A DNA stretch of 64,000 nucleotides from Patescibacteria group bacterium (GTDB lineage Bacteria > Patescibacteriota > Minisyncoccia > Phycocordibacterales > SBAW01): NCBI GenBank assembly GCA_028866155.1, contig JAGWIT010000001.1, positions 165 through 64,164 of the forward strand, written 5' to 3'. Positions within the stretch are counted from its first letter, which is position 1. Every line of letters begins with the position of its first letter. Below are positions 1-64,000 of this stretch, piece by piece. The position numbers were made by a program, and so were the translations under genes. Under the pieces are notes generated by a model. The model saw nothing but the letters and a program-made list of their open reading frames with translations. It did no database searches and had not been told where the DNA came from.

Positions 1-130
1 ATCCCGCTTCCGTACGGATGAGCGTGATGCCAGGGGATATCGACCGCTCCCAGGTGAGCCGCACTTTTTAGGTACAGCTCACAGCAACACCCACTTCTGT
101 GGGCATTGCTATGAGCTCTACCGTTGTCTT

Positions 131-174
131 GTTTTTCAAAAAACAAAAAAGGCGAAACGCTTCAGCGTTTCGCT
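131..174 (-). terminator. Intrinsic terminator-like hairpin with T-tract on the minus strand
   Basis: Perfect inverted repeat GCGAAACGCT-TCA-AGCGTTTCGC at 152-174. The reverse complement of 131-151 reads CTTTTTTGTTTTTTG directly 3' of the stem on the minus strand. Confidence 0.4.
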
Positions 175-447
175 TAATTCAGACCAGTTCGAGTTGTACA
201 GAGATAACAACAGCAGACATATAGTCGCCGCTGGTTCCCTGTACTTCATCCCGCCGAGCGGGACGTGTACACAACCATTATCGAGGATGCAGTGCCAGTG
301 TCAACGACTTTGTTGCACAACAGCGCACTGTGATATACTTCGAAGAACACTGTCAACTGCATGTACGGATCCGAGATGGGCCCAAAACCCTGGGAACCAG
401 CGGAAGCTGGAGTTGTTTGGGCCCTTCTCGAACCCCTACGGCAGTTG

Positions 448-1230
448 CTAGGGCAACGCCGGTGCCGGTGCAGCCAACGTCTCGCACATAATGCTGTTTA
501 TCCGGTGCAAGGTCGTTTTGTACACATAACCGGTCGCGCTGTGGTCGCTCGGCAAACCGTAGGAGACCCACGGCGAGAGCACCTCCTGCCACTCTTTGGT
601 TTGAAATTGCTTCACCGCCGCCAATGTCATCGGGCCAAAGTAGCCGGTGACGGGCAGATTGGCGCTGATATTTTGATTGAGAAACGCCTGCAGTTTTTTA
701 ACTTGGTTGGGATTGTTCTTGCGGCCCATACGCAAATAATCGGTGAGATATGCGCCACAGGTCGAGCTTGCGTCGAGGGTGTCCGCAGTCGAGGTGCCGA
801 GCACGAGGCCGTTTACAAAGCCGGGCGACAAAGGTCCGGAGATGGTGCCGCCTCCCCCACCGCCGCCGGTTGAGTTGTTTGTGTTCGCGGTTGTACCGCC
901 GGTATCGCCTGAACCGCTCTCTCCCCCGCCGCCAGCGGGTGGCGGAGTATCACCCGTGCCGCCGCTTGGTGGTGGGGTAGAGCCGCCGCTGTTACCGTCC
1001 CCGCCAGCAGGTGGAGGAGATGGCGGTGGCGGCGGTGGAGGAGTCTGCCCGCATCCATCGCTTGATAAAGCCGGGAGCGGCGCGCCGATGCGGTTGCTGT
1101 CGCTAAAAACACGGCAAACAATGCGCGTGCCGAGATCCTGCGTGCTTGCTTGTGCAAACGGCGCTGCAACGAATAGAGAAGCGCTCAACGCGAGCAAAAC
1201 AATGCCGTTGTAAAAAAAAGTAGTGCGCAT
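448..1230 (-). CDS. Secreted protein: signal peptide, Pro/Gly/Ser-rich linker, C-terminal peptidoglycan-binding (PG_binding_1-like) domain
   Basis: N-terminal hydrophobic signal (MRTTFFYNGIVLLALSASLFVAAPFAQA), a PPPPPPPSPPP/GGGG low-complexity stretch, and a C-terminal motif LQAFLNQ...GYFGPMTLAAVKQFQ typical of PG-binding domains. SD AAGGGG lies upstream. Confidence 0.6.
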   Translation of the reverse strand: MRTTFFYNGIVLLALSASLFVAAPFAQASTQDLGTRIVCRVFSDSNRIGAPLPALSSDGCGQTPPPPPPPSPPPAGGDGNSGGSTPPPSGGTGDTPPPAGGGGESGSGDTGGTTANTNNSTGGGGGGGTISGPLSPGFVNGLVLGTSTADTLDASSTCGAYLTDYLRMGRKNNPNQVKKLQAFLNQNISANLPVTGYFGPMTLAAVKQFQTKEWQEVLSPWVSYGLPSDHSATGYVYKTTLHRINSIMCETLAAPAPALP

Positions 1231-1265
1231 AGTATTTCCCCTTACATGCTAATTTTTGCCACTAC

Positions 1266-1293
1266 AACATAGTTCGCGCACCTGCCCTGTCAA
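1266..1293 (-). promoter_or_regulatory. Sigma70-like promoter (TTGACA-16-TATGTT) for the 448-1230 gene
   Basis: Minus strand: TTGACA is the reverse complement of 1288-1293, TATGTT is the reverse complement of 1266-1271. The SD AAGGGG follows before the ATG at 1230. Confidence 0.35.
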
Positions 1294-1357
1294 TCAAAAC
1301 GTGAGGAGGAAAATTTTTATTGACGGGTGTCAAAGAATATATCCATGACGGATTTTT

Positions 1358-1573
1358 TTATTTTTCAACCCTAACGAGATTCCACAAAAAGAACGACAGT
1401 GCGGAGGTTATAAAACAGATGACGCCGAACGTGTCTTCGCGCGGGTAGGGCAAAAAATGCGTCAGCGGCAGAGAGAGCGTCTGCATATGTACCTCAGCAT
1501 TTAGCACGATATAGAGCCAGCCCAAGAGCCCGAAGACGAACAGGGTTAAAAATAGCGCGCGCAAAAGTTTCAT
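1358..1573 (-). CDS. Small membrane protein (two predicted TM helices), hypothetical
   Basis: 71-aa hydrophobic ORF. Its start overlaps the stop of the upstream GH5 gene (ATGA overlap at 1570-1573), which suggests coupling. Confidence 0.4.
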   Translation of the reverse strand: MKLLRALFLTLFVFGLLGWLYIVLNAEVHMQTLSLPLTHFLPYPREDTFGVICFITSALSFFLWNLVRVEK

Positions 1574-2925
1574 AGTTTAATTGCCTTCCCCAAAGCCTGC
1601 ATGAGCGCATCAAAAGCCGGCTTCTTGCTCCCATCATACCGCAAAAGGCCGTAAAAATTTTCGGTAGTGCCGGGGTCGGTGCCCAAGTCGATGTAGGTGT
1701 ACCAAAACAGCGGCCCGGCAAAACTAAGTTCTCGCACCTGGGTTACTGCATCGGTAAGTATGAGCGCCTGCAGGGCCTCGGATACGTGGTCGGGATTATC
1801 TGCGAGGTTATAGTCACCCACATCGGCGCCCGCGCCCGGGCCGCCCGTTGGCGCGCCAAACTCGGTTATCCATATTTTTTTGGCGCTATCGCCGTGGGCA
1901 ACCATGACACTCCTGAGCGACGGGTTGGTGGCCGCCATCTCCTGCCAAGCGTTCCACTGCGCCGGATAGCTCGGCAACGCCGGGAACGAGTATGGATGAA
2001 AGCCGACGGCATCAAACGAGGGTCCGGCGCCGTCGGTATAGAGTGCCTGCAAAAAATCGACCGGCGCGATGTTGCCGTCCGACGTTTCTGCAGACGCGAG
2101 CCCGCCGGATATGACTTGTGCCGAAGGGTCGGCCTTTTTTATCGCGGCGCTCGCATCCTCAAGCAGTCGCGCGTAGGCGGCCGGGTCGGGCGCGGGCTGC
2201 CAAAACCGCACGATGTTGGGCTCGTTCCATATCTCCCAATCATGCACGCCCTGCGGGGCAAAGTGTACCGCCGCGGCGCCCGCAAACGCCGCGAACTGCA
2301 TGGGGTCGCTCGGCTGGCAGCGACTTGAGCCGCATTCGGGGTCGTGCGCCCACCAAGGCGAAAAGTCGAGGATTGGCAACACCTGTAAGCCTCTTGTATG
2401 TGCCGCCACCACTATCCGGTCGATGACGCGCCAATTGTATGCGCCACCTTGCTCGCGCTGAATGTAACTCCAATCGGCATCAAAACGCAGCCACGTGATG
2501 CCGAGCGCGACAATGGCATCGAGTCGCGCGCCAAGCTGGGCCTCGCTGAGCCCCGAGAAATCATCCCCCACCGATATGCCAAATCCGCTGGTGTTTGCTG
2601 TCATGGCAGGAGGCGGCGCTGTTGGGTTTGTGGCGGTACTTTTGCTTTGAGGCTGTGCGATTGGTGCCGGCGCGGCAAAAGTCGAGCTTGCCGGTCCAGG
2701 CCCCGGGATCGCCGGCACAGAAGGCTCCGGGGCAGTGTCATGCGACGCTATAGGTCTAAACTGAGCCCCGATGCGCTCAGTCGAAAGCCCGAGCAGTATC
2801 GCAAGGCCCGCGATGCCGAGCATAAGAAGAACCCGCTGCGAGAGCGGCTTCAAGGGCTTTTGGGGTTCGTGCTGGGTATCGTGCTTGAAATCTCGCATTT
2901 CGCCGTGCAGTGCAGTATAGTGCAT
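1570..2925 (-). CDS. Membrane-anchored glycoside hydrolase family 5 (cellulase-like)
   Basis: N-terminal TM anchor. GH5 catalytic motifs EIWNEPN (acid/base NEP) and ITEFG (nucleophile) are present. It has a Pro/Ala-rich linker. Confidence 0.7.
   Translation of the reverse strand: MHYTALHGEMRDFKHDTQHEPQKPLKPLSQRVLLMLGIAGLAILLGLSTERIGAQFRPIASHDTAPEPSVPAIPGPGPASSTFAAPAPIAQPQSKSTATNPTAPPPAMTANTSGFGISVGDDFSGLSEAQLGARLDAIVALGITWLRFDADWSYIQREQGGAYNWRVIDRIVVAAHTRGLQVLPILDFSPWWAHDPECGSSRCQPSDPMQFAAFAGAAAVHFAPQGVHDWEIWNEPNIVRFWQPAPDPAAYARLLEDASAAIKKADPSAQVISGGLASAETSDGNIAPVDFLQALYTDGAGPSFDAVGFHPYSFPALPSYPAQWNAWQEMAATNPSLRSVMVAHGDSAKKIWITEFGAPTGGPGAGADVGDYNLADNPDHVSEALQALILTDAVTQVRELSFAGPLFWYTYIDLGTDPGTTENFYGLLRYDGSKKPAFDALMQALGKAIKL
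2916..2921 (+). promoter_or_regulatory. -10 hexamer TATAGT 7 nt upstream of ATG 2929 (leaderless-type)
   Basis: TATAGT at 2916-2921. No SD lies between the hexamer and the ATG. Confidence 0.3.
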
Positions 2926-2928
2926 CCG

Positions 2929-5073
2929 ATGTTATTGCGAAACATGCCCCTATATATAAAATACTGTATCGCTTATTTCCGTAAAGACAGCCTTTTGCGA
3001 AACTCGGTCTACCTCATGCTCGCGACCGGCGTACTGGCGGGGTTCGGGTTCTTTTTTTGGCTTATTGTGGCAAAAACATTTTCTACCGCAGATATTGGTG
3101 TTGCTACCGCGCTCGTCTCTGCAATGAATTTAATTGCCTACCTATCGCTCATGGGTTTCAATGTCGCATTCGTGCGCTTCACCCCGAGCGCTCAGGACAA
3201 AAACGGCAACCTCAATACGGGCCTGTTAGTTGCCACAGCCGCGGCGATCGTATTTTCAATCGCATTCATACTCATAGCGCCGCACATCTCCATGCATTTA
3301 AGTCTGATAGGATATCCGCTTTTTGCCGCGGGCTTCGTGCTTTTTTGTATCGCAACCACGCTCAATTTGCTCACCGATTCTGTGTTTATAGCCAATCGCG
3401 AAGCAAGATATATTTTGTTTATCAACACAGCCTATAGCGCAGCGAAAATTGGACTGCCGCTCCTGTTCTTAAGCGCGGGAGCCTTTGGCATCGTCACCGC
3501 CGCGGCGCTCGCGCAGGCGCTGGGTCTGGGCTTAAGCATCCTCGCAATGATGCATTTGTTTGCATATCGCCCGCACCTTACCTTGAAGTCATCGGTTCTC
3601 GGGCAGGTATGGCGCTACTGCGCCAGCAACTACGTCGCGAGTATTTTTAGCCTTCTGCCTGCCACGGTGATGCCGCTCATGGTCATTGGGGCGCTCGGGC
3701 CTGAACCAGCAGCATACTTTTATATAGCAATGATGATCGGTAATCTCCTATATGTTATCCCGTGGTCGATCACGCGTGCGCTGTTTGCCGAAGGCTCTCA
3801 CGACGAAGTCACTCTATTACAAAACGCCAAAAAGGCGATGTTCATTATTGGAGCGCTCCTCACACCTGCGATATTGTTCTTAGCGCTCTTCGGCAGCTTT
3901 ATTTTGAGCATTTTTGGCCGCGGCTATGCGCAAGGCAACAGTTTGTTGCTGCTCCTTGCGCTTGCAGGCTTCGCGGTTGCGGTGATGGCCATAGCAAACG
4001 CCATATTTTTGGTAACTAAACAATCCCGAGAGGTTGTGGTACTCAATGTTACCTTTGCGATCGCCACTATCGCGTTGGTGTATGCGCTGCTCCCGCTCGG
4101 GCTTTACGGCGTGGGAGTTGGTTGGCTCGTGGGCAATGCGATCGCCGCGCTGGCGGGATACCTACTCTTTCGTCGAGAGTCGATCATGACTAGCTGGTGG
4201 AAAAATTTTAACATCCCTATAACGATTATAGTGGCTAAGTGGCGCTATCTGCGCGCGAGCTTCGCGCGCGGCGATAAACGTACGATTTTGTTCTATCCTC
4301 ACAAGCCGCAGCATTTTCATATCCTCTACGCGATAGTGCATGAGCTAGGCTATGCGGTTACTACCAACCCTTCGAAGTGCCATGAACTTGCTATTGCTTT
4401 TGAAGATCAAACGATCCGTTCGAACGAGCACCATGCAGTGCTCCAAGAACTCGCGCGCACGCAGCCGGTAGCGAACCTCAACTGCGCCGACATATCCAAA
4501 GAAAACATCGAAAAAATATTTAGAGAAACTTACGGCTACAACACCTTTGTGAACCCCGAACAGTATAGCGGCCGGTGTGTGCGCAAATCAAATAACAATT
4601 CCACCCACGACGGAGTGTTCATCGCCTGCCCTGCTGCGAAAGAGCCCGGCTATGTGTATCAAAAATTCATCGAGTGCGAACACGAGGGCCGTATTGCAGA
4701 TCTGCGCGGCATTATCATGGGCGGGAAGCTCAGGCATATCACACTTAAATACAAAGCTCCCGAAGCGCGGTTTGACATCACGAGCGACATATCGATGCGG
4801 CGCCCCGACACGTTGCTGAGTGCGCAAGAAATTGAAGGCGTTGAATCGTTTTGCAAGAGCTTGGGTCTTGATTGCGGCGAGATGGATATACTGCGCGACA
4901 AAACGGATGGCAAAATTTATATAATTGATGTCAGCAACACCTCCGGCGGCCCGGTACGCAACCTGCACCTGCCGGCTCAGGAATATGATGCGTACGTGCA
5001 AATGCTAAGCGAGAGTTTTGCCCGCGCCTACGGCCTAGCGATAGACGCGCGCCTCACCGTTGTCGTACAGTAG
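2929..5073 (+). CDS. Wzx-like polysaccharide flippase (polysaccharide biosynthesis protein family) fused to a C-terminal ATP-grasp-like cytoplasmic domain
   Basis: About 12-14 TM helices with the O-antigen/teichoic-acid exporter-like pattern. The C-terminal ~290 aa (from about 4200) carry an ATP-grasp-like signature DGKIYIIDVSNTSGG (compare NEVNTxPG). The first 177 codons of the listed 891-aa ORF (2398-2928) are an Arg-rich antisense artefact of the GH5 gene. The start may be 2929 or 2944. Confidence 0.55.
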   Translation: MLLRNMPLYIKYCIAYFRKDSLLRNSVYLMLATGVLAGFGFFFWLIVAKTFSTADIGVATALVSAMNLIAYLSLMGFNVAFVRFTPSAQDKNGNLNTGLLVATAAAIVFSIAFILIAPHISMHLSLIGYPLFAAGFVLFCIATTLNLLTDSVFIANREARYILFINTAYSAAKIGLPLLFLSAGAFGIVTAAALAQALGLGLSILAMMHLFAYRPHLTLKSSVLGQVWRYCASNYVASIFSLLPATVMPLMVIGALGPEPAAYFYIAMMIGNLLYVIPWSITRALFAEGSHDEVTLLQNAKKAMFIIGALLTPAILFLALFGSFILSIFGRGYAQGNSLLLLLALAGFAVAVMAIANAIFLVTKQSREVVVLNVTFAIATIALVYALLPLGLYGVGVGWLVGNAIAALAGYLLFRRESIMTSWWKNFNIPITIIVAKWRYLRASFARGDKRTILFYPHKPQHFHILYAIVHELGYAVTTNPSKCHELAIAFEDQTIRSNEHHAVLQELARTQPVANLNCADISKENIEKIFRETYGYNTFVNPEQYSGRCVRKSNNNSTHDGVFIACPAAKEPGYVYQKFIECEHEGRIADLRGIIMGGKLRHITLKYKAPEARFDITSDISMRRPDTLLSAQEIEGVESFCKSLGLDCGEMDILRDKTDGKIYIIDVSNTSGGPVRNLHLPAQEYDAYVQMLSESFARAYGLAIDARLTVVVQ

Positions 5074-7383
5074 ATCTTTGTTTGTATCGAGAAACCCAAT
5101 CGGATAAACATAGGAAATAGGCGTCTCGTTGTAGGAGAGGTTATCTACTCCCCTGCGCACTACCGGAGATCCGACCAGCACATAGGAGCTCTTGCGGATC
5201 AGCCATGGATATACGCCTACCGATACATCAAGGTTATACAGAGCCGTCGAGCTCTGGATCGTTAATTCGCTGCTTTGGAGCTCCGGATGCAAGCCGTCTG
5301 CGATGTCCTTTTGCAGCTGACCGGTAACCCAAGACGTCGCTCGTTCGTCGCTGTGGTCCACGTAGTAGCGGTCGTAATACGAGCCGGAGTTGTTGAGGTA
5401 GAGCGGCGCATCGTAGCCGCCGGTAAGCTGAGCAATCGTGCCTGTGGATAAGAGGAAAAATAAGATTGCGACGATAGTTGCAAAAAGGGTTGCTTTTTTC
5501 TGCTCGGTAAAAAGCACGGCGCTCCCGATCGCCACAAAGAGCGACAGAAACAGGAGCGACTGCTGAAATGCACGCAGTAGTCCGTATTCGACCGAAAGCA
5601 CGGGCAAAACGACAATACCCGCGACCATCACTATACTGCCGCATGCGGCGAGCCAAAACTCCGAATGAATATTCGAGAGGACGCGCCGACTGCCCCGCAG
5701 CGCCGCGCAAAAACCGACGACGACCAAGAGTTGAAGTGCCTTTGCTGAGGATTGCTTCAGAATATAGTTCATTGACGAAACATCAAAACCAAGCGCGCTG
5801 AGCCCTGACCCGAGCGCCGTGAGCGGCATGACTTCCTGCGGCGCAAGGACGATGGGATAACTCTTATAGGCGCTTTGGGCAAAGTAATCGCCGGGGTCGG
5901 CTGCGCGCTGCGGAGCAACGACTTTTTGCTGATACCCGGCAAGGAGCTGCTGTGAGTTGAGCGGATGCCACGAAAAGAGCGCGTAGAGCACGTCGCTGGA
6001 TTGCGCATCCTCCTTACTGTTGCTGGCCATGGTCGCAAGGGTTTCTTTAACGACGCGGACAATGCTGTTTTGAGAGGTGTCGGTCAAGACGCTGCTCCAC
6101 AAAAAGCTCGCTAACATGAGCGAGACTACCATCAGCCCCGTGATGCGCGGCACGGCCGGCACCGCTGAAAGATTAAAGTCGGCAAAGGAGGTGCGTGCGA
6201 ACGGGGAGTAACTGCGCCGCTCAAAAAACCCGCGTACTGCGGAGAGTGCTTTTTGCATCAGGTAGACGAACACGAGAATCGCAATAACGGTATAGGTCGT
6301 CGAGTAATGCGAAAGCACCATGCCGATGCCAAAGAACATAAAGAGTCCGCGACGCAGGCGCATAGAGAGAGACTCTTCGAAGAGCACCAGGAACATGCAG
6401 GCAAGAAAAATAAACGCGATTTCTTGTCGATTGAGATACGGCATATCCATAAAAAATGTCGGAAACGCGACAAAATATACTGCCGATAAAAGCGCGAACG
6501 CCGGTGAGAGATAGCGGCGCACGGTGAGGTAGAGTGCGGGCGGCACGAACGCAAAAAATATTTGGTAAAGAACCTTATAGAGGTATGGGTCGGCCATCGA
6601 AAAGAACCTGGAGAGCGTGGCCGGTAAAATAGTGATGCTCATGCAGGCGTTGTAGGCATCCTGCAGATAGCCGACCGCCCAAAAACCGTGTTCTTTCGCC
6701 AGTTGAAAGACAAGATACTCGCGCTGTATGTCGTGGCCGCTGACATACCACCCGCGCAGACTGGTCATGAACAGGAGCGAAAGCGAAATAAAAAAAAGGG
6801 CAGTCGGTATCACCCACTCCTCGAGGGTTGCGCTGGCGCGCGCCAGCATCCACAGGTATAGTGCAATGCCCAAAAAGCACGCCAAGGTTATGAAGCCGCT
6901 ACCGCCGTTGTTGAGCGCGATGGCACCGGCAACGCTGCATGCCACAAACAATGCCGGACTGAACGCAAAGAGGCACTCTCGCCATGGAAGCGCGGTAAAC
7001 TCTATGCATATGGCGGCATCACCGCTGCGGATCCACGCGGCAAAGGCCAGCGCCACGACGCCAGCCGATACCTCTCCCAGCAGAAACGAAGCTTGAAGAG
7101 GCGTTGCAATACCGAGCGTCGACAGCAGTGTGTTGCCGGCAAGCCCTATGAACATCAACTCGAGTAGCGAGCAGGCGACCATGCATGCCAGCGCGCTCCA
7201 TACCGGCAATCGCACCCGAAGCGCCATGAGGGTAAGAAACCCCGGCAGGATGATGAGAGATATAAATGCCGCTATGTTTTGGATTTGAAAAGCATTGAAA
7301 TGAGTGTTCACCAGCAGGATAAAAAACGTCCACCATATGTCAAACAGCAGCAAAAAATAATCCTTTTTAAGCGTAAGCGTCAT
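5035..7383 (-). CDS. Large polytopic membrane protein (at least 14 TM helices plus a C-terminal extracytoplasmic domain); putative GT-C-type glycosyltransferase or polymerase
   Basis: 782-aa ORF: an N-terminal cluster of TM helices, a soluble loop, further TM helices, and a C-terminal soluble domain. Its start overlaps the stop of the GT4-GT4 gene (7380-7383). It sits in glycan-cluster context. Confidence 0.35.
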   Translation of the reverse strand: MTLTLKKDYFLLLFDIWWTFFILLVNTHFNAFQIQNIAAFISLIILPGFLTLMALRVRLPVWSALACMVACSLLELMFIGLAGNTLLSTLGIATPLQASFLLGEVSAGVVALAFAAWIRSGDAAICIEFTALPWRECLFAFSPALFVACSVAGAIALNNGGSGFITLACFLGIALYLWMLARASATLEEWVIPTALFFISLSLLFMTSLRGWYVSGHDIQREYLVFQLAKEHGFWAVGYLQDAYNACMSITILPATLSRFFSMADPYLYKVLYQIFFAFVPPALYLTVRRYLSPAFALLSAVYFVAFPTFFMDMPYLNRQEIAFIFLACMFLVLFEESLSMRLRRGLFMFFGIGMVLSHYSTTYTVIAILVFVYLMQKALSAVRGFFERRSYSPFARTSFADFNLSAVPAVPRITGLMVVSLMLASFLWSSVLTDTSQNSIVRVVKETLATMASNSKEDAQSSDVLYALFSWHPLNSQQLLAGYQQKVVAPQRAADPGDYFAQSAYKSYPIVLAPQEVMPLTALGSGLSALGFDVSSMNYILKQSSAKALQLLVVVGFCAALRGSRRVLSNIHSEFWLAACGSIVMVAGIVVLPVLSVEYGLLRAFQQSLLFLSLFVAIGSAVLFTEQKKATLFATIVAILFFLLSTGTIAQLTGGYDAPLYLNNSGSYYDRYYVDHSDERATSWVTGQLQKDIADGLHPELQSSELTIQSSTALYNLDVSVGVYPWLIRKSSYVLVGSPVVRRGVDNLSYNETPISYVYPIGFLDTNKDLLYDNGEARVYR

Positions 7384-9605
7384 ATGATGGTTTCGTAGGT
7401 TTGAAGCGTTGTCTTAAGAATGGCGCCCCAATCGTAGTTGCGCACATCCTCAATATTGTGGGCGCTTATCTGGGGATAGAGGCCTTTTTCGGTGACAAGC
7501 CGCATGATCGCCTTGCACATCGCACCAACGGAGAGAGGCGCGAGGAGACCGTTGCGCCCGTCTTGAATGACGTTGCGCGTGCCAACCACATTTGACGCCA
7601 CGATAGGCAATCCTTTAGCCATTGCCTCAAGCAAAACAGTGCTAAAGCCTTCCATGAGCGAAGCCAAGACGCATACGTCCGATTCTTCGTATATGGTTTC
7701 CAGATCTTTTCCGAGTTTTACGCCGACCAATCGAACCTGCGACTCAAGATTTTTCTTTCGGACAAGAGTCTCAAGCGCCTCGCGGTCGCCGCCGCCCACG
7801 ATAGTGAGGGTGAACGCTAGATTGTGAGTATGCTTTAACGCTTCTGCAACATCTATGAGGAACGGATAATTTTTTTGTACGGATATCCTGCCGACGGCGA
7901 GCAGGCGCAATGGCGCATGGCATGTGGAACACGGCTTTTCAAGGACAGCAAACGACGTCGCGTTCGGAATAACGACGATTTTTTCTTCAGAAATTCCAAA
8001 TTGGCCCACGAGGATATTTTTATAATCCGGTGTAAGTACAATTATTTTTGCTGCGCCGCCAAATACCCACCTCAACACAAAATGCGTATACAAAGGCAGC
8101 AATAGCTTCCCTATTCGTCCCGAGGGGATGATTAACATCCGCACGTGGGCAATATAGGGTATCCCTCGAATGCGCGCGACAGCGGCTGTGATTTCCGCAA
8201 AAAAAGCATGGGCGACATGCAGATGGATGAGGCTGTTTTTATTTAATCGGAACAGCTGCCATACGAGCCCCAAAGCAAGGGGGGTATGAAGAAACTCCAA
8301 GGCACGCAGATAGAAGACCTTTACGCCGTCTTGCAGATATAGACCGGCAGGAGTGCCGACGTTCGACGTTAAAACACTTATATCCAGGCCTGCTCTGACT
8401 TGCAATATTGCTAACTCTCGGATGCGTTGTTCCATCCCGCCTAGATGGGGCGGGTAATAGGCGCTCACATGTACGATGGCCATATAATTTCTTGAGAGAA
8501 CTGCGTCATAGCATTGCGCACGCTCCTCCCAAGAAAAATCTTTTAGAACCCGGGTACGCGCCGATGTGCCAAACGCCGCCGCGAGCCCTTGGTCTCTCAA
8601 AAGGAGGAGCAGCTTTTGCGCCAGCGCACGCTCATCGCCGGGCTCAATCAAAAAACCGGTCTCTCCTTCTTCAACCAAGTCGGGGATGCTCCCCACCCGC
8701 GTTGACACCACGGGCAAACTACAGCTCATCGCTTCAAGAATGGTGAGCGGGAAGTTGTCGTTGCCGGTCGGCAGGGCGAACACGTGCGCCTGATTGTAGC
8801 GTTTAACGAGCGCGCTGCCCGAAAGCCTCCCGGCAAACTCGGCGCGCCCGCCCAGCCCGAGATCCTGTGCTTCCCTTTCGTATTGTTCTCGCATATCGCC
8901 GTCTCCGACGATTATCACGCGCACGGTTGGAAGCAGGTTTGAAACTTCTTTGCACGCGCGCAAAAGAGTGCTCAAGCCCTTATACCGCTCGCCGCGGCCG
9001 AGCCCGCCCACAAACAAAATGGTCGGGTCTTTAGCTTTTGACGCTCCGTCCGGCATAAAGACGCTCGCGACCGCGGGCGTGATGATAGTGCTTTTGTGCT
9101 GATAGCGGTGCAGAAAATCGCGCCATATATACGCAGAGGTGCAAATAATCCGGTCGGCCCGGCGCAAAAGCAGGCGCAGAGGCCCGTGTTCATAGAGCCA
9201 TGCGATGATATCAGCTGCGAGAGCGCCCTTGCGCATGCTGCCGGCGTGGTAGGTGATGATGATATTGCGCGAGCCGGCGGCCAAAGCGGCGATGTCGCCA
9301 ATGCCCGGCACCGGCATGTGGATGTTGATGACATCCGGGTTCTCTTTTTCGAGTAATTTTCGGATCGCGCCAAACCATGCAAGCGAGACGGGCGTGTTGG
9401 ATATTTTAATCTGATACTTCAGCCGGTATATGCGCAAGCCGTCCCGCTCTTCTACCTCATCTTTCTCACCCGAGGTGAGAACCACCGCTCGCCAGCCGTG
9501 CTGTTTTGCGAGCCTCGTCGCAATTTCGGAGGCATAGCGCTCAAGGCCGCCGCCCTGCGGCGGCCAGTAGGGCGCGACGACGAGTATGGTGCGCCGGTCT
9601 TTCAT
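7380..9605 (-). CDS. Tandem glycosyltransferase family 4 (GT4-GT4) fusion protein
   Basis: Two complete GT-B/GT4 modules in one 741-aa ORF, each with the EX7E-type C-terminal motif (first module: ILEAMSCSLPVVST...GETGFLIE; second module: LLEAMAKGLPIVAS...GRNGLL). Confidence 0.7.
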   Translation of the reverse strand: MKDRRTILVVAPYWPPQGGGLERYASEIATRLAKQHGWRAVVLTSGEKDEVEERDGLRIYRLKYQIKISNTPVSLAWFGAIRKLLEKENPDVINIHMPVPGIGDIAALAAGSRNIIITYHAGSMRKGALAADIIAWLYEHGPLRLLLRRADRIICTSAYIWRDFLHRYQHKSTIITPAVASVFMPDGASKAKDPTILFVGGLGRGERYKGLSTLLRACKEVSNLLPTVRVIIVGDGDMREQYEREAQDLGLGGRAEFAGRLSGSALVKRYNQAHVFALPTGNDNFPLTILEAMSCSLPVVSTRVGSIPDLVEEGETGFLIEPGDERALAQKLLLLLRDQGLAAAFGTSARTRVLKDFSWEERAQCYDAVLSRNYMAIVHVSAYYPPHLGGMEQRIRELAILQVRAGLDISVLTSNVGTPAGLYLQDGVKVFYLRALEFLHTPLALGLVWQLFRLNKNSLIHLHVAHAFFAEITAAVARIRGIPYIAHVRMLIIPSGRIGKLLLPLYTHFVLRWVFGGAAKIIVLTPDYKNILVGQFGISEEKIVVIPNATSFAVLEKPCSTCHAPLRLLAVGRISVQKNYPFLIDVAEALKHTHNLAFTLTIVGGGDREALETLVRKKNLESQVRLVGVKLGKDLETIYEESDVCVLASLMEGFSTVLLEAMAKGLPIVASNVVGTRNVIQDGRNGLLAPLSVGAMCKAIMRLVTEKGLYPQISAHNIEDVRNYDWGAILKTTLQTYETII

Positions 9606-10288
9606 ACGAGTGCGCAGTTCTGCACATACGCAACCTCTTTACGCTTGCCTATATGCGCAAGCACGCGCTCGAGGCGCTCCCAATCGCTGTTTTTTTCTAT
9701 CTCCCACGAATGCCCCCACAGGTGGAAGACGCCGCCGTCTTGTGCAATTTCATCGAACAGTGTCGTGGCGAGCTCATCCCAATTGAGGTATCCGCTCAAA
9801 AATCTTTTGCCCATGTGCCGCGCTACCCCGAGCGCGTCGCTGTAATGCCGGTAGGCATGGATGGTCGTGGGCGCGGCAAACGGGTCGCCGATGCCGCCCT
9901 CGAAGCGCTCAACGGTGCGCGCGAACGTAAATCCGGCATCCTTGACCATTGCCTTGTGCGCTCCGATAAAGGCGCCGCCCGGGTAGCAAAAACTGCTCAC
10001 CGGAGATCCCAGTACATCCTCCAAAAACTTTTTAGAATCGACAATTTCCTGCCGCGCAACCTCGCTCGATACCTCGGTCAAGCGCGGGTGCGTCATGGTG
10101 TGCGCGCCTATCTCAAACGCGTGCGCCAACTCGCGCACTTGAGCGCCGGTGAGCCGCTCATCTGCAGGGATCTCCCGGCATTGCGGCGATATATAAAAGG
10201 TACCGCTCACTGCGTGCTTGCGCAGGAGCTCGGCAACGCGCATATCGAGGGCGTGTCCGTCATCCCAGCTGGTCGTTACGGTCGTCAT
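9602..10288 (-). CDS. Polysaccharide deacetylase (NodB homology, CE4 family)
   Basis: TSWDDG motif (the TFDDG equivalent), His motifs HTMTHP and HLWGHSWE. The stop overlaps the downstream ATG (ATGA at 9602-9605). There is a 1-nt gap to the upstream gene's stop. Confidence 0.7.
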   Translation of the reverse strand: MTTVTTSWDDGHALDMRVAELLRKHAVSGTFYISPQCREIPADERLTGAQVRELAHAFEIGAHTMTHPRLTEVSSEVARQEIVDSKKFLEDVLGSPVSSFCYPGGAFIGAHKAMVKDAGFTFARTVERFEGGIGDPFAAPTTIHAYRHYSDALGVARHMGKRFLSGYLNWDELATTLFDEIAQDGGVFHLWGHSWEIEKNSDWERLERVLAHIGKRKEVAYVQNCALV

Positions 10289-10289
10289 A

Positions 10290-12137
10290 TCAGGCTAATG
10301 CACCCTCGAGGTTCTTGGCGACGGAGCCCCAGTCATACTGCTCGAGCGCGAGATTGGGCGTGAGGATATATTTCCCGCTTTTAATCTGGAGGATCTTTTG
10401 GGCGATGCTGTGTTCGTTCGGCTCGGCAAGAAAACCGTTGACCCCTTCGATAATAAGATCTTGGGCCGCATTGTCCGGATGCGATGTCGTGATAACCGGC
10501 AGGCCCGCGGCAAAGGCCTCTATCGCGACCAGCCCGAACCCTTCGCGTACCGAAGGCAGCACGAGCATGGTCGATGCCTTCATAAGGCTCCAAAGCTCGC
10601 GGTGGGTGCCCGCGCGCGCAAAAGAAACGTGCCGCTCCAAGCCGAGCGAGGATATGAGCTTTTCTATGCTCTGCTTTTGCGGCCCATCGCCCACTATCGT
10701 GCAGGTGATATCCGGCAGGGATTCTTTGACGACGGCAATCGCCTTTACCAACAGGTCGGCATGCTTATGCTCGAGCAGCCTCCCCACAAAAATAACGTCA
10801 CTGCGCTCCTCTCCTGCCTGTGCCGTGTATATATCGTCGAGATCAACGCCGAGCGGCACCGTGTGTATCTCTTTGGTCACGCCGGCGTTGAGGAGGCGGC
10901 GGGTCGTGTGCGCGGAGTTCGATACGATAACATCGGGCGTGCGCAGAGCCAGCCACTCAACAAGCGCGCCGCACCGGCCGACGAGCCCCGGCGCGTACTG
11001 TGCCCAATACTCGCCGCCCCACACCTCGTGCCACGTGCCGTAGAGCTTCTTCCTTTTAATCCACGTCACGATGCGCGCGCTAAAGAGCGGAAAAAACGGC
11101 ATGTGGTCGACATCAAGCACATCGAAGCTCACAAACAGGAGCTTCAGCGTCGCTGCGCCGAACATCAGCGCTTGCCTCAGCGAACGGCGCTCGCCGCTAT
11201 AAAGCGGATAATATCTGCACAGCGCGTGCAACATGACTCCGTCTCGCACAATCGTCTTGGGCCCGTCCCACCACCGCATCGTATAGATGTGCACCTCGCG
11301 TGCGGGGCCGGCCAGCCTTTTTGAAATCTCATAGAGCCTTTTTTCCTTCCCGCCGTTGAAGTACGGCATGACTGAGTCCGACACAAACGCCACGCGCCGC
11401 GGCGCTGCGGGTGCCTCTAACGGCTTCCACCGAATATTGCGCGCGAACATCAGCAGAATGCGGCCGCCGTCGTACAACGGCCGCAGAGACGAGCTCCCCT
11501 TACGCGGCGCGTAGCTTATCGGCACCGAGCAGATATCTTCGCCGAGGCGCGCCATCTTGGTTATCATCTCCATCTCGATGGCAAACCCTTCTGAGGTAAG
11601 GTGCGGACGCAATCGCAGAGCCGCCTCGCGACTCCAGGCAAAGTAACCGGTGAGCACGTCGGTGACGTTGACGCGATAAAAATAGCGCACGAGGTGCGAG
11701 TATATCCAGTTGCCGAGGCGGTTGAGCCACGCCATCGAGCCTTCTTGTATCTTGCCGCCGAGGCGCGAGCCGACCACCACGCTGCTGAACCCGGAGGAAA
11801 GCGGCTCGACCATCCGCACGATCTCGCGCGAGGCATACGTGTCATCGCCGTCGAGCATCACGATATAGTCGCACTCCGGCGGTATCGAGCTCATCGCCCG
11901 CCGTATCGCGTGGCCTTTGCCTTGCCGCGGCTCGTGCACCACCTGCGCGCCGCATTCGCGGGCGATTTGCGCCGTCTTGTCGGTGCTGTTGTTGTCAATC
12001 ACCATAACCGAGAGCTCATACCCGTATTGCTGCAGCTTCTCGCGCGGGAAAGAGCGGATAACGTCGGCGATGCCTTTTTCTTCGTTATAACAAGGGATGA
12101 AGGCGACTATCTTCTCGGTTTTTGGTTTGGAGGCCAT
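10290..12137 (-). CDS. GT2 (Dpm1-like family 2 glycosyltransferase) fused to GT4 glycosyltransferase
   Basis: N-terminal FIPCYNEE...MLDGDD (GT2 DXD) and C-terminal EGFGLVAIEAFAAGLPVI...EGVNGFL (GT4). The true start is taken as ATG 12137 (MASKPKTEK). The upstream 84 codons of the listed ORF are a probable artefact. Confidence 0.65.
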   Translation of the reverse strand: MASKPKTEKIVAFIPCYNEEKGIADVIRSFPREKLQQYGYELSVMVIDNNSTDKTAQIARECGAQVVHEPRQGKGHAIRRAMSSIPPECDYIVMLDGDDTYASREIVRMVEPLSSGFSSVVVGSRLGGKIQEGSMAWLNRLGNWIYSHLVRYFYRVNVTDVLTGYFAWSREAALRLRPHLTSEGFAIEMEMITKMARLGEDICSVPISYAPRKGSSSLRPLYDGGRILLMFARNIRWKPLEAPAAPRRVAFVSDSVMPYFNGGKEKRLYEISKRLAGPAREVHIYTMRWWDGPKTIVRDGVMLHALCRYYPLYSGERRSLRQALMFGAATLKLLFVSFDVLDVDHMPFFPLFSARIVTWIKRKKLYGTWHEVWGGEYWAQYAPGLVGRCGALVEWLALRTPDVIVSNSAHTTRRLLNAGVTKEIHTVPLGVDLDDIYTAQAGEERSDVIFVGRLLEHKHADLLVKAIAVVKESLPDITCTIVGDGPQKQSIEKLISSLGLERHVSFARAGTHRELWSLMKASTMLVLPSVREGFGLVAIEAFAAGLPVITTSHPDNAAQDLIIEGVNGFLAEPNEHSIAQKILQIKSGKYILTPNLALEQYDWGSVAKNLEGALA

Positions 12138-12144
12138 ATCAGAT

Positions 12145-12612
12145 TTAAGACCCGGCGGAAAAATGGATGGAAAGGCCCTGCTCCGGCAGGCCCACGACAA
12201 CCACAGATGCGGCGCGCACGACGGGGAGCGTCTCTTGCATCGAAGCGGAGCCGTTGTCCTCAAGCGAGACTGTGCCCGAGTCGATGATGCGCGAGCCGCC
12301 CTGCGACTCCAGAAGCACCGTATATGGATAATCGACGCGGCGGCCCTCCAGATTGTGTATCGTAAATGAAAACGGCGCCGCACTTTCAAGCGAAGCCTTC
12401 GGCAGTATCCCGGTAAAATACAGCTCGGTGAGCGGCTCGTTTTGCGGGGTCAGGTTGAGCTCTGCGAGCACGCGCTCAACCGGCTGATAGATAAAAAAAA
12501 CCAATGCCGCGGCAAGGCACAGCGCGAGCACTGCAGCGAAAAAAGCATATTGGCGGAGGATAGCCATAGCAGTGAAGCACCAACATCTTACCGAAATGCG
12601 CCGCTCTTTCAA
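12145..12612 (-). CDS. Membrane-anchored hypothetical protein (first gene of the glycan operon)
   Basis: ORF with an N-terminal TM helix. It ends 7 nt before the GT2-GT4 start. The start may be the internal ATG (MAILRQ) at about 12567. Confidence 0.35.
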   Translation of the reverse strand: MKERRISVRCWCFTAMAILRQYAFFAAVLALCLAAALVFFIYQPVERVLAELNLTPQNEPLTELYFTGILPKASLESAAPFSFTIHNLEGRRVDYPYTVLLESQGGSRIIDSGTVSLEDNGSASMQETLPVVRAASVVVVGLPEQGLSIHFSAGS

Positions 12613-12635
12613 GCCTGCGGCTGACAGGACAAAAA

Positions 12636-12644
12636 TGCTATACT
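12636..12644 (+). promoter_or_regulatory. Extended -10 promoter TGcTATACT 6 nt upstream of ATG 12651 (leaderless)
   Basis: TGCTATACT at 12636-12644. Six nt follow, then the ATG. There is no SD. Confidence 0.5.
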
Positions 12645-12650
12645 CACGCT

Positions 12651-13121
12651 ATGAAATCCCGCTGGATCATACTTGCGCTTTTGCTCGCCGTTATCGTCGC
12701 CGGCGCGGCGGCGCTCGTCCTCATCCCCCGCCCGCAAACCGCCGTGGCACCGACGGGGGAAGGAGCCACAACAACTCCTGCCGCAAGCGGCTCATCGCTT
12801 GATGATTTAATAAAGGTCACAACGCCTGCACCTAACGCCTCAGTCGCTTCACCGCTTATGGTCGAAGGACAAGCCCGCGGCAACTGGTTCTTTGAGGCGA
12901 CCGCCCCCATGGCTTTGCTCGACGCAAACGGCAGCGTTATCGCGCAAGGCGCCATTACCGACAGCGGCGACTGGACCAGCGGCGACTTCGGAGCATTTAC
13001 CGGGTCTCTTACCTTTCCCGATCAACCGGCCGGCTCTCAAGGCACGTTGGTGCTCAGCAATGACAACCCCTCGGGCAATCCTGCCACTCAAAAGACACTT
13101 GATATACCGGTAACGTTTTAA
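12651..13121 (+). CDS. Secreted Gmad2-type immunoglobulin-like domain protein
   Basis: Signal peptide, Thr/Ala-rich linker, and a domain with MVEGQARGNWFFEA...ITDSGDWTSGDF that resembles Gmad2 Ig-like domains. Confidence 0.45.
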   Translation: MKSRWIILALLLAVIVAGAAALVLIPRPQTAVAPTGEGATTTPAASGSSLDDLIKVTTPAPNASVASPLMVEGQARGNWFFEATAPMALLDANGSVIAQGAITDSGDWTSGDFGAFTGSLTFPDQPAGSQGTLVLSNDNPSGNPATQKTLDIPVTF

Positions 13122-13130
13122 TTTCTGCGG

Positions 13131-13679
13131 TTAGAGCCCCGAGTGATCGCTGCGGGCTCCGCGGGATTCGCGTTCGAAGGAGTCTAACTTTAGGTTTTCG
13201 GCCTTCCAGCCCACGCCGTTGGCCCAAATTTGGATAAGCGAGCCGGCTCCCGCCAGGGCCAAAAAGAAGATAATAGACCACGCCCACGGATATATAAAGT
13301 AGAAGAACACCACCGCTAAGGCCGACCAGATGCCGATGCACCATGGGCACTGGAGCAGGTCGTAGATGGTATGACGAAAGCCGCTGCCAAAGGGCTGTAT
13401 CTCAACATACGTTGCGCCGCCTTCGGTAAACTCGCGGCTGTAGGCAAACAGCTCGCGAAACCAGCGGGTTATTTTGTCGTACACTATCAAGCGCGTGATG
13501 CGAAAGGTCGCCAGCGCCATGAGCAGCGCGTCAAACGGCGGCACCGACACCAAAAACCCGCCACGCATGAGGTTCATGACGTATAAAGCGGCTACTAATA
13601 CGCACATGAAGAACACGCTAAAAATAAAATTCCATAAATTTTGGTCCTCTTTGTGGCGCTTGTGTATCATAGCCTTCAC
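13131..13679 (-). CDS. DUF1360-family integral membrane protein
   Basis: RITRLIVYDKITRWFR motif and four TM segments, typical of DUF1360. Confidence 0.45.
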   Translation of the reverse strand: MKAMIHKRHKEDQNLWNFIFSVFFMCVLVAALYVMNLMRGGFLVSVPPFDALLMALATFRITRLIVYDKITRWFRELFAYSREFTEGGATYVEIQPFGSGFRHTIYDLLQCPWCIGIWSALAVVFFYFIYPWAWSIIFFLALAGAGSLIQIWANGVGWKAENLKLDSFERESRGARSDHSGL

Positions 13680-13902
13680 TATACCGCAGGTTTTTTCGGT
13701 GGGATGAGATACTCATTTAAGGCTCAAAATCGCTTCTAAAAAAACGCCTTATTTGCAGACTTTTATGAGAAATTGATTGCTAAGTGGCGAAAAACATTTC
13801 CGGCTAACCGTTTGGGGACAAGGTTTTAGAAAAAATGCCCTTAAAGAGGAGTATAATAAAAATTCCGGCTATAAACTATTTTTTATTAGCTAAGAAGCGG
13901 CC

Positions 13903-16968
<3,066 letters not shown>

Positions 16969-17104
16969 TTGGCTTATGGCAAAGAAAAAAGAACCCTCCT
17001 CGGATGATATTGCACGAATTTAAAAAAAATGAATGAGCAACTTAAAACTCTATCTAAAGAATTGAAGCTGTTGGAAAAAAATTTAAAAGAACTAAGGGCA
17101 ATAT

Positions 17105-18109
17105 TTGCTAACTAATATGGGAATCATCAATGGAGGCTCCAATACCGACCCCAACAAAATTTTGCCGATGAAGTATCCTTGGGCCCGCACCCACTACAAA
17201 AAAGGCGTGGCCAACAACTGGGTACCCGAGGAAGTTTCGATGCAGCAGGATGTCGAGTTGTGGAAGAAGCCCGGCGCTTTAAGCGAAGACGAGCGCCGTA
17301 TGATTTTGTGGAACCTCGGGTTCTTCTCGACCGCCGAGTCTTTGACCGCCAACAATTTGGTGCTCGCGATTTACCGCCATATCACCAACCCCGAGGCGCG
17401 CCAATACATTTTGCGCCAGTCATACGAAGAGGCGGTACACACCGACACGTTCATCTACTGCTGTGACACGCTGGGACTCAATCCCGACGAGATTTACAAC
17501 ATGTACCAAACCATCCCCTCGATTAAGGAGAAGGACGAATTCGTCGTAGAGATGACCAGGAGCGTGTTCGACCCCAACTTCAACACCCAGGGCACCGAGA
17601 ACATCCAGCGCTTCGTGCACGACCTCGTGGGCTACTACGTCATCATGGAGGGCATCTTCTTTTATGCCGGCTTCGCGATGACGCTTTCGATGCTGCGCAA
17701 AAACCGGATGGTCGGCGTTGGCGAGCAGTTCCAGTTTATTTTGCGCGACGAGTCGGTGCACCTGGCCTTCGGCGCCGACCTCATCAACACTATCGTGCAG
17801 GAGAACCCGGCAATATGGACGCCGGAGTTCAAGCAGACGCTGACCAAAAACATCATGCGCGGCGTTGAACTCGAGAAAAAATATGCCGATGACGCGCTCC
17901 CGCGCGGGATAGTGGGGCTAACCCCCTCAACGGTGAAGCAGTATGTCGAGCATGTCGCCGACCGTCGCCTCGAGCGCATAGGCCTTGAGCGCCAATATCA
18001 CAAAGACAACCCGTTCCCCTGGCTCTCGGAGGTGATGGACATGCCGAAGGAAAAGAACTTTTTTGAAACCCGCGTGACCGAATACAAAACCGGCGAGCTG
18101 GATTGGTAA
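17105..18109 (+). CDS. nrdB: Ribonucleoside-diphosphate reductase beta subunit, class I
   Basis: Ferritin-like R2 fold with di-iron ligand motifs (EEAVHTD..., ESVHLAF). Confidence 0.8.
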   Translation: MLTNMGIINGGSNTDPNKILPMKYPWARTHYKKGVANNWVPEEVSMQQDVELWKKPGALSEDERRMILWNLGFFSTAESLTANNLVLAIYRHITNPEARQYILRQSYEEAVHTDTFIYCCDTLGLNPDEIYNMYQTIPSIKEKDEFVVEMTRSVFDPNFNTQGTENIQRFVHDLVGYYVIMEGIFFYAGFAMTLSMLRKNRMVGVGEQFQFILRDESVHLAFGADLINTIVQENPAIWTPEFKQTLTKNIMRGVELEKKYADDALPRGIVGLTPSTVKQYVEHVADRRLERIGLERQYHKDNPFPWLSEVMDMPKEKNFFETRVTEYKTGELDW

Positions 18110-18125
18110 AAAAAGAAAGCGCGGT

Positions 18126-18344
18126 TTAAGAAGCCGCGCCAGTAAACAACTGGTCAAGTGCGGCTCGGGCATCTTCGCCCTCTGCCCTGATCGTGATTTT
18201 GAGCACCTGATTAGCATAGAGCAGCCGCTTTTTCATCCCCGAGTCGAACGGGGCTTTGGCGACCGCCACTTCAGTGATCATCTCCCAATAGTCTTTGTTG
18301 CCGTGGTCATCGCTGAGCCCCGGCACGATATAACGCGTGGCCAT
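18126..18344 (-). CDS. Small hypothetical protein (72 aa)
   Basis: ORF only. No recognisable motif. Confidence 0.25.
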   Translation of the reverse strand: MATRYIVPGLSDDHGNKDYWEMITEVAVAKAPFDSGMKKRLLYANQVLKITIRAEGEDARAALDQLFTGAAS

Positions 18345-18414
18345 GGGTTGCTACTCCTTCGAACGAAGACCGTATATCCGCACCATAGCGTATAACCCCG
18401 GTAGTTGCAAGAAA

Positions 18415-19209
18415 TTATCTAAGAGACTTATCAATCTCATACTCCCCCACTTTGGTGCGCAGGATATGGAGCGCGAGCGCGGGGACGCCGAGCTCTTGAC
18501 CCAGTTTGTGGGCTATTGAACGCGCGTAGGTGCCGGAGGAGCACTCTATTTTTATTGTCGCACAGGGAAACTCGCGCTCGCCGCTTTGTTGCAGATTGCG
18601 CTTCCAGAGCCGCGTTATTTCTTCCTGCCGGAAGTCGCCGTTGACCTTCTCGATGCTCGTTTCGATATAGGAGAGCAGCGCCGGCTCTTTGACCTTGTAG
18701 ATCCCGACCAGGTCGATGTGGTAGATATTGACCATGCGGCTGGGCAATATGATAGAGCTCAGCGCATTGCCGCGCGCCCACTCAAACAGCGATTTGCCTT
18801 CGACCGTTTTACTCGAGTACGGCGGATACTCCTGAGCTACCGCTCCGCGAAATTCATTCAAACCTTTTTCAATTTCCCTGCGAGTGAGGCCGCTGCAATC
18901 GCCCGTCTCTATGACGCGCCCGAGGATGTCATAGGTGTCGGTGGCAAAGCCGAACAGCACGTCGAGCGTATACTCCTTGCCGAGATCCAAATACTGCTCG
19001 CGGCGGCGGTTGGCCGAGCCCACGAGGCACAGCATGACCCCCTCGGCCATGGGGTCCAGCCGGCCCGCGTAGGAGAGCACCTCGTGGGCATAGTGGGGCT
19101 TCTGCGCACGCAGGCGCTCGAGGCGCTCGCGGGGGGTTTCGCCCAGGTTTTTGTATACATTGAGGACCGCTCCAGCCTTGTTCAGATCAGCATTATTCAT
19201 CTGCGGCAT
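18415..19209 (-). CDS. truB: tRNA pseudouridine(55) synthase
   Basis: GRLDPMAEGV catalytic Asp motif and the TruB family pattern. The start is taken at ATG 19209 (MPQMNN). The listed longer ORF would overlap the hisS start. Confidence 0.75.
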   Translation of the reverse strand: MPQMNNADLNKAGAVLNVYKNLGETPRERLERLRAQKPHYAHEVLSYAGRLDPMAEGVMLCLVGSANRRREQYLDLGKEYTLDVLFGFATDTYDILGRVIETGDCSGLTRREIEKGLNEFRGAVAQEYPPYSSKTVEGKSLFEWARGNALSSIILPSRMVNIYHIDLVGIYKVKEPALLSYIETSIEKVNGDFRQEEITRLWKRNLQQSGEREFPCATIKIECSSGTYARSIAHKLGQELGVPALALHILRTKVGEYEIDKSLR

Positions 19210-19231
19210 TTCTGCTACACTGTACACTACA

Positions 19232-20482
19232 ATGACAAAAAAGGATAAATTATCGGTCGAGCCGTACAAAGGCGTGCGCGATTTCTATCCCGAGGAGCAG
19301 GCATTTCTCAACTACTTCATTGCCACGTGCCGCGAATTCGTCGAGAAGGTCGGTTATGTCGAATATGATGCTTCGCCGCTTGAACCCTCGGAGCTCTATA
19401 AAGCCAAGGGCGCCGAAAATGAGGAGATGGTCAATGAGCAAACCTACACCTTTGTCGACCGCGGCGGGCGCGAGGTGACGCTCCGGCCCGAAATGACGCC
19501 GACGGTGGCGCGCATGGTGGCGGGCAAGCGCCGCGAGCTTGGCTTCCCTTTGCGGTGGTATTCACTGCCCAATTGTTTTAGATACGAGCGGCCCCAGCGC
19601 GGTCGTCTGCGCGAATTTTGGCAACTCAACGTCGATCTCTTCGGCTCGCATTCCCCGTATGCCGATGCTGAAATTATCGCCATGGCGTATGGTCTGATGA
19701 AGGCATTTGGGGCGGAGGATGACGACTTTGTAATAAAAGTGAATAGCCGCGCATATCTTAATAAGTTGACAGAAAAACTTTCTGATGAAGCCCGTAAAAA
19801 ACTTTTTAATTTACTTGACCGCAAAACCAAGATGCCAAGCGACGAGTTTGAAGCGGGTTTGCGTGAACTTGCTATTTCTCCAGAAAGATTTATGAGCGCT
19901 GAAGGACCAGCTGAGATTGAAAAAATGATTAGAGAATTTAGTGACGCTGGTATTAAAAATATTATCTACGATCCCTCAATCGTGCGGGGCTTTGCCTATT
20001 ACACCGGCATGGTGTTCGAGGTGTTCGACACCCACCCCGACAACAATCGCGCGCTCTTCGGCGGCGGGCGCTACGACAATTTAACCGCGATGTTCGACGA
20101 CGAGCCGGTGGCGGGTGTGGGGTTTGGCATGGGCGACGTCACCATCCGCGACTTCTTGGCAGTGCGCAATTTGTTGCCCGTCTACGCGCCGCCCACGCAC
20201 GTTTATATAGCTATACCGTCGTCCGAATTGGCCCTCCAGGCGCAAACCTTCGCGGGGAGCCTGCGCCAGCAAGGCGTCAACGTCGCGGTGGACTTTGGCG
20301 AGAAGAAGCTCGGCGACCAGATCAAGACGGCTGCCAAGCACAACATACCGTTCGTTATCGTGCTCGGGCAAGACGAGCTCGCCTCGGGACAATACACCGT
20401 TCGAGATCTTGAAACCGGCAGTGAAAAAAAGCTGGATAAGGGTCAGTTGTCCGAATTCTTCTTAAATATTGAACGCAAATAA
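19232..20482 (+). CDS. hisS: Histidyl-tRNA synthetase
   Basis: Class II aaRS motifs (FRYERPQRGRLREF, GGGRYD) and a C-terminal anticodon-binding domain. The start is ATG 19232 (MTKKDKLS). Confidence 0.85.
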   Translation: MTKKDKLSVEPYKGVRDFYPEEQAFLNYFIATCREFVEKVGYVEYDASPLEPSELYKAKGAENEEMVNEQTYTFVDRGGREVTLRPEMTPTVARMVAGKRRELGFPLRWYSLPNCFRYERPQRGRLREFWQLNVDLFGSHSPYADAEIIAMAYGLMKAFGAEDDDFVIKVNSRAYLNKLTEKLSDEARKKLFNLLDRKTKMPSDEFEAGLRELAISPERFMSAEGPAEIEKMIREFSDAGIKNIIYDPSIVRGFAYYTGMVFEVFDTHPDNNRALFGGGRYDNLTAMFDDEPVAGVGFGMGDVTIRDFLAVRNLLPVYAPPTHVYIAIPSSELALQAQTFAGSLRQQGVNVAVDFGEKKLGDQIKTAAKHNIPFVIVLGQDELASGQYTVRDLETGSEKKLDKGQLSEFFLNIERK

Positions 20483-20488
20483 ATCGGT

Positions 20489-21064
20489 ATGAAAGTACTT
20501 ACCTTCGACATCGAAACGACGGGCGAATTTTTAGGCAACGGCGACTTTTCAAATCAAGAGGTCACGGTTGTCGGCGTACACGACTCTGAGACCAGCGAAT
20601 TTTCATCATATCTCAAAGAAGAGTTGCACAAGATGTGGCCCCTGTTCGAGCGGGCCGACATCATCGTCGGGTACAACAGCGACCACTTCGATATCCCCAT
20701 CCTCAACAAATACTATGCGGGCGACCTCGGCAAAATTAAAAGCGTCGACTTGCTCAAAGAGATTAAGAACGTGCTCGGCAGGCGGCTGAAGCTCGATAAC
20801 CTGGCCGAAGCGACGCTCGGCAAAAAAAAGAGCGGCAACGGCCTCGAGGCCGTCAAATGGTGGGCCGAGGGCAAAGTTGAGCAGGTGCGCGCCTACTGCA
20901 TAGACGACGTGCGAATCACGCGGGAACTATATGACTACGCCAAAAAGCACGGCAGTCTCAAATATAAAGACTATGACGGTAAGCGAGAAATAAAGCTCGA
21001 CACCAGCCAGTGGGAGATTCTTCCGGCCAATGGCGGAGCTCTTACACACACCTTGCCCTTTTAA
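20489..21064 (+). CDS. Predicted DEDD-type 3'-5' exonuclease (RNase H-like, PolB-exonuclease-related)
   Basis: Exo I FDIETTG, Exo II YNSDHFDIPIL and Exo III YCIDDV motifs. Confidence 0.55.
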   Translation: MKVLTFDIETTGEFLGNGDFSNQEVTVVGVHDSETSEFSSYLKEELHKMWPLFERADIIVGYNSDHFDIPILNKYYAGDLGKIKSVDLLKEIKNVLGRRLKLDNLAEATLGKKKSGNGLEAVKWWAEGKVEQVRAYCIDDVRITRELYDYAKKHGSLKYKDYDGKREIKLDTSQWEILPANGGALTHTLPF

Positions 21065-21075
21065 TAGTAGCTTTG

Positions 21076-21081
21076 TAGAAT
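21076..21081 (+). promoter_or_regulatory. -10 hexamer TAGAAT 6 nt upstream of ATG 21088 (leaderless)
   Basis: TAGAAT at 21076-21081. No SD. Confidence 0.4.
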
Positions 21082-21087
21082 TAGCTT

Positions 21088-21849
21088 ATGAAATCACAAT
21101 ATATTTTGCCTATTACTATTGTTGTCGCGGGTTTGCTCATTGCCGGTGCGGTTTTTTGGGTCGGTAAAAGCGGGACTATAGCGCCCAATACCACCAACGG
21201 CCAGCAACAAAATATCACCTTCCCTCCGGTGACCTCGGCCGACCACATCCTTGGCAACCCCAATGCACCGGTTAAAGTTATAGAGTACGCCGACCTTGAG
21301 TGCCCATACTGCAAGGTATTCGAAACGACGATGCATCAGGTGATGGACTACTACGGCCAGTCGGGGCGGGTGGCATGGGTGTACCGTCCGTTCCCGCTCG
21401 CGCAAATCCACTCCAAAGCTCCGCAGGAAGCCGAGGCGGCCGAGTGTGCGGCCGACCAGGGCGGCAGTACGGCGTTCTTCAACTACATCGACAAGCTGTA
21501 TGCGATCACGCCGTCGGAGAACGGGCTTGATTTGGCGCAGCTGCCAGTCATTGCCGGGGACGTCGGGCTCAATGTCACCCAGTTCAACACGTGCCTTAGC
21601 TCAGGCAAATATGCCTCGAAGGTCCAGCAAAGCTACAATGACGCCATCGCCGCAGGCGGCACCGGCACACCGTACATCCTCATCACGGTGCAGGGCTCAA
21701 AAGACGCGGTGCCGCTCGAGGGCGCCCAGCCCTACGACAGCATGCGTGCGGCAATAGACGCGGTGCTCTCGACCATTCCCGGCGGCTCGGCCACCACCGC
21801 AAGCAGCACACCGGCGGCTACTCCAACCGCCCCCGCAGCCACTCAGTAA
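21088..21849 (+). CDS. DsbA-family thiol:disulfide oxidoreductase (membrane-anchored, extracytoplasmic)
   Basis: N-terminal TM helix, thioredoxin-fold CPYC active site (EYADLECPYCKVF), and a Thr/Ala/Pro-rich C-terminal tail. Confidence 0.75.
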   Translation: MKSQYILPITIVVAGLLIAGAVFWVGKSGTIAPNTTNGQQQNITFPPVTSADHILGNPNAPVKVIEYADLECPYCKVFETTMHQVMDYYGQSGRVAWVYRPFPLAQIHSKAPQEAEAAECAADQGGSTAFFNYIDKLYAITPSENGLDLAQLPVIAGDVGLNVTQFNTCLSSGKYASKVQQSYNDAIAAGGTGTPYILITVQGSKDAVPLEGAQPYDSMRAAIDAVLSTIPGGSATTASSTPAATPTAPAATQ

Positions 21850-21854
21850 AAATC

Positions 21855-22700
21855 CTACAAATCGGGCCTGAAGTGTGCATCGTATTCTTCGGGGAGGAGG
21901 TTAATATTATAGATATCAAGCGAGTTCTCGCCTTCGAAAAGATCCGACGGGTTGGGCAGAAATACTTTGGTGTGCGCTATGACTTCTGTCGCATCGCGGA
22001 TGAGCCGGTTAAAAATGATGAACTCGCGCCGAAAGGCGCGAAAGTCTATAACATACCGCCGCAGCTGCGGGCTGCCGTCGGCGTTGCGGGTTATTTTACA
22101 TTCATGCACGATAAAGCGCCGCACCGGTTTGCCGTAGAGTTTTTTTACCGTGTAGTAATTGAATATCGCCTGAAAGACAAAAAGAGATTTATCGGCCCGC
22201 AACGGGCTGAATGCGGCGACGAACTTATGGTCGACAATATCAACTCCGCGCGGATCGACTTTTGATTGAACGACCAGGTCGGAGACGGCTTTTATCGGGA
22301 GCGGCAAGCCCTCTACTTCAGCCACCGCTTTAACTTCAACACCAAGCACCTTGTATGTGGGCGGCCGCGCGAGGTAAAAGCCTATAGCCTGCAGATACTC
22401 GTGCTCCATTGCGGCGCGCTTTTTCTTTTTTGCCAAGCGGCTCCTTGCCTTGCCGAAGTTTATCTCAAAGTCCGGCACCTCCCGCAGATACTCAAGCCCC
22501 AATTCAGTGGCGCCCTCCTTCCCTAATCCGCCATAAAAATGCTGGAGAGCCACGTGCCCTGCGCGCCCGACAATGCCGGACGGGCTCGAGGGCGTGTCAT
22601 ACACCTCTTCGACATAGCGCTTATACCAGGCCAGCGGATTGCGCAAAAAAGCCATCAACGAAGAGTGGCTCCAGTGTTTGATGGGAAGTTCTTTGCCCAT
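21855..22700 (-). CDS. PD-(D/E)XK nuclease superfamily protein
   Basis: N-terminal WSHSSLMAFLRNPLAWYKRY and a D...DxK-like core (VDIVDHKF), typical of RecB/Cas4-like PD-(D/E)XK_1 nucleases. No Cys cluster. Confidence 0.4.
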   Translation of the reverse strand: MGKELPIKHWSHSSLMAFLRNPLAWYKRYVEEVYDTPSSPSGIVGRAGHVALQHFYGGLGKEGATELGLEYLREVPDFEINFGKARSRLAKKKKRAAMEHEYLQAIGFYLARPPTYKVLGVEVKAVAEVEGLPLPIKAVSDLVVQSKVDPRGVDIVDHKFVAAFSPLRADKSLFVFQAIFNYYTVKKLYGKPVRRFIVHECKITRNADGSPQLRRYVIDFRAFRREFIIFNRLIRDATEVIAHTKVFLPNPSDLFEGENSLDIYNINLLPEEYDAHFRPDL

Positions 22701-22706
22701 ATCTCT

Positions 22707-22712
22707 ATTCTA
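22707..22712 (-). promoter_or_regulatory. -10 hexamer TAGAAT 6 nt upstream of ATG 22700 (leaderless, minus strand)
   Basis: The reverse complement of 22707-22712 is TAGAAT. Then AGAGAT, then the ATG. Confidence 0.4.
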
Positions 22713-22713
22713 C

Positions 22714-22742
22714 TTGCCTTCTTCCTGCATATCGAGTATAAA
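22714..22742 (+). promoter_or_regulatory. Sigma70-like promoter TTGCCT-17-TATAAA for a small peptide gene
   Basis: TTGCCT at 22714-22719 and TATAAA at 22737-22742. Confidence 0.4.
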
Positions 22743-22771
22743 AAGAAAAGTATTGCAGTAGGAGTGCTGAG

Positions 22772-22897
22772 ATGGAAGCTTTAAAAACCTTCGCGGAATG
22801 GTGGGGTTTGATGGCCATTATCCTGGTCATCATGTTCCCCCTGCTCCCGTGGCTCCGCAAATACTACCGCAAAATCACCAAACGCCTGATTCGCTGA
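22772..22897 (+). CDS. Small hydrophobic peptide (41 aa, one TM helix), not in the ORF track
   Basis: ATG 22772 is preceded by the SD AGGAG (22760-22764). The product is MEALKTFAEWWGLMAIILVIMFPLLPWLRKYYRKITKRLIR. The stop lies in the loop of a terminator hairpin. Confidence 0.4.
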   Translation: MEALKTFAEWWGLMAIILVIMFPLLPWLRKYYRKITKRLIR

Positions 22898-22923
22898 AAA
22901 GCGAGTCAGGCGTTCTTGTATTT
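22881..22923 (+). terminator. Intrinsic terminator (15-bp stem, GAAA loop, U-rich tail)
   Basis: AACGCCTGATTCGCT-GAAA-AGCGAGTCAGGCGTT followed by CTTGTATTT. Confidence 0.5.
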
Positions 22924-22928
22924 ATCCT

Positions 22929-24221
22929 TTAATAACTCCGTAGTCTTTTTGCCTTTTCGTGCGTGCGGATGCGCTCGAGAGCTTTAGCCTCTATTTGGCG
23001 GATACGCTCGCGCGTGACGCCAAACTTTTTGCCCACCTCCTCAAGCGTGTGGTAGATGCCGTCCTCAAGACCGTGGCGCAGTTTGAGTATCTCGCGTTCT
23101 TTTGGCGAGAGTTCGTCGAGGATCTCCCGCAACTGGTCGGCCAAAATGCGGCGCGCCACCTCCTGGTCGGGCGAGAGAATTTTGTCGTCTTTGATGAAGT
23201 CGCCGAGCGTCGACTTGCCGTCGCCGTCATCGTCGCCGACCGGACTCTCGAGCGAGACCGTATCCTGATCTATCTTTTCTATCTGGTAGACCTTCTCGAC
23301 ATCGATGCCCATCTCAAGCGCTATCTCCTCGGCCAGAGGGTCGCGGCCGAGATCCTGGCTGAGACGCCGCGAGACCTGCTTGTACTTGGCAATGGTCTCG
23401 ACCATGTGTACGGGGATGCGGATGGTGCGGCTTTGGTCCGCCAAAGCGCGCGTAATGGCCTGGCGGATCCACCACGTCGCATAGGTAGAAAACTTGTAGC
23501 CTTTGGTGTAGTCAAACTTATCGACCGCCTTAAAGAGGCCGAGGTTGCCTTCCTGTATGAGGTCAAGCAAGGTGAGGTCGGGCGAGCGACCGACATATTT
23601 TTTGGCAATAGACACGACGAGGCGCAGATTGGCGCGCGCCAAGAGGTTCCTCGCCTCGCTGTCGCCCTCGGTGATGCGCTTGGCGAGATCGCGCTCGGAC
23701 TGCGCGTTGAGGAGCGGGTACTTGCCTATCTCACGCAGGTACATTTGTATCGAGTCGTACTGCGAGTCCGAGCGGGAGTAACCCTTCTCGGCTACCGCTT
23801 CATTTATTTCGAGCATGCCGCCGCCTTCGAGCACGTCGATGCCGGCGGTCGCGAACTTTTCATACAGCTCTTCAAGAAAGACCACGTCGCTCTCTATCGT
23901 CGGGAAGCTCTTGAGTATCTCGTCATAGGTGACGAAGCCGCGCTGGCGGCCGCTGGCCATCAGCGCCTCGGCCTTCTTGTCCTGCTCCTGCGCTTTTTTG
24001 AGGAGCTTGGGGCTCAGGGGCGAGACTATTTTCCCCGACGCTTTGGTGGTCCCGACCTTGCGTCGGGACTTAGACGCAAGCTTTGCCTGCCCGCGGATGC
24101 GGGACGCGGCCAGGGAGCGCCGCTTCGCGGCGCTAAGTCTAAATTTGCGCGCCTTAGCGCTCGCGGTTTTGCCCTTCCGCGATTTTTTGCCTGCCGCCTT
24201 CTTTTTCGCCATTTTCACCAT
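22929..24221 (-). CDS. rpoD: RNA polymerase sigma factor RpoD (sigma-70)
   Basis: Region 2 ([40 protein letters not shown]), region 4 HTH, and a Lys/Ala-rich N-terminus. The start is taken at ATG 24221 (MVKMAKKK). Confidence 0.85.
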
Positions 24222-24249
24222 TATATCACACAAGCCCCGCAGAGGGAAG

Positions 24250-25968
24250 CTATTTGCGCAGTTCCTGCTGGCGACGCTTGAGGAAAGAAAGCTTATGGAG
24301 CAGACTCTTCTGGTCGCTCCCTGTTTCATGCAGTTGATGCTGGACGAGGTTCATTTCTTCTTCAAGCTGGGAGCGCTCTATCGTATCGAATAATGATTGT
24401 TTAGCGGCTGCCGTTTCTTCCCCTAATGACTCAAATAGGAAGCGCAGCGCCTCGGCCTCGGGCTCCAATTGTTTTTGTATGGAGGCGTACCGCTCTTCGC
24501 CGAGCAAACCGGAGAGCTTCTTTTGCAATTCCGCGTCATGTGGAAAATAAAAGATGAGCATGCCGGCGGCTTTTTCGAGATTGGTGCGCTCCGCCGTTTG
24601 CAAGGGAGCGGGTTCTGTTTCTTCAATATGCAGCGCGGGTTTTTTTGCTACTTCTGCGCGGACCGCCGCCTCAGACACCTCTAGCCGCGAAGCAGTAATG
24701 CGGACAAAATGCTCCTGCTCTATCGCGCTCTGGAGCGCGGCAATAAGTGGGAGCACCCGGGACTCGGCCAATTTTTTATATGCGCGTTCGTCTTTGGCCT
24801 GCGGGCGCAGTACATCCAAAAAGAACTCTATCGCCGTTTTAGAGGTCCGCACCGCGGCCTTAAGAAGCTCGGGGTTCTCTTTGGCGACATCGGCCGGATC
24901 CTTGCCCTCGGGGAGGGCTGGCACTTTGACATCAAAGCCGTGCGAGTATGCCATCAGCGTGCTTTTGAGCCCTGCGCGTATTCCCGCCGAGTCGGCATCG
25001 AGCGCCAGCACCAAACGCTTGCTAAGCCTGCCGAGGAGCGAGAGATGCTCGTCGGTGAGCGCCGTGCCGGAAATCGCGACCGTAAATGGCAAACCCGATT
25101 GGTGAGACATCACGACGTCGAACTGCCCCTCGACGAGCAGGATGCAGTCAGCCTTGCGGATAAAATTTTTGGCGATGTGGAGCCCATAGAGCATGCGCGA
25201 TTTTTTAAACAGCGCGGTCTCGGGGCTGTTGACGTATTTTGCGGGTTCAGCCCGCGGCTCGGCATCAGTTTTGCGCGCATCGCCAGGCATATCTTCAAAA
25301 AATCTGCCTGAGAACGCGATGACCTTGCCGTTCATGTCAAACAGCGGGAACATGATGCGCCCGCGAAACCGGTCGTAGATATTCCCCGGGGTTGAACCTC
25401 TATCCGCGAGGTTCGACCTCGCGGGATCAATTGCCAGCCCAGCATCAACTATCTCGTCCTTTTTAAATTCGAGTGACGCCAAATGTTCCGTCAATTCGCG
25501 CCAGCTTGCCGGCGCATAACCGAGACGCCACGTCTTAGTAGTATCATCATGCACGCCGCGCGCGCGGATATAGTCGGCGACATCTTTGCGCCCTGCCAAC
25601 TTGGACTCAAAAAAAACCGTGGCGGCCTCAAGCACATCTTTCAATCTTTCGTCATGCTCTTTGTGCTCGGGTGCCGGAGCGAAGTTCTTTTTCAACTTCA
25701 CGCCCGCTTTTTCGGCAAGCTGCTTTAAAGCGGTCGGGAAGTCAACACCGTCCATTTTTTGGACAAAAGAAAAAATATCGCCCTTTTCGCCGCATCCAAA
25801 ACACATGTAGGTGCCCCTCTCGGGGCTTACCATGAACGATGGCGTGCGCTCTTTGTGGAAGGGGCACTTGGCGCGAAAATTCCTCCCCGCGCGCTGGAGT
25901 TGTACGTACTGCCCCACCACATCATTGATGCTGAGCTTATTCTTAATTTCCTGAACTTGGGAGTCCAT
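24250..25968 (-). CDS. dnaG: DNA primase
   Basis: CHC2 zinc finger ([11 protein letters not shown]...CFGCGEKGD) and TOPRIM domain. Classic dnaG-rpoD arrangement. Confidence 0.85.
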
Positions 25969-26104
25969 AGACTTATAGTCTACTCTTTTTGGTCCTTTCG
26001 CTTGTACTTGACATTAGTGAAAAGTAAATGTTAAAACAAAGCCGGAGTTCGTCTGGGGCGCTGTAATCTCTACAGCGTGAGAGGCAAATCCAATAGCAGG
26101 AGCA

Positions 26105-26806
26105 TTGAAAATGTCAAAGAAGAGAACTTCCTCTATCGTGAGCGGAGCAGGTTTCGCCGCTGCATTTTGGCAAACCCTAGATCTGGCTGTCCGACAACGA
26201 GACGGCACCGACGAAGATATCTATCACATAGGAACCGACGGCGGTTCTCGATTGATTAACCAGTTTGCCGACCTGATTATGGGAGCGAGATTGGTGACCG
26301 TCCGGGAGTGGCAAACGTGGCGAAAAGTAACCATCGGGACTCACTCGGGCTTAGCTGCGTTGGCGTGGGAAGCTCAAGGAACTTTCCAAGTCAAAAAGGG
26401 GTCGCATACGCAAATCCTCCTCGAATATCTTGCTGAAAAGGAACCCTTTGCTGTCGCTTCCTCTTCGCAAGAATTGGAGCTAATTGTGGTGACCGTGCGA
26501 GGGCTCGATTTATGCAATCCATATAGCTCCTATGCGTCCATCTGCATCCGGGCTCAAGAATTTGGATTGTCCCTTTGCCCGCCAGAAGTGGCTCTTCAGC
26601 TCTGTTTACAACACAATTGGGAGCCGTGGCTGAATTATGTGCTGATTGGCTCCGAATTGTTCCGTCTCAACCACGGTTACCCTAAGTACCTCTTTCAGCT
26701 CCGCAAATCAAAAGAAGAATCGCGGGAAATTGAATTTCGGGAAATAAGTTATGACTCGAATGAATTCCCCGGACATACACCTTTCGTATTTGTACGCAAC
26801 AAATAG
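26105..26806 (+). CDS. Orphan hypothetical protein (233 aa), compositionally atypical (lower GC)
   Basis: SD AGGAG 9 nt upstream, its own terminator, and no recognisable motifs. Codon usage differs from neighbours (TTA, ATA, AGA codons are used). Confidence 0.45.
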   Translation: MKMSKKRTSSIVSGAGFAAAFWQTLDLAVRQRDGTDEDIYHIGTDGGSRLINQFADLIMGARLVTVREWQTWRKVTIGTHSGLAALAWEAQGTFQVKKGSHTQILLEYLAEKEPFAVASSSQELELIVVTVRGLDLCNPYSSYASICIRAQEFGLSLCPPEVALQLCLQHNWEPWLNYVLIGSELFRLNHGYPKYLFQLRKSKEESREIEFREISYDSNEFPGHTPFVFVRNK

Positions 26807-26827
26807 ACCAAGCGTCATAATGTCAAA

Positions 26828-26860
26828 ACGCCGCCCGGGTAGTCCGGACGGCGTCTTTTT
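26828..26860 (+). terminator. Intrinsic terminator (bidirectional position between the orphan gene and the rpoBC end)
   Basis: ACGCCGCCCGG-GTAGT-CCGGACGGCGT stem (10 of 11 bp) followed by TTTTT. Confidence 0.6.
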
Positions 26861-26871
26861 CATAATAATTT

Positions 26872-33750
<6,879 letters not shown>

Positions 33751-33755
33751 AGAGT

Positions 33756-33761
33756 TTTATA
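33756..33761 (-). promoter_or_regulatory. -10 hexamer TATAAA 5 nt upstream of the rpoBC ATG (leaderless)
   Basis: The reverse complement of 33756-33761 is TATAAA, followed by ACTCT and then the ATG at 33750. Confidence 0.4.
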
Positions 33762-34003
33762 CTAGGGGCCTTAGTAATTCGAACTTCTACTTTTTAAAAA
33801 GAATCAAGACTGTTATGCACAGTGTCAAAACACGAAAAGTCGGGGCGCATATAAAGCTCCCCTGCTCGATTCCTCAAGCGTGTGGTTTTATCCTCCCACC
33901 TCTATTGATTTGTATCGAAACCCCGCTCTCGATACTCAGTCGTTACCCTGCCCTGGTTTCGCTCTCTAGTATAGCAAACAGGGTTTGGCTGTCAAATAGG
34001 CAA

Positions 34004-34651
34004 TTATCCCCTGCTTTTATGGCCTTTCCTTAATTTCCACTGGTCTATTTTTGCCCGGTGACCGGAGAGGAGGATTTTGGGGACCTTATATGACTTGCCT
34101 TTGTGTTTGAGAACCTCGGGGCGGGTGTAGACTTCATGACTGACCACGCGCGACTCTTCAAGCGACTCAAATTTGCCGAGCACTCCCTTAATTTGCCGCG
34201 CGGTGGCGTCGATGATGGCGAGCGCGGGCACTTCGCCGCCAGTCAAGATATAGGGGCCGATTGACACCTCCTCGGCCTTTAAAATTTTTTTGGCGCGGGC
34301 GTCGATGCCCTCATACCGGCCGCAAATAATAATAACGTCTTTTTCTTTGGCGAGTTTTTTGGCATAGGCGTTGGTCAGCGGCTTGCCATTGGGCGAAGTT
34401 ATCAACACTTTCATCTTCTTCCCTTTTCGAATCTTCTCAACCGCTTTGATGACCGGCTCGGCCTGCAACACCATCCCCGGGCCGCCGCCATAAGGCCGCT
34501 CGTCAGCCTTGCCCCATTTGTTGCTAACAAAATCCCGCAGTTGGTAGATCTTCACTGCTAGCAGTTTATCTTTTTGTGCACGCCCCAAAATCGACGCCGT
34601 GACATAGGAGTCGATAACCTCAGGAAAAAGGGTTATTACATGAAATTTCAT
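34004..34651 (-). CDS. trmD: tRNA (guanine37-N1)-methyltransferase
   Basis: SPOUT motifs: RPYGGGPGMV and ICGRYEGIDAR. Confidence 0.85.
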   Translation of the reverse strand: MKFHVITLFPEVIDSYVTASILGRAQKDKLLAVKIYQLRDFVSNKWGKADERPYGGGPGMVLQAEPVIKAVEKIRKGKKMKVLITSPNGKPLTNAYAKKLAKEKDVIIICGRYEGIDARAKKILKAEEVSIGPYILTGGEVPALAIIDATARQIKGVLGKFESLEESRVVSHEVYTRPEVLKHKGKSYKVPKILLSGHRAKIDQWKLRKGHKSRG

Positions 34652-34663
34652 GCGCCTACAGTA

Positions 34664-35299
34664 CTACGCTTCGTAAAAAACGCTACGCTCGACCATGTCT
34701 TTGGTGAGCACATCTACAAACCGCATCATTATGGGGTAATTTTTTGCCGCTTTAACTTTATTCCCTAGATGCATCTCAAGAGTAACTTTAAGGCGCTTTA
34801 TCGATTGCTCATTAACCGGGTCGAGCAACTCAAAGAGCGGTTCAATTTTATCAAGCGCATTTGCGAATAGCGCTTCGGGGCTCAGGTGTTCTTCATATTC
34901 ATGCCACGCGTCAAAACCGACTCTTTGCAAAGACGGCGGGAGTAAAGCAAAAATTTCTTTTGCGGCTTCTTTCTCCCTTTCTTCATGTTCTTTTGTCTTA
35001 TGGTAGGTTACGGCGTCGCCGTATTTTATCTCTCCAAAATCATGAAAAAGGAGTATGCGGGACAACTTCCCTGCGTCGAGCGTCGGGCCAATGGGCTCAT
35101 GGAGCAGAAAATATTGAGCAAGAAATATGAGGCCGAACACGTGCTCGGCGACCGACTCATTGTGGGCAGCCAGGTCCCGCTTTGAGGCATAGCGGATGGT
35201 CCGCTTAAGTCCAAAAGCCACCCGCAGTTGATGAGCCTCTTTTAGAATCTCTTCATCTGACATATCCAGTACTTTTTTCATACAAAAAATCCGCACCAC
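34664..35299 (-). CDS. HD-domain phosphohydrolase (YfbR-like 5'-deoxynucleotidase family)
   Basis: H...HD...D motif set: ESVAEHVFG and LFHDFGEIKYGD. Confidence 0.65.
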   Translation of the reverse strand: MVRIFCMKKVLDMSDEEILKEAHQLRVAFGLKRTIRYASKRDLAAHNESVAEHVFGLIFLAQYFLLHEPIGPTLDAGKLSRILLFHDFGEIKYGDAVTYHKTKEHEEREKEAAKEIFALLPPSLQRVGFDAWHEYEEHLSPEALFANALDKIEPLFELLDPVNEQSIKRLKVTLEMHLGNKVKAAKNYPIMMRFVDVLTKDMVERSVFYEA

Positions 35300-35343
35300 T
35301 ACTGTAGCGCGGATTTTATTTTCTGTCAGTTTTTAAAAAGAAA

Positions 35344-35706
35344 CTAGAACTTCGAGAGGTCTTCCATTGCCTCGTCGACCGACTTCATCGCCGGAGTCGC
35401 GGGCGCTTCGTGGCTGCCGTCCCAGCCCTGCTCGGCACTACCCATGCCGCGGGTCGAACCTGCCGGCTCGTTTATTTTGAGATTCACGCGGGCATTGTGC
35501 TTCATCCCCACGACGCGAAGCAGGGTGCGGATAGCCTTGGCGGTATTGCCCGAGCGGCCGATGACCTTGCCCATATCGTCGGCATTGAGGTCGAGCGTAA
35601 GCAAAACGCCCATCTCGTCGACTGTGCGACCTATCTTGACGTCCTCCGGATGCTCGACCAACCCTTTGACCACAAACTCCAAAAAATCCTGATCTTTCTC
35701 TGCCAT
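35344..35706 (-). CDS. KH-domain RNA-binding protein (YlqC/UPF0109 family) with a C-terminal extension
   Basis: GKVIGRSGNTAKAIRTL KH motif. It sits downstream of rpsP, as in the rpsP-ylqC operon. Confidence 0.65.
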   Translation of the reverse strand: MAEKDQDFLEFVVKGLVEHPEDVKIGRTVDEMGVLLTLDLNADDMGKVIGRSGNTAKAIRTLLRVVGMKHNARVNLKINEPAGSTRGMGSAEQGWDGSHEAPATPAMKSVDEAMEDLSKF

Positions 35707-35745
35707 CGCTGTATATTTAATTGAGTAAGCAACCCAACGGTAATT

Positions 35746-36081
35746 TTATTCTTTCGGGACCTCTTCCACAACGTCGTTACTCACAGGGGCTTCATCCGTC
35801 GCAGGTGCCGCTTTGAACTTCGGTAAAATATTTATCTTTTTGGCGTCGATTATTTTGTTTGACACAAGCAAATTGTGTACGGTGTCGCTCACCTGCGCGC
35901 CCTGGCTCATCCAGTGTTTAATGCGCTCGGCCTTGAACTCGACGCGGTCGGCCCGGGGGTCATAGGAGCCGAGCATCTCGAGATAGTTGCCGGCCTTAAC
36001 CTTGCGCTTTGAATCAATGACAATAACCCTAAAAGAAGGGTCGTTCTTGCGGCCAACGCGGGTGAGGCGGATAGTAAGCAT
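35746..36081 (-). CDS. rpsP: 30S ribosomal protein S16
   Basis: MLTIRLTRVGRKNDPSFRVIV... matches the S16 N-terminus. The start is ATG 36081. The listed longer ORF begins with a TTG. Confidence 0.85.
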   Translation of the reverse strand: MLTIRLTRVGRKNDPSFRVIVIDSKRKVKAGNYLEMLGSYDPRADRVEFKAERIKHWMSQGAQVSDTVHNLLVSNKIIDAKKINILPKFKAAPATDEAPVSNDVVEEVPKE

Positions 36082-36147
36082 ATGTGGGCAACACTCTATC
36101 AAATAGACACGCTAAGGTCAATAAGCCTTTTTATTTTAAAGGATTCG

Positions 36148-36156
36148 TGGTATACT
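36148..36156 (+). promoter_or_regulatory. Extended -10 promoter TGgTATACT 10 nt upstream of the rnr ATG
   Basis: TGGTATACT at 36148-36156. No SD. Confidence 0.45.
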
Positions 36157-36166
36157 GTTTTTAATA

Positions 36167-38146
36167 ATGTCTCGCAGAAGCAACCGCAAAGAAGCAGGCC
36201 CAAACGGCGATGCTCCCAAGAAACATATCTCCGGCGTCATACAAATCACCCGCAGCGGACGGGCTTTTTTGCCGTGGCCCGAGGAGCCAGAGAAAGAAGA
36301 TATTGAGATACAAAAAGAGCACCTGTGCGGCGCTTTAAACGGCGATACGGTCGAAGTTGCATTAACCAGTTTATTCCCAAGACCAAAAGGCAAAGTCGCC
36401 AAAGTGCTCGAGCGCGCCAAAGAAGAATTTGTCGCGACCCTTCGACAGGCTCAGGGCAAGCTTGTTGCGATTCCCGACGATGTTAAATTTTACCGGCCCA
36501 TCCGTCTCTCCGCCGAGAGCCGCTATGCAGAAGGAGAGAAAGTGCTCGTCCGTTTACTTTCGTTTACCGGCACCGAAGACCCCACAGGCACGATTATTGA
36601 ACACCTCGGCCGCGCGGGCGAGCATCGGGTGGAGATGAACGCCATCGTGCTTGAGCACGGGTTTCGCGTCGAGTTCTCCGAGGCCGTGCTCAATGAAGCG
36701 CGCGAGATAGAGAAGAATCACGCGGCAACCATCGCCAAAGAGGCTCCTCATCGCGCGGACTTTCGCGACGCGGTGACCTTCACCATCGACCCCGTCGACG
36801 CCAAAGACTTCGACGACGCGCTGTCGGTGCTCGAGCTCCCCAACGGGGAAATAGAAATAGGCGTGCATATCGCCGACGCCACCTACTTTTGCGTACCCGG
36901 CACCGCGATAGACGATGAGGCAAAAAAACGCGGCACGAGCGTCTACCTCGTCGATGCGACCATCCCGATGCTCCCGCATGAACTGAGCGGCAACGTCTGC
37001 TCGCTTAAAGCCGGCGAAGACCGGCTCGCTTTCTCGGCCGTCTTCCGGATGAACGCCAAAGGCGAGGTGCTTTCGCGCAAGTTCGAGAAATCCATCATCC
37101 GCTCCAACAAACGCTTTACTTACGAAGAAGCGCAAGAAATTTTAAACAAAGAGAAGGGAGAATACGTGCGCGAACTTCTTATATTGCGTTCACTTGCTCG
37201 CGTATTACGCTCACGGCGCGAACGCGACGGCGCGATAGACTTCGGCGACAATGAGGTGCGGTTTATTTTGGACGAACAGGGCAAACCGCTCAAAGTGGTG
37301 CGCAAGGAGCGCATAGAGACCAACCTCCTTATCGAGGAGTTCATGCTGCTGTGCAACCGCGAGGTGTCGGAGTTTGTCTCAAAGCTCGCCGAGAACGTGC
37401 CCGAAAAAAATTATATATTCCTGTATCGCATCCACGATGAGCCCAAAGCAGACCGCATCGAGGAGCTTGCAACCTTTGTCCGCGCGGTCGGCTACGACTT
37501 TGCCCACCCTGGCCGGGCAGGCAAAAAAAAGAAGCCCAGCGCCAAGGACATCCAAAAACTGCTCAGGGAGATCGCCGGTAAGCCCGAGGAGCATCTTATC
37601 CGCACGGCAACGCTCAGAAGCATGGCCAAGGCCATTTACTCGACCAAAAATATCGGGCACTTCGGCCTGTCATTCAAATATTACACGCAGTTCACCTCAC
37701 CCATACGCCGCTACCCCGACATGCTCGCGCACCGGATATTAGAGAGCCACTTAAACGGCAAGCCAATCACGCGCAGCGAATATACGCACCTCGAGAAGAT
37801 GTGCCTGACTGCGAGCGAGCAGGAGGCAAAGGCGGTCGACGCCGAGCGCGAGTCCATCCGCTACAAACAGGTCGAGTATATGCTCGGCAAAGTGGGCCAG
37901 ACGTTCGACGCCACGATAAGCGGCGTCACCGACTGGGGCTTGTATGTCGAGGACAAAGAGAGCGCCGCCGAGGGTTTGGTGCGCGTGCGCAGTTTGGGCG
38001 ATGATTTTTACAACTATTCGCAAAAAGAATACGCGCTGATAGGCCAGCGCAGCAAAAAAAAGTACGCGCTGGGGGATTCCCTGCACGTAAAGTTGGTTGC
38101 CGCCGATTTAGCGACGCGCCAATTGGATTTTGAACTGGCACACTAG
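36167..38146 (+). CDS. rnr: Ribonuclease R (RNB-family 3'-5' exoribonuclease with C-terminal S1 domain)
   Basis: RNB catalytic region (HIADATYF...VDATIPMLP) and a C-terminal S1-like domain. Confidence 0.8.
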   Translation: MSRRSNRKEAGPNGDAPKKHISGVIQITRSGRAFLPWPEEPEKEDIEIQKEHLCGALNGDTVEVALTSLFPRPKGKVAKVLERAKEEFVATLRQAQGKLVAIPDDVKFYRPIRLSAESRYAEGEKVLVRLLSFTGTEDPTGTIIEHLGRAGEHRVEMNAIVLEHGFRVEFSEAVLNEAREIEKNHAATIAKEAPHRADFRDAVTFTIDPVDAKDFDDALSVLELPNGEIEIGVHIADATYFCVPGTAIDDEAKKRGTSVYLVDATIPMLPHELSGNVCSLKAGEDRLAFSAVFRMNAKGEVLSRKFEKSIIRSNKRFTYEEAQEILNKEKGEYVRELLILRSLARVLRSRRERDGAIDFGDNEVRFILDEQGKPLKVVRKERIETNLLIEEFMLLCNREVSEFVSKLAENVPEKNYIFLYRIHDEPKADRIEELATFVRAVGYDFAHPGRAGKKKKPSAKDIQKLLREIAGKPEEHLIRTATLRSMAKAIYSTKNIGHFGLSFKYYTQFTSPIRRYPDMLAHRILESHLNGKPITRSEYTHLEKMCLTASEQEAKAVDAERESIRYKQVEYMLGKVGQTFDATISGVTDWGLYVEDKESAAEGLVRVRSLGDDFYNYSQKEYALIGQRSKKKYALGDSLHVKLVAADLATRQLDFELAH

Positions 38147-38317
38147 TCGTCCTTAGCTTCCCGCACATCAGGGGGCGGGTCTCCCTCATCTCTCAAAACA
38201 CGATTGCGAAGCTCGCGTTCGTCTATCCTTTCTTCCCGTTCGTCCTTATCCACCAAGCCCTCCTATCGAGTGGATACGCACCTACAATGAACCTCACCCA
38301 TTAAATCATTTTTTATT

Positions 38318-40573
38318 TTACTTCGCGACTGCCAGCGCCTCGTCAAATTTGACTGATAACAGTTTTGAGACGCCGTCTTGGCCCATCGTGACGCCGTAGA
38401 GGATGCCCGCGCGGCTCATCGTCTCGCGGTTGTGCGTGATAACAATAAGCTGGCTGTGCTGTGCGAGCGTCTCAACCATGTCGCCGTAGCGGCGCGAGTT
38501 GGCTTCGTCGAGCGCCGCGTCGGTCTCGTCAAGAATAAGAAACGGCGGCGGGTTGACCTGCGACATCGCGAAGATGAGCGCTATTGAGGTGAGCGCACGC
38601 TCGCCGCCCGAGAGCATGTGGAGCCCTTTAACACGCTTGTGCGGGAGCGAGATAGTGATATCGACGCCTTCTTCAACTTCGATATCTTCTTCATCCGCTT
38701 CTTCATCTTTGAGCTCCGCTGCGTCCGCCGAAACCTTGGAGTAGGAGGAACGCAGTTTTTTTTCTTTGACGGTCTGCAGCATTGCCGAGCCGCCACCGAA
38801 CATAAGCTTGAAGAATTTGTCGAACTCGCCGTTTATTTTGCCTATCCCGTCGACAAAGCGCAGTTCGAGCGTCTTGGTGAGTTCGGCTATAAGCGCGCGC
38901 AACTGCTCGGCCGAGTCGTTGAGGTCGGCAAGCTCGCAGCTCAGAAACTGGTCGCGCTCGCTCGTTTCTTTAAACTCTTTGAGCACCTCGGTGTGATTGC
39001 CGGTGCCTACCTCCTCGAGCTTGATGATAAGCCGCTGCAATTTGCGGCGGCGCTCTTCCTGCACTTGGCGGTCTTCGTCGGCGATGTCCGCATCAGACAC
39101 CGCTTCCCCGCTGTTGTTGCGAACGACAGGCGAGTCATAGTCTATTGCCGCGCCGGCGAGCGCGCTTGCCTCACCGAGTTCGCGCTTAAAGTTCTCCTCC
39201 TCGCGGCTCAGAAGCTCCTCGCGGCCCTTCAGCGACGCGAGCACCGCCTCAAGTTCGCTGCGCCGGCTCATTGCGGCAAACAACTCGCGCTCGGCGTCGC
39301 GCGAGGCGTCCTTCTCGCTCTCGATGCTACGGCGCAGAGCTTCGGTAGCTTTGCGCACGCGCTCTTCCTGTGCCCCAAGTTCGTGCATTTCTTTTTCAAG
39401 CGCGGATTTTTTGGCGGCTAGAGCGCCTTTGTTATTTTCAGCCCTATCTTCCGGGCGGCTCTGGATCCGGCGCATGAACTCCTTCGCCAAAATCACGAGC
39501 GCGTTCAGCTTGGTTTTGAGCCGCTCTATTTCGCTCAAGGCAAGAGTCTGCTCCAGTTCACTTAATACTCGTTCGGCAAACGTGCGCGCCTCTTCCGCAG
39601 GGATGCTTTCCTCAACCGCGCCGCTCAAGCGCTCAAGCGCCCTCAGCTCGCCTTCGATACGGCCCAATTCGCGCGATATCTCATCGCGCCGCATGCGCAG
39701 GTTGCGGCCCTCTTCCTCAAGCCGCATAAGCTCCTGCGTGCCGGCGTCCTTGCCGTGCGTTTTGGCAAGCTCGTCGCGCAAGTGCTTTATTTTGTGCTCG
39801 AGTTCTTGATGGAGGCGTGCGGGCTCGTCGCGCTCATCGACGAGCAATGCGGCCGTGATGCGCAGATACACGCTCTCGCGTTTTAAATATTCGGCGTATT
39901 TTTGGGCCACGTCATCGCGCAGAGCGTGCGACTCCTCTATCTTTTTGACCTGCGCCTGCAAGAATTTTAGATGGGGAGTAAGCTCACGGCGAGAGACCTC
40001 GACCTCGCGCATATTCTCCCCCGTCTTCTCGAGCTTTCGCTCGGCCTCTTCTCTTTTATACAAATAGGCGGTCAGTCCGAGCGCGTCTTCTATCATCTCG
40101 CGGCGCTCGATGAGCGTCGCGGTCAAAACGCGGTCGGCCTCGCCCTGCGAGATGATGTGGTGCCCGCTTGCTCCGATATTTGCCTGGCTCAAAAGCTCGG
40201 CGATATCGCGCAGGCGCACCACCGAGCCGTTGAGCATATATTCATTGATGCCGCTGCGGTGCACCACGCGCTCGAGCGACACTTCGTCAAAGTCCAAGTT
40301 CAATGCGCGATCGCTGTTGTCAAACACAAGCTTCACCGAAGCGCGGCCCGCCCGTGGCGAGGCGGCCGAACCATTCCAAATCAAATCCTCGCCACGCTTG
40401 CCGCGCATAGACTTCATCGACTGCTCGCCGAGCACAAAGCGGAAGCTCTCGGCAATATTTGATTTGCCCGAGCCGTTGGGCCCCACCACCGAGGTAATAG
40501 CCGAGCCAAACTCCAACTGAGTCTTTTTGGCAAAGGATTTAAACCCCGCAAGTTCGATGCTTTTGAGCCGCAT
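38318..40573 (-). CDS. smc: SMC-family chromosome segregation ATPase, short form (751 aa)
   Basis: N-terminal Walker A (GPNGSGKSNI), a long coiled coil, and the C-terminal signature LSGGERALTSIALIFAM...LILDETDAALD. Confidence 0.65.
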   Translation of the reverse strand: MRLKSIELAGFKSFAKKTQLEFGSAITSVVGPNGSGKSNIAESFRFVLGEQSMKSMRGKRGEDLIWNGSAASPRAGRASVKLVFDNSDRALNLDFDEVSLERVVHRSGINEYMLNGSVVRLRDIAELLSQANIGASGHHIISQGEADRVLTATLIERREMIEDALGLTAYLYKREEAERKLEKTGENMREVEVSRRELTPHLKFLQAQVKKIEESHALRDDVAQKYAEYLKRESVYLRITAALLVDERDEPARLHQELEHKIKHLRDELAKTHGKDAGTQELMRLEEEGRNLRMRRDEISRELGRIEGELRALERLSGAVEESIPAEEARTFAERVLSELEQTLALSEIERLKTKLNALVILAKEFMRRIQSRPEDRAENNKGALAAKKSALEKEMHELGAQEERVRKATEALRRSIESEKDASRDAERELFAAMSRRSELEAVLASLKGREELLSREEENFKRELGEASALAGAAIDYDSPVVRNNSGEAVSDADIADEDRQVQEERRRKLQRLIIKLEEVGTGNHTEVLKEFKETSERDQFLSCELADLNDSAEQLRALIAELTKTLELRFVDGIGKINGEFDKFFKLMFGGGSAMLQTVKEKKLRSSYSKVSADAAELKDEEADEEDIEVEEGVDITISLPHKRVKGLHMLSGGERALTSIALIFAMSQVNPPPFLILDETDAALDEANSRRYGDMVETLAQHSQLIVITHNRETMSRAGILYGVTMGQDGVSKLLSVKFDEALAVAK

Positions 40574-40583
40574 TTAAACTATT

Positions 40584-41279
40584 TTACCACCCGTTTTTCT
40601 CAAGGGCGGCTTGGGCTGCCGCTTGTTCGGCTTCCTGCTTGGCTTTGCCGGAGCCTTCGGCGATGAGCTTGTCTTTGACGTATACGCCGACGACAAAACG
40701 CTTGTCATGGTCGGGGCCGGCCTCTTTGAGGACCGAGTAATAGGGGGTAACGCCCTCCACCTCCTGCACCTTTTCCTGCAAGGCCGATTTGGAGTCCTGC
40801 CACAGCTTCTTTTTTATTATCTCGTCGATCTTGGGGAAGAGATGTTCCGAGATGAATGCGCGCGCGGCGTCATAGCCCTGGTCGAGGTAGATGGCGCCGA
40901 CCACCGCCTCAAACGCATTGGCGAGCAAAACGCCGCGCGCACGGCCCGTGTCCTTTGCCTCCCCGCGGCTAAGCAGAAGGTAATCGTTCATCCCCAATTT
41001 TTGAGCGACCTCCGAAAGCGTCACCGCGTTGACCAGCGCCGCGCGATACGCGGTTAAATCGCCCTCGGGTTTGTCGGGGAATTTTTCATACAAAAAGTGC
41101 GTCGATATGAGCTCGAGCACGGCGTCGCCCAAAAACTCGAGCCGCTCGTTGTGGCCGCCCTTCTCCCCGCGGTGCTCGTTAAGGTAGGAGCGGTGGGTAA
41201 ACGCCTGCCGCAAAAGCGAAAGATCATTGAACGAAACGCCGAGCGTCTCTTCGAACGATTGAAAATCTCTGCCTGGCAT
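40584..41279 (-). CDS. rnc: Ribonuclease III
   Basis: ERLEFLGDAVLEL signature and a C-terminal dsRBD. Confidence 0.85.
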   Translation of the reverse strand: MPGRDFQSFEETLGVSFNDLSLLRQAFTHRSYLNEHRGEKGGHNERLEFLGDAVLELISTHFLYEKFPDKPEGDLTAYRAALVNAVTLSEVAQKLGMNDYLLLSRGEAKDTGRARGVLLANAFEAVVGAIYLDQGYDAARAFISEHLFPKIDEIIKKKLWQDSKSALQEKVQEVEGVTPYYSVLKEAGPDHDKRFVVGVYVKDKLIAEGSGKAKQEAEQAAAQAALEKNGW

Positions 41280-41285
41280 GCTTGT

Positions 41286-42203
41286 TTATTTTTTCTGGTT
41301 TTTAATCTGTATTTTTTGCAGTGCTTTCGTCACGATGGGCAGCACGTCGTCATAGAAGTTGAGTTCCAAAGCGTCCTGCAAACGAAACCACTTTGCGTCA
41401 TCGAGCCCCCCGGTCTGCTTCAGCGTAATCTCGGCGTACGGTGACTCGGCCAAAAAATACGTCACCTGCTTGCGCTTCTTCCCCACCTCCGGGTCCGAAG
41501 CGATATATTCGTTGTCACCGACCTTTTCCTTAAGCGTGATATCAAGATTCATCTCCTCTTTTATCTCGCGGATAGTGCCTTCCTCGACGGTTTCATTGGC
41601 AATCTCGGGCTTGTCGCCTATCTTGCCCTTGCTTAGCGTCCAATGGCCAAAAATGTCGTGGACGACCGCGAGATATATGTCGCCTTGATGCCTGGCGTAC
41701 ACCACCGCGCCGCCGAGCTTCTCAACGGGCATCTGCGCGTAAGGCACGTCCTTCTTCTTTTTTGAGACTTCGTCCTTGCCGGGCTCGCCCAGCTCTTTGT
41801 AGACCGCGCCTAAGACGCCGTTGACAAAGCGGCCGCTGTTCTCGCCGCCGAAGCTTTTGGCAAGCTCTATCGCTTCGTTGATAGCGACTTTTGCCGGCAC
41901 CTTTTGCCGGTCGGAGAATAATAGTTCATATAACCCGAGACGCAAAACATTGCGGTCAACCGGCGCTATGCGCGAAAGAGGCCACTCGGGCGCGGCCTTT
42001 TCTATCACCAAATCCAAGTCAGAGCGGCGCGCGACCACCCCTTTAAGCAACTCTTCCATAAACGGCAAGTCGCCCGCCTGGGGGGCAAACTCGGCCGCGT
42101 TTCTTTCAAGTGCAAATTTCGCATCACCAGCAGTGATACTGCGAAAGTCCCACTCGAAGAGCGTCTGGAGGACGACCGATCGTGACAGGTGCCGGTTTGC
42201 CAT
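41286..42203 (-). CDS. nusB: NusB transcription antitermination factor fused to a C-terminal NUDIX-like hydrolase domain
   Basis: The N-terminal ~140 aa are classic NusB (VDRNVLRLGLYEL, VAINEAIELAKSFGGENSGRFVNGVL). The C-terminal ~150 aa carry a Nudix-box-like REIKEEMNL preceded by GKIGDKPE. Confidence 0.7.
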   Translation of the reverse strand: MANRHLSRSVVLQTLFEWDFRSITAGDAKFALERNAAEFAPQAGDLPFMEELLKGVVARRSDLDLVIEKAAPEWPLSRIAPVDRNVLRLGLYELLFSDRQKVPAKVAINEAIELAKSFGGENSGRFVNGVLGAVYKELGEPGKDEVSKKKKDVPYAQMPVEKLGGAVVYARHQGDIYLAVVHDIFGHWTLSKGKIGDKPEIANETVEEGTIREIKEEMNLDITLKEKVGDNEYIASDPEVGKKRKQVTYFLAESPYAEITLKQTGGLDDAKWFRLQDALELNFYDDVLPIVTKALQKIQIKNQKK

Positions 42204-42251
42204 ATGTTAAAGAAGAACTTCCCTGAGCGCCCGTAACCAAAGAGCTGTGTC

Positions 42252-42476
42252 TTATTTTTCGGCCTTGACCTTCGCCTCCTTGCGGGCGGCGCGGGCCCTC
42301 GCCTTGGCTGCGAAGTCGATGACCACCTTCCCATTATACCGCCCGCATGCCGGGCATGCGCGATGAGACACGCGCATGTTCCCGCACTCGCACTTGACGA
42401 GCGAGTGGGCCTTGAGCGCGTGGTGCGACCGGCGGTTAGCCGTGTGCGCACGGGTATGTCGCATTCGTACAACCAT
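42252..42476 (-). CDS. rpmF: 50S ribosomal protein L32
   Basis: RRSHHAL and C..CG....HRACPACGRYNGK zinc-ribbon pattern of L32. Confidence 0.75.
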   Translation of the reverse strand: MVVRMRHTRAHTANRRSHHALKAHSLVKCECGNMRVSHRACPACGRYNGKVVIDFAAKARARAARKEAKVKAEK

Positions 42477-42589
42477 GCCAGCACTATATCATCTTCTTAT
42501 ATTTGACGCCAGCTAAAGCCGGCTATGAGCTAAAAAAGACAAACCGGGCGCTGTGAGCGTCCGGTTCTTATTTTTTGCTGAACGAAATC

Positions 42590-42880
42590 TTATGCCGCTT
42601 TAACTTGGTACCCGCTATCGGCCATATCCTGCATGACCATTTGGTTGACCTCTTCAACCGTGGTCGCATTCACATGAAAAGCATTGCAATAGCCGGTCGT
42701 AGGCGGACTTCCCTTATGAGGACACTCGCCTGTGCCATGATGCTTGCAAAACTTACCGCATACCGAAGGATTTTCTCGCCGATACCCTTGTACGATCTCG
42801 GACATCGTCTTGCCGTCGTATTCTTGCTCGATCGGCCTGGACTTGCTTCGGCGGGTAATTAACCTCTCCCCTTCATTCAC
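42590..42880 (-). CDS. Small Cys/His-containing hypothetical protein (96 aa)
   Basis: CGKFCKHHGTGECPHKG cluster. Lower GC. It lies upstream of rpmF on the same strand. Confidence 0.35.
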   Translation of the reverse strand: MNEGERLITRRSKSRPIEQEYDGKTMSEIVQGYRRENPSVCGKFCKHHGTGECPHKGSPPTTGYCNAFHVNATTVEEVNQMVMQDMADSGYQVKAA

Positions 42881-42946
42881 GGCATTTCCCCTATTTCCTT
42901 TGAGTGGCCCTTTTACGCGATGAATTACAGAACAACCAGCTACAAA

Positions 42947-43543
42947 CTATATCGCGGACTCGTACCATTTGCAATAACTGCGGCGGTGGATTTCGCTCAA
43001 GCCAAATTGCCGTATTGCGTCATAATGCATCTTTGTTCCGTATCCCTTGTGCGACTCAAAGCCGTAGTTAGGAAACTTTTTAGCCATGCGCTTCATCAAG
43101 CGGTCGCGCTCGACCTTGGCGGCTATCGAGGCGAGCGAAATTATAGGCTGTGATTCGTCGCCATTGATTATTGTTTCCTGAACATATTGAGATGGCGCGT
43201 ATAAAAGCCCGTCGAGTTTGATTGAAACGACCGCGGGCTCGGGCGCGAGCGCTCGCACGCCGCTGATGATGGCTTTTTTAACCGCTTTGGTGATGCCAAG
43301 CTCGTCGATTGTCAAATGATCTGAAAATCTCACGACAAACTCAATGTCGCCCGTTTTCTTGCGCCCGAGCAGCTGTTCATAAATTTCCTCGCGCGCACTT
43401 GCGGTCAATTGTTTTGAATCCTTAGTGCCCGGGAATTCTTTTAAAACATCAAAATTGAGCGGCACCCGGACAAACCCCACCGAAACCGGACCTGCCAAAG
43501 GCGCCCGTCCCGCCTCATCCACGCCAATGAGAAACTGGTGCAT
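42947..43543 (-). CDS. rnhB: Ribonuclease HII
   Basis: GVDEAGRAPLAGPV N-terminal catalytic motif. Confidence 0.85.
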   Translation of the reverse strand: MHQFLIGVDEAGRAPLAGPVSVGFVRVPLNFDVLKEFPGTKDSKQLTASAREEIYEQLLGRKKTGDIEFVVRFSDHLTIDELGITKAVKKAIISGVRALAPEPAVVSIKLDGLLYAPSQYVQETIINGDESQPIISLASIAAKVERDRLMKRMAKKFPNYGFESHKGYGTKMHYDAIRQFGLSEIHRRSYCKWYESAI

Positions 43544-43586
43544 TAGGACATTCTATCAGAACTGGCTCAAGAGAGGAGCGCGGGGG

Positions 43587-43592
43587 TATACT
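43587..43592 (+). promoter_or_regulatory. -10 hexamer TATACT 6 nt upstream of the dnaE ATG (leaderless)
   Basis: TATACT at 43587-43592, then CAAGCC, then ATG 43599. Confidence 0.45.
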
Positions 43593-43598
43593 CAAGCC

Positions 43599-46592
43599 AT
43601 GTCTGCGAAGTTCGTACACTTGCATGTCCATTCGCACTACACTCTGCTCGGCGCTCTGCCTAAAATCCCCGACTTGGTGAAGAAAGCGCAGGAGTTCGGA
43701 TGCACGGCGCTCGCTTTGACCGACAAGGACAACCTCTACGGCGCCATCGAATTTTATAAAGAGTGCAAAGCGGCGGGCCTCAAGCCCATTATCGGCCTTG
43801 ACGCGAGCGTCGATGGCAATAAACGACTCCTCTTATATGCGCAAAATCTCGAAGGGTACAAAAATCTGCTCGCGCTGGTGACCAAGTCGCACATGCAGGC
43901 GGACGAAAAGCCGCTGGTGACCAAAGAGATGCTCGCCGAGCACCGTGACGGGCTCATTATGCTCGATCCAGGCACCCGCGAGGCGGCATTAAGCGAAATT
44001 TATTATCTTCGCCCCGACGACCGCCGCGCGTGGGAGACGATGCGGGCTATCGAGCATGGAGCGGCCGGTGACAACGGCGACATCGACGCGGCCGGCGAAA
44101 ACTTCTACTTCCCTTCCGACAAAGAGATGGAGGAGCGCTTCACCCCCAAGCAGTTAGAAAAGACGCTCGCCATCGCCGACGAGTGCAATCTTGAGCTCAC
44201 CATCGGAAAATTCATCTTCCCCGAGTTCCCTTTGCCAAAAGGAGTCGGCGCCGACGAGTATTTGCGCGACCTGTGCATGAAAGGTTTGAAGGCGCGGGGG
44301 TTTGAGGACCGTGCCGACGTTCTCCTGCGCCTCAACTATGAACTCGACATCATTAAGTTTAAAGGATACGCGGCGTACTTTTTGGTCGTCGAGGATCTCA
44401 TCCGCTTCGCACACGAGCACGGCATCTACTCGACCATCCGCGGCTCGGTCGCGGGTTCGATGACCACCTACGTGCTTAATATCACGACCATCGACCCGCT
44501 CGCATACAAAATCCCGTTCGAGCGGTTCCTCAACCCCGAGCGGCCCTCCGCGCCCGACATCGACATGGACTTCGCCGACGACCGGCGCGACGAAGTGATA
44601 GGGTACGCGCGCAAAAAATACGGCGAGGACAAGGTCGCGCAGATAGGCACCTTCGGCACGATGCTTGCGCGCGGCGTCGTCCGCGACGTCGCGCGCGCTT
44701 TGGGCCACCCCTACGGCACCGGCGACCGTATAGCCAAAGAGATCCCCTTCGGCTCGCAGGGCTTCCCGATGACGCTCGAGCGCGCTCTTGAGGAAAATCC
44801 CGAACTGGCAAAAATATATAAAAGCGAAAAGGATGCAAAAGAGATCATCGACCTCGGCAAAAAAATAGAAGGATGCGCGCGGCATATCTCGGTGCACGCC
44901 GCCGGCGTCGTCATCGCTCCGCACCCGCTCATCGAGTATGCGCCGCTCCAGCTCGACCCTAAGGGCGGCAAAATAATCACTCAGTACGACATGTACTCGG
45001 TCGGCGAGGATGGCGTCGGTCTCACCAAGTTCGACTTTTTAGGCATCCGAAACCTCTCCATCCTCGCCTCAGCAGTCGAGCTGGTCAAAACAACGCGCGG
45101 CAAAAATATCGATATCGAGAACATACCCATCGACGACAAAAAAACATACGAGATGCTCACCGTGGGCCATACCGAGGGCACCTTTCAGCTCAACGGCGCG
45201 GGGATGACGCGGTTTCTCAAAGAGCTGAGGCCGACAACGATACATGACATCAACGCGATGGTAGCGCTGTTTCGCCCGGGCCCGATGCAATTCATCCCGC
45301 AGTACATCGAGCGCAAGCACAACCCCGCGCTCATCCGCTACATGGACCCCGCCATGGAGCCTATCCTCAAACAAACCTATGGCATCTTGGTATATCAGGA
45401 CGACTTGCTCATCATGGCACATGACCTTGCCGGCTACAGCTGGGGCGACGTCGACAAGTTCCGCAAGGCGGTCGGCAAAAAGATCCCCGCCGAGATGGAG
45501 GCGCAGAAAGAAAAGTTCATCAAGGGCTGCGTCGAACACTCACAATGGCCGCGCGCCAAAGCCGAGCTAGTGTGGGCGTGGATTGAGCCCTTTGCCGCGT
45601 ATGGGTTCAACAAAGCCCACGCGGCAAGCTATGGCAAAGTCGCCTATCAAACCGCATACCTGAAGGCCAACTTCCCCGTCGAATATATGGCGGCCGTGCT
45701 CACCGCGGAGGCGGGCGATGTCGACACGGTCTCTATCATGGTCGCGGAGTGCAAGCGCATGGGCATCCCCGTCTTGCCGCCCGATGTCAACGAAAGCTTT
45801 GGCGACTTTACCGTATTGCTGGGGCCCGGCGCCGGGCGCAGTAAAAAGGCCGCAGCGCTCGCGGGAGACATTGACCGTGACTCTATCCGCTTCGGCCTCT
45901 ACTCTATTAAGAACTTCGGCCGCGGCATCGCCGATGCCATCATCAGCGAACGCAAAGCGAGCGGCAAATTCAAAACGCTCTCCGACTTTTTGCGGCGCGT
46001 CAAAGATCAAAATTTAAATAAGAAGGCACTCGAGAGTTTAATCGAGTGCGGCGCGCTGGACAGTCTTGGCGAGCGCGGCGCCATGCTCGCCAACATCGAG
46101 CGCCTGCTGGAGTATCACCGCGAAGCGACCAGAGAGCACTCGCAGGACTCGCTCTTTTTGGGTTTGGGCAATGCGGTGAGCGACGTCACTCTCTCGCCCG
46201 CCGCCGAGGCGACGCTGGCCGACCGCTTGAAGTGGGAAAAAGAACTGCTCGGCCTGTATGTTTCGGGACATCCGCTCGATAAGTTCCGCGACAAACTTTT
46301 GAAGCGCCCGATGACGCTCAACGAGGTCAAAATAAAGATCCCGCCCGGCACCACTGCCGTTATCGCCGGTATGATAGAGGATATTCGCACCATCCTCACC
46401 AAAGGCGGCGACCAGATGGCGTTCGTGAAGCTCGCCGACTTCGACGGCTCTATCGAGGCCGTCGTCTTCCCCAAAAACTTCGCCGAATATAAAAATATCC
46501 TAAAGCCCGAGTCCTGCGTCGCCATGAAAGGGCGGCTTTCAAACCGCAACGGTGAGCTGTCGTTGGTTGCTGAACAACTCAAGAGCCTATAA
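43599..46592 (+). CDS. dnaE: DNA polymerase III alpha subunit (DnaE-type, compact ~997 aa)
   Basis: N-terminal PHP domain (VHLHVHSHYTLLGA), the polymerase core, and a C-terminal OB fold. The start is ATG 43599 (MSAKFVHL). Confidence 0.85.
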   Translation: MSAKFVHLHVHSHYTLLGALPKIPDLVKKAQEFGCTALALTDKDNLYGAIEFYKECKAAGLKPIIGLDASVDGNKRLLLYAQNLEGYKNLLALVTKSHMQADEKPLVTKEMLAEHRDGLIMLDPGTREAALSEIYYLRPDDRRAWETMRAIEHGAAGDNGDIDAAGENFYFPSDKEMEERFTPKQLEKTLAIADECNLELTIGKFIFPEFPLPKGVGADEYLRDLCMKGLKARGFEDRADVLLRLNYELDIIKFKGYAAYFLVVEDLIRFAHEHGIYSTIRGSVAGSMTTYVLNITTIDPLAYKIPFERFLNPERPSAPDIDMDFADDRRDEVIGYARKKYGEDKVAQIGTFGTMLARGVVRDVARALGHPYGTGDRIAKEIPFGSQGFPMTLERALEENPELAKIYKSEKDAKEIIDLGKKIEGCARHISVHAAGVVIAPHPLIEYAPLQLDPKGGKIITQYDMYSVGEDGVGLTKFDFLGIRNLSILASAVELVKTTRGKNIDIENIPIDDKKTYEMLTVGHTEGTFQLNGAGMTRFLKELRPTTIHDINAMVALFRPGPMQFIPQYIERKHNPALIRYMDPAMEPILKQTYGILVYQDDLLIMAHDLAGYSWGDVDKFRKAVGKKIPAEMEAQKEKFIKGCVEHSQWPRAKAELVWAWIEPFAAYGFNKAHAASYGKVAYQTAYLKANFPVEYMAAVLTAEAGDVDTVSIMVAECKRMGIPVLPPDVNESFGDFTVLLGPGAGRSKKAAALAGDIDRDSIRFGLYSIKNFGRGIADAIISERKASGKFKTLSDFLRRVKDQNLNKKALESLIECGALDSLGERGAMLANIERLLEYHREATREHSQDSLFLGLGNAVSDVTLSPAAEATLADRLKWEKELLGLYVSGHPLDKFRDKLLKRPMTLNEVKIKIPPGTTAVIAGMIEDIRTILTKGGDQMAFVKLADFDGSIEAVVFPKNFAEYKNILKPESCVAMKGRLSNRNGELSLVAEQLKSL

Positions 46593-46663
46593 TCATTGAC
46601 AATTCATGAGTTTTAAGCTACCATTTCAACTGGACTTATTCACCGTTCAAGGGAGAAAATCAG

Positions 46664-46858
46664 ATGATCTTTGGATCTTGGCAAAAGTGCCGGTGCGGCA
46701 CTCAGTTTAGAACCGAAAGATGTCCGACCTGTTTTCCGAGCACGCGACCTTTGTCGTCGCGGACAGGAAGCGCCAACCCCCCAGCAAGTTCCGAACCGTT
46801 CCCAATAAACAAGGAACGTGGAGAATCCGAAGAAAACTTTTTCAAAAACCAGCAGTGA
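46664..46858 (+). CDS. Small protein (64 aa) with an N-terminal Cys cluster (C-x-C-x8-C-x2-C) and a disordered tail
   Basis: SD GGGAG lies 8 nt upstream of ATG 46664. A candidate promoter TTGACA(46596)-17-TACCAT lies further upstream. A strong terminator follows the stop. Confidence 0.35.
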   Translation: MIFGSWQKCRCGTQFRTERCPTCFPSTRPLSSRTGSANPPASSEPFPINKERGESEENFFKNQQ

Positions 46859-46863
46859 CCCAA

Positions 46864-46907
46864 CGCCTGACTAAACAGCACCCGCTGTCGTCAGGCGATT
46901 TCTTTTG
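46864..46907 (+). terminator. Intrinsic terminator (nested GC-rich hairpin plus ATTTCTTTTG)
   Basis: CGCCTGAC...GTCAGGCG 8-bp outer stem with an inner CAGC-ACCC-GCTG hairpin, followed by a U-rich tract. Confidence 0.55.
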
Positions 46908-46946
46908 CCAAAAAAATAAACCGCGGTAGTATAAGAAACAATCATC

Positions 46947-48173
46947 ATGGAGGAGCGCGACCACAAGAAGCTGGGCCCCGAACTTGAGCTTTTTTATATT
47001 GATCAGACAGTCGGTAAAGGGCTGCCTATGTTTTTACCTAAGGGCGCAACGCTCAAGCGCGAGCTCGAACGGTTTGTGATAGAAGAAGAGCTCAAGCGCG
47101 GCTATCTCCATGTGCATACGCCCGACCTGGCAAAGCTCGAACTATACGAAAAAAGCGGTCACTACCCTCACTACAAAGATTCGATGTACGCGCCTATTGA
47201 AATAGACGACGAGAAGTACATGCTGCGCCCGATGACCTGTCCGCATCATTTTCAGCTTTATCTCTCCAAACCACACAGCTATCGCGAACTTCCCATGCGT
47301 ATCGCAGAGCTCGCGCAACTCTACCGTTATGAGCAATCGGGCGAGCTTATGGGCCTGCAGCGGGTACGCACCTTTTGCCTTGCGGACGCCCATATTATCT
47401 GTGCCGACGAAGAGCAAGCGGCCGACGAGGTAAGCAATGCGCTCGATCTTATCGAACACATGGCCGGCGTCTTTGGTCTCAAGCTAGAAGCAGACTACCG
47501 TTTCCGCCTCTCACTCGGCGACCGCGCCAATACCGAAAAATATTATAAAAATGACGCAGCGTGGGAAAAGAGCGAGGGACTGTTGCGCGAGGTTATGCAA
47601 AAGCGCGGCGAAAAGTTTGAAGAAGCAAAGGATGAAGCCGCATTTTATGGGCCCAAGATTGACGTGCAGATGAAGAATGTTAACGGCAAAGAAGACACGG
47701 CCTTTACCGTTCAATATGACTTTTGCATGCCCGACCGCTTCAATCTCACCTACGTGGGCGAAGACGGCAAAGATCATCGCGCCTTTGTCGTGCATCGCTC
47801 TTCAATAGGCGCCATCGAACGCATCATGGCTTTTCTTATCGAGAAGTATGCGGGCGCGTTCCCTCTTTGGCTCTCGCCAGTGCAGGCGCGCATACTCCCG
47901 ATTGCCGGCACGCATAAAGATTTTGCTCAAAATGTTTTAAGTCAATTCAAACAGGCCGGCATCCGAGCCGAGCTCGACGAGAGCAACGAGACGCTCGGCA
48001 AAAAGATACGCGAGGCCAAAACGCAAAAGATCCCCTATATGCTGGTCATTGGCGACCAAGAAGTGGCCTACAAAACCGCGACACTCGAGAGCCGCGATAA
48101 AGGCAAAATCGGGACGCTTTCAATAGACGAAATCGTTTCAAAGTTGAATGAAGAAATAAAGGCACGGGTATAA
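46947..48173 (+). CDS. thrS: Threonyl-tRNA synthetase, catalytic core plus anticodon-binding domain only (N-terminal TGS/editing domains absent)
   Basis: The protein starts at the ThrRS core motif (RDHKKLG, class II motifs) and runs through the anticodon-binding domain. At 408 aa it is about 230 aa shorter than canonical ThrRS at the N-terminus. Confidence 0.75.
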   Translation: MEERDHKKLGPELELFYIDQTVGKGLPMFLPKGATLKRELERFVIEEELKRGYLHVHTPDLAKLELYEKSGHYPHYKDSMYAPIEIDDEKYMLRPMTCPHHFQLYLSKPHSYRELPMRIAELAQLYRYEQSGELMGLQRVRTFCLADAHIICADEEQAADEVSNALDLIEHMAGVFGLKLEADYRFRLSLGDRANTEKYYKNDAAWEKSEGLLREVMQKRGEKFEEAKDEAAFYGPKIDVQMKNVNGKEDTAFTVQYDFCMPDRFNLTYVGEDGKDHRAFVVHRSSIGAIERIMAFLIEKYAGAFPLWLSPVQARILPIAGTHKDFAQNVLSQFKQAGIRAELDESNETLGKKIREAKTQKIPYMLVIGDQEVAYKTATLESRDKGKIGTLSIDEIVSKLNEEIKARV

Positions 48174-48258
48174 ACAAAAAAATCCCCCAACTGAATATCA
48201 GAAGTGGGATTTTTTTTATAAACGGGGCACTTACATTAGGAATGCATACTTCTTATAT

Positions 48259-49254
48259 TTAAGCCGTTCGGCTTCTAGGGCGGTTTATCTGCGAGAGAAT
48301 AAAATCATCTATCACATCCTCCTGTGTCGATTGAATCGGTGCGCTTACTTGCACCGCAGACGGGTTAAGGATGGCCGCTATCTGTTGGGCGAGCGCGTTA
48401 ATGTCGAGTGCGGCTTGCGAAGGCGAACCTTGCTGGACGCGAACGCCGACGGAGTCTGCGACGGAGGGTGAGCGGGAAGCAAGGTTCGCCGAAGCATTGC
48501 CGAAAAGAAAGTTCTTCATCGCGCGGAAGATGCGATTTTGCACGCGCTTGACGACGATGAGGTAGGCTGCGGCGAGGCACCAGAGGATAAGGAATCCCCA
48601 GTACGCTATCGTGCCCCAAAAGCCGAGGTCAAGACCGGTGTACGGCACCGCCGAGAGCGAGACATACGGAGTGCTGTTGTAAGCAATGGGCTGAGGGCAC
48701 ACCGGATAGCCGATACAGCCGCACGTGTTGCAGACCGGGGTCGGATTATTATAAACGACCGGCGGATTATTGTAGATGACAGGCTGGGGTGCCGGGTTGG
48801 TGACAGTAGTAACCGTCGTCGGCGAGCTCACCGTCGTGTTGCAGCTGTTGATCGCAGTGCACGAGTTGCCGTTGTCGATGACATTGGTGTTGACGTTGGT
48901 ATTTGAAGGAAGGTAAGAAGAACCGAGATATCCGCCGCCCATGAGATATCCGCCGCCGAGATACGAGCTGGTCATGTAGCCTGAGGAGCCCAAGTAATCG
49001 GAGGAGTATGAAGAGGGGTAATAATCCATGGAGCCGTAGTTGGCGGGATAATAATCCATGGAGCCATAGCTGGTTGGATAGTAATCCATGGAGCCATAGT
49101 CGGTGGTAGTGGGATAATAATCCATGGAGCCATAGTTACCGAAATCGTCCGCATGAGCAGGAGCGGCAGCGAAGGCGAGCGGGAGTATCATCAAAATTGC
49201 CGCCATAGAAGCGATACCGAGATTGCGAGACATAATTTTACTAAGCGTATTCAT
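48259..49254 (-). CDS. Surface protein with four YGSMDYYP tandem repeats, a Ser/Thr/Asn-rich region, a Cys-rich segment, a VPYTG motif before a TM helix, and a 94-aa cytoplasmic tail
   Basis: Signal peptide. Repeats at aa 41-80. The stretch AVPYTGLDLGFWGTIAYWGFLILWCLAAAYLIVVKR resembles a sortase sorting signal. SD GGAG and a TTGACA-17-TACAAG promoter lie upstream. Confidence 0.55.
   Translation of the reverse strand: MNTLSKIMSRNLGIASMAAILMILPLAFAAAPAHADDFGNYGSMDYYPTTTDYGSMDYYPTSYGSMDYYPANYGSMDYYPSSYSSDYLGSSGYMTSSYLGGGYLMGGGYLGSSYLPSNTNVNTNVIDNGNSCTAINSCNTTVSSPTTVTTVTNPAPQPVIYNNPPVVYNNPTPVCNTCGCIGYPVCPQPIAYNSTPYVSLSAVPYTGLDLGFWGTIAYWGFLILWCLAAAYLIVVKRVQNRIFRAMKNFLFGNASANLASRSPSVADSVGVRVQQGSPSQAALDINALAQQIAAILNPSAVQVSAPIQSTQEDVIDDFILSQINRPRSRTA
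49015..49134 (-). repeat. Four ~30-bp in-frame tandem repeats encoding YGSMDYYP
   Basis: Repeated CCATGGAGCCATAG(T/C)... units are visible on the plus strand at 49020-49140. Confidence 0.7.
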
Positions 49255-49428
49255 ATATTTTTTTTATTTTCTCCGGCCCTGCTGAGGTCCAGACCAAAGC
49301 CTTGTACCAAAACTTAATAATTGTGTCAATACCCCACGCCCCAGGCTCAATCTTAAAATTAAGCTCAGAGAATGAGGGCTCTCCGAAGAGAGCCCAGAGG
49401 AACATCAAGCGGATATCCCTCCAAAGTG

Positions 49429-50082
49429 TCACCGGCAGTCGGATGCGCAACGGACGCCACCGTTGCCTATCGGCCAGCACTTGTTGGTGCGGACCAGTTG
49501 CCGGGGTGGCAGACACTCGGCTGCCCTGTTCACCCGGACGAGATCATAATCTCGCCCGTGGCTGCGAACTTGGAGCGAACCGGCCGACACGTTATCGAAC
49601 GTGTCGGAACGGGGCGGCACGCCCTTGCCGTATGCCGGAGGCGGACGATAGTATGCCTGCTGTCTGCCTTCAACTGGCGCGGCTGATGGCGCAACTGCCA
49701 CCTTCGGGCAGGTTTCCATCTGCTTTTGGAAACCCTCGGCGGTCATGCCGTCGAGCTTCCTTGCTGCTTCATCCGCCAACTGTGGCGACCAGGAACCCCT
49801 ACAAACGGAGGTGAATTCTCTCCACCTCTGTGACCCCACCGCATATTCTCCCGACTTGGGCTCGGCTGCGGAGCGGGCTTGAGGCGCCGACTGAGCCGCG
49901 AGCTGTTCTTTCAGCTCCTTTATTTGCTGCTCAAGCGCCGCGATTTTTGGGGCGACTCTGGCGTCGACACGCTTGTCGACGCCAGACTGTATCGCATGAC
50001 CCTCTTTAATAGGGTCATGCGTCTGCGCCATAGCCGCCGAAGCGGACATGCCACAAACGAGGAGAGCGGCGAACTTCCACAT
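49429..50082 (-). CDS. Secreted hypothetical protein with coiled-coil segment
   Basis: The start is taken at the internal ATG 50082 (MWKFAALLVCGMSASAAMA signal peptide), preceded by the SD AGAGGA. The island promoter motif lies upstream. Confidence 0.4.
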   Translation of the reverse strand: MWKFAALLVCGMSASAAMAQTHDPIKEGHAIQSGVDKRVDARVAPKIAALEQQIKELKEQLAAQSAPQARSAAEPKSGEYAVGSQRWREFTSVCRGSWSPQLADEAARKLDGMTAEGFQKQMETCPKVAVAPSAAPVEGRQQAYYRPPPAYGKGVPPRSDTFDNVSAGSLQVRSHGRDYDLVRVNRAAECLPPRQLVRTNKCWPIGNGGVRCASDCR

Positions 50083-50312
50083 TGTTTTTATCCTCTGTGT
50101 ATTTGTGAAGACCTGCCCCTTAGTCAGTCCGCCAAGGGGCGGCAAAGGGTTTGTGATTCAATCTTACACTACCTAGGGCATTTTGTCAATACCCTTTCGT
50201 GAAAACCCGATTTTGGCCTTATGCAAAGCCCTAATCGGGAAATAACGAATACGAACAAAAAAAATATGGAGGGCAGGCGATGTTTAGCACATCGCCTGCC
50301 GACCATGGAACC

Positions 50313-51359
50313 CTACTTGTCGCCAGCGATGGCGTCGCGGAGATCTGCATAGTAGGAATCCGGCACGGGGGTGTTGACCTTCTTGTCCACGGCATCGGCT
50401 CTGTCGTTGAGACTGCGGATGTCAGACTTCAGGCCATCAACCGACTGAGTGATGCTATCGACGCTCCCCTTCAACTCTTTCGTCGACTCCTGTATTACCT
50501 CAGCAAGCTTGCTGATGTCATCGGGAGTAACCGAGGGAGTCGTAGTCTCGACTTTTGTCATTTGTTGCTGCTGCTTGCCGTCCTGCGTTTTTGGTGAAAT
50601 GCTGTACCACTGAAGCCCCAGTGCCACAACCAAGATTACACAGGCCACAACAGCAATACGCCCAGAGCCAACCTTGGGACTTTGAATCCGCGGGGCAGCC
50701 GAAGCGCGCCTGCGCGCGCGCCAGCTTTGAAGGCGTTCGCGCATACTTCGAAACAGCCACGAAACGCCGCGGCCGAGCTTGACCGCACCGTTTCGAAAGC
50801 GCTCGAACCAGCTCGGTTTAATGGCAATCTCGTCGGGCTTTTTCGGCCGAATCGTCCCGATATCCTCCATTTTCAACTTTTGGATTTCATCCTTGACCGA
50901 ACGCATTTCGGCAATTACGCCTTTAAATTGGTCGGCCAACAAGATAAGCACCCCGTTGAGATGTTTGTTCTCGTCGGAAAAAAGCGCCGCAATCCGCACA
51001 TCGAGCTTGCGGAAAAGTTGTTCGTGAAGTTCTTCTTCGTACTTGAGGATGTCCTTCCAATGCGTGGTTGGATCCTCCAGATAGATCTTGAGCGCGTCAA
51101 TGATGCTGGCGAGCCTTTCGACTTCACCTCTGAGTTCACTGATCGTCTTTTCGACCCTCTGAGTTTGGGCCTGTCGCTCATAAATCTCGACCTGGTTTAT
51201 AGCCTTAGAGATGTCAGCCTTGATCTCGGGGACGTGGTTTTTAAATGGCGACTCGGCGTATGGGCCTTTCGGCTCGCCCGCTTTATTCACCTGCCGCCAC
51301 GAACCATTTTTATCTTGCGCGACGCGCTGACCATGGGCGTTGATATGAATCTTAGCCAT
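50313..51359 (-). CDS. Coiled-coil membrane protein (single mid-protein TM helix), hypothetical
   Basis: N-terminal ~230 aa are coiled-coil-rich, then a TM helix (RIAVVACVILVVALGL), then a ~100-aa C-terminal domain. SD AAGGAAG. Confidence 0.4.
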   Translation of the reverse strand: MAKIHINAHGQRVAQDKNGSWRQVNKAGEPKGPYAESPFKNHVPEIKADISKAINQVEIYERQAQTQRVEKTISELRGEVERLASIIDALKIYLEDPTTHWKDILKYEEELHEQLFRKLDVRIAALFSDENKHLNGVLILLADQFKGVIAEMRSVKDEIQKLKMEDIGTIRPKKPDEIAIKPSWFERFRNGAVKLGRGVSWLFRSMRERLQSWRARRRASAAPRIQSPKVGSGRIAVVACVILVVALGLQWYSISPKTQDGKQQQQMTKVETTTPSVTPDDISKLAEVIQESTKELKGSVDSITQSVDGLKSDIRSLNDRADAVDKKVNTPVPDSYYADLRDAIAGDK

Positions 51360-51510
51360 TTTGCTTCCTTTCTATCCCGCAATGCGGGAGTTGTGATGAA
51401 CTTCATCCGGCGATTAACCTGCCCCCACCGGTGTTGGGGGTTCCTCTAAACCACAAGTGGTTTACAGGAACATATGCGACCACCTACAAAATAGATGAGC
51501 GAATATGAAC

Positions 51511-51563
51511 CAATAAAGAATTAAAAAGAAATTCCTGCGAGGCGCCGAGCTTTGGCGCCTCGC
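51511..51563 (-). terminator. Intrinsic terminator for the 51571-52125 gene
   Basis: GCGAGGCGCC-GAGCTTT-GGCGCCTCGC perfect 10-bp stem at 51537-51563. AGGAATTTCTTTTTAATTC follows on the minus strand. Confidence 0.55.
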
Positions 51564-51570
51564 GAGAAAG

Positions 51571-52125
51571 TTAGTGACCTTTGATGGGAAGATCGCCCCA
51601 ACGTGCCCCGAAGCTCACGCCTGTCTTAACGATAACCGTTTGGTTGAGTGCTCCCTCGGTGAACTGCTCTTGCTCGGTCGGCCAACGTTGTGCCTCCGGC
51701 CACTCAAGCGCTTTGAGAGCTAGTTGTGGATCGGGCCAGGCAGTATGTTTGGGCGCTTCTTTCTTTGTCTCCTCTTTTGGGGGCATTGGCAAAGCCGCCG
51801 TCTGTTTTACCGCTTGAGGAGGCTGAGTCTTTTGCATTTGCTGCGACTTTTCTGCAGCCTCGTTGACCGCCACACAGTGCTCGGCCACGCCCGAAATCAC
51901 ATGGTCGAGCGTTCCCCAAGAACTCGCAAGGAATGCGTAGATGAGAGAGTCGGGATACTGTTTGTCTGGCTGGCAGCGGTGTATGGCTGCATACCGTTTG
52001 CCATACGCAAACGACCAGTCATGTTTTTGCTGGATGGTCAACGTCTCCCAGGTCTGTTGATCCATCGCCGACGCAGTTGCCGCCGCCGCAAAAAACAGTA
52101 GTACAACAAGCATGAGATTTTTCAT
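51571..52125 (-). CDS. Secreted hypothetical protein
   Basis: The start is taken at the internal ATG (MKNLMLVVLLFFAAAATASA signal peptide). The upstream 57 codons of the listed ORF are a probable artefact. Confidence 0.4.
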   Translation of the reverse strand: MKNLMLVVLLFFAAAATASAMDQQTWETLTIQQKHDWSFAYGKRYAAIHRCQPDKQYPDSLIYAFLASSWGTLDHVISGVAEHCVAVNEAAEKSQQMQKTQPPQAVKQTAALPMPPKEETKKEAPKHTAWPDPQLALKALEWPEAQRWPTEQEQFTEGALNQTVIVKTGVSFGARWGDLPIKGH

Positions 52126-52214
52126 CTCGTACTCCTCCTTTCTGCTTCCTGTGTTGTGAAGAACTACCTCTTTTTGCAGAGGCATAGCCGCGCGCCCCTC
52201 GAAGTAAATAGGAT

Positions 52215-52856
52215 TTACCTCGGGACGAGCGAGTATGCCCCTACAAAGTCGGCTGAGACGACGAACCGGTTGGTCTTGTCGGCGAACGAGTCGCACGTCG
52301 AGAGCACGAGGTGTCTGCCATCCGTCGGAAGTTCTACCACATCCTCGGTGGCATCGGCAACCCTCACGCCAACGACGCTGTAGCGATACTCGGTGGTGTC
52401 CGAGTAAACGCTCACGATGTCGCCGGTCTTGAGATTCTGGATGCCGTCGAAGGTTTTGTAGTACTGGTGATAGACAATAGGCAGGTAGGACGAATGGCCG
52501 AAGAGATACACCGTGCCGTCAACGCCAAGAAGCGATGAAGTCGGGTAGCGCACCGCTCCCTGCGTGAGCGCATCGTCCAAAATGCCGGCATCGGTCGACA
52601 CCGGATTTTGTACCGCGACATCCAGACCGATCGACTTGGCAACCACGCGGACAGGGTTCTCGGGTTGGTCGGCTGCGGCAGGCGTGTTGGTGGTTTGCGG
52701 CGCGTTCGCCGAGTCCGTAGAGTTAAGCGGGTTTGGAGTTGCACCCACCGCCGCCAGAAACGCGGATGTGCCGACGAACATGAGTAAAAACACCGCCGCA
52801 AAGGCAAACGGGTGTTCAGAAATGTGGAAGATGGCTCCTTGGCCGGGGCGCTCCAT
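52215..52856 (-). CDS. Sortase-family transpeptidase (membrane-anchored)
   Basis: N-terminal TM anchor. The His region is LFGHSS. The catalytic TLxTC-type motif is HLVLSTCDSF. A conserved Arg is present (NRFVVSADFVG). Confidence 0.7.
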   Translation of the reverse strand: MERPGQGAIFHISEHPFAFAAVFLLMFVGTSAFLAAVGATPNPLNSTDSANAPQTTNTPAAADQPENPVRVVAKSIGLDVAVQNPVSTDAGILDDALTQGAVRYPTSSLLGVDGTVYLFGHSSYLPIVYHQYYKTFDGIQNLKTGDIVSVYSDTTEYRYSVVGVRVADATEDVVELPTDGRHLVLSTCDSFADKTNRFVVSADFVGAYSLVPR

Positions 52857-52944
52857 AGCGGTGAATAGCCTACACTATTTAACCATATTTGTCAATGCCC
52901 TCTACTAGGCAATAATTGCGAGAACTTGACAAGCAAACGGCGCT

Positions 52945-54030
52945 ATGGTAGCTTTGCGCCGTATGGAAACACAAGAGAAGCCCTCCGTGTGGGACATATT
53001 TCTCCGGACTATTGCGGTCTTGGGGCTCATCGCCGTCTTATTGCTCGGCGCATGGGGCATTATCCAACTTGCAGTCTCGCTCCCCTCTGTTTTCGGCGGC
53101 ATCGGCAACAGCGTTTCGTCGCTCTTCAGCGGCGGCGCTCACAAAGAGACGCTCGCGGTCTCGGCGCCTTCGAGCGCCGCCTCAAGCCAGCAGATTACCG
53201 TGTCATGGACGCACCAAAACGGCAACGGTGATTATGCATACTCTCTCTCTTACGCCTGCCAAAACGGACTCTCGCTTAAGGCGCCCCTCCCCACCGGCAG
53301 CTACCAAACTATCGCCTGCAACACGCCGTTTAATTTCGTGAATGCAAGCGCACACATGATTGTCATCCCGGTGGCGAGCGTCTCGCAACCTGTCCCGCTC
53401 ACGCTCACCGTTACGGCAACACAGCTCTCGACCGGAGCAATCACTACGACCGGTTCGGCGACGACCAACATCACCGGCACCGCGACGCAGCCGAAGACCA
53501 GCGCCTACACCTCGCCCGCTCCGACCATGTCATACCAGCCGGCTCCGGTGCGCGCGACGCTCTACGGCTACCCCGACCTCGCGGTCCGCTATGTCGGCGT
53601 CGTGCCGCAAGGCGGTCTCACCGCGCTTCAGTTTAGCGTCGAGAACAACGGCACCAACGTGACGCCCGCGGGCTGGACATTTAACGCACAGCTGCCGGTT
53701 AACGGCGGATACACGTTCGTGAGCCAGCCGCAGCAGGCGCTCTATCCGGGCGACAAGATCCTCTACACATTGAGCTTCCAAACGCCGAGCCAATATCAAA
53801 CCGGCTATCCGTACGGGTACACCTCAAACGGATATGGCTATACGGGACAAGGCAGCTATGCCTGCAGCGGCTATATCCCCTGCATACCGCCGACGCAGTA
53901 CGGATATCCGTATCAAAATTATGGATACGGCTACACCGGCAGCGTAACGATAATGGTTGACCCGTACAACTACATCCCAGAGCTCAACAAAATAAACAAC
54001 CGACTCACGGTCCCCCTCTCGGTGTACTAA
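52945..54030 (+). CDS. Membrane-anchored surface protein with a Thr-rich region and a C-terminal CARDB-like domain
   Basis: N-terminal TM helix, TGTATQ/TTTG low complexity, and a C-terminal GSVTIMVDPYNYIPELNKINN motif resembling CARDB domains. Confidence 0.4.
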   Translation: MVALRRMETQEKPSVWDIFLRTIAVLGLIAVLLLGAWGIIQLAVSLPSVFGGIGNSVSSLFSGGAHKETLAVSAPSSAASSQQITVSWTHQNGNGDYAYSLSYACQNGLSLKAPLPTGSYQTIACNTPFNFVNASAHMIVIPVASVSQPVPLTLTVTATQLSTGAITTTGSATTNITGTATQPKTSAYTSPAPTMSYQPAPVRATLYGYPDLAVRYVGVVPQGGLTALQFSVENNGTNVTPAGWTFNAQLPVNGGYTFVSQPQQALYPGDKILYTLSFQTPSQYQTGYPYGYTSNGYGYTGQGSYACSGYIPCIPPTQYGYPYQNYGYGYTGSVTIMVDPYNYIPELNKINNRLTVPLSVY

Positions 54031-54068
54031 TCGAAACTTATATCCTCTGCTTATATTTAAACTTGGAC

Positions 54069-56177
54069 TTAGATGTCCAAGTTTGCGAGCTTGGCGTTGC
54101 CTTGGATAAAGCTTTTGCGCGAGGAGACGTCCTCGCCCATGAGTATGTCAAAGACGCGATCGGCGTCGGCGGCATCGTCGATGTTGACCTGCTTTAAGAC
54201 GCGGCGCGCCGGGTCCATGGTTGTCTCCCACAGCTCCTCGGGGTTCATTTCGCCCAAGCCTTTGTAGCGCTGGATGGAGATTTTAGGTGATTTTTTAGCA
54301 GTCGTTTCTTCTTCTGTTTCCTCATCGCCCTCACCCTCCACAGTTTCAGCGCCGGAGGGGCCTTCTATCGGCTCGACTTCCTGCACTTTGTCGGCGTCTT
54401 TGCCCAAGAGCACGTTTTTCTCCGCGTCCGAGTAGACATAATGTATTTCTTTGCCGCGCTTAATTTTGTAGAGCGGCGGTTGGGCGATATAGACAAAGCC
54501 ACCTTCGATGACCGGCTTGAAGTGGCGGAAGAAGAGCGTGAGCAGGAGCGTGCGGATGTGCGCGCCGTCGACGTCGGCGTCGGTCGCGATGATTATTTTG
54601 TGATAGCGGAGCTTTGAAATATCAAAAATGTCGCCGATGGCTGTGCCAAGCGCGAGTATCAGATGCTTGATTTCTTGCGAAGCGAGCATTTTGTCGAGGC
54701 GCGCACGCTCGACATTGAGGATTTTGCCGCGAAGCGGGAGGATAGCCTGCGTCCTGCGGTCGCGGCCCTGCTTGCTTGAGCCGCCGGCCGAGTCTCCCTC
54801 GACTATGAACAGCTCCGACTCGCTCGCCTCTTTGCTCTGGCAGTCGGCAAGCTTGCCTGGCAGGCCAAAGCCCTCCAAAGCACCCTTGCGTAGGACCGAA
54901 TCTTTGGCGGCTTTGGCGGCTTTGCGCGCTTTGAGCGCGAGGATGGATTTGGAGATGATGGCGCGCGCGTCTTCGGGATTTTCCTCCAAAAACATATTGA
55001 ACGCTTCGCTAAAGACTGTCGCGACCGCGCTCTGCGCCTCGACCGAGCCCAGCTTGCTTTTGGTCTGGCCCTCGAACTGTATTTCGCGCAGTTTTACCGA
55101 GACGACGGCGGTCAAACCCTCGAGCACGTCGTCGCCGGTGAAGTTCTCCTCGGATTCTTTGAGCACATTTGCTTTGCGCGCGTAAGCATTGAGCGTGCGC
55201 GTGAGCGAGGTGCGGAAGCCCGTGATATGCGTGCCGCCTTCGCTGTTGTAGATGTTGTTGGCAAAGGGGAACACGCGCGACGAAATGTCATCGACATATT
55301 GGAGCGCTATTTCGACATCCACGCCGTCCTGCTCCTTCTCTATATAAAAGATATTTTTGTGGATCGGCTTTTGGTAGCGGTTATAAAACGAGATGAGCGA
55401 GCGCAGGCCGCCTTCGAAGTAAAAGGTCTGCGAAGGCGAGTTGCTCAGATAGCCGCGGATATAAAGCTCTTTGCCAACCTCGGTGAATTTTATGCCCGAC
55501 TCGCGCGCGTCGATGATGGTGATGCGCAAGCCTTTGACCAAATAGGCCTGCTCGCGCAGATGTGCCACGACCTTGTCGAAGTCGTACTCTATTTTGTTGA
55601 AGATACCCGGATCGGCCGAGTAGGTGATGACGGTGCCGTGGAGCTTCGAGCTCCCCACTTTTTTGACCGCTGATTTCTTTTTGCCGAGCGCATATTCCTG
55701 CACATAGGCGCCGCCGTCGCGATGCACCTCGGCGCGCAGCCAGCTTGAGAGCGCGTTGACGACCGAAACGCCCACACCGTGGAGGCCTCCCGATACTTTG
55801 TAGCCCTCGCCGCCGAACTTGCCGCCGGCGTGGAGCGTCGTCATCACCGTCTCGAGCGCCGAGACTTTGGTCTGCTTGTGGATGTCTACCGGGATGCCGC
55901 GGCCGTTGTCGGCAACGCGGATAAGTGCTCCTTGCCCTGAGGGATTCGAAGGGTCTGGCAGGAGCACGACTTCGATGTCGTTGGCAAAGCCGCCCATCGC
56001 CTCGTCGCGCGAATTGTCGAAGACCTCCCAGATGAGGTGGTGGAGGCCGTCAGGGCCGGTCGTGCCGATGTACATGCCGGGCCGGCGGCGCACGGCCTCG
56101 AGTCCTTCAAGGACGGTGATGGCCGATGCGTCATAACTGCCTTTTTTTTCTTTATTTTTTAGATCTTTTTCTGCCAC
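54069..56177 (-). CDS. gyrB: DNA gyrase subunit B
   Basis: GHKL ATPase N-terminus (GLHHLIWEVFDNSRDEA), a TOPRIM domain, and a GyrB-type C-terminal tail (LMGEDVSSRKSFIQGNAKLANLDI). Confidence 0.8.
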   Translation of the reverse strand: MAEKDLKNKEKKGSYDASAITVLEGLEAVRRRPGMYIGTTGPDGLHHLIWEVFDNSRDEAMGGFANDIEVVLLPDPSNPSGQGALIRVADNGRGIPVDIHKQTKVSALETVMTTLHAGGKFGGEGYKVSGGLHGVGVSVVNALSSWLRAEVHRDGGAYVQEYALGKKKSAVKKVGSSKLHGTVITYSADPGIFNKIEYDFDKVVAHLREQAYLVKGLRITIIDARESGIKFTEVGKELYIRGYLSNSPSQTFYFEGGLRSLISFYNRYQKPIHKNIFYIEKEQDGVDVEIALQYVDDISSRVFPFANNIYNSEGGTHITGFRTSLTRTLNAYARKANVLKESEENFTGDDVLEGLTAVVSVKLREIQFEGQTKSKLGSVEAQSAVATVFSEAFNMFLEENPEDARAIISKSILALKARKAAKAAKDSVLRKGALEGFGLPGKLADCQSKEASESELFIVEGDSAGGSSKQGRDRRTQAILPLRGKILNVERARLDKMLASQEIKHLILALGTAIGDIFDISKLRYHKIIIATDADVDGAHIRTLLLTLFFRHFKPVIEGGFVYIAQPPLYKIKRGKEIHYVYSDAEKNVLLGKDADKVQEVEPIEGPSGAETVEGEGDEETEEETTAKKSPKISIQRYKGLGEMNPEELWETTMDPARRVLKQVNIDDAADADRVFDILMGEDVSSRKSFIQGNAKLANLDI

Positions 56178-56306
56178 AAAAGTAAAAATCCTCAGGGCAG
56201 GATTTGCCTTTTATTCTATCAGAAATAGAAAGGTTTGGGAAGCTCGCGAGTGGATAAAAAGTATTGCAAAATAAGGATAAAATAGTGCTTTGCGGCCGGG
56301 TGCTTT

Positions 56307-58145
56307 TTACCTGATTTCGAAGCCCTTTTCTTTGAGCGCGGCGGAGATTTTGTCCATAATCGCGTTCACTTCAATTTCGGTGAGCGTGCGGTCGAAGGAT
56401 TGAAAGATGAGGCGGTATGCAACCGACATCCTCCCCTCTTTTTCAAATTTATCAAAATATGTTCCTCCAGATATAAATATTCGAAGCCCAAGTGACTGCG
56501 GCCCAGTAAGCACATCAGTAATTATTGAACCAACACCGTGTTCGTCATAACCTTCTGGCTTCCATAAAGCAATATCACGTACGATATACGGATATTTTGA
56601 GAACGGTTGGTAACGCGTTGCTTGGGAGAGCGGGAGCTCGTCGTAGTATGACCGCTGGTCAAGCGGCTTTTGATAGGAGCTCAGCGGGATTTCTTTTGCC
56701 TCTTCTTTTTCGCCGACGGTGCCGACCATTATCTCTTCTTTGCCGCCCTGCCATACGGCACCTATCTCGAACAGTTTTATTTCCGGCAGATTCAGCAGAT
56801 ATTTATTGGGGATGTTTTTTTGGAGCGCTTCTTTGAGATTCTCGACGAGCGTTGAGCGCAGGTAGGGCTTGGTGCCGTCGACCTTGTTGAGCACGATGCG
56901 CTCGCCTTTGTCAGCAAAAACCGACGTATACACCTCGCTGTACCCTTGCGTCATCAAATCCTCACGGACCTTTTCGCTCCAATAAAAAGCCGGGTTGAGC
57001 TCGGGCTCCATGTCGGCAGGCGGCAATTCTTTGGCGGGAATTTTGTCATATCCGATGATGCGCGCCGCTTCTTCTATAAGATCCTCTTCTATCAAAAGAT
57101 CGAGCCGCTGGAACGGGATCTCAACGGTGACCGTGTCGTCCTGCTTTTGATACTTAAAACCCAGCCGCTCGAACGCGCGGATGATATCGCTCTGTGCGAT
57201 TGAGCTGCCGAGCAGGCGCCGCGCATGCGCGATTGAGAGCGCCACGGCGGAGGGCTTTTGCGGGATATTATACTTATCGACAAAACCTATCAGCTCCCCG
57301 TCGGCGAGTTTTTGTATCAGCTCGGCCACAGCCTGCATGCCAAAGCCCGCCAACTCGGGCGAGAGACCTTGCTCGAAGCGAGCGCTCGCGTCGGTGCGCA
57401 GCTTCAGCGCCTGTGCGGAACGGCGCACCGCAGAGCCGTCAAAATTGGCCGACTCAATGATGATGTCTTTGGTGGTCTCATCAATTGCGGCCGGCATACC
57501 TCCCTTGACTCCCGCTATGCCGACCGGCGCGCCCCCGGCGGTAATAACAGGCATGGAGTCTTTGAGCACGTAGCTTTTCTTGTCGAGCGCCACCACCACC
57601 ACCTCGCCGTCTTTGGCCGCGCGCACGCCGATATCGAGGCTGCCGAGCTTGCCCGCGTCGAACGCATGCAGCGGCTGGCCCAGGTTGAACATCACAAAGT
57701 TGGTCGCATCAACAATGTTATTAATTGAACGCTGACCCACTGCCGTCAGTCTGTCCTGCAGCCACTGCGGCGAAGGCTCGACTTTTACATTTTTAATGTA
57801 GCCGGCAATGTAACGCGGGCACAATTCTGCAGTCTCTATCGAAACAGACACCACATCGGTTTTTGGCAGCAGCGCGGGCTTTTGGGCAAGCGGGTCATGC
57901 GCGAGCGGGATATTGAGTATCGCCGAAAGCTCTCCCGCGACCCCGCGGTGCGAGAGCGCATCGTGCCCGCGGTTGGGGGTTATTTTGACATCAAGCACTT
58001 GATCTTCTATGTTAGACCCACGAGGTCGAACAGTTTCGATACCCTCAATTTCGAATGCATGGAACGTGAGCGCTTCGGCAAGAGCCTCAGCATTTGGCAA
58101 CGCTGTGTCGAAAAATTTAGTGAGCCAGAGGCGCGAGACTTTCAT
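56307..58145 (-). CDS. pheT: Phenylalanyl-tRNA synthetase beta subunit (compact, 612 aa)
   Basis: MKVSRLWLTKFFD N-terminus, a B3/B4 domain, and the class II-like core. It is co-oriented with pheS, adjacent with a 1-nt gap. Confidence 0.8.
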   Translation of the reverse strand: MKVSRLWLTKFFDTALPNAEALAEALTFHAFEIEGIETVRPRGSNIEDQVLDVKITPNRGHDALSHRGVAGELSAILNIPLAHDPLAQKPALLPKTDVVSVSIETAELCPRYIAGYIKNVKVEPSPQWLQDRLTAVGQRSINNIVDATNFVMFNLGQPLHAFDAGKLGSLDIGVRAAKDGEVVVVALDKKSYVLKDSMPVITAGGAPVGIAGVKGGMPAAIDETTKDIIIESANFDGSAVRRSAQALKLRTDASARFEQGLSPELAGFGMQAVAELIQKLADGELIGFVDKYNIPQKPSAVALSIAHARRLLGSSIAQSDIIRAFERLGFKYQKQDDTVTVEIPFQRLDLLIEEDLIEEAARIIGYDKIPAKELPPADMEPELNPAFYWSEKVREDLMTQGYSEVYTSVFADKGERIVLNKVDGTKPYLRSTLVENLKEALQKNIPNKYLLNLPEIKLFEIGAVWQGGKEEIMVGTVGEKEEAKEIPLSSYQKPLDQRSYYDELPLSQATRYQPFSKYPYIVRDIALWKPEGYDEHGVGSIITDVLTGPQSLGLRIFISGGTYFDKFEKEGRMSVAYRLIFQSFDRTLTEIEVNAIMDKISAALKEKGFEIR

Positions 58146-58146
58146 A

Positions 58147-58941
58147 TTAAAATTGGTCGATGAAGCGCAGGTCGGCCGAGTGCATCAGGCGCACGTCGTC
58201 TATGCCCCAGCGCAAGAGCGCCAAGCGGTCGAGTCCCATGCCGAAGGCAAACCCGCGGTAGAGGCTCGGGTCGAGTCCGGAGTTCTCTAACACGTTCGGA
58301 TGCACCATGCCGGCGCCCATCATCTCTATCCATTTGTCGCGCAGCTTCTCCGGCACCTGCTCGCCCACCAAACGCATATCTACCTCGACGCTCGGCTCGG
58401 TGAACGGAAAGAAGCTGGGGCGAAAGCGTATCTCGACCTGCGCAGTTTTGAACAGATCCTTAAAAAAATGTTCGAGCGTACCCTTAAGATGTTCAAGCGT
58501 GATATCTTTGCCGACCGCCAAACCCTCAATTTGAAAAAACTCCGCCTCATGCGTCATGTCAGTCGCCTCGTTGCGGAACACTTTGCCGGGGACGATGACG
58601 CGGTAAGGCGGCGCTATCCCCTTTTTTATCTGCAACTCCATGTAGCGCACCTGCACCGGCGAGGTGTGCGTGCGCAAAACCATCCCCGGCTCATCCTTGA
58701 TAAAGAACGTGTCCTGCATGTCGCGTGCAGGGTGGTCTTTGGGGACATTGAGCGCGTCAAAGTTGTACCACTCGGTCTCAACGAGCGGGCCTTCGGCAAA
58801 CGTGAAGCCCATTTGAAAGAATATCCGGTTGGCCTCGCGGATAAGCGAGGATATGGGGTGGATGTGGCCCAGCTTTTCGGCAGAAAGACCATTAGAAGCA
58901 GTGCGGCGTTCCATCATCGCAGTATAGCCATATTTTAGCAA
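58147..58941 (-). CDS. pheS: Phenylalanyl-tRNA synthetase alpha subunit (compact, no N-terminal coiled coil)
   Basis: Class II motifs (FQMGFTFAEGP, HPARDMQDTFF, GFAFGMGLDRLA). The listed start is a TTG at 58941. ATGs at 58917/58914 are alternatives. Confidence 0.8.
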   Translation of the reverse strand: MLKYGYTAMMERRTASNGLSAEKLGHIHPISSLIREANRIFFQMGFTFAEGPLVETEWYNFDALNVPKDHPARDMQDTFFIKDEPGMVLRTHTSPVQVRYMELQIKKGIAPPYRVIVPGKVFRNEATDMTHEAEFFQIEGLAVGKDITLEHLKGTLEHFFKDLFKTAQVEIRFRPSFFPFTEPSVEVDMRLVGEQVPEKLRDKWIEMMGAGMVHPNVLENSGLDPSLYRGFAFGMGLDRLALLRWGIDDVRLMHSADLRFIDQF

Positions 58942-58944
58942 AAA

Positions 58945-58953
58945 TGGTATAGT
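58945..58953 (+). promoter_or_regulatory. Extended -10 TGgTATAGT 6 nt upstream of ATG 58960 (leaderless)
   Basis: TGGTATAGT at 58945-58953. It lies in an 18-bp divergent spacer shared with pheS. Confidence 0.45.
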
Positions 58954-58959
58954 TCACCC

Positions 58960-60195
58960 ATGGACATCTGGGCTCTGGGCATTTATGCGTCCCTCTTTTT
59001 GAGCCTTTATTTTGAGGTATTTTTGTTCATTTCTTTCTTTGAAAGAAGGCCTTACAAGAAGACACTCTTGAAGCCGCACCGCTACCCCACCGTATCAATG
59101 CTTGTGCCGTGCTTTAACGAAGAGCGAACTCTCGCGCAGACGGTCGACTCTTTGCTCGCGCTCGACTATCCGCAAGAAAAACTCGAGGTCGTCATCGTCG
59201 ATGACGGGTCAACCGACCGGACGCGCGCCATCGGCGAGGAGCTTGCGCGTAAAAATCCGCGGATAACTTTCATCCACAAAGAGAACGGCGGCAAATACAC
59301 GGCGCTCAACCTCGGGATAGAGCGCTCGACGGCGGAGTTGGTCGGATGCCTCGACGCCGACTCGTTCGTAGCACCGGACGCTCTTATCGAGGTGGTGAAG
59401 AGCCTTGAGGCCGACCCCGCCATTATGGCTGTCACGCCCGCGATGAAGGTCTATCGCCCGCGCACGATTTTAGAGGCTATGCAGGCGGTCGAATACACCT
59501 TTGGTATTTTTTATAAAAAAATGTTCGATAATCTGGCCGCGCTCAATGTTTTGCCGGGGCCGTTCTCAATCTACCGCCGCGATGTGTTTAAAAAAATAGG
59601 CCTCTTCCGCCATGCGCACAACACCGAGGACATGGAGATAGCGTTTCGCATGCATGCCAACGGGCTCAAAATAGTCAATGCGCATACGGCGTTCGTCTAC
59701 ACCACGGTGCCCAAAACAGTGCGCGGGCTTATCAAACAGCGCACGCGCTGGTCGCAGGGCTTTTTGCAGAACTCGCGCGACTACAAATATATGTACTTCA
59801 ACCCTCGCTACGGCAACTTCGGGATGCTGGTCCTGCCGCTCGGGCTCTCGGCGTTCGTGGGCGGGATATACACGGCCGGTTATACGCTCTACCGGAGCGC
59901 CAGCTTTGCCTGGATGCGCGTGAGCGACTTGTGGGCGACCGGCATCCCGCCGCACCTGCCGGTCGCGGCAAACTTTACGTGGTACTACATCAACACTAGC
60001 ATGATGGTGTTCCTTATCGTGGCGGTGTTTTGCATGACGATTGCCTCGATAGCGCTCGGACATCGGATAGCCCAGACCGAGCTTAGGGCCAGGTCGTTCG
60101 TATATTATTTTGCGTTGTTCGGATTTATAGCGCCCGTGTGGCTCGCGCGCGCCGCGGTGGGCGCGATGCTCTCGCGGGACGCCTCGTGGCGCTAG
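58960..60195 (+). CDS. Processive family-2 glycosyltransferase (membrane-embedded, QxxRW motif)
   Basis: DDGSTD and DAD(S) motifs, and QRTRWSQG (QxxRW) typical of cellulose/chitin/PNAG-synthase-like processive GT2. N- and C-terminal TM helices. Confidence 0.7.
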   Translation: MDIWALGIYASLFLSLYFEVFLFISFFERRPYKKTLLKPHRYPTVSMLVPCFNEERTLAQTVDSLLALDYPQEKLEVVIVDDGSTDRTRAIGEELARKNPRITFIHKENGGKYTALNLGIERSTAELVGCLDADSFVAPDALIEVVKSLEADPAIMAVTPAMKVYRPRTILEAMQAVEYTFGIFYKKMFDNLAALNVLPGPFSIYRRDVFKKIGLFRHAHNTEDMEIAFRMHANGLKIVNAHTAFVYTTVPKTVRGLIKQRTRWSQGFLQNSRDYKYMYFNPRYGNFGMLVLPLGLSAFVGGIYTAGYTLYRSASFAWMRVSDLWATGIPPHLPVAANFTWYYINTSMMVFLIVAVFCMTIASIALGHRIAQTELRARSFVYYFALFGFIAPVWLARAAVGAMLSRDASWR

Positions 60196-60208
60196 CCTAT
60201 TTTGCTTT

Positions 60209-60895
60209 ATGACTTGGCAGAGATACTTTATTGCGTTCGTGATTACCGCGGCAATCTTTGGCACCGCTTTTTATATCGCCTCTAGGATAGACTCTGCGCG
60301 CATCGCCGACATCCGCTCGACCGAAGAAAATATTTCTATCGATATTCTCTCGTCTGAAACGCAATTCGAATTGCTCGGCAACCTCGACTGCCAGACGCTC
60401 TCCCAAAACTCGGGGCTTTCCGACGAGCTTAACTCTATAGCAAGTCAGCTCTCGGTGGCCGAGAGCAACTTAGGGAGCGACAACCCCGAAGTGCTCCAGC
60501 TTAAAGAACAATACTCGCTGTTTGAGATAAAAGATTATCTCCTGCTCCAAAGCATCTCGCAAAAGTGCGGCATCAAGCCGGTGTATATCCTCTATTTTTA
60601 TTCAAATGAGGGCAACTGTCCCGACTGCTCGCGCGCGGGCGACGTGCTCACCTATCTGCGGGAGACCTACCCGGGTCTGCGCGTCTATTCGTTCGACTAT
60701 AACCTCGACCTCTCGGCCTTAAAGACGCTCGAGTCATTGCGCAAAGTGCAGGTCAATGCTCAGAACCAACTGCCTGCGTTCGTTATCAACAACCGAGCGC
60801 CGGCCTATGGCTTTAAAGACCTCGCGGGCATGCAAACCCTCATTCCCGAACTAAAAACGCTCGCCACCTCGACGGCAACGAGCACGAGACAATAA
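60209..60895 (+). CDS. Membrane-anchored hypothetical protein with a thioredoxin-like CPDC motif
   Basis: N-terminal TM helix. ILYFYSNEGNCPDCSRAG resembles a Trx-fold active-site strand plus CxxC. Confidence 0.35.
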   Translation: MTWQRYFIAFVITAAIFGTAFYIASRIDSARIADIRSTEENISIDILSSETQFELLGNLDCQTLSQNSGLSDELNSIASQLSVAESNLGSDNPEVLQLKEQYSLFEIKDYLLLQSISQKCGIKPVYILYFYSNEGNCPDCSRAGDVLTYLRETYPGLRVYSFDYNLDLSALKTLESLRKVQVNAQNQLPAFVINNRAPAYGFKDLAGMQTLIPELKTLATSTATSTRQ

Positions 60896-60906
60896 CAAAA
60901 AATCGG

Positions 60907-60979
60907 AGCCACCGCGAGGAATCGAACCCCGGACCAACGCTTTACAAAAGCGCCGCTCTACCAACTGAGCTACGGTGGC
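60907..60979 (-). tRNA. tRNA-Thr (anticodon UGU)
   Basis: Reverse complement: GCCACCG-TA-GCTC-AGTTGGTA-GAGC-G-GCGCT-TTTGTAA-AGCGT-TGGTC-CGGGG-TTCGATT-CCTCG-CGGTGGC-T. This gives a 7-bp acceptor stem, a D arm, an anticodon stem-loop with TGT, and a T arm with GTTCGATTCC. CCA is not encoded. Confidence 0.85.
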
Positions 60980-61387
60980 CTATTCTTCAACTATAGTGTT
61001 GCGGGAGCGATGAATCAACTTCTTTTTGTGGTCGGCAACCTCGCGCAAAAATGCGGACGCTTCGCCGGGCTCCCGCGGCGGCCCGGTCTTCTCGCGCACG
61101 GTGTGGAGTACCTTCTCAAGGGTGCGCTCGAACCACAGCACGCTCTGCGCCACAAAACGGTGAGCTAAAACGCGCAAGGTCTGTCCGGCGCGTGCAAGCT
61201 GCTCGCGCACGAGCGCGGGGATGATCTTCCCGGCCCACAGGAGCGTCCGCGAAACAAACGTCCCGACCAGGGGGCGCACCCCCGACAGCACCACGCGGCC
61301 GGTCGCGAGCTCGTAGCGCTTGAGCCAGAGCATGGCGACCATGCCGGCTATTGAGAGCGCGAGCAGAACGGTGAAGAAAAGCACCAT
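60980..61387 (-). CDS. Membrane-anchored hypothetical protein (135 aa)
   Basis: N-terminal TM helix. It lies between tsf and tRNA-Thr. Confidence 0.3.
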   Translation of the reverse strand: MVLFFTVLLALSIAGMVAMLWLKRYELATGRVVLSGVRPLVGTFVSRTLLWAGKIIPALVREQLARAGQTLRVLAHRFVAQSVLWFERTLEKVLHTVREKTGPPREPGEASAFLREVADHKKKLIHRSRNTIVEE

Positions 61388-61401
61388 AGCGCAAGTATAT
61401 C

Positions 61402-61854
61402 TTATTTGACGGCAAAAACGGAGAAGTCGGTTACTTCGATGCGTTCGCCGAACTTTTGCACCGCGCCGGAGAGAAGATCGCCTATGGTTTTGCCGGGGTC
61501 TTTGATGAACTGCTGCTGCATCAACTCTTCTTTATTTGCCGGGCGCATGGCCGAGGCATGCATCGCAATGTCGCGCGCCAGGCTCGCAAACTCCTCATTT
61601 TTTGAGACGAAATCGGTCTCGCACATAAGCAGCAGCATGGCGCCCACTTGCGCGCCCGCATGCACGTATGCCGCGACCGTGCCGGCGCCCAACTCGCGGC
61701 CGGCTTTTTTAGCGGCAGAGACCAAAGAGCGTTCTTTTAATATCTCAAGCGCGCGGGTCTCATCGCCCTCGGCCTCGGTCAGCGCTTTTTTGCACTCCAT
61801 GACGGAGACGCCCGTCTTGTCCCTTAATTGTTTAACTTGTTCACTCGTTATCAT
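61402..61854 (-). CDS. tsf: Elongation factor Ts (short form)
   Basis: N-terminal UBA-like motif ITSEQVKQLRDKTGVSVMECKKAL. It sits downstream of rpsB. The start is ATG 61854. Confidence 0.8.
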   Translation of the reverse strand: MITSEQVKQLRDKTGVSVMECKKALTEAEGDETRALEILKERSLVSAAKKAGRELGAGTVAAYVHAGAQVGAMLLLMCETDFVSKNEEFASLARDIAMHASAMRPANKEELMQQQFIKDPGKTIGDLLSGAVQKFGERIEVTDFSVFAVK

Positions 61855-61855
61855 T

Positions 61856-62605
61856 TTAATGAACCGGTGCTGCCTCCGGCGCGGCGGCTGCGGTTGCCGG
61901 CACAGCGCCAAGATTGTCGGCATAGCTTCTCGCCGCTTCGTCGAGCACATAGGTGATGACCTGGACTGAGGCGTCATTGGCGGGGATGGGGTAGGTCACG
62001 AGCGAGCGGTCGCAATCGGAGTTCATGAGCGCGACCACGGGAATGTTGAGCTGGCGCGCTTCGGCAACGGCGCCGCTCTCCTGCCGCGGATCGACGATGA
62101 ACAAAACGTCGGGCACGCGCGCCATGCCTTTGAGGCCGCCGAACATGCGCTCAAGTTCCTGCGCCTCTCGGTCGATGAGCAGACGCTCGTGCTTGGTGAA
62201 CTTGGCTATCTCGCCCGAGGCGTGCATGTCGGATATTTCGCTGAGGCGGTTGAGGCGCTTTTTAATTTCGCTAAAATTAGTGAGCGAGCCGCCTATCCAG
62301 CGCGACGCGACATAGGGCTGACCTATGCGCTCGGCGGCGCGCTTGATTGCCTCGCGGGCCTCGGCCTTGCCGCCGATGAATAATATGACCTTGCGCTCTG
62401 CGGCCATCTTTTTAATAAACTCGAGTGCGGCCTCCAGGCACCCGGCGGTTTGCTCCAGGTCAAAAAGCTCGGTGCCGCCTTTGGCGCCGAAGATAAAAGC
62501 CGATGTGGATGGATGTCGGCGGCTCTGCGCATAGCCGAAGTGCGCGCCGACAGAAAACAGCTTGTCTATGACGGTTTTATTGTTGGTTTTAGAATCCATA
62601 TTCAA
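61856..62605 (-). CDS. rpsB: 30S ribosomal protein S2
   Basis: LFSVGAHFGYAQSRRHP and VDPRQESGAVAEARQLNIPVVAL S2 motifs. Confidence 0.85.
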   Translation of the reverse strand: MNMDSKTNNKTVIDKLFSVGAHFGYAQSRRHPSTSAFIFGAKGGTELFDLEQTAGCLEAALEFIKKMAAERKVILFIGGKAEAREAIKRAAERIGQPYVASRWIGGSLTNFSEIKKRLNRLSEISDMHASGEIAKFTKHERLLIDREAQELERMFGGLKGMARVPDVLFIVDPRQESGAVAEARQLNIPVVALMNSDCDRSLVTYPIPANDASVQVITYVLDEAARSYADNLGAVPATAAAAPEAAPVH

Positions 62606-62651
62606 GAAAAAATGCCCCTCTGGGGACGCTTAGAATGTAGCATGGCGGGGC

Positions 62652-63542
62652 TCACGACGCAACCTCCTCTTGTGCCGCTTCAAGCGCATCTAAAACCGGC
62701 CCGAGGTTGCCGGCCAAAATGCCCGGCAAATTGTGCCAGCTCTCTTTGAGCCGGTGGTCGGTCAGGCGGTCTTGCAGGCTGTTGTAGGTGCGGATCTTCT
62801 CGCTACGGTCGCCGGTGCCAATTTGACCTTTGCGCAGTTCGGCGTGTTTTTTTGCCTCCTCTTCTTCCTGCAGGGCCTCGAGCTTGGCCATGAGCACGGC
62901 CATCGCGCGCTCGCGGTTGGCGTTCTGCGAGCGCTCCTCCTGCGAGCGCGCCTCAAGGCCGGTCGGGCGGTGGACCAAACGCACGGCCGTCTCGACCTTG
63001 TTGACGTTTTGGCCGCCGGCGCCGCCCGCGCGCGAAAACTCCATGTCGATGTCGGCCGGATTTAAATCAAATTTGTGTTTTTTGCGGATGGGCAAAATAG
63101 CGACCGATGCGGTCGAGGTGTGGATGCGGCCGGATTTCTCGGTCGCGGGTACGCGCTGTATCCGGTGCACGCCGGTCTCAAAGCGCAGGCGCTTGTAGAC
63201 GCCGAGGCCCTTTATCTCGAACGCGGCCTCTTTGTAGCCGCCGAGGTCGGTCTTGCTCTCATACAGCGTGCGGACATGCCATACCTGCTGTGCCGCATAG
63301 GCGCGATACATCGTGGCCAATTGCTCGGCAAACAAAGCCGCCTCTTCGCCGCCGGCGCCCGCGCGCACCTCGAGCACCGCCTCGTTGGGGAATTCTTCGC
63401 TCCCCTCTTCTTCTTTCAGAATGGCATCCATTTGGGTAATGAGCTCCTGCCTATCCGACTCGTTGCTCAAATATTGCAACGTGGCCGCCATGTAGGCGGT
63501 CTTGGGGTTGCTTTTGTAGCGGGAGAGGTCCGCCTCGTTCAT
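62652..63542 (-). CDS. prfA: Peptide chain release factor 1 (short N-terminal domain)
   Basis: PAT tripeptide ([14 protein letters not shown]) and GGQ motif ([20 protein letters not shown]). Confidence 0.8.
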
Positions 63543-63764
63543 CTACTTTGATTTCTTCTTAGTCGCGGCGGCGCGGCGCGCCTTAAACTTCTCAACACGT
63601 CCGGCGGTGTCGAGGATCTTGTCGTTGCCGGTGTAGAACGGATGGCAGTTGGAGCAGATTTCAACCTCCAATTTTTCTTTAGTAGAGCCAACGGTAAAGA
63701 CACGCCCGCATGCGCAGGTGACCTTGGCCTCAGGGAAGTAGGTCGGGTGCATATCCGTTTTCAT
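63543..63764 (-). CDS. rpmE: 50S ribosomal protein L31
   Basis: [23 protein letters not shown]...[10 protein letters not shown] zinc-ribbon L31 signature. The start is ATG 63764. Confidence 0.8.
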
Positions 63765-63802
63765 GGCTGCATTATAGCATCGAAAATTGCGGCGTGCAAC
63801 TA

Positions 63803-64000
63803 ACACTGTCCGTAGTAGAGCGTGTTGGCCTTCATCGCGGCTGCATCATTGCTGCCCGTTATCGTGTCGATATTCTCCTGAATTTGGAGTTCATAACAGA
63901 GCACCGCATTGCCGTAGAACTGGAGCGACCGGTTGCCCGAGTTGCCGCAGCCCGCGAGGTAGCACATCGCCGCTTTAAACTCGGCCGCCGGAGTTTTGGC
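63803..64000 (-). CDS. C-terminal fragment of a Cys-containing hypothetical protein (gene continues beyond the window)
   Basis: An open frame on the minus strand ends with ...TLYYGQC and a TAG at 63803-63805. No stop occurs up to the window edge. Confidence 0.3.

Follow-up and report, generated by a model that had tools for sequence, protein, structure and literature searches.

Sigma70-type -10 boxes beside the ATG suggest leaderless or nearly leaderless mRNAs and SD-free translation starts in a Paceibacteria genome

A gene for a Gmad2 Ig-like secreted protein carries the hexamer TATACT, preceded by TGc, only six nucleotides before its ATG. Is this hexamer the -10 element of a promoter from which an mRNA with no leader, or almost none, would be made, and if so, is this a peculiarity of one gene or a property of the genome? 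The window, i.e., the whole stretch of DNA that was analysed, comprises 64 kb; its source genome is that of an ultra-small bacterium of the Paceibacteria (Parcubacteria) within the CPR and is close to Candidatus Adlerbacteria. In the original prediction, starts directly adjoining a -10 box had been called pervasive on the strength of nine hexamers. Re-reading of the sequence confirmed every one of them, with the following gaps in nucleotides between hexamer and ATG: 2916 TATAGT, 7; 12636 TGcTATACT, 6; 21076 TAGAAT, 6; 22712-22707 TAGAAT (minus strand), 6; 33761-33756 TATAAA (minus strand), 5; 36148 TGgTATACT, 10; 43587 TATACT, 6; 58945 TGgTATAGT, 6; and 19216 TACACT, 10 (hisS, ATG 19232).

By curation we count 16 genes whose ATG follows a -10 box at 6-8 nt and five more with 9-11 nt, out of about 37 transcription-unit starts in the 64-kb window, a count for which the choice of starts leaned partly on the motif itself. 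The sites with gaps of 6-8 nt, together with the gene of the sigma factor, are:

12636..12653, plus strand: Gmad2 Ig-like secreted protein (156 aa), the flagged site; TGc-TATACT 12639-12644, gap 6, ATG 12651
2913..2931, plus strand: 714-aa membrane protein; TATAGT 2916-2921, gap 7, ATG 2929
13668..13686, minus strand: DUF1360 protein; TATAGT 13683-13678, gap 7, ATG 13670
21073..21090, plus strand: DsbA-like thioredoxin; TAGAAT 21076-21081, gap 6, ATG 21088
22698..22715, minus strand: PD-(D/E)XK nuclease; TAGAAT 22712-22707, gap 6, ATG 22700; orthologues have TATACT at gap 6-8
24210..24228, minus strand: putative promoter of rpoD (sigma70); TGa-TATAAT 24225-24220, gap 7, ATG 24212; relatives have TGnTATAnT at gaps 7-17
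22929..24212, minus strand: rpoD gene, housekeeping sigma70; determinants for -10, TG and -35 retained
25966..25985, minus strand: dnaG; TAGACT 25982-25977, gap 8, ATG 25968; close relatives have TAGAAT, TATACT or TAAAAT at gaps 7-12
40571..40589, minus strand: smc; TGg-TAAAAT 40586-40581, gap 7, ATG 40573; the hexamer overlaps the rnc stop codon
42474..42491, minus strand: 74-aa ORF, read from its sequence as bL32 (rpmF); TGa-TATAGT 42488-42483, gap 6, ATG 42476
43541..43558, minus strand: rnhB; TGa-TAGAAT 43555-43550, gap 6, ATG 43543; divergent from dnaE, 55 bp between the ATGs
43584..43601, plus strand: dnaE; TATACT 43587-43592, gap 6, ATG 43599; PHP domain from residue 7
52926..52965, plus strand: 355-aa ORF; TTGACA 52926-52931, 17-bp spacer, TGg-TAGCTT 52949-52954, gap 8, ATG 52963
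58912..58929, minus strand: pheS; TATACT 58926-58921, gap 6, ATG 58914
58945..58962, plus strand: GT2 glycosyltransferase; TGg-TATAGT 58948-58953, gap 6, ATG 58960; divergent from pheS, 45 bp between the ATGs
61385..61402, minus strand: 135-aa hydrophobic ORF; TATACT 61399-61394, gap 6, ATG 61387; the ORF end directly adjoins tRNA-Thr
63762..63779, minus strand: 73-aa ORF, read from its sequence as bL31 (rpmE); TGc-TATAAT 63776-63771, gap 6, ATG 63764; a release-factor gene is next

The wider gaps of 9-11 nt are found at:

19207..19234, both strands: divergent pair truB (minus) and hisS (plus); ATGs 19209 and 19232, 22 bp apart, with overlapping -10 boxes
19224-19219, minus strand: truB box; TACAGT, gap 9, ATG 19209
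19216-19221, plus strand: hisS box; TGc-TACACT, gap 10, ATG 19232; in relatives TGnTAnAAT lies 4-35 nt from the ATG
36079..36121, minus strand: putative promoter of rpsP; TTGACC 36121-36116, 17-bp spacer, TGa-TAGAGT 36098-36093, gap 11, ATG 36081
36148..36169, plus strand: rnr; TGg-TATACT 36151-36156, gap 10, ATG 36167; predicted leader about 4 nt
52854..52895, minus strand: putative promoter of the sortase gene; TTGACA 52895-52890, 17-bp spacer, TAGGCT 52872-52867, gap 10, ATG 52856

The start codon is ATG at all 16 sites with gap 6-8, and eight of these 16 have the TGn extension. Upstream of several boxes in the window there is a TTGAC(A/C) at 17-bp spacing; TTGACA-like -35 elements at this distance belong to rpsP, the gene at 52963 and the sortase gene. 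The original list of leaderless genes was incomplete, having missed rpoD, smc, rnhB, pheS, rpmF, rpmE, dnaG, the DUF1360 protein and the ORFs at 61387 and 52963. We left out trmD (TACTGT, gap 6), whose weak hexamer stands beside the stop codon of the HD gene and whose orthologues carry the motif in 42% versus 25% in the control; like rpoBC, it resembles the listed sites in the window but is not borne out by conservation. At the 2929 gene, the 12 bp at the box read TATACT on the minus strand, toward a divergent GH5 gene.

Could such a pattern arise by chance, or as an artefact of AT-rich upstream regions and of starts picked for an adjoining hexamer? TANNNT is a loose, AT-rich motif, TANNNT-N6-ATG alone shows only a mild excess in the window (21 matches versus 14.4 +/- 3.6), and the curated starts are not free of the motif. 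Two tests that make no use of the curated starts nevertheless gave sharp peaks. The first is anchored on the motif and hence independent of start choice: of 196 hexamers matching TATAAT at 5/6 positions or better, eight stand at gap 6 and four at gap 7 before the ATG of an ORF of 100 aa or more, and the other gaps average 0.9. These 12 cases compare with 1.8 expected (Poisson P=4e-7); the adjacency is even more pronounced than had been claimed. The second takes the first start after the stop in each ORF (longest-ORF rule); TANNNT stands at exactly gap 6 before 7 of 41 such starts in the window, compared with 0.94 expected (P=6e-5). A pattern picked after the data had been seen, TAKAVT-N6-ATG, matches 10 times in the window versus 0.91 +/- 0.90 in 100 dinucleotide shuffles (maximum 3). 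Reversed control motifs were flat without a gap peak, and 50 kb of E. coli K-12 run through the same pipeline gave no -10 peak and a clear Shine-Dalgarno (SD) peak. With these controls, and with the conservation among orthologues described below, chance or artefact is already very unlikely and we give it next to no weight. An automated, conservative estimate puts a strong -10 at gap 5-9 before about 24-28% of first-in-unit genes after background subtraction, which is below the curated count.

For the comparison with relatives we used 80 related Paceibacteria loci, with RpoBC identities of 52-88%. In these loci TGnTAnnnT (TGNTANNNT) is followed at gap 6-8 by the ATG of a long ORF 133 times versus 32 expected (P=6e-40), and 83 of 761 longest-ORF starts have the motif at gap 6 (25 expected). 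The box is kept among orthologues while the spacer sequence diverges. TANNNT at gap 5-10 is present in 39/44 rpsP orthologues (89%; TGn in 73%), in 81% of the 21 smc orthologues (TGn in 71%), in 12 of the 13 rpmF orthologues and in 60% of the 15 orthologues of the DsbA-like thioredoxin; for rnhB the box is conserved in 71%. The operon-internal orthologue sets are lower, with 20% for rnc (TGn 0%), 27% for exo (0%) and 21% for the KH gene (5%); overall TGn occurs in 0-7% of the operon-internal sets versus 57-73% for rpsP, smc and rnhB. We read the trait as one of the Paceibacteria (Parcubacteria) lineage and not peculiar to the 64-kb window.

A conserved motif near the start codon might also serve the ribosome. 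TAnnnT at -12 to -7 would then be a non-SD ribosome-binding or start-context signal, as in Bacteroidetes, pairing with an altered 3' tail of the 16S rRNA, and no promoter at all. In favor of this the lineage is without SD and half of the Parcubacteria are without anti-SD, a conserved AAATATAC lies 3-4 nt before the operon-internal KH gene, and a T is found at -1 at about 50% of the starts in all gene classes, so some start-context signal exists. Before overlapping operon-internal genes, however, the motif does not rise above background (8%, as in the control). Operon-internal genes at first appeared as carriers as well (26%, with 42% for those 6-15 nt from the preceding gene), but this excess was traced to the TAA/TAG stop codons of the upstream genes: it has no TGn, A dominates position 3 of the hexamer, and the overlapping genes show only the 8%. 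It therefore gives no evidence for a ribosome-binding site. At smc, too, the hexamer overlaps the upstream stop codon, a configuration that gives false positives elsewhere. The sites before first-in-unit genes look different, since TGn (72 of 201 sites in the 80 loci) and a -35 element at 16-17 bp are features only of promoters. TTGACA-like sequences peak at these two spacings in the 80 loci (8% and 13% versus about 4%) and are absent at most sites; in the smc orthologues a terminator stem takes up the -35 position. The motif is also found at variable distances (TGnTAnAAT 4-35 nt before hisS and rpoD orthologues) and before tRNA genes; the 12 tRNAs found are consistent with the promoter reading and too few for statistics, tRNA-Thr being the only Rfam match in the window. 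We also considered whether the T at -1 reflects the pyrimidine(-1)/purine(+1) signature of transcription starts and rejected this because operon-internal genes show it equally.

The motif consensus is that of sigma70, and an intact sigma70 is encoded in the window. Its RpoD keeps the E. coli residues that read the -10 element (Y425, Y430, W433, W434, Q437, T440), the TG (H455, E458) and the -35 element (R584, E585, R588, Q589), and the residues of region 2.3-2.4 as well as H455/E458 are identical to E. coli. The roles of these residues are established for the E. coli sigma70. Taken together, the TGn extension, the occasional -35 at 16-17 bp, the background level before overlapping internal genes and the conservation in orthologues argue that the hexamers act as sigma70 promoters, and we regard a purely ribosomal signal as highly improbable.

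The original prediction had coupled the leaderless genes to a second class with classic SD sequences. SD-like words are indeed present before the small or orphan ORFs (AGGAG before 26111, GGAG before 22772, GGGAG before 46664, and also before 51359 and 1230), but their frequency there is that of chance and the ORFs are without homologues in the related loci. Across 962 genes, an SD core precedes 56/962 starts (5.8%) versus 53/962 (5.5%) at a control offset, i.e., there is no enrichment, while in the E. coli control it precedes 24 of 42 starts (57%). The window shows no SD peak where E. coli shows one by the same pipeline, and G falls to 10-15% upstream of the starts. Since SD is not enriched, a mixed leaderless and SD strategy is not supported in the window or in the relatives. 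Two of the "island" genes, said to be SD-led, 52963 and the sortase gene at 52856, have TTGACA-17-(-10) promoters 8-10 nt from the ATG. For the broader class, the motif-anchored scan showed SD-like words 4-7 nt before ATGs in weak excess (1.5-1.7-fold), and some lineages may therefore use SD a little. Across the loci no correlation indicative of a trade-off between SD and leaderless starts was seen, with too few genes per locus. A 3' end of 16S rRNA was found neither in the window nor in the 80 loci. Operon-internal genes have A-rich, G-poor initiation regions with no localized motif besides the A-richness and the T at -1.

How close to the AUG the mRNAs begin depends on the start codons and on the space upstream. 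The start codons have independent support: Pfam domains begin at residues 1-7 of DnaE, DnaG, SMC and RNase HII, and alignments with orthologues run from residue 1. The longest-ORF rule misplaces at least nine starts in the window (dnaE, rpoD, hisS, truB, pheS, rpsP, the DUF1360 protein, tsf and the 714-aa membrane protein at 2929). It could be argued that the -10 boxes are real but secondary or internal promoters, the main transcripts being leadered from further upstream or translation starting at a downstream codon. An extended -10 box does lie 14-45 nt upstream of gyrB, rpsB, nrdA, the aaRS gene at 46947 and the gene of a PG-binding protein; rpoBC has a long conserved leader; smc, dsbA and trmD follow a same-strand gene at 10-23 nt, making read-through possible; and the distance between box and ATG drifts among orthologues (dnaG 7-12, rpoD 7-17). 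Against this, the divergent ATG pairs hold both -10 boxes within 22-55 bp with no upstream space, which leaves no room for leaders, and in the smc orthologues a terminator hairpin and T-run directly abut the box. The N-terminal domains and the alignments with orthologues place the start at the box-proximal ATG, and the conserved spacing of 5-10 nt in 80-90% of the orthologues of rpsP, smc and rpmF speaks for this as the main arrangement. We therefore consider mainly leadered transcripts unlikely at these genes. A look-up of transcript-like contigs by the rpsP protein returned one other contig, a 1.8-kb assembly fragment.

Not all listed genes would be strictly leaderless. Gaps of 8-11 nt imply short leaders instead of none, and for rnr, hisS and rpsP with gaps of 10-11 nt leaders of 3-5 nt are predicted; rnr and hisS of the original list are to be corrected accordingly. 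rpoBC has to be removed from that list altogether, as its TATAAA makes a poor -10 and comparison of 70 orthologous upstream regions shows no conservation of it. Instead, the region 75-245 nt upstream of rpoBC holds a conserved promoter, about 135 nt of structured RNA and a terminator.

The best explanation as a whole, to which we assign a probability of roughly 80%, is that sigma70 -10 elements, many of them with the TGn extension and some with a TTGACA -35, stand beside the ATG and give leaderless or near-leaderless mRNAs, that the remaining genes are SD-free, and that this is a trait of the lineage. With gaps of 6-7 nt RNA polymerase would begin at the A of the ATG, and with gaps of 8-11 nt it would begin 1-5 nt before it, so that the 5' end of many mRNAs probably coincides with the AUG or lies a few bases from it. 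Being SD-free, such mRNAs would need an initiation that depends on the 5' end and the AUG, as for leaderless mRNAs elsewhere. The other genes, operon-internal or leadered, would likewise start without SD. Their starts lie in A-rich, G-poor regions or overlap the stop codon of the gene before, and this suggests SD-independent initiation together with translational coupling. Where transcription begins and how ribosomes are recruited is here inferred from the DNA. A wider generalization is about as likely to fail as to hold: that the whole class Paceibacteria abandoned SD/anti-SD pairing, a third to half of its transcription units being leaderless or having leaders of 1-5 nt from -35-independent extended -10 promoters (including rpsP, rpmF, rpmE, sigma70, primase, DnaE and SMC) and the rest initiating without SD. 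If true, this would be an archaeal-like or ancestral-like initiation regime that co-evolved with a reduced ribosome (loss of the anti-SD and of bS21, short bS1).

Leaderless architecture itself is already known; sequence statistics and conservation now suggest it in a lineage for which we found no report, the open-access literature having yielded no paper that ties leaderless genes to Parcubacteria. Our reading would offer a concrete account of how translation starts in Parcubacteria without anti-SD, by (near-)leaderless mRNAs and SD-independent internal starts, and would link the known reductions of CPR ribosomes to mRNA architecture. It would also add a deep-branching bacterial lineage to the debate over ancestral leaderless initiation. 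On the practical side, annotation easily misses small leaderless genes like rpmF and rpmE, a promoter-aware start model should better the N-termini in thousands of CPR metagenome-assembled genomes, and TGnTAnAAT followed by 6 nt and ATG could serve as a design rule for promoters and 5' ends in emerging genetic systems of Patescibacteria.

Tsurumaki et al. (2022, RNA 28:1041; PMC9297842) report that the anti-SD motif is detectable in only 48% of the 16S rRNAs of Parcubacteria, CCTCCT being absent from about half of them, and that bS21 loss is frequent. From this SD-independent initiation is predicted, which matches the SD-free starts found here. Their study analysed rRNA and ribosomal proteins, not the 5' architecture of mRNAs, and leaderless genes are unmentioned in it; the 16S of our source organism lies outside the window.

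The accepted hallmark of leaderless genes in bacteria is a Pribnow box at 6-8 nt from the start (PMC6028130), and a large share of the transcription units here have a sigma70-type -10 box at this distance and no SD. The closest parallel is group C of GeneMarkS-2 (Actinobacteria, e.g., Mycobacterium tuberculosis, and Deinococcus-Thermus, e.g., D. deserti), in which a Pribnow box likewise stands 6-8 nt before the first genes of operons with an ATG start. The estimated share of transcription units in our case, 24-43%, lies inside or close to the 25-50% given for group C (PMC6028130). The survey text on group C (PMC6028130) makes no mention of CPR or Paceibacteria, and TGn extended -10 boxes are frequent in our case. 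Archaea of group D (Halobacteria, Sulfolobus) resemble the present genome in that many transcription units begin at the start codon and SD dependence is low, but their TATA/BRE box lies about 26 nt upstream whereas here a bacterial sigma70 -10 lies at about 10 nt and the sigma70 is encoded in the window. Bacteroidetes of group B share the A-rich, G-poor, SD-free regions before operon-internal genes; they have the same non-SD motif before all genes, whereas the localized motif found here is restricted to transcription-unit starts and is promoter-like. In group C the remaining genes use SD, and here no gene class shows SD enrichment. The source genome thus would be a leaderless-gene-rich bacterial genome that differs in having its remaining genes without SD, too.

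All the TATAAT-like hexamers that the original prediction had placed shortly before start codons, and from which it had read leaderless genes, are present with the positions and spacings it gave. Three tests against chance were run, none of which relies on hand-picked starts. Both strands were scanned for hexamers matching TATAAT in at least five of six positions (A2 and T6 fixed), and the sequence after each hexamer for an ATG opening a reading frame of 100 aa or more. The window holds 196 hexamers of this kind, followed by an ORF-opening ATG eight times at a gap (the nucleotides between hexamer and start codon) of 6 and four times at a gap of 7, compared with a mean of 0.9 across the remaining gaps between 0 and 30 (Poisson P = 4e-7 for the peak at gap 6–7); reversed control motifs gave a flat profile. 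With the longest-ORF rule (first start after a stop for each ORF), TANNNT stands at exactly gap 6 before 7 of 41 automatically called genes, 0.94 being expected. The pattern TAKAVT-N6-ATG, which was picked after viewing the data, has 10 matches against 0.91 ± 0.90 in dinucleotide shuffles, and the loose TANNNT-N6-ATG on its own is mildly enriched (21 vs 14.4). Across the class, TGNTANNNT is followed by the ATG of a long ORF at gap 6–8 133 times, compared with 32 expected. The same pipeline applied to 50 kb of E. coli K-12 gave a Shine–Dalgarno (SD) peak, with an SD core at 24 of 42 annotated starts, and no -10 peak, TANNNT at gap 5–9 being found at 2 of the 42.

Once starts had been curated against the limits of Pfam domains, the adjacent genes and the N-termini of orthologues, 16 window genes had a -10-like hexamer 6–8 nt 5′ of the start codon, which is ATG in every case.

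Window genes with a -10-like hexamer at gap 6–8
ATG 24212, rpoD
ATG 25968, dnaG
ATG 40573, smc
ATG 42476, 74-aa ORF, read as bL32 from sequence
ATG 43543, rnhB
ATG 43599, dnaE
ATG 58914, pheS
ATG 63764, 73-aa ORF, read as bL31 from sequence
ATG 2929, 12651, 13670, 21088, 22700, 52963, 58960 and 61387, further genes

Five more genes (truB, hisS, rpsP, rnr and the sortase gene) have the hexamer at gap 9–11; trmD was left out as a leaderless candidate, its hexamer being weak and next to a stop codon. The 16 genes make up 43% of about 37 transcription-unit starts, and 21 (57%) are reached with gap 9–11, shares for which the choice among starts was partly motif-guided; an automated, background-subtracted estimate gives about 24–28% of first-in-unit genes, whether for the window, for close relatives or class-wide.

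The window (GC about 55%) encodes housekeeping genes, namely an rpoB–rpoC fusion, rpoD, dnaG, dnaE, gyrB, smc, rnr, nrdAB, hisS, pheST, rpsP, rpsB, tsf and a release factor, together with glycosyltransferases and a sortase. RpoBC, encoded by a single ORF of 2292 aa (26872–33750, minus strand), served as query against species-representative genomes and gave 80 loci (L001–L080), all from Patescibacteria of the Paceibacteria/Parcubacteria group and all with the fusion at full length (52–88% identity); the closest, at 79–88%, are labelled Candidatus Adlerbacteria or Paceibacterota. Two further ORFs on the minus strand are a NusB–NUDIX hydrolase domain fusion of 305 aa (41286–42203) and a Cys-rich ORF of 96 aa between rpmF and rnhB (42590–42880), the latter matching nothing in Pfam and lacking homologues among the related loci.

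Orthologue starts were set by alignment to the window proteins and TANNNT was scored 5–10 nt upstream.

TANNNT at gap 5–10 before orthologue starts, and TG one base 5′ of the hexamer (TGn)
rpsP, first in unit: 39/44 (89%), TGn 73%
smc, first in unit: 17/21 (81%), TGn 71%
rnhB, first in unit: 5/7 (71%), TGn 57%
dsbA, first in unit: 9/15 (60%), TGn 13%
rpmF, first in unit: 12/13, TGn 3/13
nusB, first in unit, no box in window: 27%, TGn 7%
rnc, internal: 20%, TGn 0%
exo, internal: 27%, TGn 0%
KH, internal: 21%, TGn 5%

Between box and ATG the sequence diverges and the length shifts by a few bases, as is predicted for a promoter selected on position.

We argue from several patterns that the start-proximal hexamers are sigma70 -10 elements. 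TGn precedes 8 of the 16 window sites and 72 of 201 start-proximal hexamers across the loci, and a TTGACA-like hexamer is enriched solely at spacings of 16 and 17 bp (8% and 13% vs about 4%). The rpsP promoter has an explicit -35 (TTGACC-17-TGaTAGAGT), as do those of gene 52963 and the sortase gene (TTGACA-17). Boxes of the type TGnTAnAAT also precede tRNA genes, and in orthologues they lie at variable distance before hisS (4–35 nt) and rpoD (7–17 nt). Genes overlapping their upstream neighbour have the motif at background level (8%). Where 6–15 nt separate neighbouring genes the motif seemed over-represented, but this was rejected as signal, since these hits have no TGn and an A at hexamer position 3, the upstream TAA or TAG stop codon supplying the hexamer. 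The promoter-reading roles of sigma70 residues are established from work on the E. coli protein; the window sigma70 matches it at 100% across a 17-residue segment and retains H455, E458, R584, E585, R588 and Q589.

In smc orthologues (L056, L002, L079, L004) a terminator hairpin with T-run directly abuts TGn, which makes it probable that smc-type promoters are independent of a -35. In the window (35282–35320, minus strand) a terminator hairpin with T-run likewise abuts the TGn -10 box or the ATG of the next gene; leaving no room for a -35, these arrangements show extreme intergenic compaction. Before rnr, a conserved GTCAATAAATG lies immediately 5′ of the -10 box in L001, L002, L003, L004, L029 and L056, and may be an operator or UP-like element; its counterpart in the window has diverged to GTCAATAAG and is located further upstream.

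Other promoter-associated regions are the following.

56178–56225, minus strand: gyrB (GTG 56177), TGaTAGAAT 34–38 nt upstream, then hairpin and T-run in the leader
62600–62650, minus strand: rpsB (ATG 62599), TGcTACATT 34–38 nt upstream, then hairpin and T-run in the leader
60905–61010, minus strand: tRNA-Thr, TATAGT 10 nt 5′ of the mature end, within the end of the preceding ORF
25760–25860 of L040: tRNA-Thr, TATAAT 6 nt upstream
2912–2923, 19216–19224, 43544–43598 and 58915–58959: divergent pairs

The gyrB and rpsB hairpins may be attenuators. The tRNA boxes (comparison of 12 tRNAs) suggest that tRNA 5′ leaders may be very short or absent. In the divergent pairs the ATGs are 22–55 bp apart and the -10 boxes overlap or stand back-to-back; GCAGTATAGTGC, for example, gives TATAGT in the plus-strand direction and TATACT in the minus-strand direction. 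These boxes resemble the symmetric bidirectional promoters reportedly described by Warman et al. in 2021.

The rpoBC gene, also predicted to be leaderless, has to be withdrawn from that group: relatives do not conserve its TATAAA (or TAGTAT), and the window and 11 of 11 Adlerbacteria-like loci examined have instead a strong promoter further upstream, with a TTGAC-type -35 in 9 of the 11.

33996–33969, minus strand: rpoBC promoter, TTGACA (33996–33991), 16-nt spacer ending in TGc, TATACT (33974–33969)
33826–33996, minus strand: rpoBC upstream element, also in L001–L006, L009, L029, L035, L043, L056 and L079

The promoter is followed by a conserved RNA of 135–170 nt with GAAACCA at its start; a GC-rich hairpin with T-run closes it, some 75 nt short of the ATG. 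Covariation is seen in one stem (GTATCGA/TCGATAC vs GTTTTGA/TCAAAAC), and no match was found in Rfam. On these features rpoBC probably has a leader and is subject to attenuation, or else sits downstream of a distinct small-RNA gene, the RNA being a candidate attenuator or leader of rpoBC or a candidate small RNA.

Mixed initiation had been proposed, with SD-led genes beside leaderless ones. The strategies do appear mixed, but the SD component is not borne out, since an SD core (GGAG, GAGG or AGGA, 4–12 nt upstream) occurs at 56 of 962 starts, and a control offset gives 53 of 962. The motif-anchored scan of the window gave no SD peak, and in the wider class the SD-like excess is at most 1.5–1.7-fold. 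SD-like words do precede 26111, 22772 and 46664, as noted originally, and also 51359 and 1230, but at chance frequency and before ORFs for which no homologues were found in the related loci; two of the "island" genes said to be SD-led have promoter-proximal ATGs instead. Judged from these counts, the mix probably consists of leaderless and SD-independent initiation, not of leaderless and SD. This agrees with Parcubacteria-wide rRNA data, in which only 48% of 16S rRNAs have the anti-SD motif and bS21 is frequently lost (PMC9297842).

Upstream of starts G falls to 8–15% and A/T rises. Immediately 5′ of the start codon, T is found in 44–53% of genes and G in only 5–9% (window and L001–L080), and as T is equally frequent at operon-internal and first-in-unit genes it is a lineage-wide start-codon context. 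The starts of operon-internal genes lie in A-rich, G-poor regions, often in ATGA or TAATG overlaps, and roughly 50% have T at -1, a pattern compatible with initiation in unstructured regions or by coupling. The KhpA-like KH gene, operon-internal and downstream of rpsP, has AAATATAC(T/A)G 2–4 nt ahead of its ATG (35707–35725, minus strand), conserved at orthologous sites (L001–L006, L009, L029, L043, L056); as a leaderless promoter this element was rejected, being too near the ATG.

For the box-proximal genes, a gap of 6 would put the canonical +1 on the A of the ATG, a gap of 7 or 8 either there or 1–2 bases further 5′, and a gap of 9–11 would give a leader of 3–5 nt. With leaders absent or only a few nucleotides long, such mRNAs would therefore be unable to carry an SD. 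Ribosomes, together with initiator tRNA and IF2, bind leaderless mRNAs through the 5′-terminal AUG, S1 and the anti-SD being dispensable; leaderless translation elsewhere suggests that the Paceibacteria lineage may use the same route.

Full-text literature searches found no paper joining leaderless genes to CPR, Patescibacteria or Parcubacteria. The main uses of these results lie in gene-start annotation of CPR genomes and in the study of how their reduced ribosomes initiate translation. The closest known system is group C of GeneMarkS-2, defined by a Pribnow box 6–8 nt from the start of first-in-operon genes and typified by Actinobacteria and Deinococcus-Thermus, with 25–50% leaderless operons (PMC6028130). 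Unlike group C, where SD serves the rest, the remaining genes here show no SD enrichment; like group C, the genome has the Pribnow motif, localized about 6–8 nt 5′ of the start, at first-in-operon genes. With transcript starts predicted from these boxes, we rate the genome as a further case of the known leaderless-rich bacterial architecture.

Follow-up and report, generated by a model that had tools for sequence, protein, structure and literature searches.

Variable proteins of diversity-generating retroelements (DGRs) are already known from bacteria of the candidate phyla radiation (CPR), as are remote targets for DGRs in general, and the gene analysed here adds a member. In the survey of Wu et al. 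(2018, PMC5758913), CPR VR classes were left as 'unknown' folds (UVR1-6), category g CPR targets were reported to carry PcfJ-like N-termini, and DGRs were found to act on remote targets >100 kb away. Roux et al. (2021, PMC8144416) described CPR clade-2 targets without recognisable domains, and novel C-type-lectin variants were suspected. It has further been proposed that conflict systems in multicellular bacteria use DGR-diversified lectin-fold domains to sense antigens (PMC10907252).

The gene is located in a stretch of 64,000 nucleotides (64 kb) from the metagenome-assembled genome of a Patescibacteria group bacterium, referred to in its full length as the window. Judged by homology, its product is related to proteins with adenine-only pairs of variable region (VR) and template repeat (TR) beside Avd and RT, and it resembles the CPR DGR targets described previously in being small and in having no recognisable domain or membrane segment (PMC5758913, PMC8144416). 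The window copy differs from CPR DGR variable proteins, however, in that it has no TR, Avd or RT within 64 kb and exhibits neither the conserved 3' end, nor the downstream hairpin, nor the excess VR variability.

The gene between rpoBC and dnaG

The coding sequence is present at 26111..26806 on the forward strand and encodes 231 amino acids followed by a stop codon; its product is 100% identical to the NCBI hypothetical protein KGH79_00110, encoded on a 78.7-kb contig. The open reading frame had been described in the first-pass annotation as 26105-26806 with 233 amino acids, and the ATG at 26111 is likely to be its start codon. The Shine-Dalgarno sequence AGGAG reported there is indeed present at 26098..26102 on the forward strand, 8 nt 5' of this ATG, and is kept as AGGAGG in the ortholog on contig L008. 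The gene is flanked by the divergent dnaG primase gene (24250..25968, reverse strand; Pfam Zn_ribbon_DnaG, DNAG_N and Toprim), after which comes rpoD (22929..24329, reverse strand; Sigma70 regions r1.1-r4), and by a convergent fused rpoB-rpoC gene of 2,292 amino acids (26872..33750, reverse strand), in which NCBIfam rpoB covers residues 4-1047 and NCBIfam rpoC residues 1070-2264 of one ORF. The placement between dnaG-rpoD and rpoBC is therefore borne out by Pfam and NCBIfam, with the addition that rpoBC is fused. The dnaG ORF, listed with its stop at 24250, overlaps by 80 nt with the rpoD ORF, listed with its ATG at 24329, and the real rpoD start may be located further downstream than this ATG. 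The neighbouring window ORFs encode RNR, HisRS, a DsbA-like protein, a PD-(D/E)XK nuclease, RpoD, DnaG, RpoBC and TrmD, as well as an HD-domain protein, an RNase II/R-type (RNB-domain) nuclease, SMC and DnaE, and only housekeeping genes were found among the 18 surrounding ORFs using Pfam.

A DnaG scan of species-representative genomes yielded 29 related Adlerbacteria/Paceibacterota loci, 23 of which contain both rpoBC and dnaG. In all 23 species rpoBC is followed directly by dnaG on the same strand, and none of them possesses a homologue of the window gene (tblastn, E<=1e-3). The rpoBC-dnaG spacer measures 47-106 nt in six species, where it usually consists of the rpoBC terminator hairpin alone, and extends up to 2.2 kb in other species, where it holds unrelated opposite-strand genes. 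These occupants include PaaX/Cas2-like genes (L015, L031) and GNAT-like genes (L016, L025), named by eye from sequence, together with genes for small membrane proteins. The spacer (L010-L036, L082) is a recurrent accessory-gene slot, and the window gene, as an occupant of it, is common only to the closest known relative. The ortholog from this relative, P0002, is a 70% identical protein encoded on the ~1-kb contigs L008 and L009; its gene sits in the same slot, convergent with the 3' end of rpoC, and shares the terminator, the Shine-Dalgarno sequence and a well-conserved leader with the window gene. The gene is therefore inherited within the sub-lineage and was not acquired by a single strain. 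The window gene is a single-gene, lineage-restricted insertion into the conserved rpoBC->dnaG->rpoD arrangement.

Horizontal acquisition, which the first-pass annotation had proposed, agrees with the absence of the gene from the site in the 23 relatives; the ortholog at the same site places the gene in a sub-lineage, and no mobility marks were found. No meaningful direct or inverted repeats flank the insertion, no integrase or transposase is encoded among the neighbouring genes, and an Rfam search of the whole window identified one tRNA only (60907-60979), far from the gene. The atypical composition given in support of acquisition is only partly upheld. The ORF has a GC content of 0.490 against a mean of 0.559 over 44 non-overlapping window ORFs (z -1.9; second lowest), a GC3 of 0.517 (z -2.0), and a synonymous-codon likelihood of z -2.0 against the same 44 ORFs. 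However, the HD-domain (YfbR-like) gene beside trmD (34664-35299, reverse strand) is lower still, with a GC content of 0.465 and a GC3 of 0.495, the lowest of the large ORFs, and GC3 spans 0.50 to 0.79 among apparently native window ORFs. The ortholog gene, with a GC content of 0.45, is similar to the short rpoC fragment beside it, with one of 0.43. The deviation is real but modest, and is not unique in the window.

The fusion of rpoB and rpoC appears not to be confined to this genome. The rpoC-matching part comprises ~1,200 amino acids here, and in eight relatives (L010, L013, L018, L021, L023, L033, L035 and L036) open frames of 1,831-1,983 amino acids extend from the stop codon of rpoC as far as the locus reaches. 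Given that these frames exceed the rpoC-matching part, the fusion appears to be a lineage trait of Adlerbacteria-like Paceibacterota.

A promoter-like element was read from the sequence at 26008..26037 on the forward strand, within the 142-nt divergent region common to dnaG. The promoter that had been claimed here has a perfect -35 hexamer, TTGACA, at 26008-26013, but its -10 is weak, either TTAAAA at 26031-26036 (17 nt) or TGtTAAAAC at 26029-37 (18 nt), and a promoter consensus scan called no promoter in the element; its ATGTTAAAA segment is kept in L008. A 5' leader hairpin (GCGCTGTA-atctc-TACAGCGT) is predicted by an MFE fold at 26058..26078 and works on the forward strand only. By inspection of two sequences, L008 retains the 8-bp stem despite two double (compensatory) changes and two wobble changes, which points weakly to conservation of the hairpin, and the leader (26040-26100) is more conserved relative to L008 than the coding sequence. 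Downstream of the gene, a hairpin with a T-run at 26825..26860 was identified from the fold and from relatives as an intrinsic terminator (-21 kcal/mol, z -2.98, 0/200 shuffles). The hairpin is separated by 20 nt from either stop codon, that of the ORF and that of rpoBC, and is retained in the ortholog with loop changes. Since an equivalent hairpin at the same position terminates rpoBC in relatives, and since T-runs are present on both strands, the terminator is bidirectional and is shared by the ORF on the forward strand and rpoBC on the reverse strand; it is as strong as the first-pass annotation had stated, but not private to the gene.

Family membership and predicted fold

A word-indexed search of 5.8e9 sequences recovered five relatives only; in this database, P0003 matches the window protein at E 3.5e-9 and the VR-bearing P0004 matches at E 6.3e-8 with 81% coverage and 31% identity. 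When 1.84 billion cluster representatives were searched exhaustively with a profile, 5,393 clusters, defined at 50% identity, were recovered at E<=1e-3, of which 3,485 are kept at E<=1e-10 and 575 at E<=1e-30. Family members are mostly 160-250 amino acids long and have a common C-terminal domain of ~155 amino acids. A second indexed search, using an 80-sequence profile, returned 1,873 proteins, all without Pfam domains and named 'hypothetical protein', and the named members are all from Patescibacteria or Parcubacteria. None of the 80 family members matches Pfam, the window protein has no match in Pfam, NCBIfam or PADLOC and a best PHROG match of E 0.24, and no model of the family is present in Pfam, NCBIfam, PADLOC or PHROGs. 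The FGE-sulfatase, Lectin_C and DUF1566 profiles matched neither the window protein (Pfam, NCBIfam) nor the 80 family members (Pfam), and a scan of viral contigs with the family alignment found no relative.

The window protein and the family have in common the motif IxxRAQE(L/F)GLxLCPPE...L.LQ...FVF, and on sequence grounds the protein is identified as a member of the CPR DGR variable-protein family. The gene had been taken for an orphan without recognisable motifs, a description that fails because its product belongs to this huge family, of which it is a divergent member. The protein is 21-32% identical to the rest of the family and is among its most divergent members, departing from many near-invariant residues (G161A, P162L, R165C, Y168H, M181S and P183L).

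These departures could reflect a changed or decaying function, and they are one reason to consider the gene a functionless, decaying remnant of what was once a DGR target, along with its low GC3, its poor codon fit and the loss of its DGR partners. This explanation is improbable, however, as two lineages whose synonymous divergence is saturated have both kept the ORF intact, along with its Shine-Dalgarno sequence, leader and terminator, and the differences between the window ORF and its ortholog are strongly biased towards third codon positions (64/28/135 for the first, second and third positions), with dN = 0.21 and dS saturated. The window ORF is a real coding gene under purifying selection.

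A second explanation, put forward in the first-pass annotation, is that the window gene serves in anti-phage defence or abortive infection and was acquired horizontally. In its favour are the insertion itself, the atypical composition and the restriction to one lineage, together with the antigen-sensor proposal for DGR-diversified lectin-fold domains (PMC10907252). Even so, a defence role is very unlikely: PADLOC returned 0 families at E<=1, Pfam and NCBIfam revealed no effector domain (NTPase, nuclease, protease or any other), the gene stands alone among housekeeping genes with dnaG and rpoBC on its flanks, and the other occupants of the slot in relatives are unrelated small genes.

Several long members of 509-545 amino acids (L106 5777-7369, L108 497-2134, L127 5756-7357 and L159 110-1639) have a PcfJ-like domain (PF14284) joined to the N-terminal side of the variable lectin-fold domain, and so share the PcfJ-like N-terminus of category g CPR targets. 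The gene for another member, P0005 (L005), is followed by a P-loop ATPase gene (L005 1274-2494) that has a VirB4/TraG-type look from sequence only. The window protein possesses no obvious signal peptide or membrane segment by eye. Its N-terminus, MSKKR followed by the hydrophobic IVSGAGFAAAFW, was considered as a candidate signal peptide, and an N-terminus of this kind is absent from most family members.

The fold of the window protein was modelled using AF2. A first model from 5 sequences (pLDDT 65) was replaced by one from a 57-sequence alignment, which has a pLDDT of 77 and a pTM of 0.66. AF2 helices and family alignments delimit a predicted N-terminal helical region, residues 1-65 (26111..26305, forward strand), with helices at residues 12-29, 34-41 and 45-58 of low to medium pLDDT; this is the portion least similar to other family members. 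The conserved family domain, residues 66-231 (26306..26803, forward strand), has a predicted C-type-lectin-like fold, with a pLDDT mostly of 75-94 from residue 66 onward that dips to 60-70 over residues 181-210. The Foldseek comparison recommended by the first-pass annotation was performed against PDB and BFVD and gave no significant match, and no PDB sequence scored below E 0.65 in a profile search. The assignment of the C-terminal domain to the C-type-lectin-like fold is therefore held with moderate confidence, not firmly, because Foldseek gave nothing significant.

Characterised lectin-fold proteins differ from the window protein in several respects. Mtd from the Bordetella phage BPP-1 (1yu0) and TvpA from Treponema denticola (2y3c) have no detectable sequence similarity to the window protein, which is also without an FGE-sulfatase Pfam match and, unlike these two proteins, has a VR-equivalent that is a beta-hairpin-rich segment in the AF2 model. 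Compared with Mtd, the window protein is much smaller and has no trimerisation or tail-fibre part. Other eukaryotic and bacterial C-type lectin-like domains (e.g. the Bd2740 C-terminal domain 8oks, intimin/invasin D-domains and NK receptors) are 3-15% identical to it, with no significant Foldseek match, and no Ca2+ or carbohydrate motifs can be claimed in the window protein.

DGR features in the family and in the window

The P0004 gene (L001) adjoins IS3-type transposase, bAvd and RVT_1 genes. The final ~130 nt of the gene recur 360 nt downstream, with 17/17 of the aligned differences at template adenines, such that template AAC codons become GAC, TAC, CGC and others in the P0004 gene. This arrangement of a VR in the target gene, TR, Avd and RT is a DGR signature. 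The RT linked to P0004 is called as two ORFs (L001 9532-10549) with an in-frame stop near 10042, an identical P0004 protein, VR included, is present on five contigs, four of them shown to be from different samples, and the DGR copy of L001-L004 sits beside an IS3-type transposase and a Bro-N gene. The copy in L001 may be inactive.

To extend the comparison across the family, 80 metagenome loci were fetched using the family alignment. A TR copy that differs from the gene almost only at template adenines (e.g. 20/20, 22/22, 16/16) is present in 13 of the 80 loci, most of which have Avd and/or RT alongside where the contig reaches, and one further locus has Avd only, at the contig end. Among the 15 loci flanked on each side by at least 2.5 kb, a cassette is present in 4 and absent in 11. 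The family is the main small variable-protein scaffold seen here beside Patescibacteria DGR cassettes. DGR-linked members end in ...CG(C/T)CGCAAGTAG, followed by CTTGG/CTTTG-rich hairpins. T/G-rich stretches of this type lie just past the stop codon of the target gene in L001 (8622-8690) and in L094, L096, L101, L103, L140, L144 and L164, and they fold into G.U-rich hairpins on the coding strand only. The CGCAAGTAG end and the CTTGG/CTTTG stretch may constitute the target-recognition element of this DGR clade, in analogy to phage BPP-1 with its IMH and hairpin.

The window copy was examined for the same features. On neither strand of the 64-kb window did blastn-short or an adenine-tolerant scan detect a template-repeat copy of 26561-26830, and tblastn with the L001 RT and Avd probes, which match other loci at 1e-20 to 1e-83, found nothing in the window better than E 0.3. 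The window gene ends in ...GTACGCAACAAATAG, followed by a plain intrinsic terminator, and both it and its ortholog lack the CGCAAGTAG end and the CTTGG-rich hairpin. The VR-equivalent, residues 185-224 (26663..26782, forward strand), was mapped by alignment to the codons that are hypervariable and adenine-templated in 11 DGR-linked genes, and the 19 most consistently templated columns were used to compare identity. The window gene and its single ortholog on L008 are identical at 11/17 (65%) of the would-be variable columns, compared with 67% in the scaffold. L103 and L144 are identical at 3/19 (16%) of variable columns compared with 79% in the scaffold (Fisher p=0.005), and other DGR-linked pairs exhibit 26% versus 67% and 32% versus 54%. 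The test is not clean, because the DGR-linked pair L001/L140 reaches 53% at variable columns versus 67% in the scaffold, and it rests on a single ortholog. The VR-equivalent stretch carries indels relative to the ortholog, and 6/18 of its codons at VR-equivalent positions are of the NNC type, compared with 57% in the pooled set (p=0.08). The window copy shows no DGR features within 64 kb.

The window covers 64 kb of the genome, and the gene might instead be an active remote target of a DGR located elsewhere, with its C-terminal 40 residues periodically rewritten. Remote DGR targets are documented (Wu et al. 2018, PMC5758913), the 11 of 15 well-flanked family loci without an adjacent cassette would agree with such an arrangement, and members without a DGR in the locus (L098, L106, L114, L124, L126, L131, L145 and L007) keep the DGR-type 3' end, suggesting that trans targets may be common in the family. 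The window copy, however, has no such end and no hairpin region, relative to the 70% identical ortholog it is no less conserved at the would-be variable positions than in the scaffold, in a stretch that carries indels, and its VR-equivalent codons tend to be of the NNC type less often than in the pooled set, a difference short of significance. Remote diversification of the window gene is unlikely, and a DGR is probably absent also from the genome beyond the 64-kb window.

Proposed role and meaning for the family

The preferred explanation is that the window gene is a single-gene insertion in the rpoBC-dnaG spacer that has a promoter-like element and a ribosome-binding site of its own and shares the rpoBC terminator. 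Its protein would combine an N-terminal helical part with a C-terminal C-type-lectin-like domain, in a family that CPR DGRs use as a variable, ligand-binding target protein. The window copy is not coupled to a retroelement within the 64 kb and undergoes ordinary mutation under purifying selection, making a fixed-specificity binding protein the most likely product. The window protein is probably, then, a stand-alone, fixed-specificity member of the DGR family that would bind a ligand through its C-terminal lectin-fold surface, the same surface that its relatives hypermutate. More tentatively, the gene may represent a DGR-born scaffold that was 'frozen', in that the retroelement was detached, the specificity was fixed, and the gene was inherited vertically in an Adlerbacteria-like core-genome slot.

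If the frozen reading is true, much of the family of >5,000 clusters may act without a DGR, for which it is relevant that 11 of the 15 well-flanked loci have no adjacent cassette and that some also lack the target-recognition end, and the family would be a major class of Patescibacteria lectin-fold binding proteins that has escaped annotation. An apparent orphan becomes a member of a defined class, so that it need no longer be ranked, probably wrongly, among defence candidates. More is gained from the side results than from the gene: the size and unannotated status of the family, the lectin-fold assignment for a CPR VR class, the accessory slot and the rpoB-rpoC fusion. A very large family is exposed that is covered by none of Pfam, NCBIfam, PADLOC and PHROGs, and its VR domain, left as 'unknown' in the published survey, now has a C-type-lectin fold assignment of moderate confidence. 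Both the rpoBC-dnaG accessory slot and the conserved fusion of rpoB with rpoC can serve as markers of the lineage. Members that have lost the DGR, the window protein among them, are natural 'fixed' variants, and could help to find binding partners in episymbiotic CPR bacteria.

Follow-up and report, generated by a model that had tools for sequence, protein, structure and literature searches.

NusB helps RNA polymerase to complete rRNA: together with ribosomal protein S10, it binds BoxA of the nascent transcript and thereby nucleates the complex for rRNA antitermination and processing. It is generally regarded as a housekeeping protein, small and composed of a single domain. The ten solved NusB chains that are matched by the protein described here are all composed of a single domain, 139−156 amino acids in length. 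In E. coli NusB, F122 stacks on U8 of BoxA and the substitution F122D abolishes binding; a D118N variant binds lambda BoxA more tightly (PMC3177189). A combination of a NusB fold and an enzyme is known from RsmB (also named Sun), where a NusB-like N-terminal domain is found on a 16S rRNA methyltransferase, i.e., on an enzyme that acts on rRNA. An enzyme fold is also found within the Nus complex itself. The E. coli protein SuhB is reported to be an integral component of this complex on BoxA-containing transcripts and to be autoregulated through BoxA (PMC5725501, PMC6614797).

The Nudix fold is known from systems in which it is used as a binder, for example the NrtR/AraR-type regulators, where NrtR binds DNA by a winged helix and senses ADP-ribose. 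In eukaryotes, a Nudix fold is found inside an RNA-synthesis and RNA-processing machine in the form of the dimeric CFIm25 (also named NUDT21), a separate polypeptide that binds RNA sequence-specifically. CFIm25, in which two of the glutamates of the Nudix box are replaced, also binds Ap4A (Kd 2.4 uM) and ATP without hydrolysis (PMC2425470). The bacterial Nudix enzyme RppH (also named NudH) cleaves Ap4A-type substrates and removes a triphosphate or an Np4 group from RNA 5' ends (PMC9283932), and a Nudix domain located beside a nascent leader could plausibly have such an activity.

Here, we describe a gene that joins the two folds in one polypeptide. The gene is found in a 64-kb stretch of DNA (referred to as the window) from a Parcubacteria-group organism, and its features are listed in Table 1. 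The 305-residue product is 100% identical to a protein in NCBI (P0001) that is named NusB there, and the database annotation of the whole family states only "NusB". A first-pass annotation of the window had proposed a Nudix domain attached to NusB, an interpretation that is supported overall by the data below, and had called the fusion undescribed; in agreement with the latter, no published description of a NusB−Nudix fusion was found upon combining NusB with Nudix, NusB with Candidate Phyla Radiation and Nudix with antitermination in literature searches.

Table 1. Features of the NusB−Nudix locus, in positions of the window
Feature	Position	Strand	Description	Basis
nusB::nudix fusion gene	41286..42203	(-)	305 codons and stop, ATG start	ORF list, Pfam NusB and NUDIX
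NusB domain, residues 1-138	41790..42203	(-)		PF01029, TIGR01951, PDB NusB chains
Lys-rich interdomain linker, residues 139-163	41715..41789	(-)	GEPGKDEVSKKKKDVPYAQMPVEKL	translation
Nudix-fold domain, ApnA-hydrolase type, residues 164-305	41289..41714	(-)		
Nudix box peptide	41544-41627	(-)	GKIGDKPEIANETVEEGTIREIKEEMNL; G193-x10-E204-x7-R212-E213-I-K-E216-E217-M-N219-L220	translation, mapping to NUDT2, aq_158, Ndx1, CT771
Insertion KPEIA	41598..41612	(-)	5 residues, within the box loop G-x5-E	translation
BoxA-like element	42205..42215	(-)	CUUCUUUAACA; 10/11 match to GYTCTTTAANA, ends 1 nt before the start codon	
Second BoxA half-site	42239-42245	(-)	GCUCUUU	
rpmF (ribosomal protein L32)	42252..42476	(-)	upstream gene, same strand cluster	Pfam PF01783
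rnc (RNase III)	40584..41279	(-)	6 nt past the fusion stop codon	Pfam Ribonucleas_3_3 and dsrm
Short SMC-family ATPase, 751 aa	38318..40573	(-)	final gene of the conserved cluster	Pfam SMC_N

The N-terminal domain is a true NusB equivalog, or "bona fide NusB" in the words of the first-pass annotation. Residues 7−136 match the Pfam NusB family (PF01029) with an E value of 3.7e-34 (118.4 bits, cutoff 23.1) and the NCBIfam equivalog model for nusB, TIGR01951, is matched at 124.6 bits (cutoff 88.35); with a second NusB equivalog model, NF001223, the score is 99.2, which is under the cutoff of 131. NusB chains in the PDB align end to end with residues 1−138 (E 1e-14 to 4e-20), and in an AlphaFold2 model of the full-length protein this half is composed of seven helices over residues 4−138 (block pLDDT 75−90). 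The domain is the same as that of NusB from E. coli, Aquifex and Thermotoga in terms of both curated cutoffs and full-length alignment to the solved chains, and it shares with these proteins the Phe that stacks on U8 of BoxA. This residue corresponds to F126 (E. coli F122) and, like N128 and G129, is found in 120/120 orthologues; N109 is Asn in 114/120. The residue that aligns with E. coli D118 is N122 in the window protein, i.e., a natural Asn. Binding of BoxA and S10, as well as support of rRNA antitermination, are putative functions of this half. Models of RsmB match it weakly (59.7 bits, far under the cutoff of 319), and in contrast to RsmB, the fusion has no methyltransferase domain and its N-terminal domain is a NusB equivalog. 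Compared with the solved, single-domain NusB chains, the fusion adds a linker of 25 residues and a Nudix domain of 142 residues.

The C-terminal, "NUDIX-like" domain of the first-pass annotation proved to have an alpha/beta/alpha Nudix fold over residues 164−305, and the Pfam search that had been proposed for this part returned NUDIX (PF00293) at residues 170−282 (E 7e-10, 39.5 bits, cutoff 21.1). The nearest relatives in both sequence and structure are characterized ApnA hydrolases, i.e., Aquifex aq_158 (3i7u), Thermus Ndx1 (1vc8), Chlamydia CT771 (4ilq), the C. elegans and human NUDT2 (1ktg, 3u53) and M. tuberculosis Rv2985 (9cxx). In the profile search, the ApnA hydrolases are followed by the Dcp2 family (E 6e-10), and the ADP-ribose sensor domain of NrtR is the fourth-best structural match; CFIm25 is not among the top structural hits. 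An RppH/NudH-like domain, with an RNA-binding cleft for a second nucleotide, was not found as the closest similarity. The Nudix half belongs to the ApnA hydrolase branch. Other fusions of the same Nudix subfamily involve a BlaI-type repressor and an HTH protein of the sigma70-r4/DnaA-C type.

The residues that contact the ligand in ApnA hydrolases, i.e., the lysine of the Trp-x-x-Pro-Lys-Gly motif, the loop-5 Tyr, the P1 Lys and the second Tyr/Phe, are all found in the window protein, where the Pro of this motif is Ser. In alignments with NUDT2, W188, K192, Y233, K245 and Y284 of the window protein correspond to W38, K42, Y82, K89 and F128, respectively. The NUDT2 residue numbers agree with those in PMC4734340, where K42, Y82 and K89 are located at the P1 phosphate, and Y82 and F128 stack on the adenine.

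The Nudix box had been described in the first-pass annotation as recognizable but divergent, with KG in place of GG and Asn in place of Gly. Its residues can indeed be mapped to those of the relatives, and both K192-G193 and N219 are found at these positions. However, K192-G193 is not a divergence because W-x-x-[PS]-K-G is the usual sequence in NUDT2, Aquifex aq_158, Ndx1 and CT771, and a degeneration of the motif was therefore rejected. A deviation that had been overlooked is the insertion KPEIA, which makes the loop G-x10-E instead of G-x5-E. Together with the replacement of Gly by Asn, the insertion results in a box that does not conform to the strict 23-residue signature G-x5-E-x7-R-E-U-x-E-E-x-G-U; this signature is perfect in the orthologue P0128. 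The insertion is present in 38/80 close species; its columns are gapped in every stand-alone relative and in 83−97% of diverse fusions (35/36, 35/36, 34/36, 34/36 and 30/36). Despite the insertion and G219N, all catalytic residues, E204, R212, E213, E216 and E217, are retained, as seen in the alignment of the catalytic glutamates that had been suggested. Because the catalytic set is complete, the window protein may be active as a hydrolase, and asymmetric hydrolysis of ApnA is a putative activity. It differs from the ApnA hydrolases in that the domain is tethered to NusB and carries the loop insertion and G219N.

A survey of databases, also suggested in the first-pass annotation, showed that the fusion is widespread, with species hits numbering at least 585. 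Both Pfam domains were found on all of the best 120 clusters (about 300 aa) in one search and on 116/120 in a second search. All titles and source names that bear a lineage refer to Patescibacteria or Parcubacteria, except for one 4-kb contig labeled Bacteriovoracia, which may be mis-binned; with the same single exception, the most divergent members for which an organism is given belong to the Paceibacterota, Parcubacteria or Patescibacteria. In 80 related species genomes, a sample obtained in a genome scan with 8 closer sequences and skewed to relatives of at least 56% identity, the fusion is a single ORF in 79 cases, and the one exception ends at a contig edge. Across the close species, identity to the window protein is 72% in the NusB half, 69% in the Nudix half and 67% in the linker (79 species for the linker).

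The usual gene order in the related loci is rpmF > nusB::nudix > rnc > smc. The rpmF gene is found directly upstream of the fusion in 73/80 loci and rnc directly downstream in 76/80, and an SMC-family gene is kept downstream of rnc in many loci. The rnc gene adjoins the fusion also in the distant member P0224, and the same synteny surrounds a member with only 34% identity. The arrangement rpmF-nusB-rnc differs from that in Pseudomonas, where the order is ribH-nusB (PMC5725501). In the 64-kb window, neither a second NusB or Nudix gene nor an rRNA operon was found; a gene for RNase R/II is located near the fusion (Pfam).

The presence in at least 585 species, the single ORF in 79/80 genomes, the synteny with rnc and rpmF and the conservation of this synteny around the 34%-identical member establish that the NusB−Nudix genes are orthologues and that the fusion took place early in the lineage. 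An artefact, where mis-assembly, a frameshift or read-through would have joined two genes, is thereby refuted and has a practically negligible probability: independent species genomes yield the single ORF, both domains recur at about 300 aa in both searches and the interdomain linker is conserved. No support for an artefact was found, although the metagenomic representatives include a small number of short fragments with only the Nudix part or a NusB tail. The short Nudix-only representatives might have pointed to frequent splitting of the gene; most of them are fragments, some still with a NusB tail.

Upstream of the fusion gene, the window harbors a BoxA-like element (consensus GYTCTTTAANA from PMC5725501) and a second half-site. 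An element with at most one mismatch is found upstream of the orthologous genes in 14/77 loci (background 0.5%, p 6e-18), and GYTCTTY in 25/78 (background 1.3%). The E. coli-type core, CTTTAACA, is found upstream in the window only, among the orthologues, and in the distant member P0224 no BoxA-like element was found. The enrichment is that expected for autoregulation of a Nus factor, and the location of the site is as in other autoregulated Nus-factor genes (PMC5725501).

Across the family, the ligand pocket and the catalytic residues display different patterns of conservation. In 36 diverse fusions, W188 is found in 36/36, K192 in 34/36, Y233 in 32/36, K/R245 in 31/36 and Y284 in 35/36, whereas E213 is found in only 9/36, E216 in 22/36 and R212 in 24/36, and the motif R-E-x2-E-E is intact in 7/36. 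Examples of naturally degenerate orthologues are P0224 (RVIKDK) and P0167 (RVVKKE). In a second sample of 120 the binding set is found in 120/120, an intact R-E-x2-E-E in 35/120 and E213 in 41/120. The metal ligands are largely kept, with Glu or Asp at position 216 in 113/120 and E217 in 119/120. Closer to the window, E..RE..EE is intact in 51/80 species and residue 213 is Glu in 51/80. The sampled sequences are phylogenetically related and the counts therefore overstate independence, which is partly corrected for by parsimony on a tree, where site 213 shows at least 30 changes, of which at least 21 are independent switches between Glu and non-Glu, compared with 0−2 changes for the binding residues. 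In about two-thirds of the family members the RE-glutamate is gone, i.e., about two-thirds of the orthologues of the window protein have lost a box Glu while the pocket is kept, which is the same pattern as in CFIm25. The window protein itself does not display this CFIm25/NrtR-type loss as it keeps all box glutamates. In contrast to the ApnA hydrolases, the fusions have an unconstrained RE-Glu (E58 in NUDT2); the 12 free-standing relatives that are nearest retain every box residue (12/12 at each position).

Because the pocket is nearly invariant while the RE-glutamate evolves freely, we infer that binding is the selected function: across the family, selection appears to act on binding of a nucleoside polyphosphate rather than on its hydrolysis. 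Members without E213 may still hydrolyze slowly or use another base. Given Glu at position 213, a plain enzymatic role is equally compatible with the data for the organism of the window.

On the basis of these data we tentatively favor, at somewhat less than an even chance, a model where an ApnA/NTP-binding module, possibly hydrolytic in this organism, is tethered to NusB and would feed into rRNA antitermination and processing. The fusion gene would encode the NusB of this Parcubacteria-group organism, which together with S10 would bind BoxA in nascent rRNA, and the NusB−S10−BoxA assembly would nucleate the antitermination and processing complex. The Nudix domain, derived from an ApnA hydrolase, would hang on the conserved Lys-rich linker. 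Its ligand would be a purine nucleoside 5'-polyphosphate, for which free Ap4A/ApnA or an NTP, together with Mg2+, is the most likely candidate. In this way, the nucleotide status would be an input to NusB−S10−BoxA and, consequently, to completion of the rRNA chain and processing by RNase III. In the sub-lineage of the window, where all catalytic residues are retained, the module probably also hydrolyzes its ligand, i.e., it would be a self-resetting sensor or a local scavenger; the modules of most other lineages would bind the ligand but turn it over slowly or not at all. The module would differ from NrtR in being fused to an antitermination factor that binds RNA and in having the pocket of an ApnA hydrolase. 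The full-length AlphaFold model, built from a shallow alignment (20 sequences at 78−100% identity), is poor (pLDDT 70.8, pTM 0.50; below 50 for linker residues 141−151) and useless for the geometry between the domains.

The ligand could instead be an RNA 5' end. Tethered to BoxA, close to where the nascent rRNA leader begins, the module would then bind the triphosphate at the 5' terminus or an Np4N cap, and catalytic versions would remove this group in an RppH/Dcp2-like reaction. Once RNase III has cleaved, a leader marked in this way would undergo 5'-end-dependent decay, and NusB and S10 would be recycled. We regard this alternative as rather unlikely, even though a number of observations point in its direction. 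RNA ends are substrates of Nudix enzymes related closely to this branch: pppRNA is converted to pRNA by RppH, which also strips Np4N caps, and decapping activities are known for NUDT2 (PMC9283932). In addition, Np4A hydrolases of bacteria not only limit Np4 caps but also remove them (PMC13010140). The position of Dcp2 as the family next to the ApnA hydrolases is consistent with such a role, as are the Lys-rich linker, the tight coupling to rnc (a 6-nt gap, neighbors in 76/80 loci), the nearby RNase R/II gene and the complete catalytic set of the window protein.

Candidate-phyla genomes are compact, and fusions can arise easily in them. Genome streamlining could have joined a housekeeping ApnA/NTP pyrophosphatase to nusB without any functional coupling, such that the enzyme works independently of antitermination. 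Both the intact catalytic residues in the window, retained in 33 of the 38 close species with the loop insertion, and the predicted disorder of the linker would fit this scenario. A housekeeping enzyme should, however, keep its catalytic residues as the free-standing relatives do, while the fused copies have repeatedly lost E213, yet the domain and its pocket are constrained over at least 585 species and the linker sequence is conserved; we therefore consider independence improbable. The dispensable catalytic Glu is also compatible with a scaffold that binds no ligand, in which the Nudix fold would offer a protein−protein or protein−RNA surface in the antitermination complex, perhaps in place of a factor missing from reduced genomes. 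A precedent is SuhB, which is reported to belong to the rRNA antitermination complex as an integral structural component (PMC6614797, PMC5725501). In contrast to the Nudix domain, SuhB has an unrelated inositol monophosphatase fold, is encoded by a separate gene and is reported to be a dimer that contacts NusA (PMC6614797); an equivalent position of the Nudix domain is hypothetical. A pure docking surface would not be expected to conserve best exactly the phosphate- and adenine-contacting residues of ApnA hydrolases, along with the Mg2+ ligands E216 and E217, and such a scaffold is accordingly quite improbable.

From the above discussion, it is conceivable, although somewhat doubtful, that NusB in the Parcubacteria group has gained a receptor, in some lineages a hydrolase, for dinucleoside polyphosphates or NTPs or for a capped or triphosphorylated 5' end of the leader, so that a nucleotide alarmone or the state of the RNA 5' end would directly gate rRNA completion and RNase III processing. 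With a similarly limited likelihood, such a receptor on the Nus complex would constitute a regulatory input that has no counterpart in model bacteria, and it might compensate for regulators that are possibly missing from the reduced genomes.

At least 585 species-level genomes of minute, uncultivated bacteria keep NusB fused to a domain derived from an Ap4A hydrolase, in which the pocket is conserved and the chemistry is optional, and thousands of "NusB" entries in the databases hide half of the protein. It is still a matter of debate whether Ap4A serves as a signal or is merely formed as a by-product. Should the pocket bind 5' ends of RNA, non-canonical capping would be linked to rRNA maturation. 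If it binds Ap4A or NTPs, the fusion would be a concrete Ap4A receptor on the transcription machinery and would hint at how ultra-small bacteria tune their ribosome synthesis. The fusion points to a link, hitherto undescribed, by which nucleotide signals or the 5' ends of RNA would be connected to the production of ribosomes.

The protein encoded by nusB::nudix consists of a NusB part (residues 1-138), a linker (139-163) and a Nudix part (164-305). Both domains that the first-pass annotation had proposed, NusB and a Nudix-like C-terminal domain, are recognized by Pfam, the former as PF01029 (residues 7-136, E 3.7e-34) and the latter as PF00293 (residues 170-282, E 7e-10, 39.5 bits against a gathering score of 21.1), i.e., the match to PF00293 by which that annotation could be checked is found above threshold. 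The NusB equivalog TIGR01951 of NCBIfam scores 124.6 bits (cutoff 88.35), and the whole N-terminal half aligns to solved NusB chains from Thermotoga, E. coli, Aquifex and Mycobacterium. The window protein is a member of the NusB family and of the Nudix fold superfamily, in the branch of diadenosine-polyphosphate (ApnA) hydrolases; its first half is a true NusB, its second a Nudix fold of the ApnA-hydrolase type. The Nudix-box peptide quoted in the first-pass annotation is encoded within the gene (table), and its description of the box as divergent holds for the replacement of Gly by Asn (N219; most close relatives carry the canonical Gly), but not for KG as a degraded GG, a reading that we rejected: W-x-x-P-K-G is the usual form in the ApnA-hydrolase branch. 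Overlooked at that stage was a five-residue insertion, KPEIA, which stretches the G-x5-E of the box to G-x10-E. Because of this insertion and G219N, the protein does not match the strict 23-residue Nudix signature.

Features of the nusB::nudix region and related sites (window coordinates)
Feature	Position	Strand	Remark
nusB::nudix ORF	41286..42203	minus	305 codons
Nudix-box peptide	41544-41627	minus	
KPEIA insertion	41598-41612	minus	5 residues
N122 codon	41838-41840	minus	position of E. coli NusB D118
BoxA-like element CUUCUUUAACA	42205-42215	minus	ends one base before start codon
GCUCUUU half-site	42239-42245	minus	in leader of fusion gene
SMC-family gene	38318-40573	minus	751 aa
rpmF-rnhB gap	42477-42946		470 bp
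96-aa ORF	42590..42880	minus	no Pfam match
Terminator-like hairpin	42542-42566	plus	11 bp stem, 7 GC pairs
rnhB	42947..43543	minus	
Longest dnaE ORF, GTG start	43425	plus	overlaps rnhB at 43425-43543 (119 bp)
Perfect GYTCTTTAANA match	28734-28744	minus	inside 2292-aa ORF, 26872..33750 (minus)

An identical NCBI protein is titled [quoted passage not shown], and both Pfam domains are found at ~300 aa in all 120 top clusters at 90% identity (78-100% identical to the window protein). When one genome per species was searched with two motifs taken from the Nudix domain, matches came from at least 585 species. Among the best 80 of these, every title that names a lineage belongs to the Patescibacteria/Parcubacteria group (Adler-, Kaiser-, Nomura-, Taylor- and Zambryskibacteria, Paceibacterota and bulk "Saccharibacteria" labels), while about 12 loci are titled simply "bacterium". 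Of these 80 loci, which are skewed to closer relatives, 79 have the two parts in a single ORF, and the remaining one is truncated at the end of its contig; an artefact can be dismissed as the origin of the fusion, and we assign it a negligible probability. The gene rpmF lies directly upstream (73/80), preceded by rnhB and a divergent dnaE, and rnc, encoding RNase III, directly downstream (76/80), followed by a short smc. The fusion gene shares an operon with the RNase III gene, the spacing in the window being 48 nt (rpmF-nusB), 6 nt (nusB-rnc) and 10 nt (rnc-smc). Because this order is conserved, also around P0224, a database protein just 34% identical to the window protein, the fusions are orthologues that derive from one old event across a large radiation. 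The sole source name outside Patescibacteria in the two sets of best matches is that of P0388, a NusB-Nudix fusion labelled "Bacteriovoracia bacterium" in NCBI, on a 4.4-kb contig that could be mis-binned.

The same narrow Nudix subfamily was seen in other architectures among the database proteins P0257, P0206, P0252 and P0210: a BlaI/Penicillinase_R repressor with Nudix (295 aa, box intact), a Sigma70_r4 and DnaA_C HTH protein with Nudix (379 aa), a protein of 577 aa with C-terminal NusB and Nudix preceded by ~315 unexplained residues, and a tandem double Nudix. The SMC-family gene that closes the conserved cluster is short, as is that of a distant relative (locus L081, 7602-9770, 722 aa). 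Canonical bacterial SMC proteins comprise ~1,200 aa. Here both ends are covered by the Pfam match to SMC_N, which implies that the coiled coil is much shorter. The rpmF-rnhB gap holds no recognizable gene and no Rfam match, and the best terminator-like hairpin of the region lies there on the opposite strand. Since the PHP domain begins only at residue 65 of the longest dnaE ORF, the true start is probably further downstream.

The alignment of catalytic glutamates suggested in the first-pass annotation finds the full set of catalytic and metal-binding box residues in the window protein (E204, R212, E213, E216 and E217), as in the 12 nearest free-standing relatives, which retain every box residue. 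Across the fused family the catalytic Glu is relaxed. Among 36 diverse fusions R-E-x2-E-E is intact in just 7, and position 213 (MutT E53, NUDT2 E58) is Glu in 9, Val in 10 and Lys in 9; in another sample of 120 fusions, independent of the first, the motif is intact in 35, with Glu, Val and Lys in 41, 37 and 18, respectively, and 4 members lack any registered Pfam NUDIX match. These counts refer to related sequences rather than independent events, for which parsimony on a neighbour-joining tree corrects in part, giving at least 30 substitutions at site 213, at least 21 of them switches between Glu and non-Glu (34th in variability among 133 Nudix sites). The metal ligands are largely kept, E216 as E/D in 113/120 and E217 in 119/120. 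The complete set is missing in 29 of 80 close species; it is intact in 33/38 with the loop insertion of the window protein, compared to 18/42 without, and the sub-lineage of the window is one of those in which catalysis still seems possible.

The ligand pocket, on the other hand, is conserved. Residues K192, Y233, K245 and Y284 map to K42, Y82, K89 and F128 in what we take to be the sequence of human NUDT2. Eight of its residue numbers agree with PMC4734340 and PDB entry titles. In the human Ap4A hydrolase these four residues contact the P1 phosphate and stack on the adenine (PMC4734340). Together with W188, they are nearly invariant in the first sample (34-36/36; K/R245 31/36), are present as a set in 120/120 of the second and changed 0-2 times on the tree. 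Identity to the window protein over 79 species is 69% for the Nudix half, 72% for the NusB half and 67% for the linker. Our reading is that selection after the fusion would have kept a Mg2+-nucleoside-polyphosphate binding pocket, not efficient hydrolysis.

We tentatively propose a purine nucleoside polyphosphate as the ligand of the Nudix module. Of the candidates, free Ap4A/ApnA or NTP is favoured, given that the domain is acidic (net charge -4) and is most closely related to ApnA hydrolases, not to RppH or Dcp2. Such a module would place a nucleotide-status input on the NusB-S10-BoxA complex and, in this organism, would probably also hydrolyze the ligand. Nudix folds acting as binders beside nucleic-acid machinery have precedents in CFIm25, which binds Ap4A at 2.4 uM without hydrolysis (PMC2425470), and in NrtR; the same Nudix subfamily is also joined to a BlaI-type repressor and to a sigma70-r4/DnaA-C HTH protein. 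In the main rival reading, which we consider unlikely, the module would instead bind the nascent leader at its ppp or Np4 5' end. Action on such RNA ends is known for RppH and Np4A hydrolases (PMC9283932, PMC13010140), and the Lys-rich linker and the coupling of the gene to rnc speak for this rival, but most members have lost catalysis, which, together with the structural distances, speaks against decapping as the conserved role. A housekeeping enzyme uncoupled from NusB function would retain its catalytic residues; this quite improbable reading is contradicted by the repeated loss of E213, while a ligand-free, SuhB-like scaffold, a similarly poor candidate, is hard to reconcile with the conserved pocket.

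In the NusB half, F126 aligns with E. coli F122, which stacks on BoxA U8 and whose replacement in F122D abolishes BoxA binding (PMC3177189); F126 and the neighbouring alpha7 residues N128 and G129 are invariant in 120/120 orthologues. Position 122, equivalent to E. coli D118, is naturally Asn, and the E. coli D118N variant binds lambda BoxA more tightly (PMC3177189), i.e., by analogy BoxA binding by the fused NusB may be tighter or otherwise tuned. The BoxA-like element before the start codon matches the published consensus GYTCTTTAANA (PMC5725501) at 10/11 positions. Within 50 nt upstream of the fusion, a consensus match with at most one mismatch is found in 14/77 loci (0.5% of background windows, p 6e-18) and with at most two in 31/77 (background 4.5%), counted over related loci and with a consensus that may not be the lineage's own rRNA BoxA; the 64-kb window holds no rRNA for comparison. 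The 7-mer GYTCTTY occurs in 25/78 loci (background 1.3%), where it starts 7-25 nt, mostly 7-14 nt, ahead of the ATG; in front of rnc, rpmF, smc, rnhB and dnaE of these loci it was counted 0-1 times. No BoxA-like element was found at the fusion of the distant member P0224. The Nus-factor genes suhB, rpsJ and ribH-nusB carry an autoregulatory BoxA (PMC5725501); the upstream BoxA-like element fits this known autoregulation and thereby supports a functional BoxA-binding NusB, and it suggests NusB/S10 autoregulation at the translation start of nusB::nudix. The sole perfect consensus match in the window (table) may be a coincidence, the chance expectation being ~0.24 in 128 kb over both strands.

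Literature searches returned no paper that mentions a NusB-Nudix fusion, in line with the first-pass annotation, which had called it undescribed as far as it could judge; databases label the fusion proteins "NusB" alone. Two known domains form a lineage-wide, unremarked combination, the evolutionary signature of which points to a binding role. The architecture would surprise researchers of Nus factors, and with the fusion a possible input of Ap4A or of 5' ends to rRNA synthesis could be addressed by a concrete and inexpensive experiment.

Follow-up and report, generated by a model that had tools for sequence, protein, structure and literature searches.

The thrS gene of the 64-kb window (the whole stretch of Patescibacteria DNA analysed here, 64,000 nucleotides; Table 1) encodes a real, intact bacterial threonyl-tRNA synthetase (ThrRS) that is confirmed to have no proofreading domain. 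Its product scores 495.8 bits against the NCBIfam model TIGR00418 (cut-off 383.65), passing at the equivalog level, with the match limited to profile positions 170–564 of 565 and positions 1–169 unmatched; an identical protein is already deposited at NCBI under the name 'threonine--tRNA ligase [Patescibacteria group bacterium]'. Using Pfam, we found only PF00587 and PF03129 in the 408-aa protein, and neither PF02824 (the N1 TGS domain) nor PF07973 (the N2 editing domain, tRNA_SAD, with its HxxxH and CxxxH motifs) gave a match. In PDB alignments, residues 2–406 correspond to residues 239–641 of S. aureus ThrRS (1nyq; 423 bits, E = 1e-125) and residues 3–407 to residues 241–635 of E. coli ThrRS; as these alignments start at about residue 240, the N1 and N2 domains (about 240 residues) are absent here. 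We note that the conserved catalytic core really runs from residue 3 (RDHKK), upstream of the Pfam boundary (alignments to 1nyq and 1qf6 start at residue 2 or 3), and that the first residue of the protein lies two before the RDH(K/R)K motif, at about E. coli residue 241. Pfam, TIGR00418 and the PDB alignments thus agree with the original prediction that this ThrRS begins at the catalytic core, with the TGS and editing domains missing. N1 is also missing from many long-form ThrRSs of the candidate phyla radiation (CPR), whose N-terminal extensions are 150–210 aa. In the comparison with bacterial and archaeal ThrRSs, proposed as a check together with the prediction, the archaeal model NF003068 gave 249 bits (cut-off 484); the short ThrRS is of the bacterial and not the archaeal type.

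Table 1. Features of the thrS region and the tRNA-Thr gene, in positions of the 64-kb window
Feature	Position	Strand	Evidence or remark
dnaE (DNA polymerase III alpha), conserved upstream neighbour of thrS	43425..46592	+	Pfam
dnaE-thrS spacer, 354 nt, non-coding	46593..46946		without N2 relic, Rfam family or conserved small ORF
Stable hairpin followed by U-rich tract, terminator-like	46864..46906	+	-21.7 kcal/mol, z = -5.9 vs 200 shuffles
Sigma-70-like promoter match TTGCCA-16-TAGTAT	46905..46932	+	9/12 positions, consensus match only; ends 14 nt before ATG
In-frame TAA, four codons before the thrS start, frame closed	46932..46934	+	sequence read directly
thrS, 408-aa N-terminally minimal threonyl-tRNA synthetase	46947..48173 (including stop codon)	+	ORF, ATG start
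Class II aaRS catalytic core	47205..47849 (residues 87-301)	+	PF00587, E = 1.3e-31
Cys98 codon, zinc ligand (S. aureus C336 / E. coli C334)	47238..47240	+	PDB alignment; invariant in 240 aligned sequences
His149 codon, zinc ligand (S. aureus H387 / E. coli H385)	47391..47393	+	PDB alignment; Asp147 two codons earlier
His283 codon, zinc ligand (S. aureus H517 / E. coli H511)	47793..47795	+	PDB alignment, relatives' alignment
HGTP anticodon-binding domain	47883..48152 (residues 313-402)	+	PF03129, E = 1.7e-24
tRNA-Thr(UGU)	60905..60979	-	ARAGORN; Rfam 68 bits

The three zinc ligands are accompanied in the alignment by D147 (S. aureus D385) and the motif-2 arginine R127 (S. aureus R365), and each of C98, H149, H283, D147 and R127 is at least 97% conserved among 240 aligned sequences. 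We take the roles of the Cys/His/His zinc triad, of the Asp that reads the threonine hydroxyl and of the motif-2 Arg to be the established ones. R355 and E372, the equivalents of the E. coli anticodon-loop contacts R583 and E600, are also conserved. The clade-specific residues of the short ThrRS are K7, A279, V282 and E381, of which A279 and V282 stand just before the zinc ligand His283, and position 381 is Glu in 100% of the clade, where E. coli has the otherwise conserved R609 (ungapped alignment to E. coli 536–635). E. coli R583, E600 and R609 have been described as strictly conserved (PMC6430810).

The tRNA-Thr(UGU) gene is the only tRNA or Rfam match in the 64-kb window, and with G1-C72, C2-G71, U73 and U34 G35 U36 it specifies an ordinary tRNA-Thr, the type of substrate that the enzyme uses. 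It lies 12.7 kb from thrS on the opposite strand, some ten unrelated genes separate the two, and on these grounds we rejected a functional linkage of the two genes, which the title of the original prediction had suggested.

The truncation is fixed in a large clade of Patescibacteria. The closest 120 database proteins (79–100% identity) are all 406–434 aa long, contain PF00587 and PF03129 only and have the N-terminus MEERDHKK in common. The same 406–434-aa form is found in 80 GTDB species (Kaiser-, Adler- and Nomurabacteria, and Paceibacterota), in which the match is full-length and the open frame upstream extends for only 0–144 codons, and a complete 617-kb chromosome (OZ244961.1) is among the carriers. 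The genome scan yielded 192 pattern-confirmed relatives. Identity stays at 71–100% over the 80 species and the nearest 120 proteins, and by this measure the short thrS is shown to be under strong purifying selection. The neighbours of the gene are core housekeeping genes whose synteny is conserved, and dnaE is followed by thrS in 68 of 84 related loci (also in the loci L001, L003 and L008).

Four states of N2 are seen in the nearest clusters and sister lineages: intact with a PF07973 match (cluster representatives P0122, P0124 and P0125), mutated in the HxxxH/CxxxH motifs (P0128, P0126 and P0132), internally deleted (P0121), and absent (P0123 and the Paceibacteria short-ThrRS clade). P0121 is encoded at the same SMC-rnc-nusB/NUDIX-rnhB-dnaE-thrS-gyrB locus as the short thrS relatives. 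The full-length relatives P0122 and P0124 share 57–59% identity with the short ThrRS, and in the neighbor-joining (NJ) tree used for the decay series, which is unbootstrapped and built from cluster representatives without taxonomy, the nearest relatives outside the short clade are CPR bacterial ThrRSs with N2. The series from intact to absent N2, together with the remnant at the dnaE-thrS locus, favours loss. Short forms are scattered over the ThrRS tree (17 of the 129 complete cluster representatives), and P0176 is a cluster representative of 413 aa, a short ThrRS of Candidatus Hepatoplasma; judging from this scatter, short forms arose many times elsewhere too.

Our main reading, to which we give a probability of roughly 60%, is that this gene encodes the housekeeping ThrRS, that cis editing was lost by in-situ decay of thrS, and that serine mischarging is either tolerated or limited in the active site. 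The ancestral thrS at the resident locus would thereby have shed N2 where it stood. The short enzyme would be expected to dimerise, with the active-site zinc rejecting valine, and to charge tRNA-Thr (G1-C72, C2-G71, G35, U36) like other bacterial ThrRSs. The exchange of the anticodon-contact arginine (E. coli R609) for Glu381 counts as a point against this reading. Cis post-transfer editing should be gone, because the sole known ThrRS site for Ser-tRNA-Thr hydrolysis is gone; serine misacylation in other ThrRSs is about 1 in 1000 per activation. Two outcomes may be envisaged: the cell may simply live with serine misacylation, as Mycoplasma and further bacteria with reduced genomes do, or Ser-AMP may be partly hydrolysed in the synthetic site, as in yeast mitochondrial ThrRS.

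It is possible, though we consider it rather unlikely, that editing has instead moved in trans and that Ser-tRNA-Thr is cleared by a free-standing deacylase encoded at another locus, the two proteins forming a split system; the candidates would be tRNA_SAD proteins of the AlaX/N2 type, INS-superfamily proteins of the ProXp-ST1/ST2 type and archaeal-type ThrRS-ed. Trans systems do exist, as crenarchaeal ThrRS-cat is paired with ThrRS-ed, and ProXp-ST1 and ProXp-ST2 hydrolyse Ser-tRNA-Thr with broad tRNA specificity (PMC11295145). A B3/4 editing domain is retained and well conserved in the PheRS beta of this genome, which suggests that fidelity is still under selection and that quality control has not been generally abandoned, leaving room for a trans solution; our scan spans the 64-kb window and the thrS neighbourhoods of relatives, and such a deacylase may be encoded beyond these. 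Against it, no tRNA_SAD, AlaX, YbaK or DTD-type domain and no ThrRS-ed-type partner gene were found among the ORFs of the window, and an N2 HMM that recovered its positive controls had no match in the six-frame translations of the window and of the 80 relatives' thrS loci (about 7 kb scanned around thrS); both the window and, in the 80 species, the 3 kb flanking thrS are free of such a gene. NF011500 matched the short ThrRS only through the shared anticodon-binding domain (76.7 bits vs a cut-off of 362). The rpoD gene, a glycoside-hydrolase-like gene and a truB-like gene of the window were read by eye and not by Pfam, and none of them resembles an editing factor. Searching the database with the closest intact N2 gave only ThrRS fragments and split thrS, none from a contig with a short thrS; the partial or split ThrRSs that it returned are uninformative for Paceibacteria. 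Two further points speak against relocation: the N2 domain of the sister lineages is still attached with its catalytic motifs destroyed, which indicates relaxed selection, and ProXp-ST2 prefers A at position 73 (PMC11295145), where the tRNA-Thr of this window has U. A free-standing editing domain, the search for which had been suggested with the original prediction, was therefore found neither in the 64-kb window nor in the 80 thrS neighbourhoods, which is the scope of this result, and the two alternatives offered there (a trans-editing factor or relaxed fidelity) are still the right pair, with the N2 decay series favouring loss.

We regard it as very improbable that the 408-aa protein is an auxiliary or resistance-type paralogue in a genome that has its full-length housekeeping ThrRS gene at another locus. 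ThrRS is duplicated in other bacteria (e.g. the cyanobacterial T1/T2 pair; PMC4787780), and the full-length relatives P0122 and P0124 are in the database without a genome of origin. However, the conserved synteny of the short thrS with core housekeeping genes, its strong conservation over the 80 species and the nearest 120 proteins and the different genomic context of P0124 all disagree with a paralogue, and the presence at this locus of an orthologue that retains part of N2 indicates descent of the short gene from the thrS resident there. The genomes are moreover about 0.5–0.65 Mb in size, judged from contigs, and aaRS duplicates are rare in genomes of this size.

An artefact, in which the N-terminal coding region was cut away by a misassembly, by a frameshift or by a start called at the wrong place, can be dismissed with near certainty. 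Split or frameshifted thrS calls do occur in metagenome assemblies (e.g. at the loci L005 and L006), but here an in-frame stop lies four codons upstream, neither the 354-nt spacer nor the window as a whole contains anything N2-like in any frame, and over 100 independent assemblies and 80 species share this same architecture. The position of this TAA and the end of dnaE 354 nt away leave no room for N1 (TGS) or N2. An upstream in-frame extension, named with the original prediction as the finding that would contradict it, is excluded by the TAA and by the same start and length in the nearest 120 proteins.

The terminator-like hairpin in the spacer probably parts thrS from upstream transcription, and the promoter match ending 14 nt before the ATG would imply a very short 5' UTR without a Shine-Dalgarno sequence; the promoter-like block is partly kept at the related locus L001. 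We rejected the spacer as a T-box, thrS operator or other leader RNA, as it has no Rfam match even at E ≤ 1; a leader RNA is also disfavoured by the comparison with L001, in which the spacer is unconserved except for the terminator-like hairpin and the promoter-like block. The size of the spacer fits the 115-aa N2 remnant of P0121, but a decayed N2 coding relic is unsupported: the best tblastn/blastn E-value was about 0.06 in a tiny database, and spacers among relatives range from 9 to 1761 nt. The spacer ORFs at 46664–46858 (with a CxC...CxxC motif) and 46720–46929 were rejected as genes because they are unconserved: the ORF at L001 is unrelated, and L003 has none.

Among known systems, the best functional model for the short ThrRS is yeast mitochondrial ThrRS, MST1 (ScmtThrRS; PDB 3UGQ, 3UH0, 4EO4), which likewise consists of the catalytic core and the anticodon-binding domain only. 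This editing-domain-free enzyme misactivates Ser and performs pre-transfer editing in the synthetic site (PMC4267643). MST1 (3ugq) gives 214 bits as compared to 423 bits for S. aureus ThrRS, which indicates that the truncation here is independent of the fungal mitochondrial one. Unlike the short ThrRS, which serves a whole cellular proteome, MST1 serves an organelle making a handful of proteins, and nothing here corresponds to its special recognition of tRNA-Thr1. The engineered E. coli delta-N ThrRS (residues 242–642; PDB 1EVK/1EVL/1FYF/1KOG) has almost identical boundaries, with query residues 4–407 aligned to residues 1–394 of the 401-residue construct in the PDB alignment. In work by Dock-Bregeon and colleagues in Cell in 2000, delta-N ThrRS is said to aminoacylate tRNA-Thr but to mischarge serine. 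Delta-N ThrRS is a laboratory construct, whereas the truncation described here is natural and lineage-fixed, and comes with K7, A279, V282 and E381 in place of R609. Crenarchaeal ThrRS-cat (A. pernix ThrRS-1, PDB 3A31) is another catalytic enzyme without the editing domain; unlike the crenarchaeal split system, the short ThrRS has a bacterial-type sequence and no ThrRS-ed partner in the window. Mycoplasma and host-restricted bacteria lose aaRS editing, according to PMC10057733 and PMC7373986, which cite Li 2011 and Melnikov 2018. The present case resembles the aaRSs of Mollicutes and reduced genomes, in which editing domains degenerate and are then deleted in very small genomes, but it concerns a different phylum (Patescibacteria) with an independent loss according to the NJ tree, and the PheRS editing domain is kept, unlike in the broader losses of Mycoplasma.

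To our knowledge, the editing of Ser-tRNA-Thr by ThrRS is considered almost universal among bacteria, and natural non-editing ThrRSs are found mainly in yeast mitochondria, Crenarchaeota (with a trans factor) and Mollicutes. No description of an editing-domain-less ThrRS was found for CPR/Patescibacteria in the literature searched. The proteins are already public as threonine--tRNA ligase and no concept is changed; what is added is a bacterial lineage for a phenomenon described before in yeast mitochondria and in mycoplasma-like bacteria. The shedding of aaRS proofreading in reduced genomes is thus extended to the candidate phyla radiation, with decay intermediates at the same locus, and the deletion is fixed in a large and abundant group of ultra-small Patescibacteria. 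More tentatively, and at somewhat less than even odds, we propose that an entire class-level lineage of environmental bacteria, the Paceibacteria (at least 80 species), decodes Thr codons without any Ser-tRNA-Thr editing, either cis or trans. If so, there would be constitutive Thr-to-Ser ambiguity in a cellular organism outside the Mollicutes, or else a better core, with evolved Ser rejection or pre-transfer editing, for which A279/V282 and E381 would be candidate adaptations. The group also offers a well-sampled natural series in which to ask how much Thr-to-Ser mistranslation is tolerated by a cell, or how compensation by a bare catalytic core is possible.

The protein encoded by thrS starts at the catalytic core, as the original prediction had it. 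Pfam assigns no domain to the 408 residues besides the class II core and the HGTP anticodon-binding domain (see the table for positions), and the NCBIfam equivalog TIGR00418 (thrS) is matched with 495.8 bits (cut-off: 383.65), the alignment being confined to profile positions 170-564 of 565. In alignments with solved structures, S. aureus ThrRS 239-641 corresponds to query residues 2-406 (E = 1e-125), E. coli ThrRS 241-635 to residues 3-407, and residues 1-394 of 1EVK/1EVL (the 401-residue truncated E. coli construct) to residues 4-407. By these alignments the protein begins two residues ahead of the RDH(K/R)K motif, where the catalytic domain opens, and N1 (TGS) and N2 (editing) are absent. 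By all features other than the N-terminal domains this is a bacterial ThrRS, from a Parcubacteria/Paceibacteria-type metagenome-assembled genome (MAG) of the candidate phyla radiation (CPR). An identical protein, from a 78.7-kb contig, is already listed by NCBI under the name 'MAG: threonine--tRNA ligase [Patescibacteria group bacterium]'.

Features of the window (coordinates in nucleotides, residues where stated)
Feature	Position	Strand	Remarks
Ribonucleotide reductase, class I large subunit	13903-16968	+	two N-terminal ATP-cone matches
RpoB-RpoC ORF	26872-33750	-	2292 aa
NusB-NUDIX	41286-42203	-	305 aa
dnaE end	46592
Spacer ORF	46664-46858	+	64 aa, zinc-ribbon-like CxC-x9-CxxC motif
Stable hairpin, then U-rich tract	46864-46897		-21.7 kcal/mol, z = -5.9
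Sigma-70-like match TTGCCA-16-TAGTAT			3' of hairpin, end 14 nt ahead of thrS ATG
In-frame TAA	46932-46934		four codons ahead of thrS ATG
thrS	46947-48173	+	ATG start, 408-aa ORF
Class II core PF00587 (Pfam)			thrS residues 87-301
HGTP anticodon-binding domain PF03129 (Pfam)	47883-48152	+	thrS residues 313-402
thrS codon 381	48087-48089	+
Repeat protein	48259-49254	-	331 aa
PheRS beta	56307-58145	-	612 aa
PheRS alpha	58147-58941	-	264 aa
tRNA-Thr(UGU)	60905-60979	-	sole tRNA in window
Release factor 1	62652-63542	-	296 aa

The same short form is found throughout the lineage. Each of the nearest 120 database proteins (79-100% identity) measures 406-434 aa and contains PF00587 and PF03129 alone, and 69 of them have exactly the N-terminus MEERDHKKLGPE. 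With one genome scanned for each GTDB species, 192 relatives came up, and the best 80 (80 species) were analysed; these give full-length matches at 71-87% identity, one of them in a complete 617-kb chromosome, and in 80/80 the open frame upstream of residue 1 spans just 0-144 codons. They are labelled Kaiserbacteria, Adlerbacteria, Nomurabacteria, Paceibacterota, Minisyncoccia or Parcubacteria, and many of the MAGs carry the label 'uncultured Candidatus Saccharibacteria', which we suspect to be generic. An intact, conserved ThrRS core with its anticodon-binding domain and no cis editing domain is thus lineage-wide, and a natural deletion of the editing domain is well supported.

The enzyme looks functional from its residues: the zinc ligands C98, H149 and H283 (S. 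aureus C336/H387/H517; E. coli C334/H385/H511) are kept, as are D147 and the motif-2 arginine R127, each at least 97% conserved across 240 aligned ThrRSs, short and long. Few residues set the clade apart from the majority of long forms at 95% fixation or more: K7 (long forms: Arg), A279 (Pro), V282 (Ile) and E381 (Arg); A279 and V282 directly precede the zinc ligand H283. In an alignment with E. coli 536-635, free of gaps, E381 falls on R609, which PMC6430810 lists together with R583 and E600 as a strictly conserved anticodon-loop binder of ThrRS. R355 and E372 are retained, and R383 lies two residues past E381. The Glu is fixed across the short-ThrRS clade (Arg in 92% of long forms) and is also carried by P0121 and P0123, two cluster representatives on the same editing-loss branch. 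The tRNA-Thr(UGU) shows the identity elements typical of bacteria (G1-C72, C2-G71, G35, U36) and has U73. Its proximity to thrS, remarked on in the original prediction, has no functional meaning: the two are 12.7 kb apart on opposite strands, with gyrB, pheT, pheS and a glycosyltransferase gene in between.

An exhaustive HMMER search against 1.84 billion cluster representatives yielded 13,718 ThrRS-like matches. Among the best 150 of these, 129 representatives are complete: 17 are short (at most 40 residues ahead of the core), in 9 the extension is a stump of 58-143 residues, and 103 have at least 150 residues, many just 150-210, i.e., N2 without TGS. Such extensions of 150-210 aa are frequent in ThrRSs near that of the window (P0121-P0270), and N1 loss appears from these architectures to be widespread and older than N2 loss. 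In an unbootstrapped neighbour-joining tree of the core, short forms occur at a dozen or more scattered places, each beside long forms (one is from the mollicute Candidatus Hepatoplasma); in the same tree the window clade joins P0123 (short) and P0121 (526 aa), with P0122/P0124/P0125 and P0126/P0128/P0129/P0132 as sisters. The N-terminal alignment shows a graded series across these relatives. N2 is intact in P0122, P0124 and P0125 (HxxxH and CxxxH motifs and a PF07973 match), has lost the second motif in P0128 and both in P0126 and P0132, lacks the motifs and the entire middle of the domain in P0121, and is wholly absent in P0123 and the window clade.

The zinc site of ThrRS rejects Val, and Ser is misactivated at roughly 1 in 1000. 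Since N2 is the sole site of Ser-tRNA-Thr hydrolysis in bacterial ThrRS (review PMC11295145) and is absent here, it follows from established ThrRS knowledge that the enzyme cannot perform post-transfer editing. We favour, with a probability of about 0.6, loss of editing with no dedicated replacement, in which serine errors would be tolerated under relaxed fidelity or handled in the active site of the catalytic core. The motif-dead N2 still attached in sister lineages points to relaxed selection on ThrRS editing before the deletion, which favours loss and speaks against a trans-acting deacylase elsewhere in the genome. Such a deacylase, also raised in the original prediction, we consider less likely than loss, although PheRS beta of this genome has a B3/4 editing domain that is still well conserved (with motifs such as QPLHAFD), so the cell has not given up proofreading altogether. 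No tRNA_SAD, YbaK/INS or DTD-like protein was found by Pfam among about 50 window ORFs, and none of the rpoD, glycoside-hydrolase-like and truB-like window genes (read by eye alone) resembles an editing factor. An N2 HMM made from 58 intact domains recovered its controls (L005, L006, L007 and, at E = 1e-13, a remnant in L008) and had no match in six frames of the window and of the 80 related loci. A database query for free-standing N2 with the nearest intact domain (P0124 residues 1-197) gave just pieces of at most 345 aa, mostly labelled partial ThrRS, and none from a contig with a short thrS. Two matches checked on long contigs (L005, L006) have an N2 ORF followed immediately by a catalytic ORF, i.e., a split or frameshifted thrS. 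In these loci (L005 6001-7726, L006 6001-7799) thrS is divided between a first ORF with N2 and the core start and a second with the remaining core plus the anticodon-binding domain; the break could stem from a frameshift, misassembly or recoding of a stop codon, or the gene may truly be split.

That the short gene is an auxiliary paralogue is very improbable: P0121, with its N2 remnant, lies on a 511-kb contig in the window's gene order (SMC, RNase III, NusB-NUDIX, RNase HII, dnaE, thrS, gyrB), and this shared locus indicates a resident housekeeping thrS that decayed in place rather than one acquired. An artefact of gene call or assembly is next to impossible, since the upstream in-frame extension that would have undone the original prediction is absent (an in-frame TAA precedes the ATG, and the 354 nt from dnaE fall far short of the ~240 residues needed) and the 120 nearest proteins and 80/80 species share the short architecture.

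With a sigma-70-like match and no Shine-Dalgarno sequence ahead of it, thrS is probably transcribed from a promoter of its own into a nearly leaderless mRNA. Of the dnaE-thrS spacer, only the hairpin and the promoter block are shared with a relative that has an 81%-identical ThrRS; Rfam has no family for the spacer even at E <= 1, its length in relatives ranges from 9 to 1761 nt, and by this comparison the spacer does not qualify as a conserved regulatory element. None of its small ORFs is conserved in relatives; the 64-aa one is probably not a gene because it has no counterpart in L001 or L003 (related loci with dnaE followed by thrS). Immediately 3' of thrS, on the opposite strand, lies the gene for a protein predicted to be secreted or anchored in the membrane, which contains tandem YGSMDYYP(T/S/A) repeats and Gly/Tyr/Ser-rich and Cys-rich segments; it has no Pfam match, and unannotated genes of similar size take this position in relatives.

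Several other window genes are unusual. One ORF encodes all RpoB (Rpb2) domains and then, in frame, all RpoC (Rpb1) domains (junction ...MRAGSAVHNVRKTPGAEASDFDAVRIRPASPEKILEW...), and reads as a fused rpoB-rpoC gene; Helicobacter and Wolbachia are known to carry fusions of this kind. NusB has a NUDIX hydrolase domain fused to its C-terminus, as in three relatives (L001 2984-3916, L003 4345-5253, L008 4883-5782). PheRS is trimmed too, with a short alpha and a beta lacking the B1/B2 N-terminal domains, as its first residue corresponds to about position 150 of canonical PheT. Most of domain 1 of release factor 1 (PAT and GGQ motifs present) appears to be missing, because the PCRF profile is matched only from position 72 onwards and the release factor gene begins directly against the L31 gene.

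Yeast mitochondrial ThrRS (MST1) misactivates Ser and relies on pre-transfer editing, in which its synthetic site clears Ser-AMP (PMC4267643); having the same two-domain architecture, it would be the best functional model, but there is no common descent (214 bits vs 423 bits for bacterial ThrRS). The archaeal split system differs as well, with NF003068 and NF011500 both far under cut-off. PMC10057733 and PMC7373986 describe degenerate editing domains in Mycoplasma and other host-restricted bacteria with small genomes, which serve as the evolutionary model. Our full-text literature search, which did not cover the survey of Melnikov et al. 2018 (an earlier mention is possible), found nothing tying CPR, Patescibacteria or Parcubacteria to ThrRS editing loss. 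Given how reduced genomes are known to evolve, deletion of the editing domain comes as no surprise, and this lineage offers a useful natural test case.

Follow-up and report, generated by a model that had tools for sequence, protein, structure and literature searches.

The six genes between thrS and gyrB in the window, the whole 64-kb stretch of the genome that was analyzed, are best explained, with a probability that we put at about 0.7, as a vertically inherited surface locus of a lineage of ultra-small bacteria, the Paceibacteria (CPR/Patescibacteria). In this explanation g5 is a sortase of the housekeeping type, g1 its one dedicated substrate, and g6 a partner with tandem Ig-like domains; these three are the conserved core genes of the locus.

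Gene content of the thrS-gyrB interval

All six genes named in the original prediction were present as described and in the same order, with thrS and gyrB as the borders (Table 1). Its description of a sortase-centered cell-surface locus, whose secreted and membrane proteins match no characterized system, was also borne out; searches of Pfam, NCBIfam, and PHROGs with g1 to g4 returned no family matches except coiled-coil noise. The sortase gene and g1 are at opposite ends of the locus, with 3 kb between them.

The genes had further been credited with classic SD sequences and with promoters and terminators of their own, which was confirmed in part. SD-like sequences precede g2 (GAGGA), g3 (AAGGAAG), and g4 (AGGAGG, a strong SD), with spacers of 174-230 bp, whereas g1 has only a weak and distant GGAG, and the sortase gene and g6 have none. 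Promoter-like sites precede both g2 and g6, and g2 is followed by a terminator-like hairpin, all of them consensus matches only.

Table 1. Features of the thrS-gyrB interval, in positions of the window.
Feature	Position	Strand	Description
g1	48259-49254	-	331 aa; ORF and translation
g1 cytoplasmic tail	48262-48549	-	aa 236-331; juxtamembrane KRVQN…FLFG and C-terminal ED.ID.F[IV].SQINR conserved
g1 conserved TM helix	48550-48621	-	FWGTIAYWGFLILWCLAAAYLIVV, then KR; 59-homolog alignment, hydropathy
g1 VPYTG	48634-48648	-	aa 203-207; predicted sortase cleavage between T and G
g1 ectodomain YGSMDYYP tandem repeats	49015-49136	-	4 copies; TRF period 30 x 3.8
g2	49429-50082	-	Secreted protein; signal peptide MWKFAALLVCGMSASAAMA, predicted cut before QT; ORF and translation
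g3	50313-51359	-	348 aa
g4	51571-52125	-	Secreted protein; signal peptide MKNLMLVVLLFFAAAATASA, predicted cut before MD; ORF and translation
g5 (sortase)	52215-52856	-	213 aa
Sortase/g6 divergent intergenic region	52857-52962		Probably shared promoter region
Promoter-like TTGTCA-16-AATAAT	52889-52916	+	Inside sortase/g6 intergenic region; consensus match
g6	52945/52963-54030	+	355-361 aa; NCBI start 52963

The sortase, its candidate substrate, and the Ig-like partner

The g5 protein matched the Pfam Sortase family (2e-17; 63.6 bits, cut-off 26.6). It is membrane-anchored, with a TM segment at aa 15-38 and the catalytic domain at aa 67-213, and its His-Cys-Arg triad, formed by H121, C188 (in LSTC), and R197, is invariant. 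The fold is class A/E-like, nearer to the housekeeping class A/E than to class C. None of the curated sortase classes of NCBIfam reached its threshold; class D came closest at 33 bits (cut-offs 140-165), the class E model scored 28.6 against 160, and class D and class GN are both matched only weakly. As an example, the peptide YVSLSAVPYTGLDLG is a predicted substrate for the catalytic domain (aa 67-213).

The g1 protein is a type-I membrane protein with one TM segment (~aa 212-235), in which a signal peptide is followed by a Tyr/Ser/Thr/Gly-rich, Lys-free ectodomain, VPYTG, the conserved TM helix, and a 96-aa cytoplasmic tail. A profile search recovered 846 representatives of the g1 family. 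In an alignment of 59 homologs, [VI]PYTG stood directly before the conserved TM helix, itself followed by K/R, in every sequence (59/59), within the context Y[VI][ST]L[ST]x[VI]PYTG[LF][DE]xG; the mean column identity of the motif was 0.91, and the helix retained YW…AYL. Judged from sequence, this invariant pentapeptide is a sortase-type sorting signal, a feature that is new here and that the original prediction had missed. The search for LPXTG-like motifs that the prediction had called for was run on the six-frame translation of the window, with [LIVAFMT]P.T[GASN]+hydrophobic as the pattern, and gave a single site, that in g1. In the loci of relatives with both boundaries, 33/33 such sites fell within the thrS-gyrB interval, which made up only ~15% of the bases scanned, and none in the flanks.

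The g1 ectodomain is hypervariable between species, YGSMDYYP being replaced by SSYDYSYPTT x5 in the nearest relative and by YPDTYSN repeats in L008. Ectodomains throughout the family are rich in Tyr, Ser, Thr, and Gly and almost free of Lys, which accounts for 1.3% of their residues versus 7.5% in housekeeping proteins; in 32/59 homologs, and in the g1 of the window, the ectodomain has none.

Classical sorting signals stop after a few basic residues. The signal of g1 is atypical, having a conserved TM helix and a long conserved tail after the T-G site; from this site to the C terminus there are 38-296 aa in the family (median 103) and 124 residues in the window g1, and the tails are conserved within subfamilies. 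Such a tail, with its conserved C-terminal motifs, would also suit a g1 that is left uncut as a stable bitopic receptor or scaffold, the PYTG-LDLG segment, TM helix, and tail forming a module that might pair with the g6 TM helix in the membrane and with a further partner in the cytoplasm, while the sortase serves substrates encoded elsewhere. Conservation of the TM helix and of both sides of the pentapeptide far past the usual needs of sortase recognition is consistent with this, as are the failure of g1 to match the LPXTG-anchor models of NCBIfam, the concentration of g6 conservation in its own TM helix, and the span of sequence examined, 64 kb of the genome. We nonetheless consider it unlikely that g1 is uncut. 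The exact [LIV]PxTG consensus occupies the canonical place outside the TM helix and K/R in all 59 homologs, the sortase is always alongside where the contig permits a check (33/33 and 17/17), and wherever g1 has been lost (17/17 loci), so has the sortase. Dedicated one-substrate sorting systems such as SrtB/IsdC and the class GN pairs, moreover, generally have signals that are conserved over a longer stretch.

The third core protein, g6, is a type-II membrane protein transcribed divergently from the sortase, and its ultraconserved TM helix (aa 15-44) is its most conserved segment (0.79). The AF2 model (pLDDT 77) comprises two beta-sandwich domains that are Ig/CARDB-like, the second of which bears a disordered Tyr/Gly-rich insert. 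The CARDB match of g6 itself, 17.1 bits, was under the cut-off of 22.7, and its homologs have precomputed PF07705 matches; Foldseek with the model returned generic tandem-Ig matches only. There were 381 homologs at E <= 0.001, and all names given to them were "hypothetical". P268-G269-D270 is invariant, and K271 is kept in at least 90% of sequences.

With K271 of this near-invariant PGDK as an example, an amine of g6 might accept the PYT threonine from the sortase, giving a two-protein membrane-anchored fibril that would amount to a minimal heterodimeric "pilus". The constant co-inheritance of g6 in divergent orientation to the sortase, its pilin-like layout, in which an anchor at the N terminus precedes two Ig-like domains, and a Lys-free g1 ectodomain that would block self-polymerization all fit such a linkage. 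We regard it as very doubtful, however: PGDK lies within the CARDB-like domain and by our reading could be a structural motif of the fold, searches turned up neither a pilin motif nor an isopeptide domain, a pair of this kind has no precedent among solved structures or families, and the bond is reached purely by inference.

Inheritance and composition of the locus

The order thrS-[PYTG protein … sortase, Ig-like protein]-gyrB was seen at >100 related Paceibacteria loci. In the thrS tree, every determinable member of the clade of the window carries the locus at the same place, as does the larger part of a broader group (thrS 72-87% identical), and 79 metagenome loci have the same thrS-gyrB placement. 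In 50 species loci the thrS-gyrB interval is complete, with both boundaries; 33 of them carry the whole core trio of PYTG protein, sortase, and g6, and the other 17 lack every member of it. Wherever a metagenome locus left enough room, the sortase and g6 were both there (17/17). The 17 species without the locus are more distant and form two to three coherent clades in the thrS tree. Neither the sortase gene nor the PYTG gene was found anywhere but at this one locus, in species and metagenome loci alike, so part of their linkage could come from common descent with little rearrangement rather than from selection acting independently to keep them close.

The nearest relative (L082) has positional orthologs of all six genes, at rates that differ widely: identity is 84% for thrS, 83% for the sortase, 77% for g6, 63% for g1, 39% for g2 (z=11), 36% over aligned residues for g4 (z=9.4), and 32% for g3 (z=19). 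The C-terminal module of g1 is nearly identical in the two despite the 63% overall. A weak match to g2 was also obtained in L004, and BLASTP missed the g4 ortholog. The middle genes g2 to g4 are positional orthologs that evolve too fast to be recognized beyond the closest relatives. Bitopic g3, in which a TM segment at ~aa 227-250 separates a cytoplasmic coiled coil at the N terminus from an external one at the C terminus, gave only generic coiled-coil matches in databases; proteins built the same way turn up among the variable middle genes in the loci of relatives.

The lower GC ascribed to the interval did not hold, its GC being 0.549 versus 0.554 in the rest of the window, at the 45th percentile of 5.8-kb windows (sd 0.014). 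Gene by gene, GC was 0.53-0.61 and GC3 0.58-0.74, compared with core-gene ranges given as 0.47-0.59 and 0.50-0.76; GC3 and codon use of the locus are within core ranges. Tetranucleotide profiling, likewise proposed with the prediction, gave a distance that was only mildly high (93rd percentile of same-size windows); low-complexity, Lys/Glu-poor proteins could be the source of this deviation. No tRNA adjoins the locus, and no integrase or transposase domains were found in the six genes.

The horizontally acquired, compositionally foreign island for adhesion or a sortase-assembled pilus that was first proposed could draw on the tetranucleotide distance, on the low codon-bias scores of g2 to g4 (-0.05 to 0.02), their SD sequences, absent from some core genes, and their lack of detectable homologs beyond the closest relatives, and on the absence of the locus in 17/50 related species, but it is largely refuted, and we hold it to be highly improbable, given the unexceptional GC and GC3, the constant position and order, absences that follow clades and are not patchy, orthologs of all six genes in the nearest relative, borders free of tRNA, integrase, and transposase, and a scan of viral contigs with g3 that gave no match. 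Even composition and a steady presence among relatives, which the prediction itself had named as contrary to it, are essentially what was seen. The pilus-like apparatus finds no support in a single motif protein with a Lys-free ectodomain, a sortase whose fold is more like class A/E than class C, and nothing like a pilin. The locus is old and has been inherited vertically, its core genes together.

Proposed pathway and comparison with known systems

In the dedicated sortase-substrate pathway that we favor, the signal peptide would export g1 and the conserved helix would retain it in the membrane, where C188 of the sortase would attack the T-G bond of [VI]PYTG just outside the bilayer. The hypervariable ectodomain would then be passed to an amine acceptor, most likely a peptidoglycan precursor, and be shown covalently on the surface, leaving behind the helix and the conserved cytoplasmic tail. 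Peptidoglycan is probably present in this organism; the 64-kb window codes for a PG_binding_1 protein, and no genes for peptidoglycan synthesis were seen in it. The g6 protein is probably an adaptor or stabilizer that acts in the membrane with the sortase, the sorting signal, or both, and g2 to g4 are fast-evolving secreted or bitopic envelope proteins that hold their positions.

Among known systems, g5 resembles the housekeeping class A (Firmicutes) and class E (Actinobacteria) sortases as a membrane-anchored C60 transpeptidase with His-Cys-Arg and a TLxTC-like LSTC, and g1 resembles LPXTG/LAXTG substrates in its signal peptide, [LIV]PxTG pentapeptide, hydrophobic helix, and basic residues. 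Unlike those sortases, g5 is under every curated class threshold and apparently has one to three substrates in its own locus rather than many scattered ones, and the g1 signal ends not in a short charged tail but in a long cytoplasmic one, which is conserved, as is the helix before it. SrtB-IsdC, the class D sortases with LPNTA targets, and the class GN "marine" sortase with its single vWA-type target are dedicated pairs. The present locus is like them in linking a sortase to one cognate target with a variant motif, gained and lost jointly. It differs in the [VI]PYTG motif, in a low-complexity Tyr/Ser/Thr/Gly-rich target with a cytoplasmic tail, in the third conserved partner g6, in the hypervariable gene block between sortase and target, and in its place among core replication and translation genes.

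The Pam pili of CPR bacteria, reported mainly from Saccharimonadia and Microgenomatia, are built by donor-strand exchange with chaperone-usher-like factors and no sortase (bioRxiv 10.64898/2026.03.03.709456). Ig-like proteins occur in these and in the class C sortase pili, among CPR or Gram-positive appendages, and g6 is Ig-like, but a pilin-motif lysine, a class C lid, and multiple pilins are all missing from the locus. In Streptococcus gordonii, the C-terminal piece of a sorting signal that sortase cleavage leaves in the membrane carries information and is sensed by a histidine kinase (summarized in PMC11326707). By analogy, the conserved g1 remnant could act after cleavage, although it would consist of a helix plus ~95 to 270 cytoplasmic residues with motifs instead of a short classical peptide, and the thrS-gyrB locus encodes no kinase or other sensor. 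SafA is a small conserved membrane protein adjoining the housekeeping sortase of Actinobacteria, and that of Actinomyces oris binds the sortase and shields it from signal peptidase (PMC9282373). Although g6 has no sequence relationship to SafA, is much larger, with two extracellular Ig-like domains, and has its conserved element in the TM helix rather than in an exoplasmic FPW motif, it too is a membrane protein linked lineage-wide to a housekeeping sortase, and could be an analogous partner.

Gene content and co-occurrence of the locus

The window comes from the genome of a patescibacterium (CPR) of the Paceibacteria group. Its ThrRS was 72-87% identical to proteins from MAGs labelled Kaiserbacteria, Adlerbacteria, Paceibacterota and similar, and both g6 and the sortase were 100% identical to NCBI proteins from a "Patescibacteria group bacterium" MAG; exact-sequence look-ups of thrS and P0008 in a contig index gave no match. 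All six ORFs predicted between thrS and gyrB were present with the features described for them. The neighboring genes encode core machinery (fused rpoB-rpoC, trmD, RNase R, SMC, RNase III, nusB, RNase HII, dnaE, and thrS), and beyond the locus follow gyrB, pheT, and pheS. The short ThrRS is without the N-terminal TGS and editing domains, and ThrRS matches in 80/80 related loci span about the same ~400 query residues.

Features of the window and, where an L-number is given, of thrS-centered loci from related species
Feature	Position	Strand	Description	Identity to nearest relative
PG_binding_1 protein	448-1230	-	260 aa, one PG_binding_1 domain	
ORF beside it	1570-2925	-	451 aa; overlaps next ORF; no Pfam match	
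ORF beside it	2398-5073	+	891 aa; no Pfam match	
Glycosyltransferase cluster	5035-12389	-	large genes, including 741-aa protein with two GT4/GT1 modules, 699-aa GT2+GT4 fusion, polysaccharide deacetylase, DUF2206 membrane protein	
RNA polymerase beta + beta'	26872-33750	-	single 2,292-aa ORF fused in frame; Rpb2 domains aa 19-1047, Rpb1 domains aa 1066-2170	
NusB-NUDIX	41286-42203	-	305 aa; NusB (aa 7-136) fused to NUDIX hydrolase domain (aa 170-282)	
thrS	46947-48173	+	408 aa; class II core and anticodon-binding domain	84%
g1	48259-49254	-	signal peptide, four YGSMDYYP repeats (TRF period 30), one membrane helix	63%
g1 VPYTG-region peptide			candidate g5 substrate: SLSAVPYTGLDLG	
g2	start 50082		start set at MWKF, giving a typical N-terminal signal peptide	39%
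g3			bitopic coiled-coil protein; single TM near residue 227	32%
g3 cytoplasmic N-terminus	51290-51359		MAKIHINAHGQRVAQDKNGSWRQVN	
g4	start 52125		start set at MKNL, giving a typical N-terminal signal peptide	36%
g5			sortase	83%
g6			divergent from sortase; weakly CARDB-like	77%
GT2 gene	58960-60195	+	beyond pheS	
tRNA	60905		sole tRNA of the window	
Bitopic protein	L008 15108-16034		g3-like N-terminal motif	
Bitopic protein	L020 10536-11060		g3-like N-terminal motif	
Tandem PYTG paralogues	L022 11279-17040		locus longer than 10-kb flank	
Tandem PYTG paralogues	L065 11466-16732		locus longer than 10-kb flank	
Extra multi-pass membrane gene	L081 11555-12031		nearest relative	
Extra multi-pass membrane gene	L082 9098-9574		nearest relative	

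The window proteins were mapped onto 80 species-level loci around thrS, and presence or absence was scored with HMMs built from these loci. The gene order dnaE-thrS-[g1 … sortase, g6]-gyrB-pheT recurred widely. A complete thrS-gyrB interval was available in 50 loci, of which 33 held a g1-type protein, the sortase, and g6 together; the other 17 held none of the three and had a thrS-gyrB gap of 1-2,667 bp. A metagenome scan with conserved g1 patterns yielded 79 further loci, all with the same thrS/gyrB synteny; the sortase and g6 were found in 17/17 of those with room, and thrS adjoined the g1 gene in 40/42. The linkage of sortase and g1 was seen in this one syntenic context only, and their proximity is therefore not independent evidence across lineages.

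Gene content varies somewhat around this plan. Two or three tandem PYTG paralogues adjoin thrS in some relatives, and the related loci L008, L010, L012, L018, L019, and L032 carry two PYTG protein copies each. The nearest retrieved relative shares the six-gene layout, and between its g6 and gyrB lies a further gene, absent from the window, for a 158-aa multi-pass membrane protein with a weak EamA match. In L081, one of its two loci, dnaE is broken up over several short called genes and the products of gyrB and pheT fall short of the window's in length, probably through frameshifts or assembly errors in that contig.

The sortase and its candidate substrate

The product of g5 matched Pfam PF04203 (peptidase family C60) over aa 77-203 with 63.6 bits (cut-off 26.6; E 2e-17). 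Residues H121, C188 (in LVLSTC, TLxTC-like), and R197 were invariant in 41 locus orthologues and 34 database homologues, the beta-barrel sortase fold was found, and the AF2 model was confident (pLDDT 87). The nearest PDB sequence was 2kw8, an "LPXTG-site transpeptidase family protein" (3e-8). The protein scored under every curated NCBIfam class cut-off (classes A-F and GN), with 32.9 vs 140 for the SrtD model, 32.1 vs 165 for class D, 28.6 vs 160 for class E, 26.3 vs 158 for class GN, and 18.3 vs 160 for class C, as well as 29.4 vs 39.35 for the generic TIGR01076 model. It fits best as an unclassified sortase of the housekeeping type. The pilus-like apparatus of the original prediction is not supported by these data. 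The locus does not resemble a class C system: by inspection, the linker at aa 39-66 contained no DP[FWY] lid motif, and in place of several pilin genes the window had a single motif protein, whose ectodomain has 0 Lys.

That motif protein is g1. A search of the window in all frames yielded only one [LIVAFMT]P.T[GASN] site followed by a hydrophobic stretch, in g1; the substrate count covers these 64 kb of the genome. In the fully bounded loci of relatives, 33/33 such sites lay inside the thrS-gyrB interval. All g1 homologues from the species loci (59/59) contained [VI]PYTG, in the context Y[VI][ST]L[ST]x[VI]PYTG[LF][DE]xG, directly followed by a conserved helix (…YW…AYL…) usually ending in K/R. 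In the window protein, which begins with a hydrophobic segment or signal peptide, the order is VPYTG, LDLG, a 24-residue helix, and KR. The LPXTG-type arrangement of [LIV]PxTG, an immediate hydrophobic helix, and basic residues in a signal-peptide protein held for 59/59 homologues, and as predicted from these sequences the motif-helix-K/R layout is that of a sortase sorting signal.

A profile of the g1 C-terminal module retrieved 846 cluster representatives in an exhaustive search of 1.84 billion proteins, whereas a word-indexed homologue search with the g1 C-terminus retrieved just 7. Every source-given name among the retrieved homologues was "hypothetical", no NCBIfam LPXTG-anchor model matched g1 at E <= 0.1, and literature searches for IPYTG/VPYTG returned unrelated matches only, none with the motif in this context. 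[VI]PYTG is a defined motif that could serve to search these genomes for surface proteins.

The ectodomains on the N-terminal side of the signal are hypervariable across homologues and rich in Thr (14%), Ser (11%), Gly (11%), Tyr (8.6%), and Pro (8.5%), with 1.3% Lys as compared to 7.5% in housekeeping proteins; like that of the window protein, 32/59 homologue ectodomains are Lys-free. Glycosyltransferases encoded in the window might glycosylate such Ser/Thr-rich surface proteins.

Classical sorting signals stop a few basic residues past the helix. The g1 signal does not lie at the extreme C-terminus with a short charged tail; the window protein continues for 124 residues past the predicted T|G site, and family members for 38-296 (median 103). 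Three tail subfamilies could be distinguished, and within each the extreme C-terminus is conserved: …ED.ID.F[IV].SQINR in the clade of the window, …DSM…APRIVI.R in the second, and, in the third, a domain of 243-296 residues ending in …AIDSSYSTGVTGAKLALTRALA.LGA. Pfam scans of single members and a profile search of the PDB gave nothing meaningful for this long domain of distant g1 homologues; BMC-domain matches at E >= 0.03 and one weak DNA_pol3_gamma3 match were set aside.

The most economical reading, to which we assign a probability of about 0.7, is a dedicated sortase system with g1 as its substrate and g6 as a helper. The sortase g5 would cut g1 at PYT|G and join the ectodomain to an amine acceptor, most likely a peptidoglycan precursor, with g6 predicted to assist in the membrane and g2-g4 as putative further fast-evolving envelope proteins. 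The PG_binding_1 protein encoded in the window suggests that the organism has a wall containing peptidoglycan. Conservation of the tail and helix favors an alternative, an uncleaved, bitopic g1 whose juxtamembrane-helix-tail module has a function of its own, but the exact motif, its position, and its perfect co-inheritance with the sortase make this unlikely.

The membrane partner g6 and the variable middle genes

In the AF2 model of g6 (pLDDT 77), a long membrane helix at the N-terminus precedes two beta-sandwich domains, of which the second has a disordered Tyr/Gly-rich insert. The match to CARDB PF07705 reached 17.1 bits, under the 22.7 cut-off, with only aa 334-355 aligned; several homologues carry precomputed PF07705 matches. 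Foldseek matched the model to nothing in the PDB beyond generic tandem-Ig proteins, with TM-scores < 0.3. Mean column identity was highest in the membrane helix (0.79 vs 0.63-0.66 in the domains), where nine residues of positions 27-40 are invariant; in g5, by comparison, the helix is less conserved than the catalytic domain (0.59 vs 0.79). Because the anchor helix of g6 is so constrained, it would appear to make specific contacts within the membrane. A covalent heterodimer of g1 and g6 is a purely inferential alternative that we regard as very unlikely.

The ORFs between g1 and the sortase were almost all singletons across species by BLAST, and 45 of 75 had a hydrophobic start. Searches of Pfam, NCBIfam, PHROGs, and PDB sequences with g1-g4 and g6 yielded only coiled-coil noise, for g3; its matches to IcmG/DotF (25 bits vs a cut-off of 200) and LysB were not regarded as homology. 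The g3 design of a cytoplasmic coiled coil and one TM recurs among the middle ORFs of relatives, and the motif MA..…N..GQ.V.QD.NG.WR is shared by the g3 N-terminus and the bitopic proteins of two otherwise unalignable relatives.

Global alignments with the nearest relative were significant, with very unequal similarity along the locus. In g1 the C-terminal module was almost identical and the repeats were replaced by SSYDYSYPTT. Judged from these alignments, g2-g4 are positional orthologues, and they look orphan because they evolve several times faster than their neighbors. Identity drops steeply, from 84% for the core genes at the flanks to about 35% for those in the middle, which makes the locus a likely point of contact with hosts, phages, or the environment.

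Origin of the locus and comparison with known systems

The interval had been predicted to be lower in GC and distinct in composition from its flanks, and to have been acquired horizontally. None of the composition measures applied (GC, GC skew, tetranucleotide distance, GC3, and a codon-bias score) supported a foreign origin. GC was 0.549 in the interval vs 0.554 elsewhere (45th percentile among same-size windows), and per-gene GC and GC3 were within the core-gene range. The tetranucleotide distance was only mildly raised (93rd percentile), and codon bias of g2-g4 deviated mildly, to the low end of the core range; the extreme amino-acid make-up of the locus proteins could lie behind both deviations. 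The expected contrast between SD-preceded locus genes and leaderless core genes was likewise partial, with SD-like sites before g2, g3, and g4 and none before the sortase or g6. Window positions 46500-56500 contained 25 terminator-like hairpins, mostly intragenic, vs 11.6 +/- 3.7 in shuffled sequence (~2x).

No integrase or transposase domain was found in or bordering the interval, no tRNA lay near it, and a viral-contig scan with g3 gave no match. On the thrS tree, no determinable member of the window's clade was without the locus, most of the wider group had it too, and the 17 empty loci formed two or three coherent clades. From the synteny, the clade-wise absences, and the lack of mobility genes or tRNA at the borders, the locus is inherited vertically with clade-level loss (or one old gain) and is not a recent island. 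The mild deviations notwithstanding, a foreign pilus or adhesion island is highly improbable on these grounds, and readings that we did not consider are given a negligible share. As a lesson of method, a low-complexity, unrecognizable cluster of surface genes may mimic a foreign island though ancient and vertical.

The six genes are a genuine surface-protein locus. A life attached to other cells is assumed for CPR bacteria, and to our knowledge little is known of their envelope proteins besides type IV pili and Pam pili, the latter described recently in a preprint and unrelated to this locus. The locus offers a concrete, testable sortase-substrate pair, together with a conserved membrane partner, for a large Paceibacteria lineage. 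The annotation of the sortase and the frequency of sortases in CPR genomes (PMC6744442) were already known, and the literature found on CPR sortases named no cognate substrate, motif, or partner. What is new is a dedicated [VI]PYTG substrate family with a non-canonical tail, a co-inherited Ig-like membrane partner, and a gradient of evolutionary rates.

A more speculative and rather improbable proposal is that the [VI]PYTG module is a new kind of sorting signal, whose cleavage attaches the hypervariable ectodomain to the wall and frees a conserved, membrane-anchored cytoplasmic fragment. The freed fragment (helix plus about 95-270 residues) may have an intracellular role, such as signaling that the surface has been assembled or drawing in a partner, and the ultraconserved g6 helix may be the adaptor within the membrane through which the signal reaches the sortase. 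If true, this would be a sortase-coupled transmembrane signaling or assembly device specific to a large CPR lineage, which may underlie host or partner recognition.

Two known systems bear comparison. For a conserved membrane protein that partners a housekeeping sortase, we can cite one precedent, SafA of Actinobacteria, which binds the sortase and shields it from signal peptidase (PMC9282373); g6 has no sequence relation to SafA and is much larger. In Streptococcus gordonii, as summarized in PMC11326707, a kinase senses even a short remnant peptide, whereas the conserved g1 remnant left in the membrane after cleavage, in our view the most interesting aspect of the locus, would keep about 95 to 270 cytoplasmic residues.
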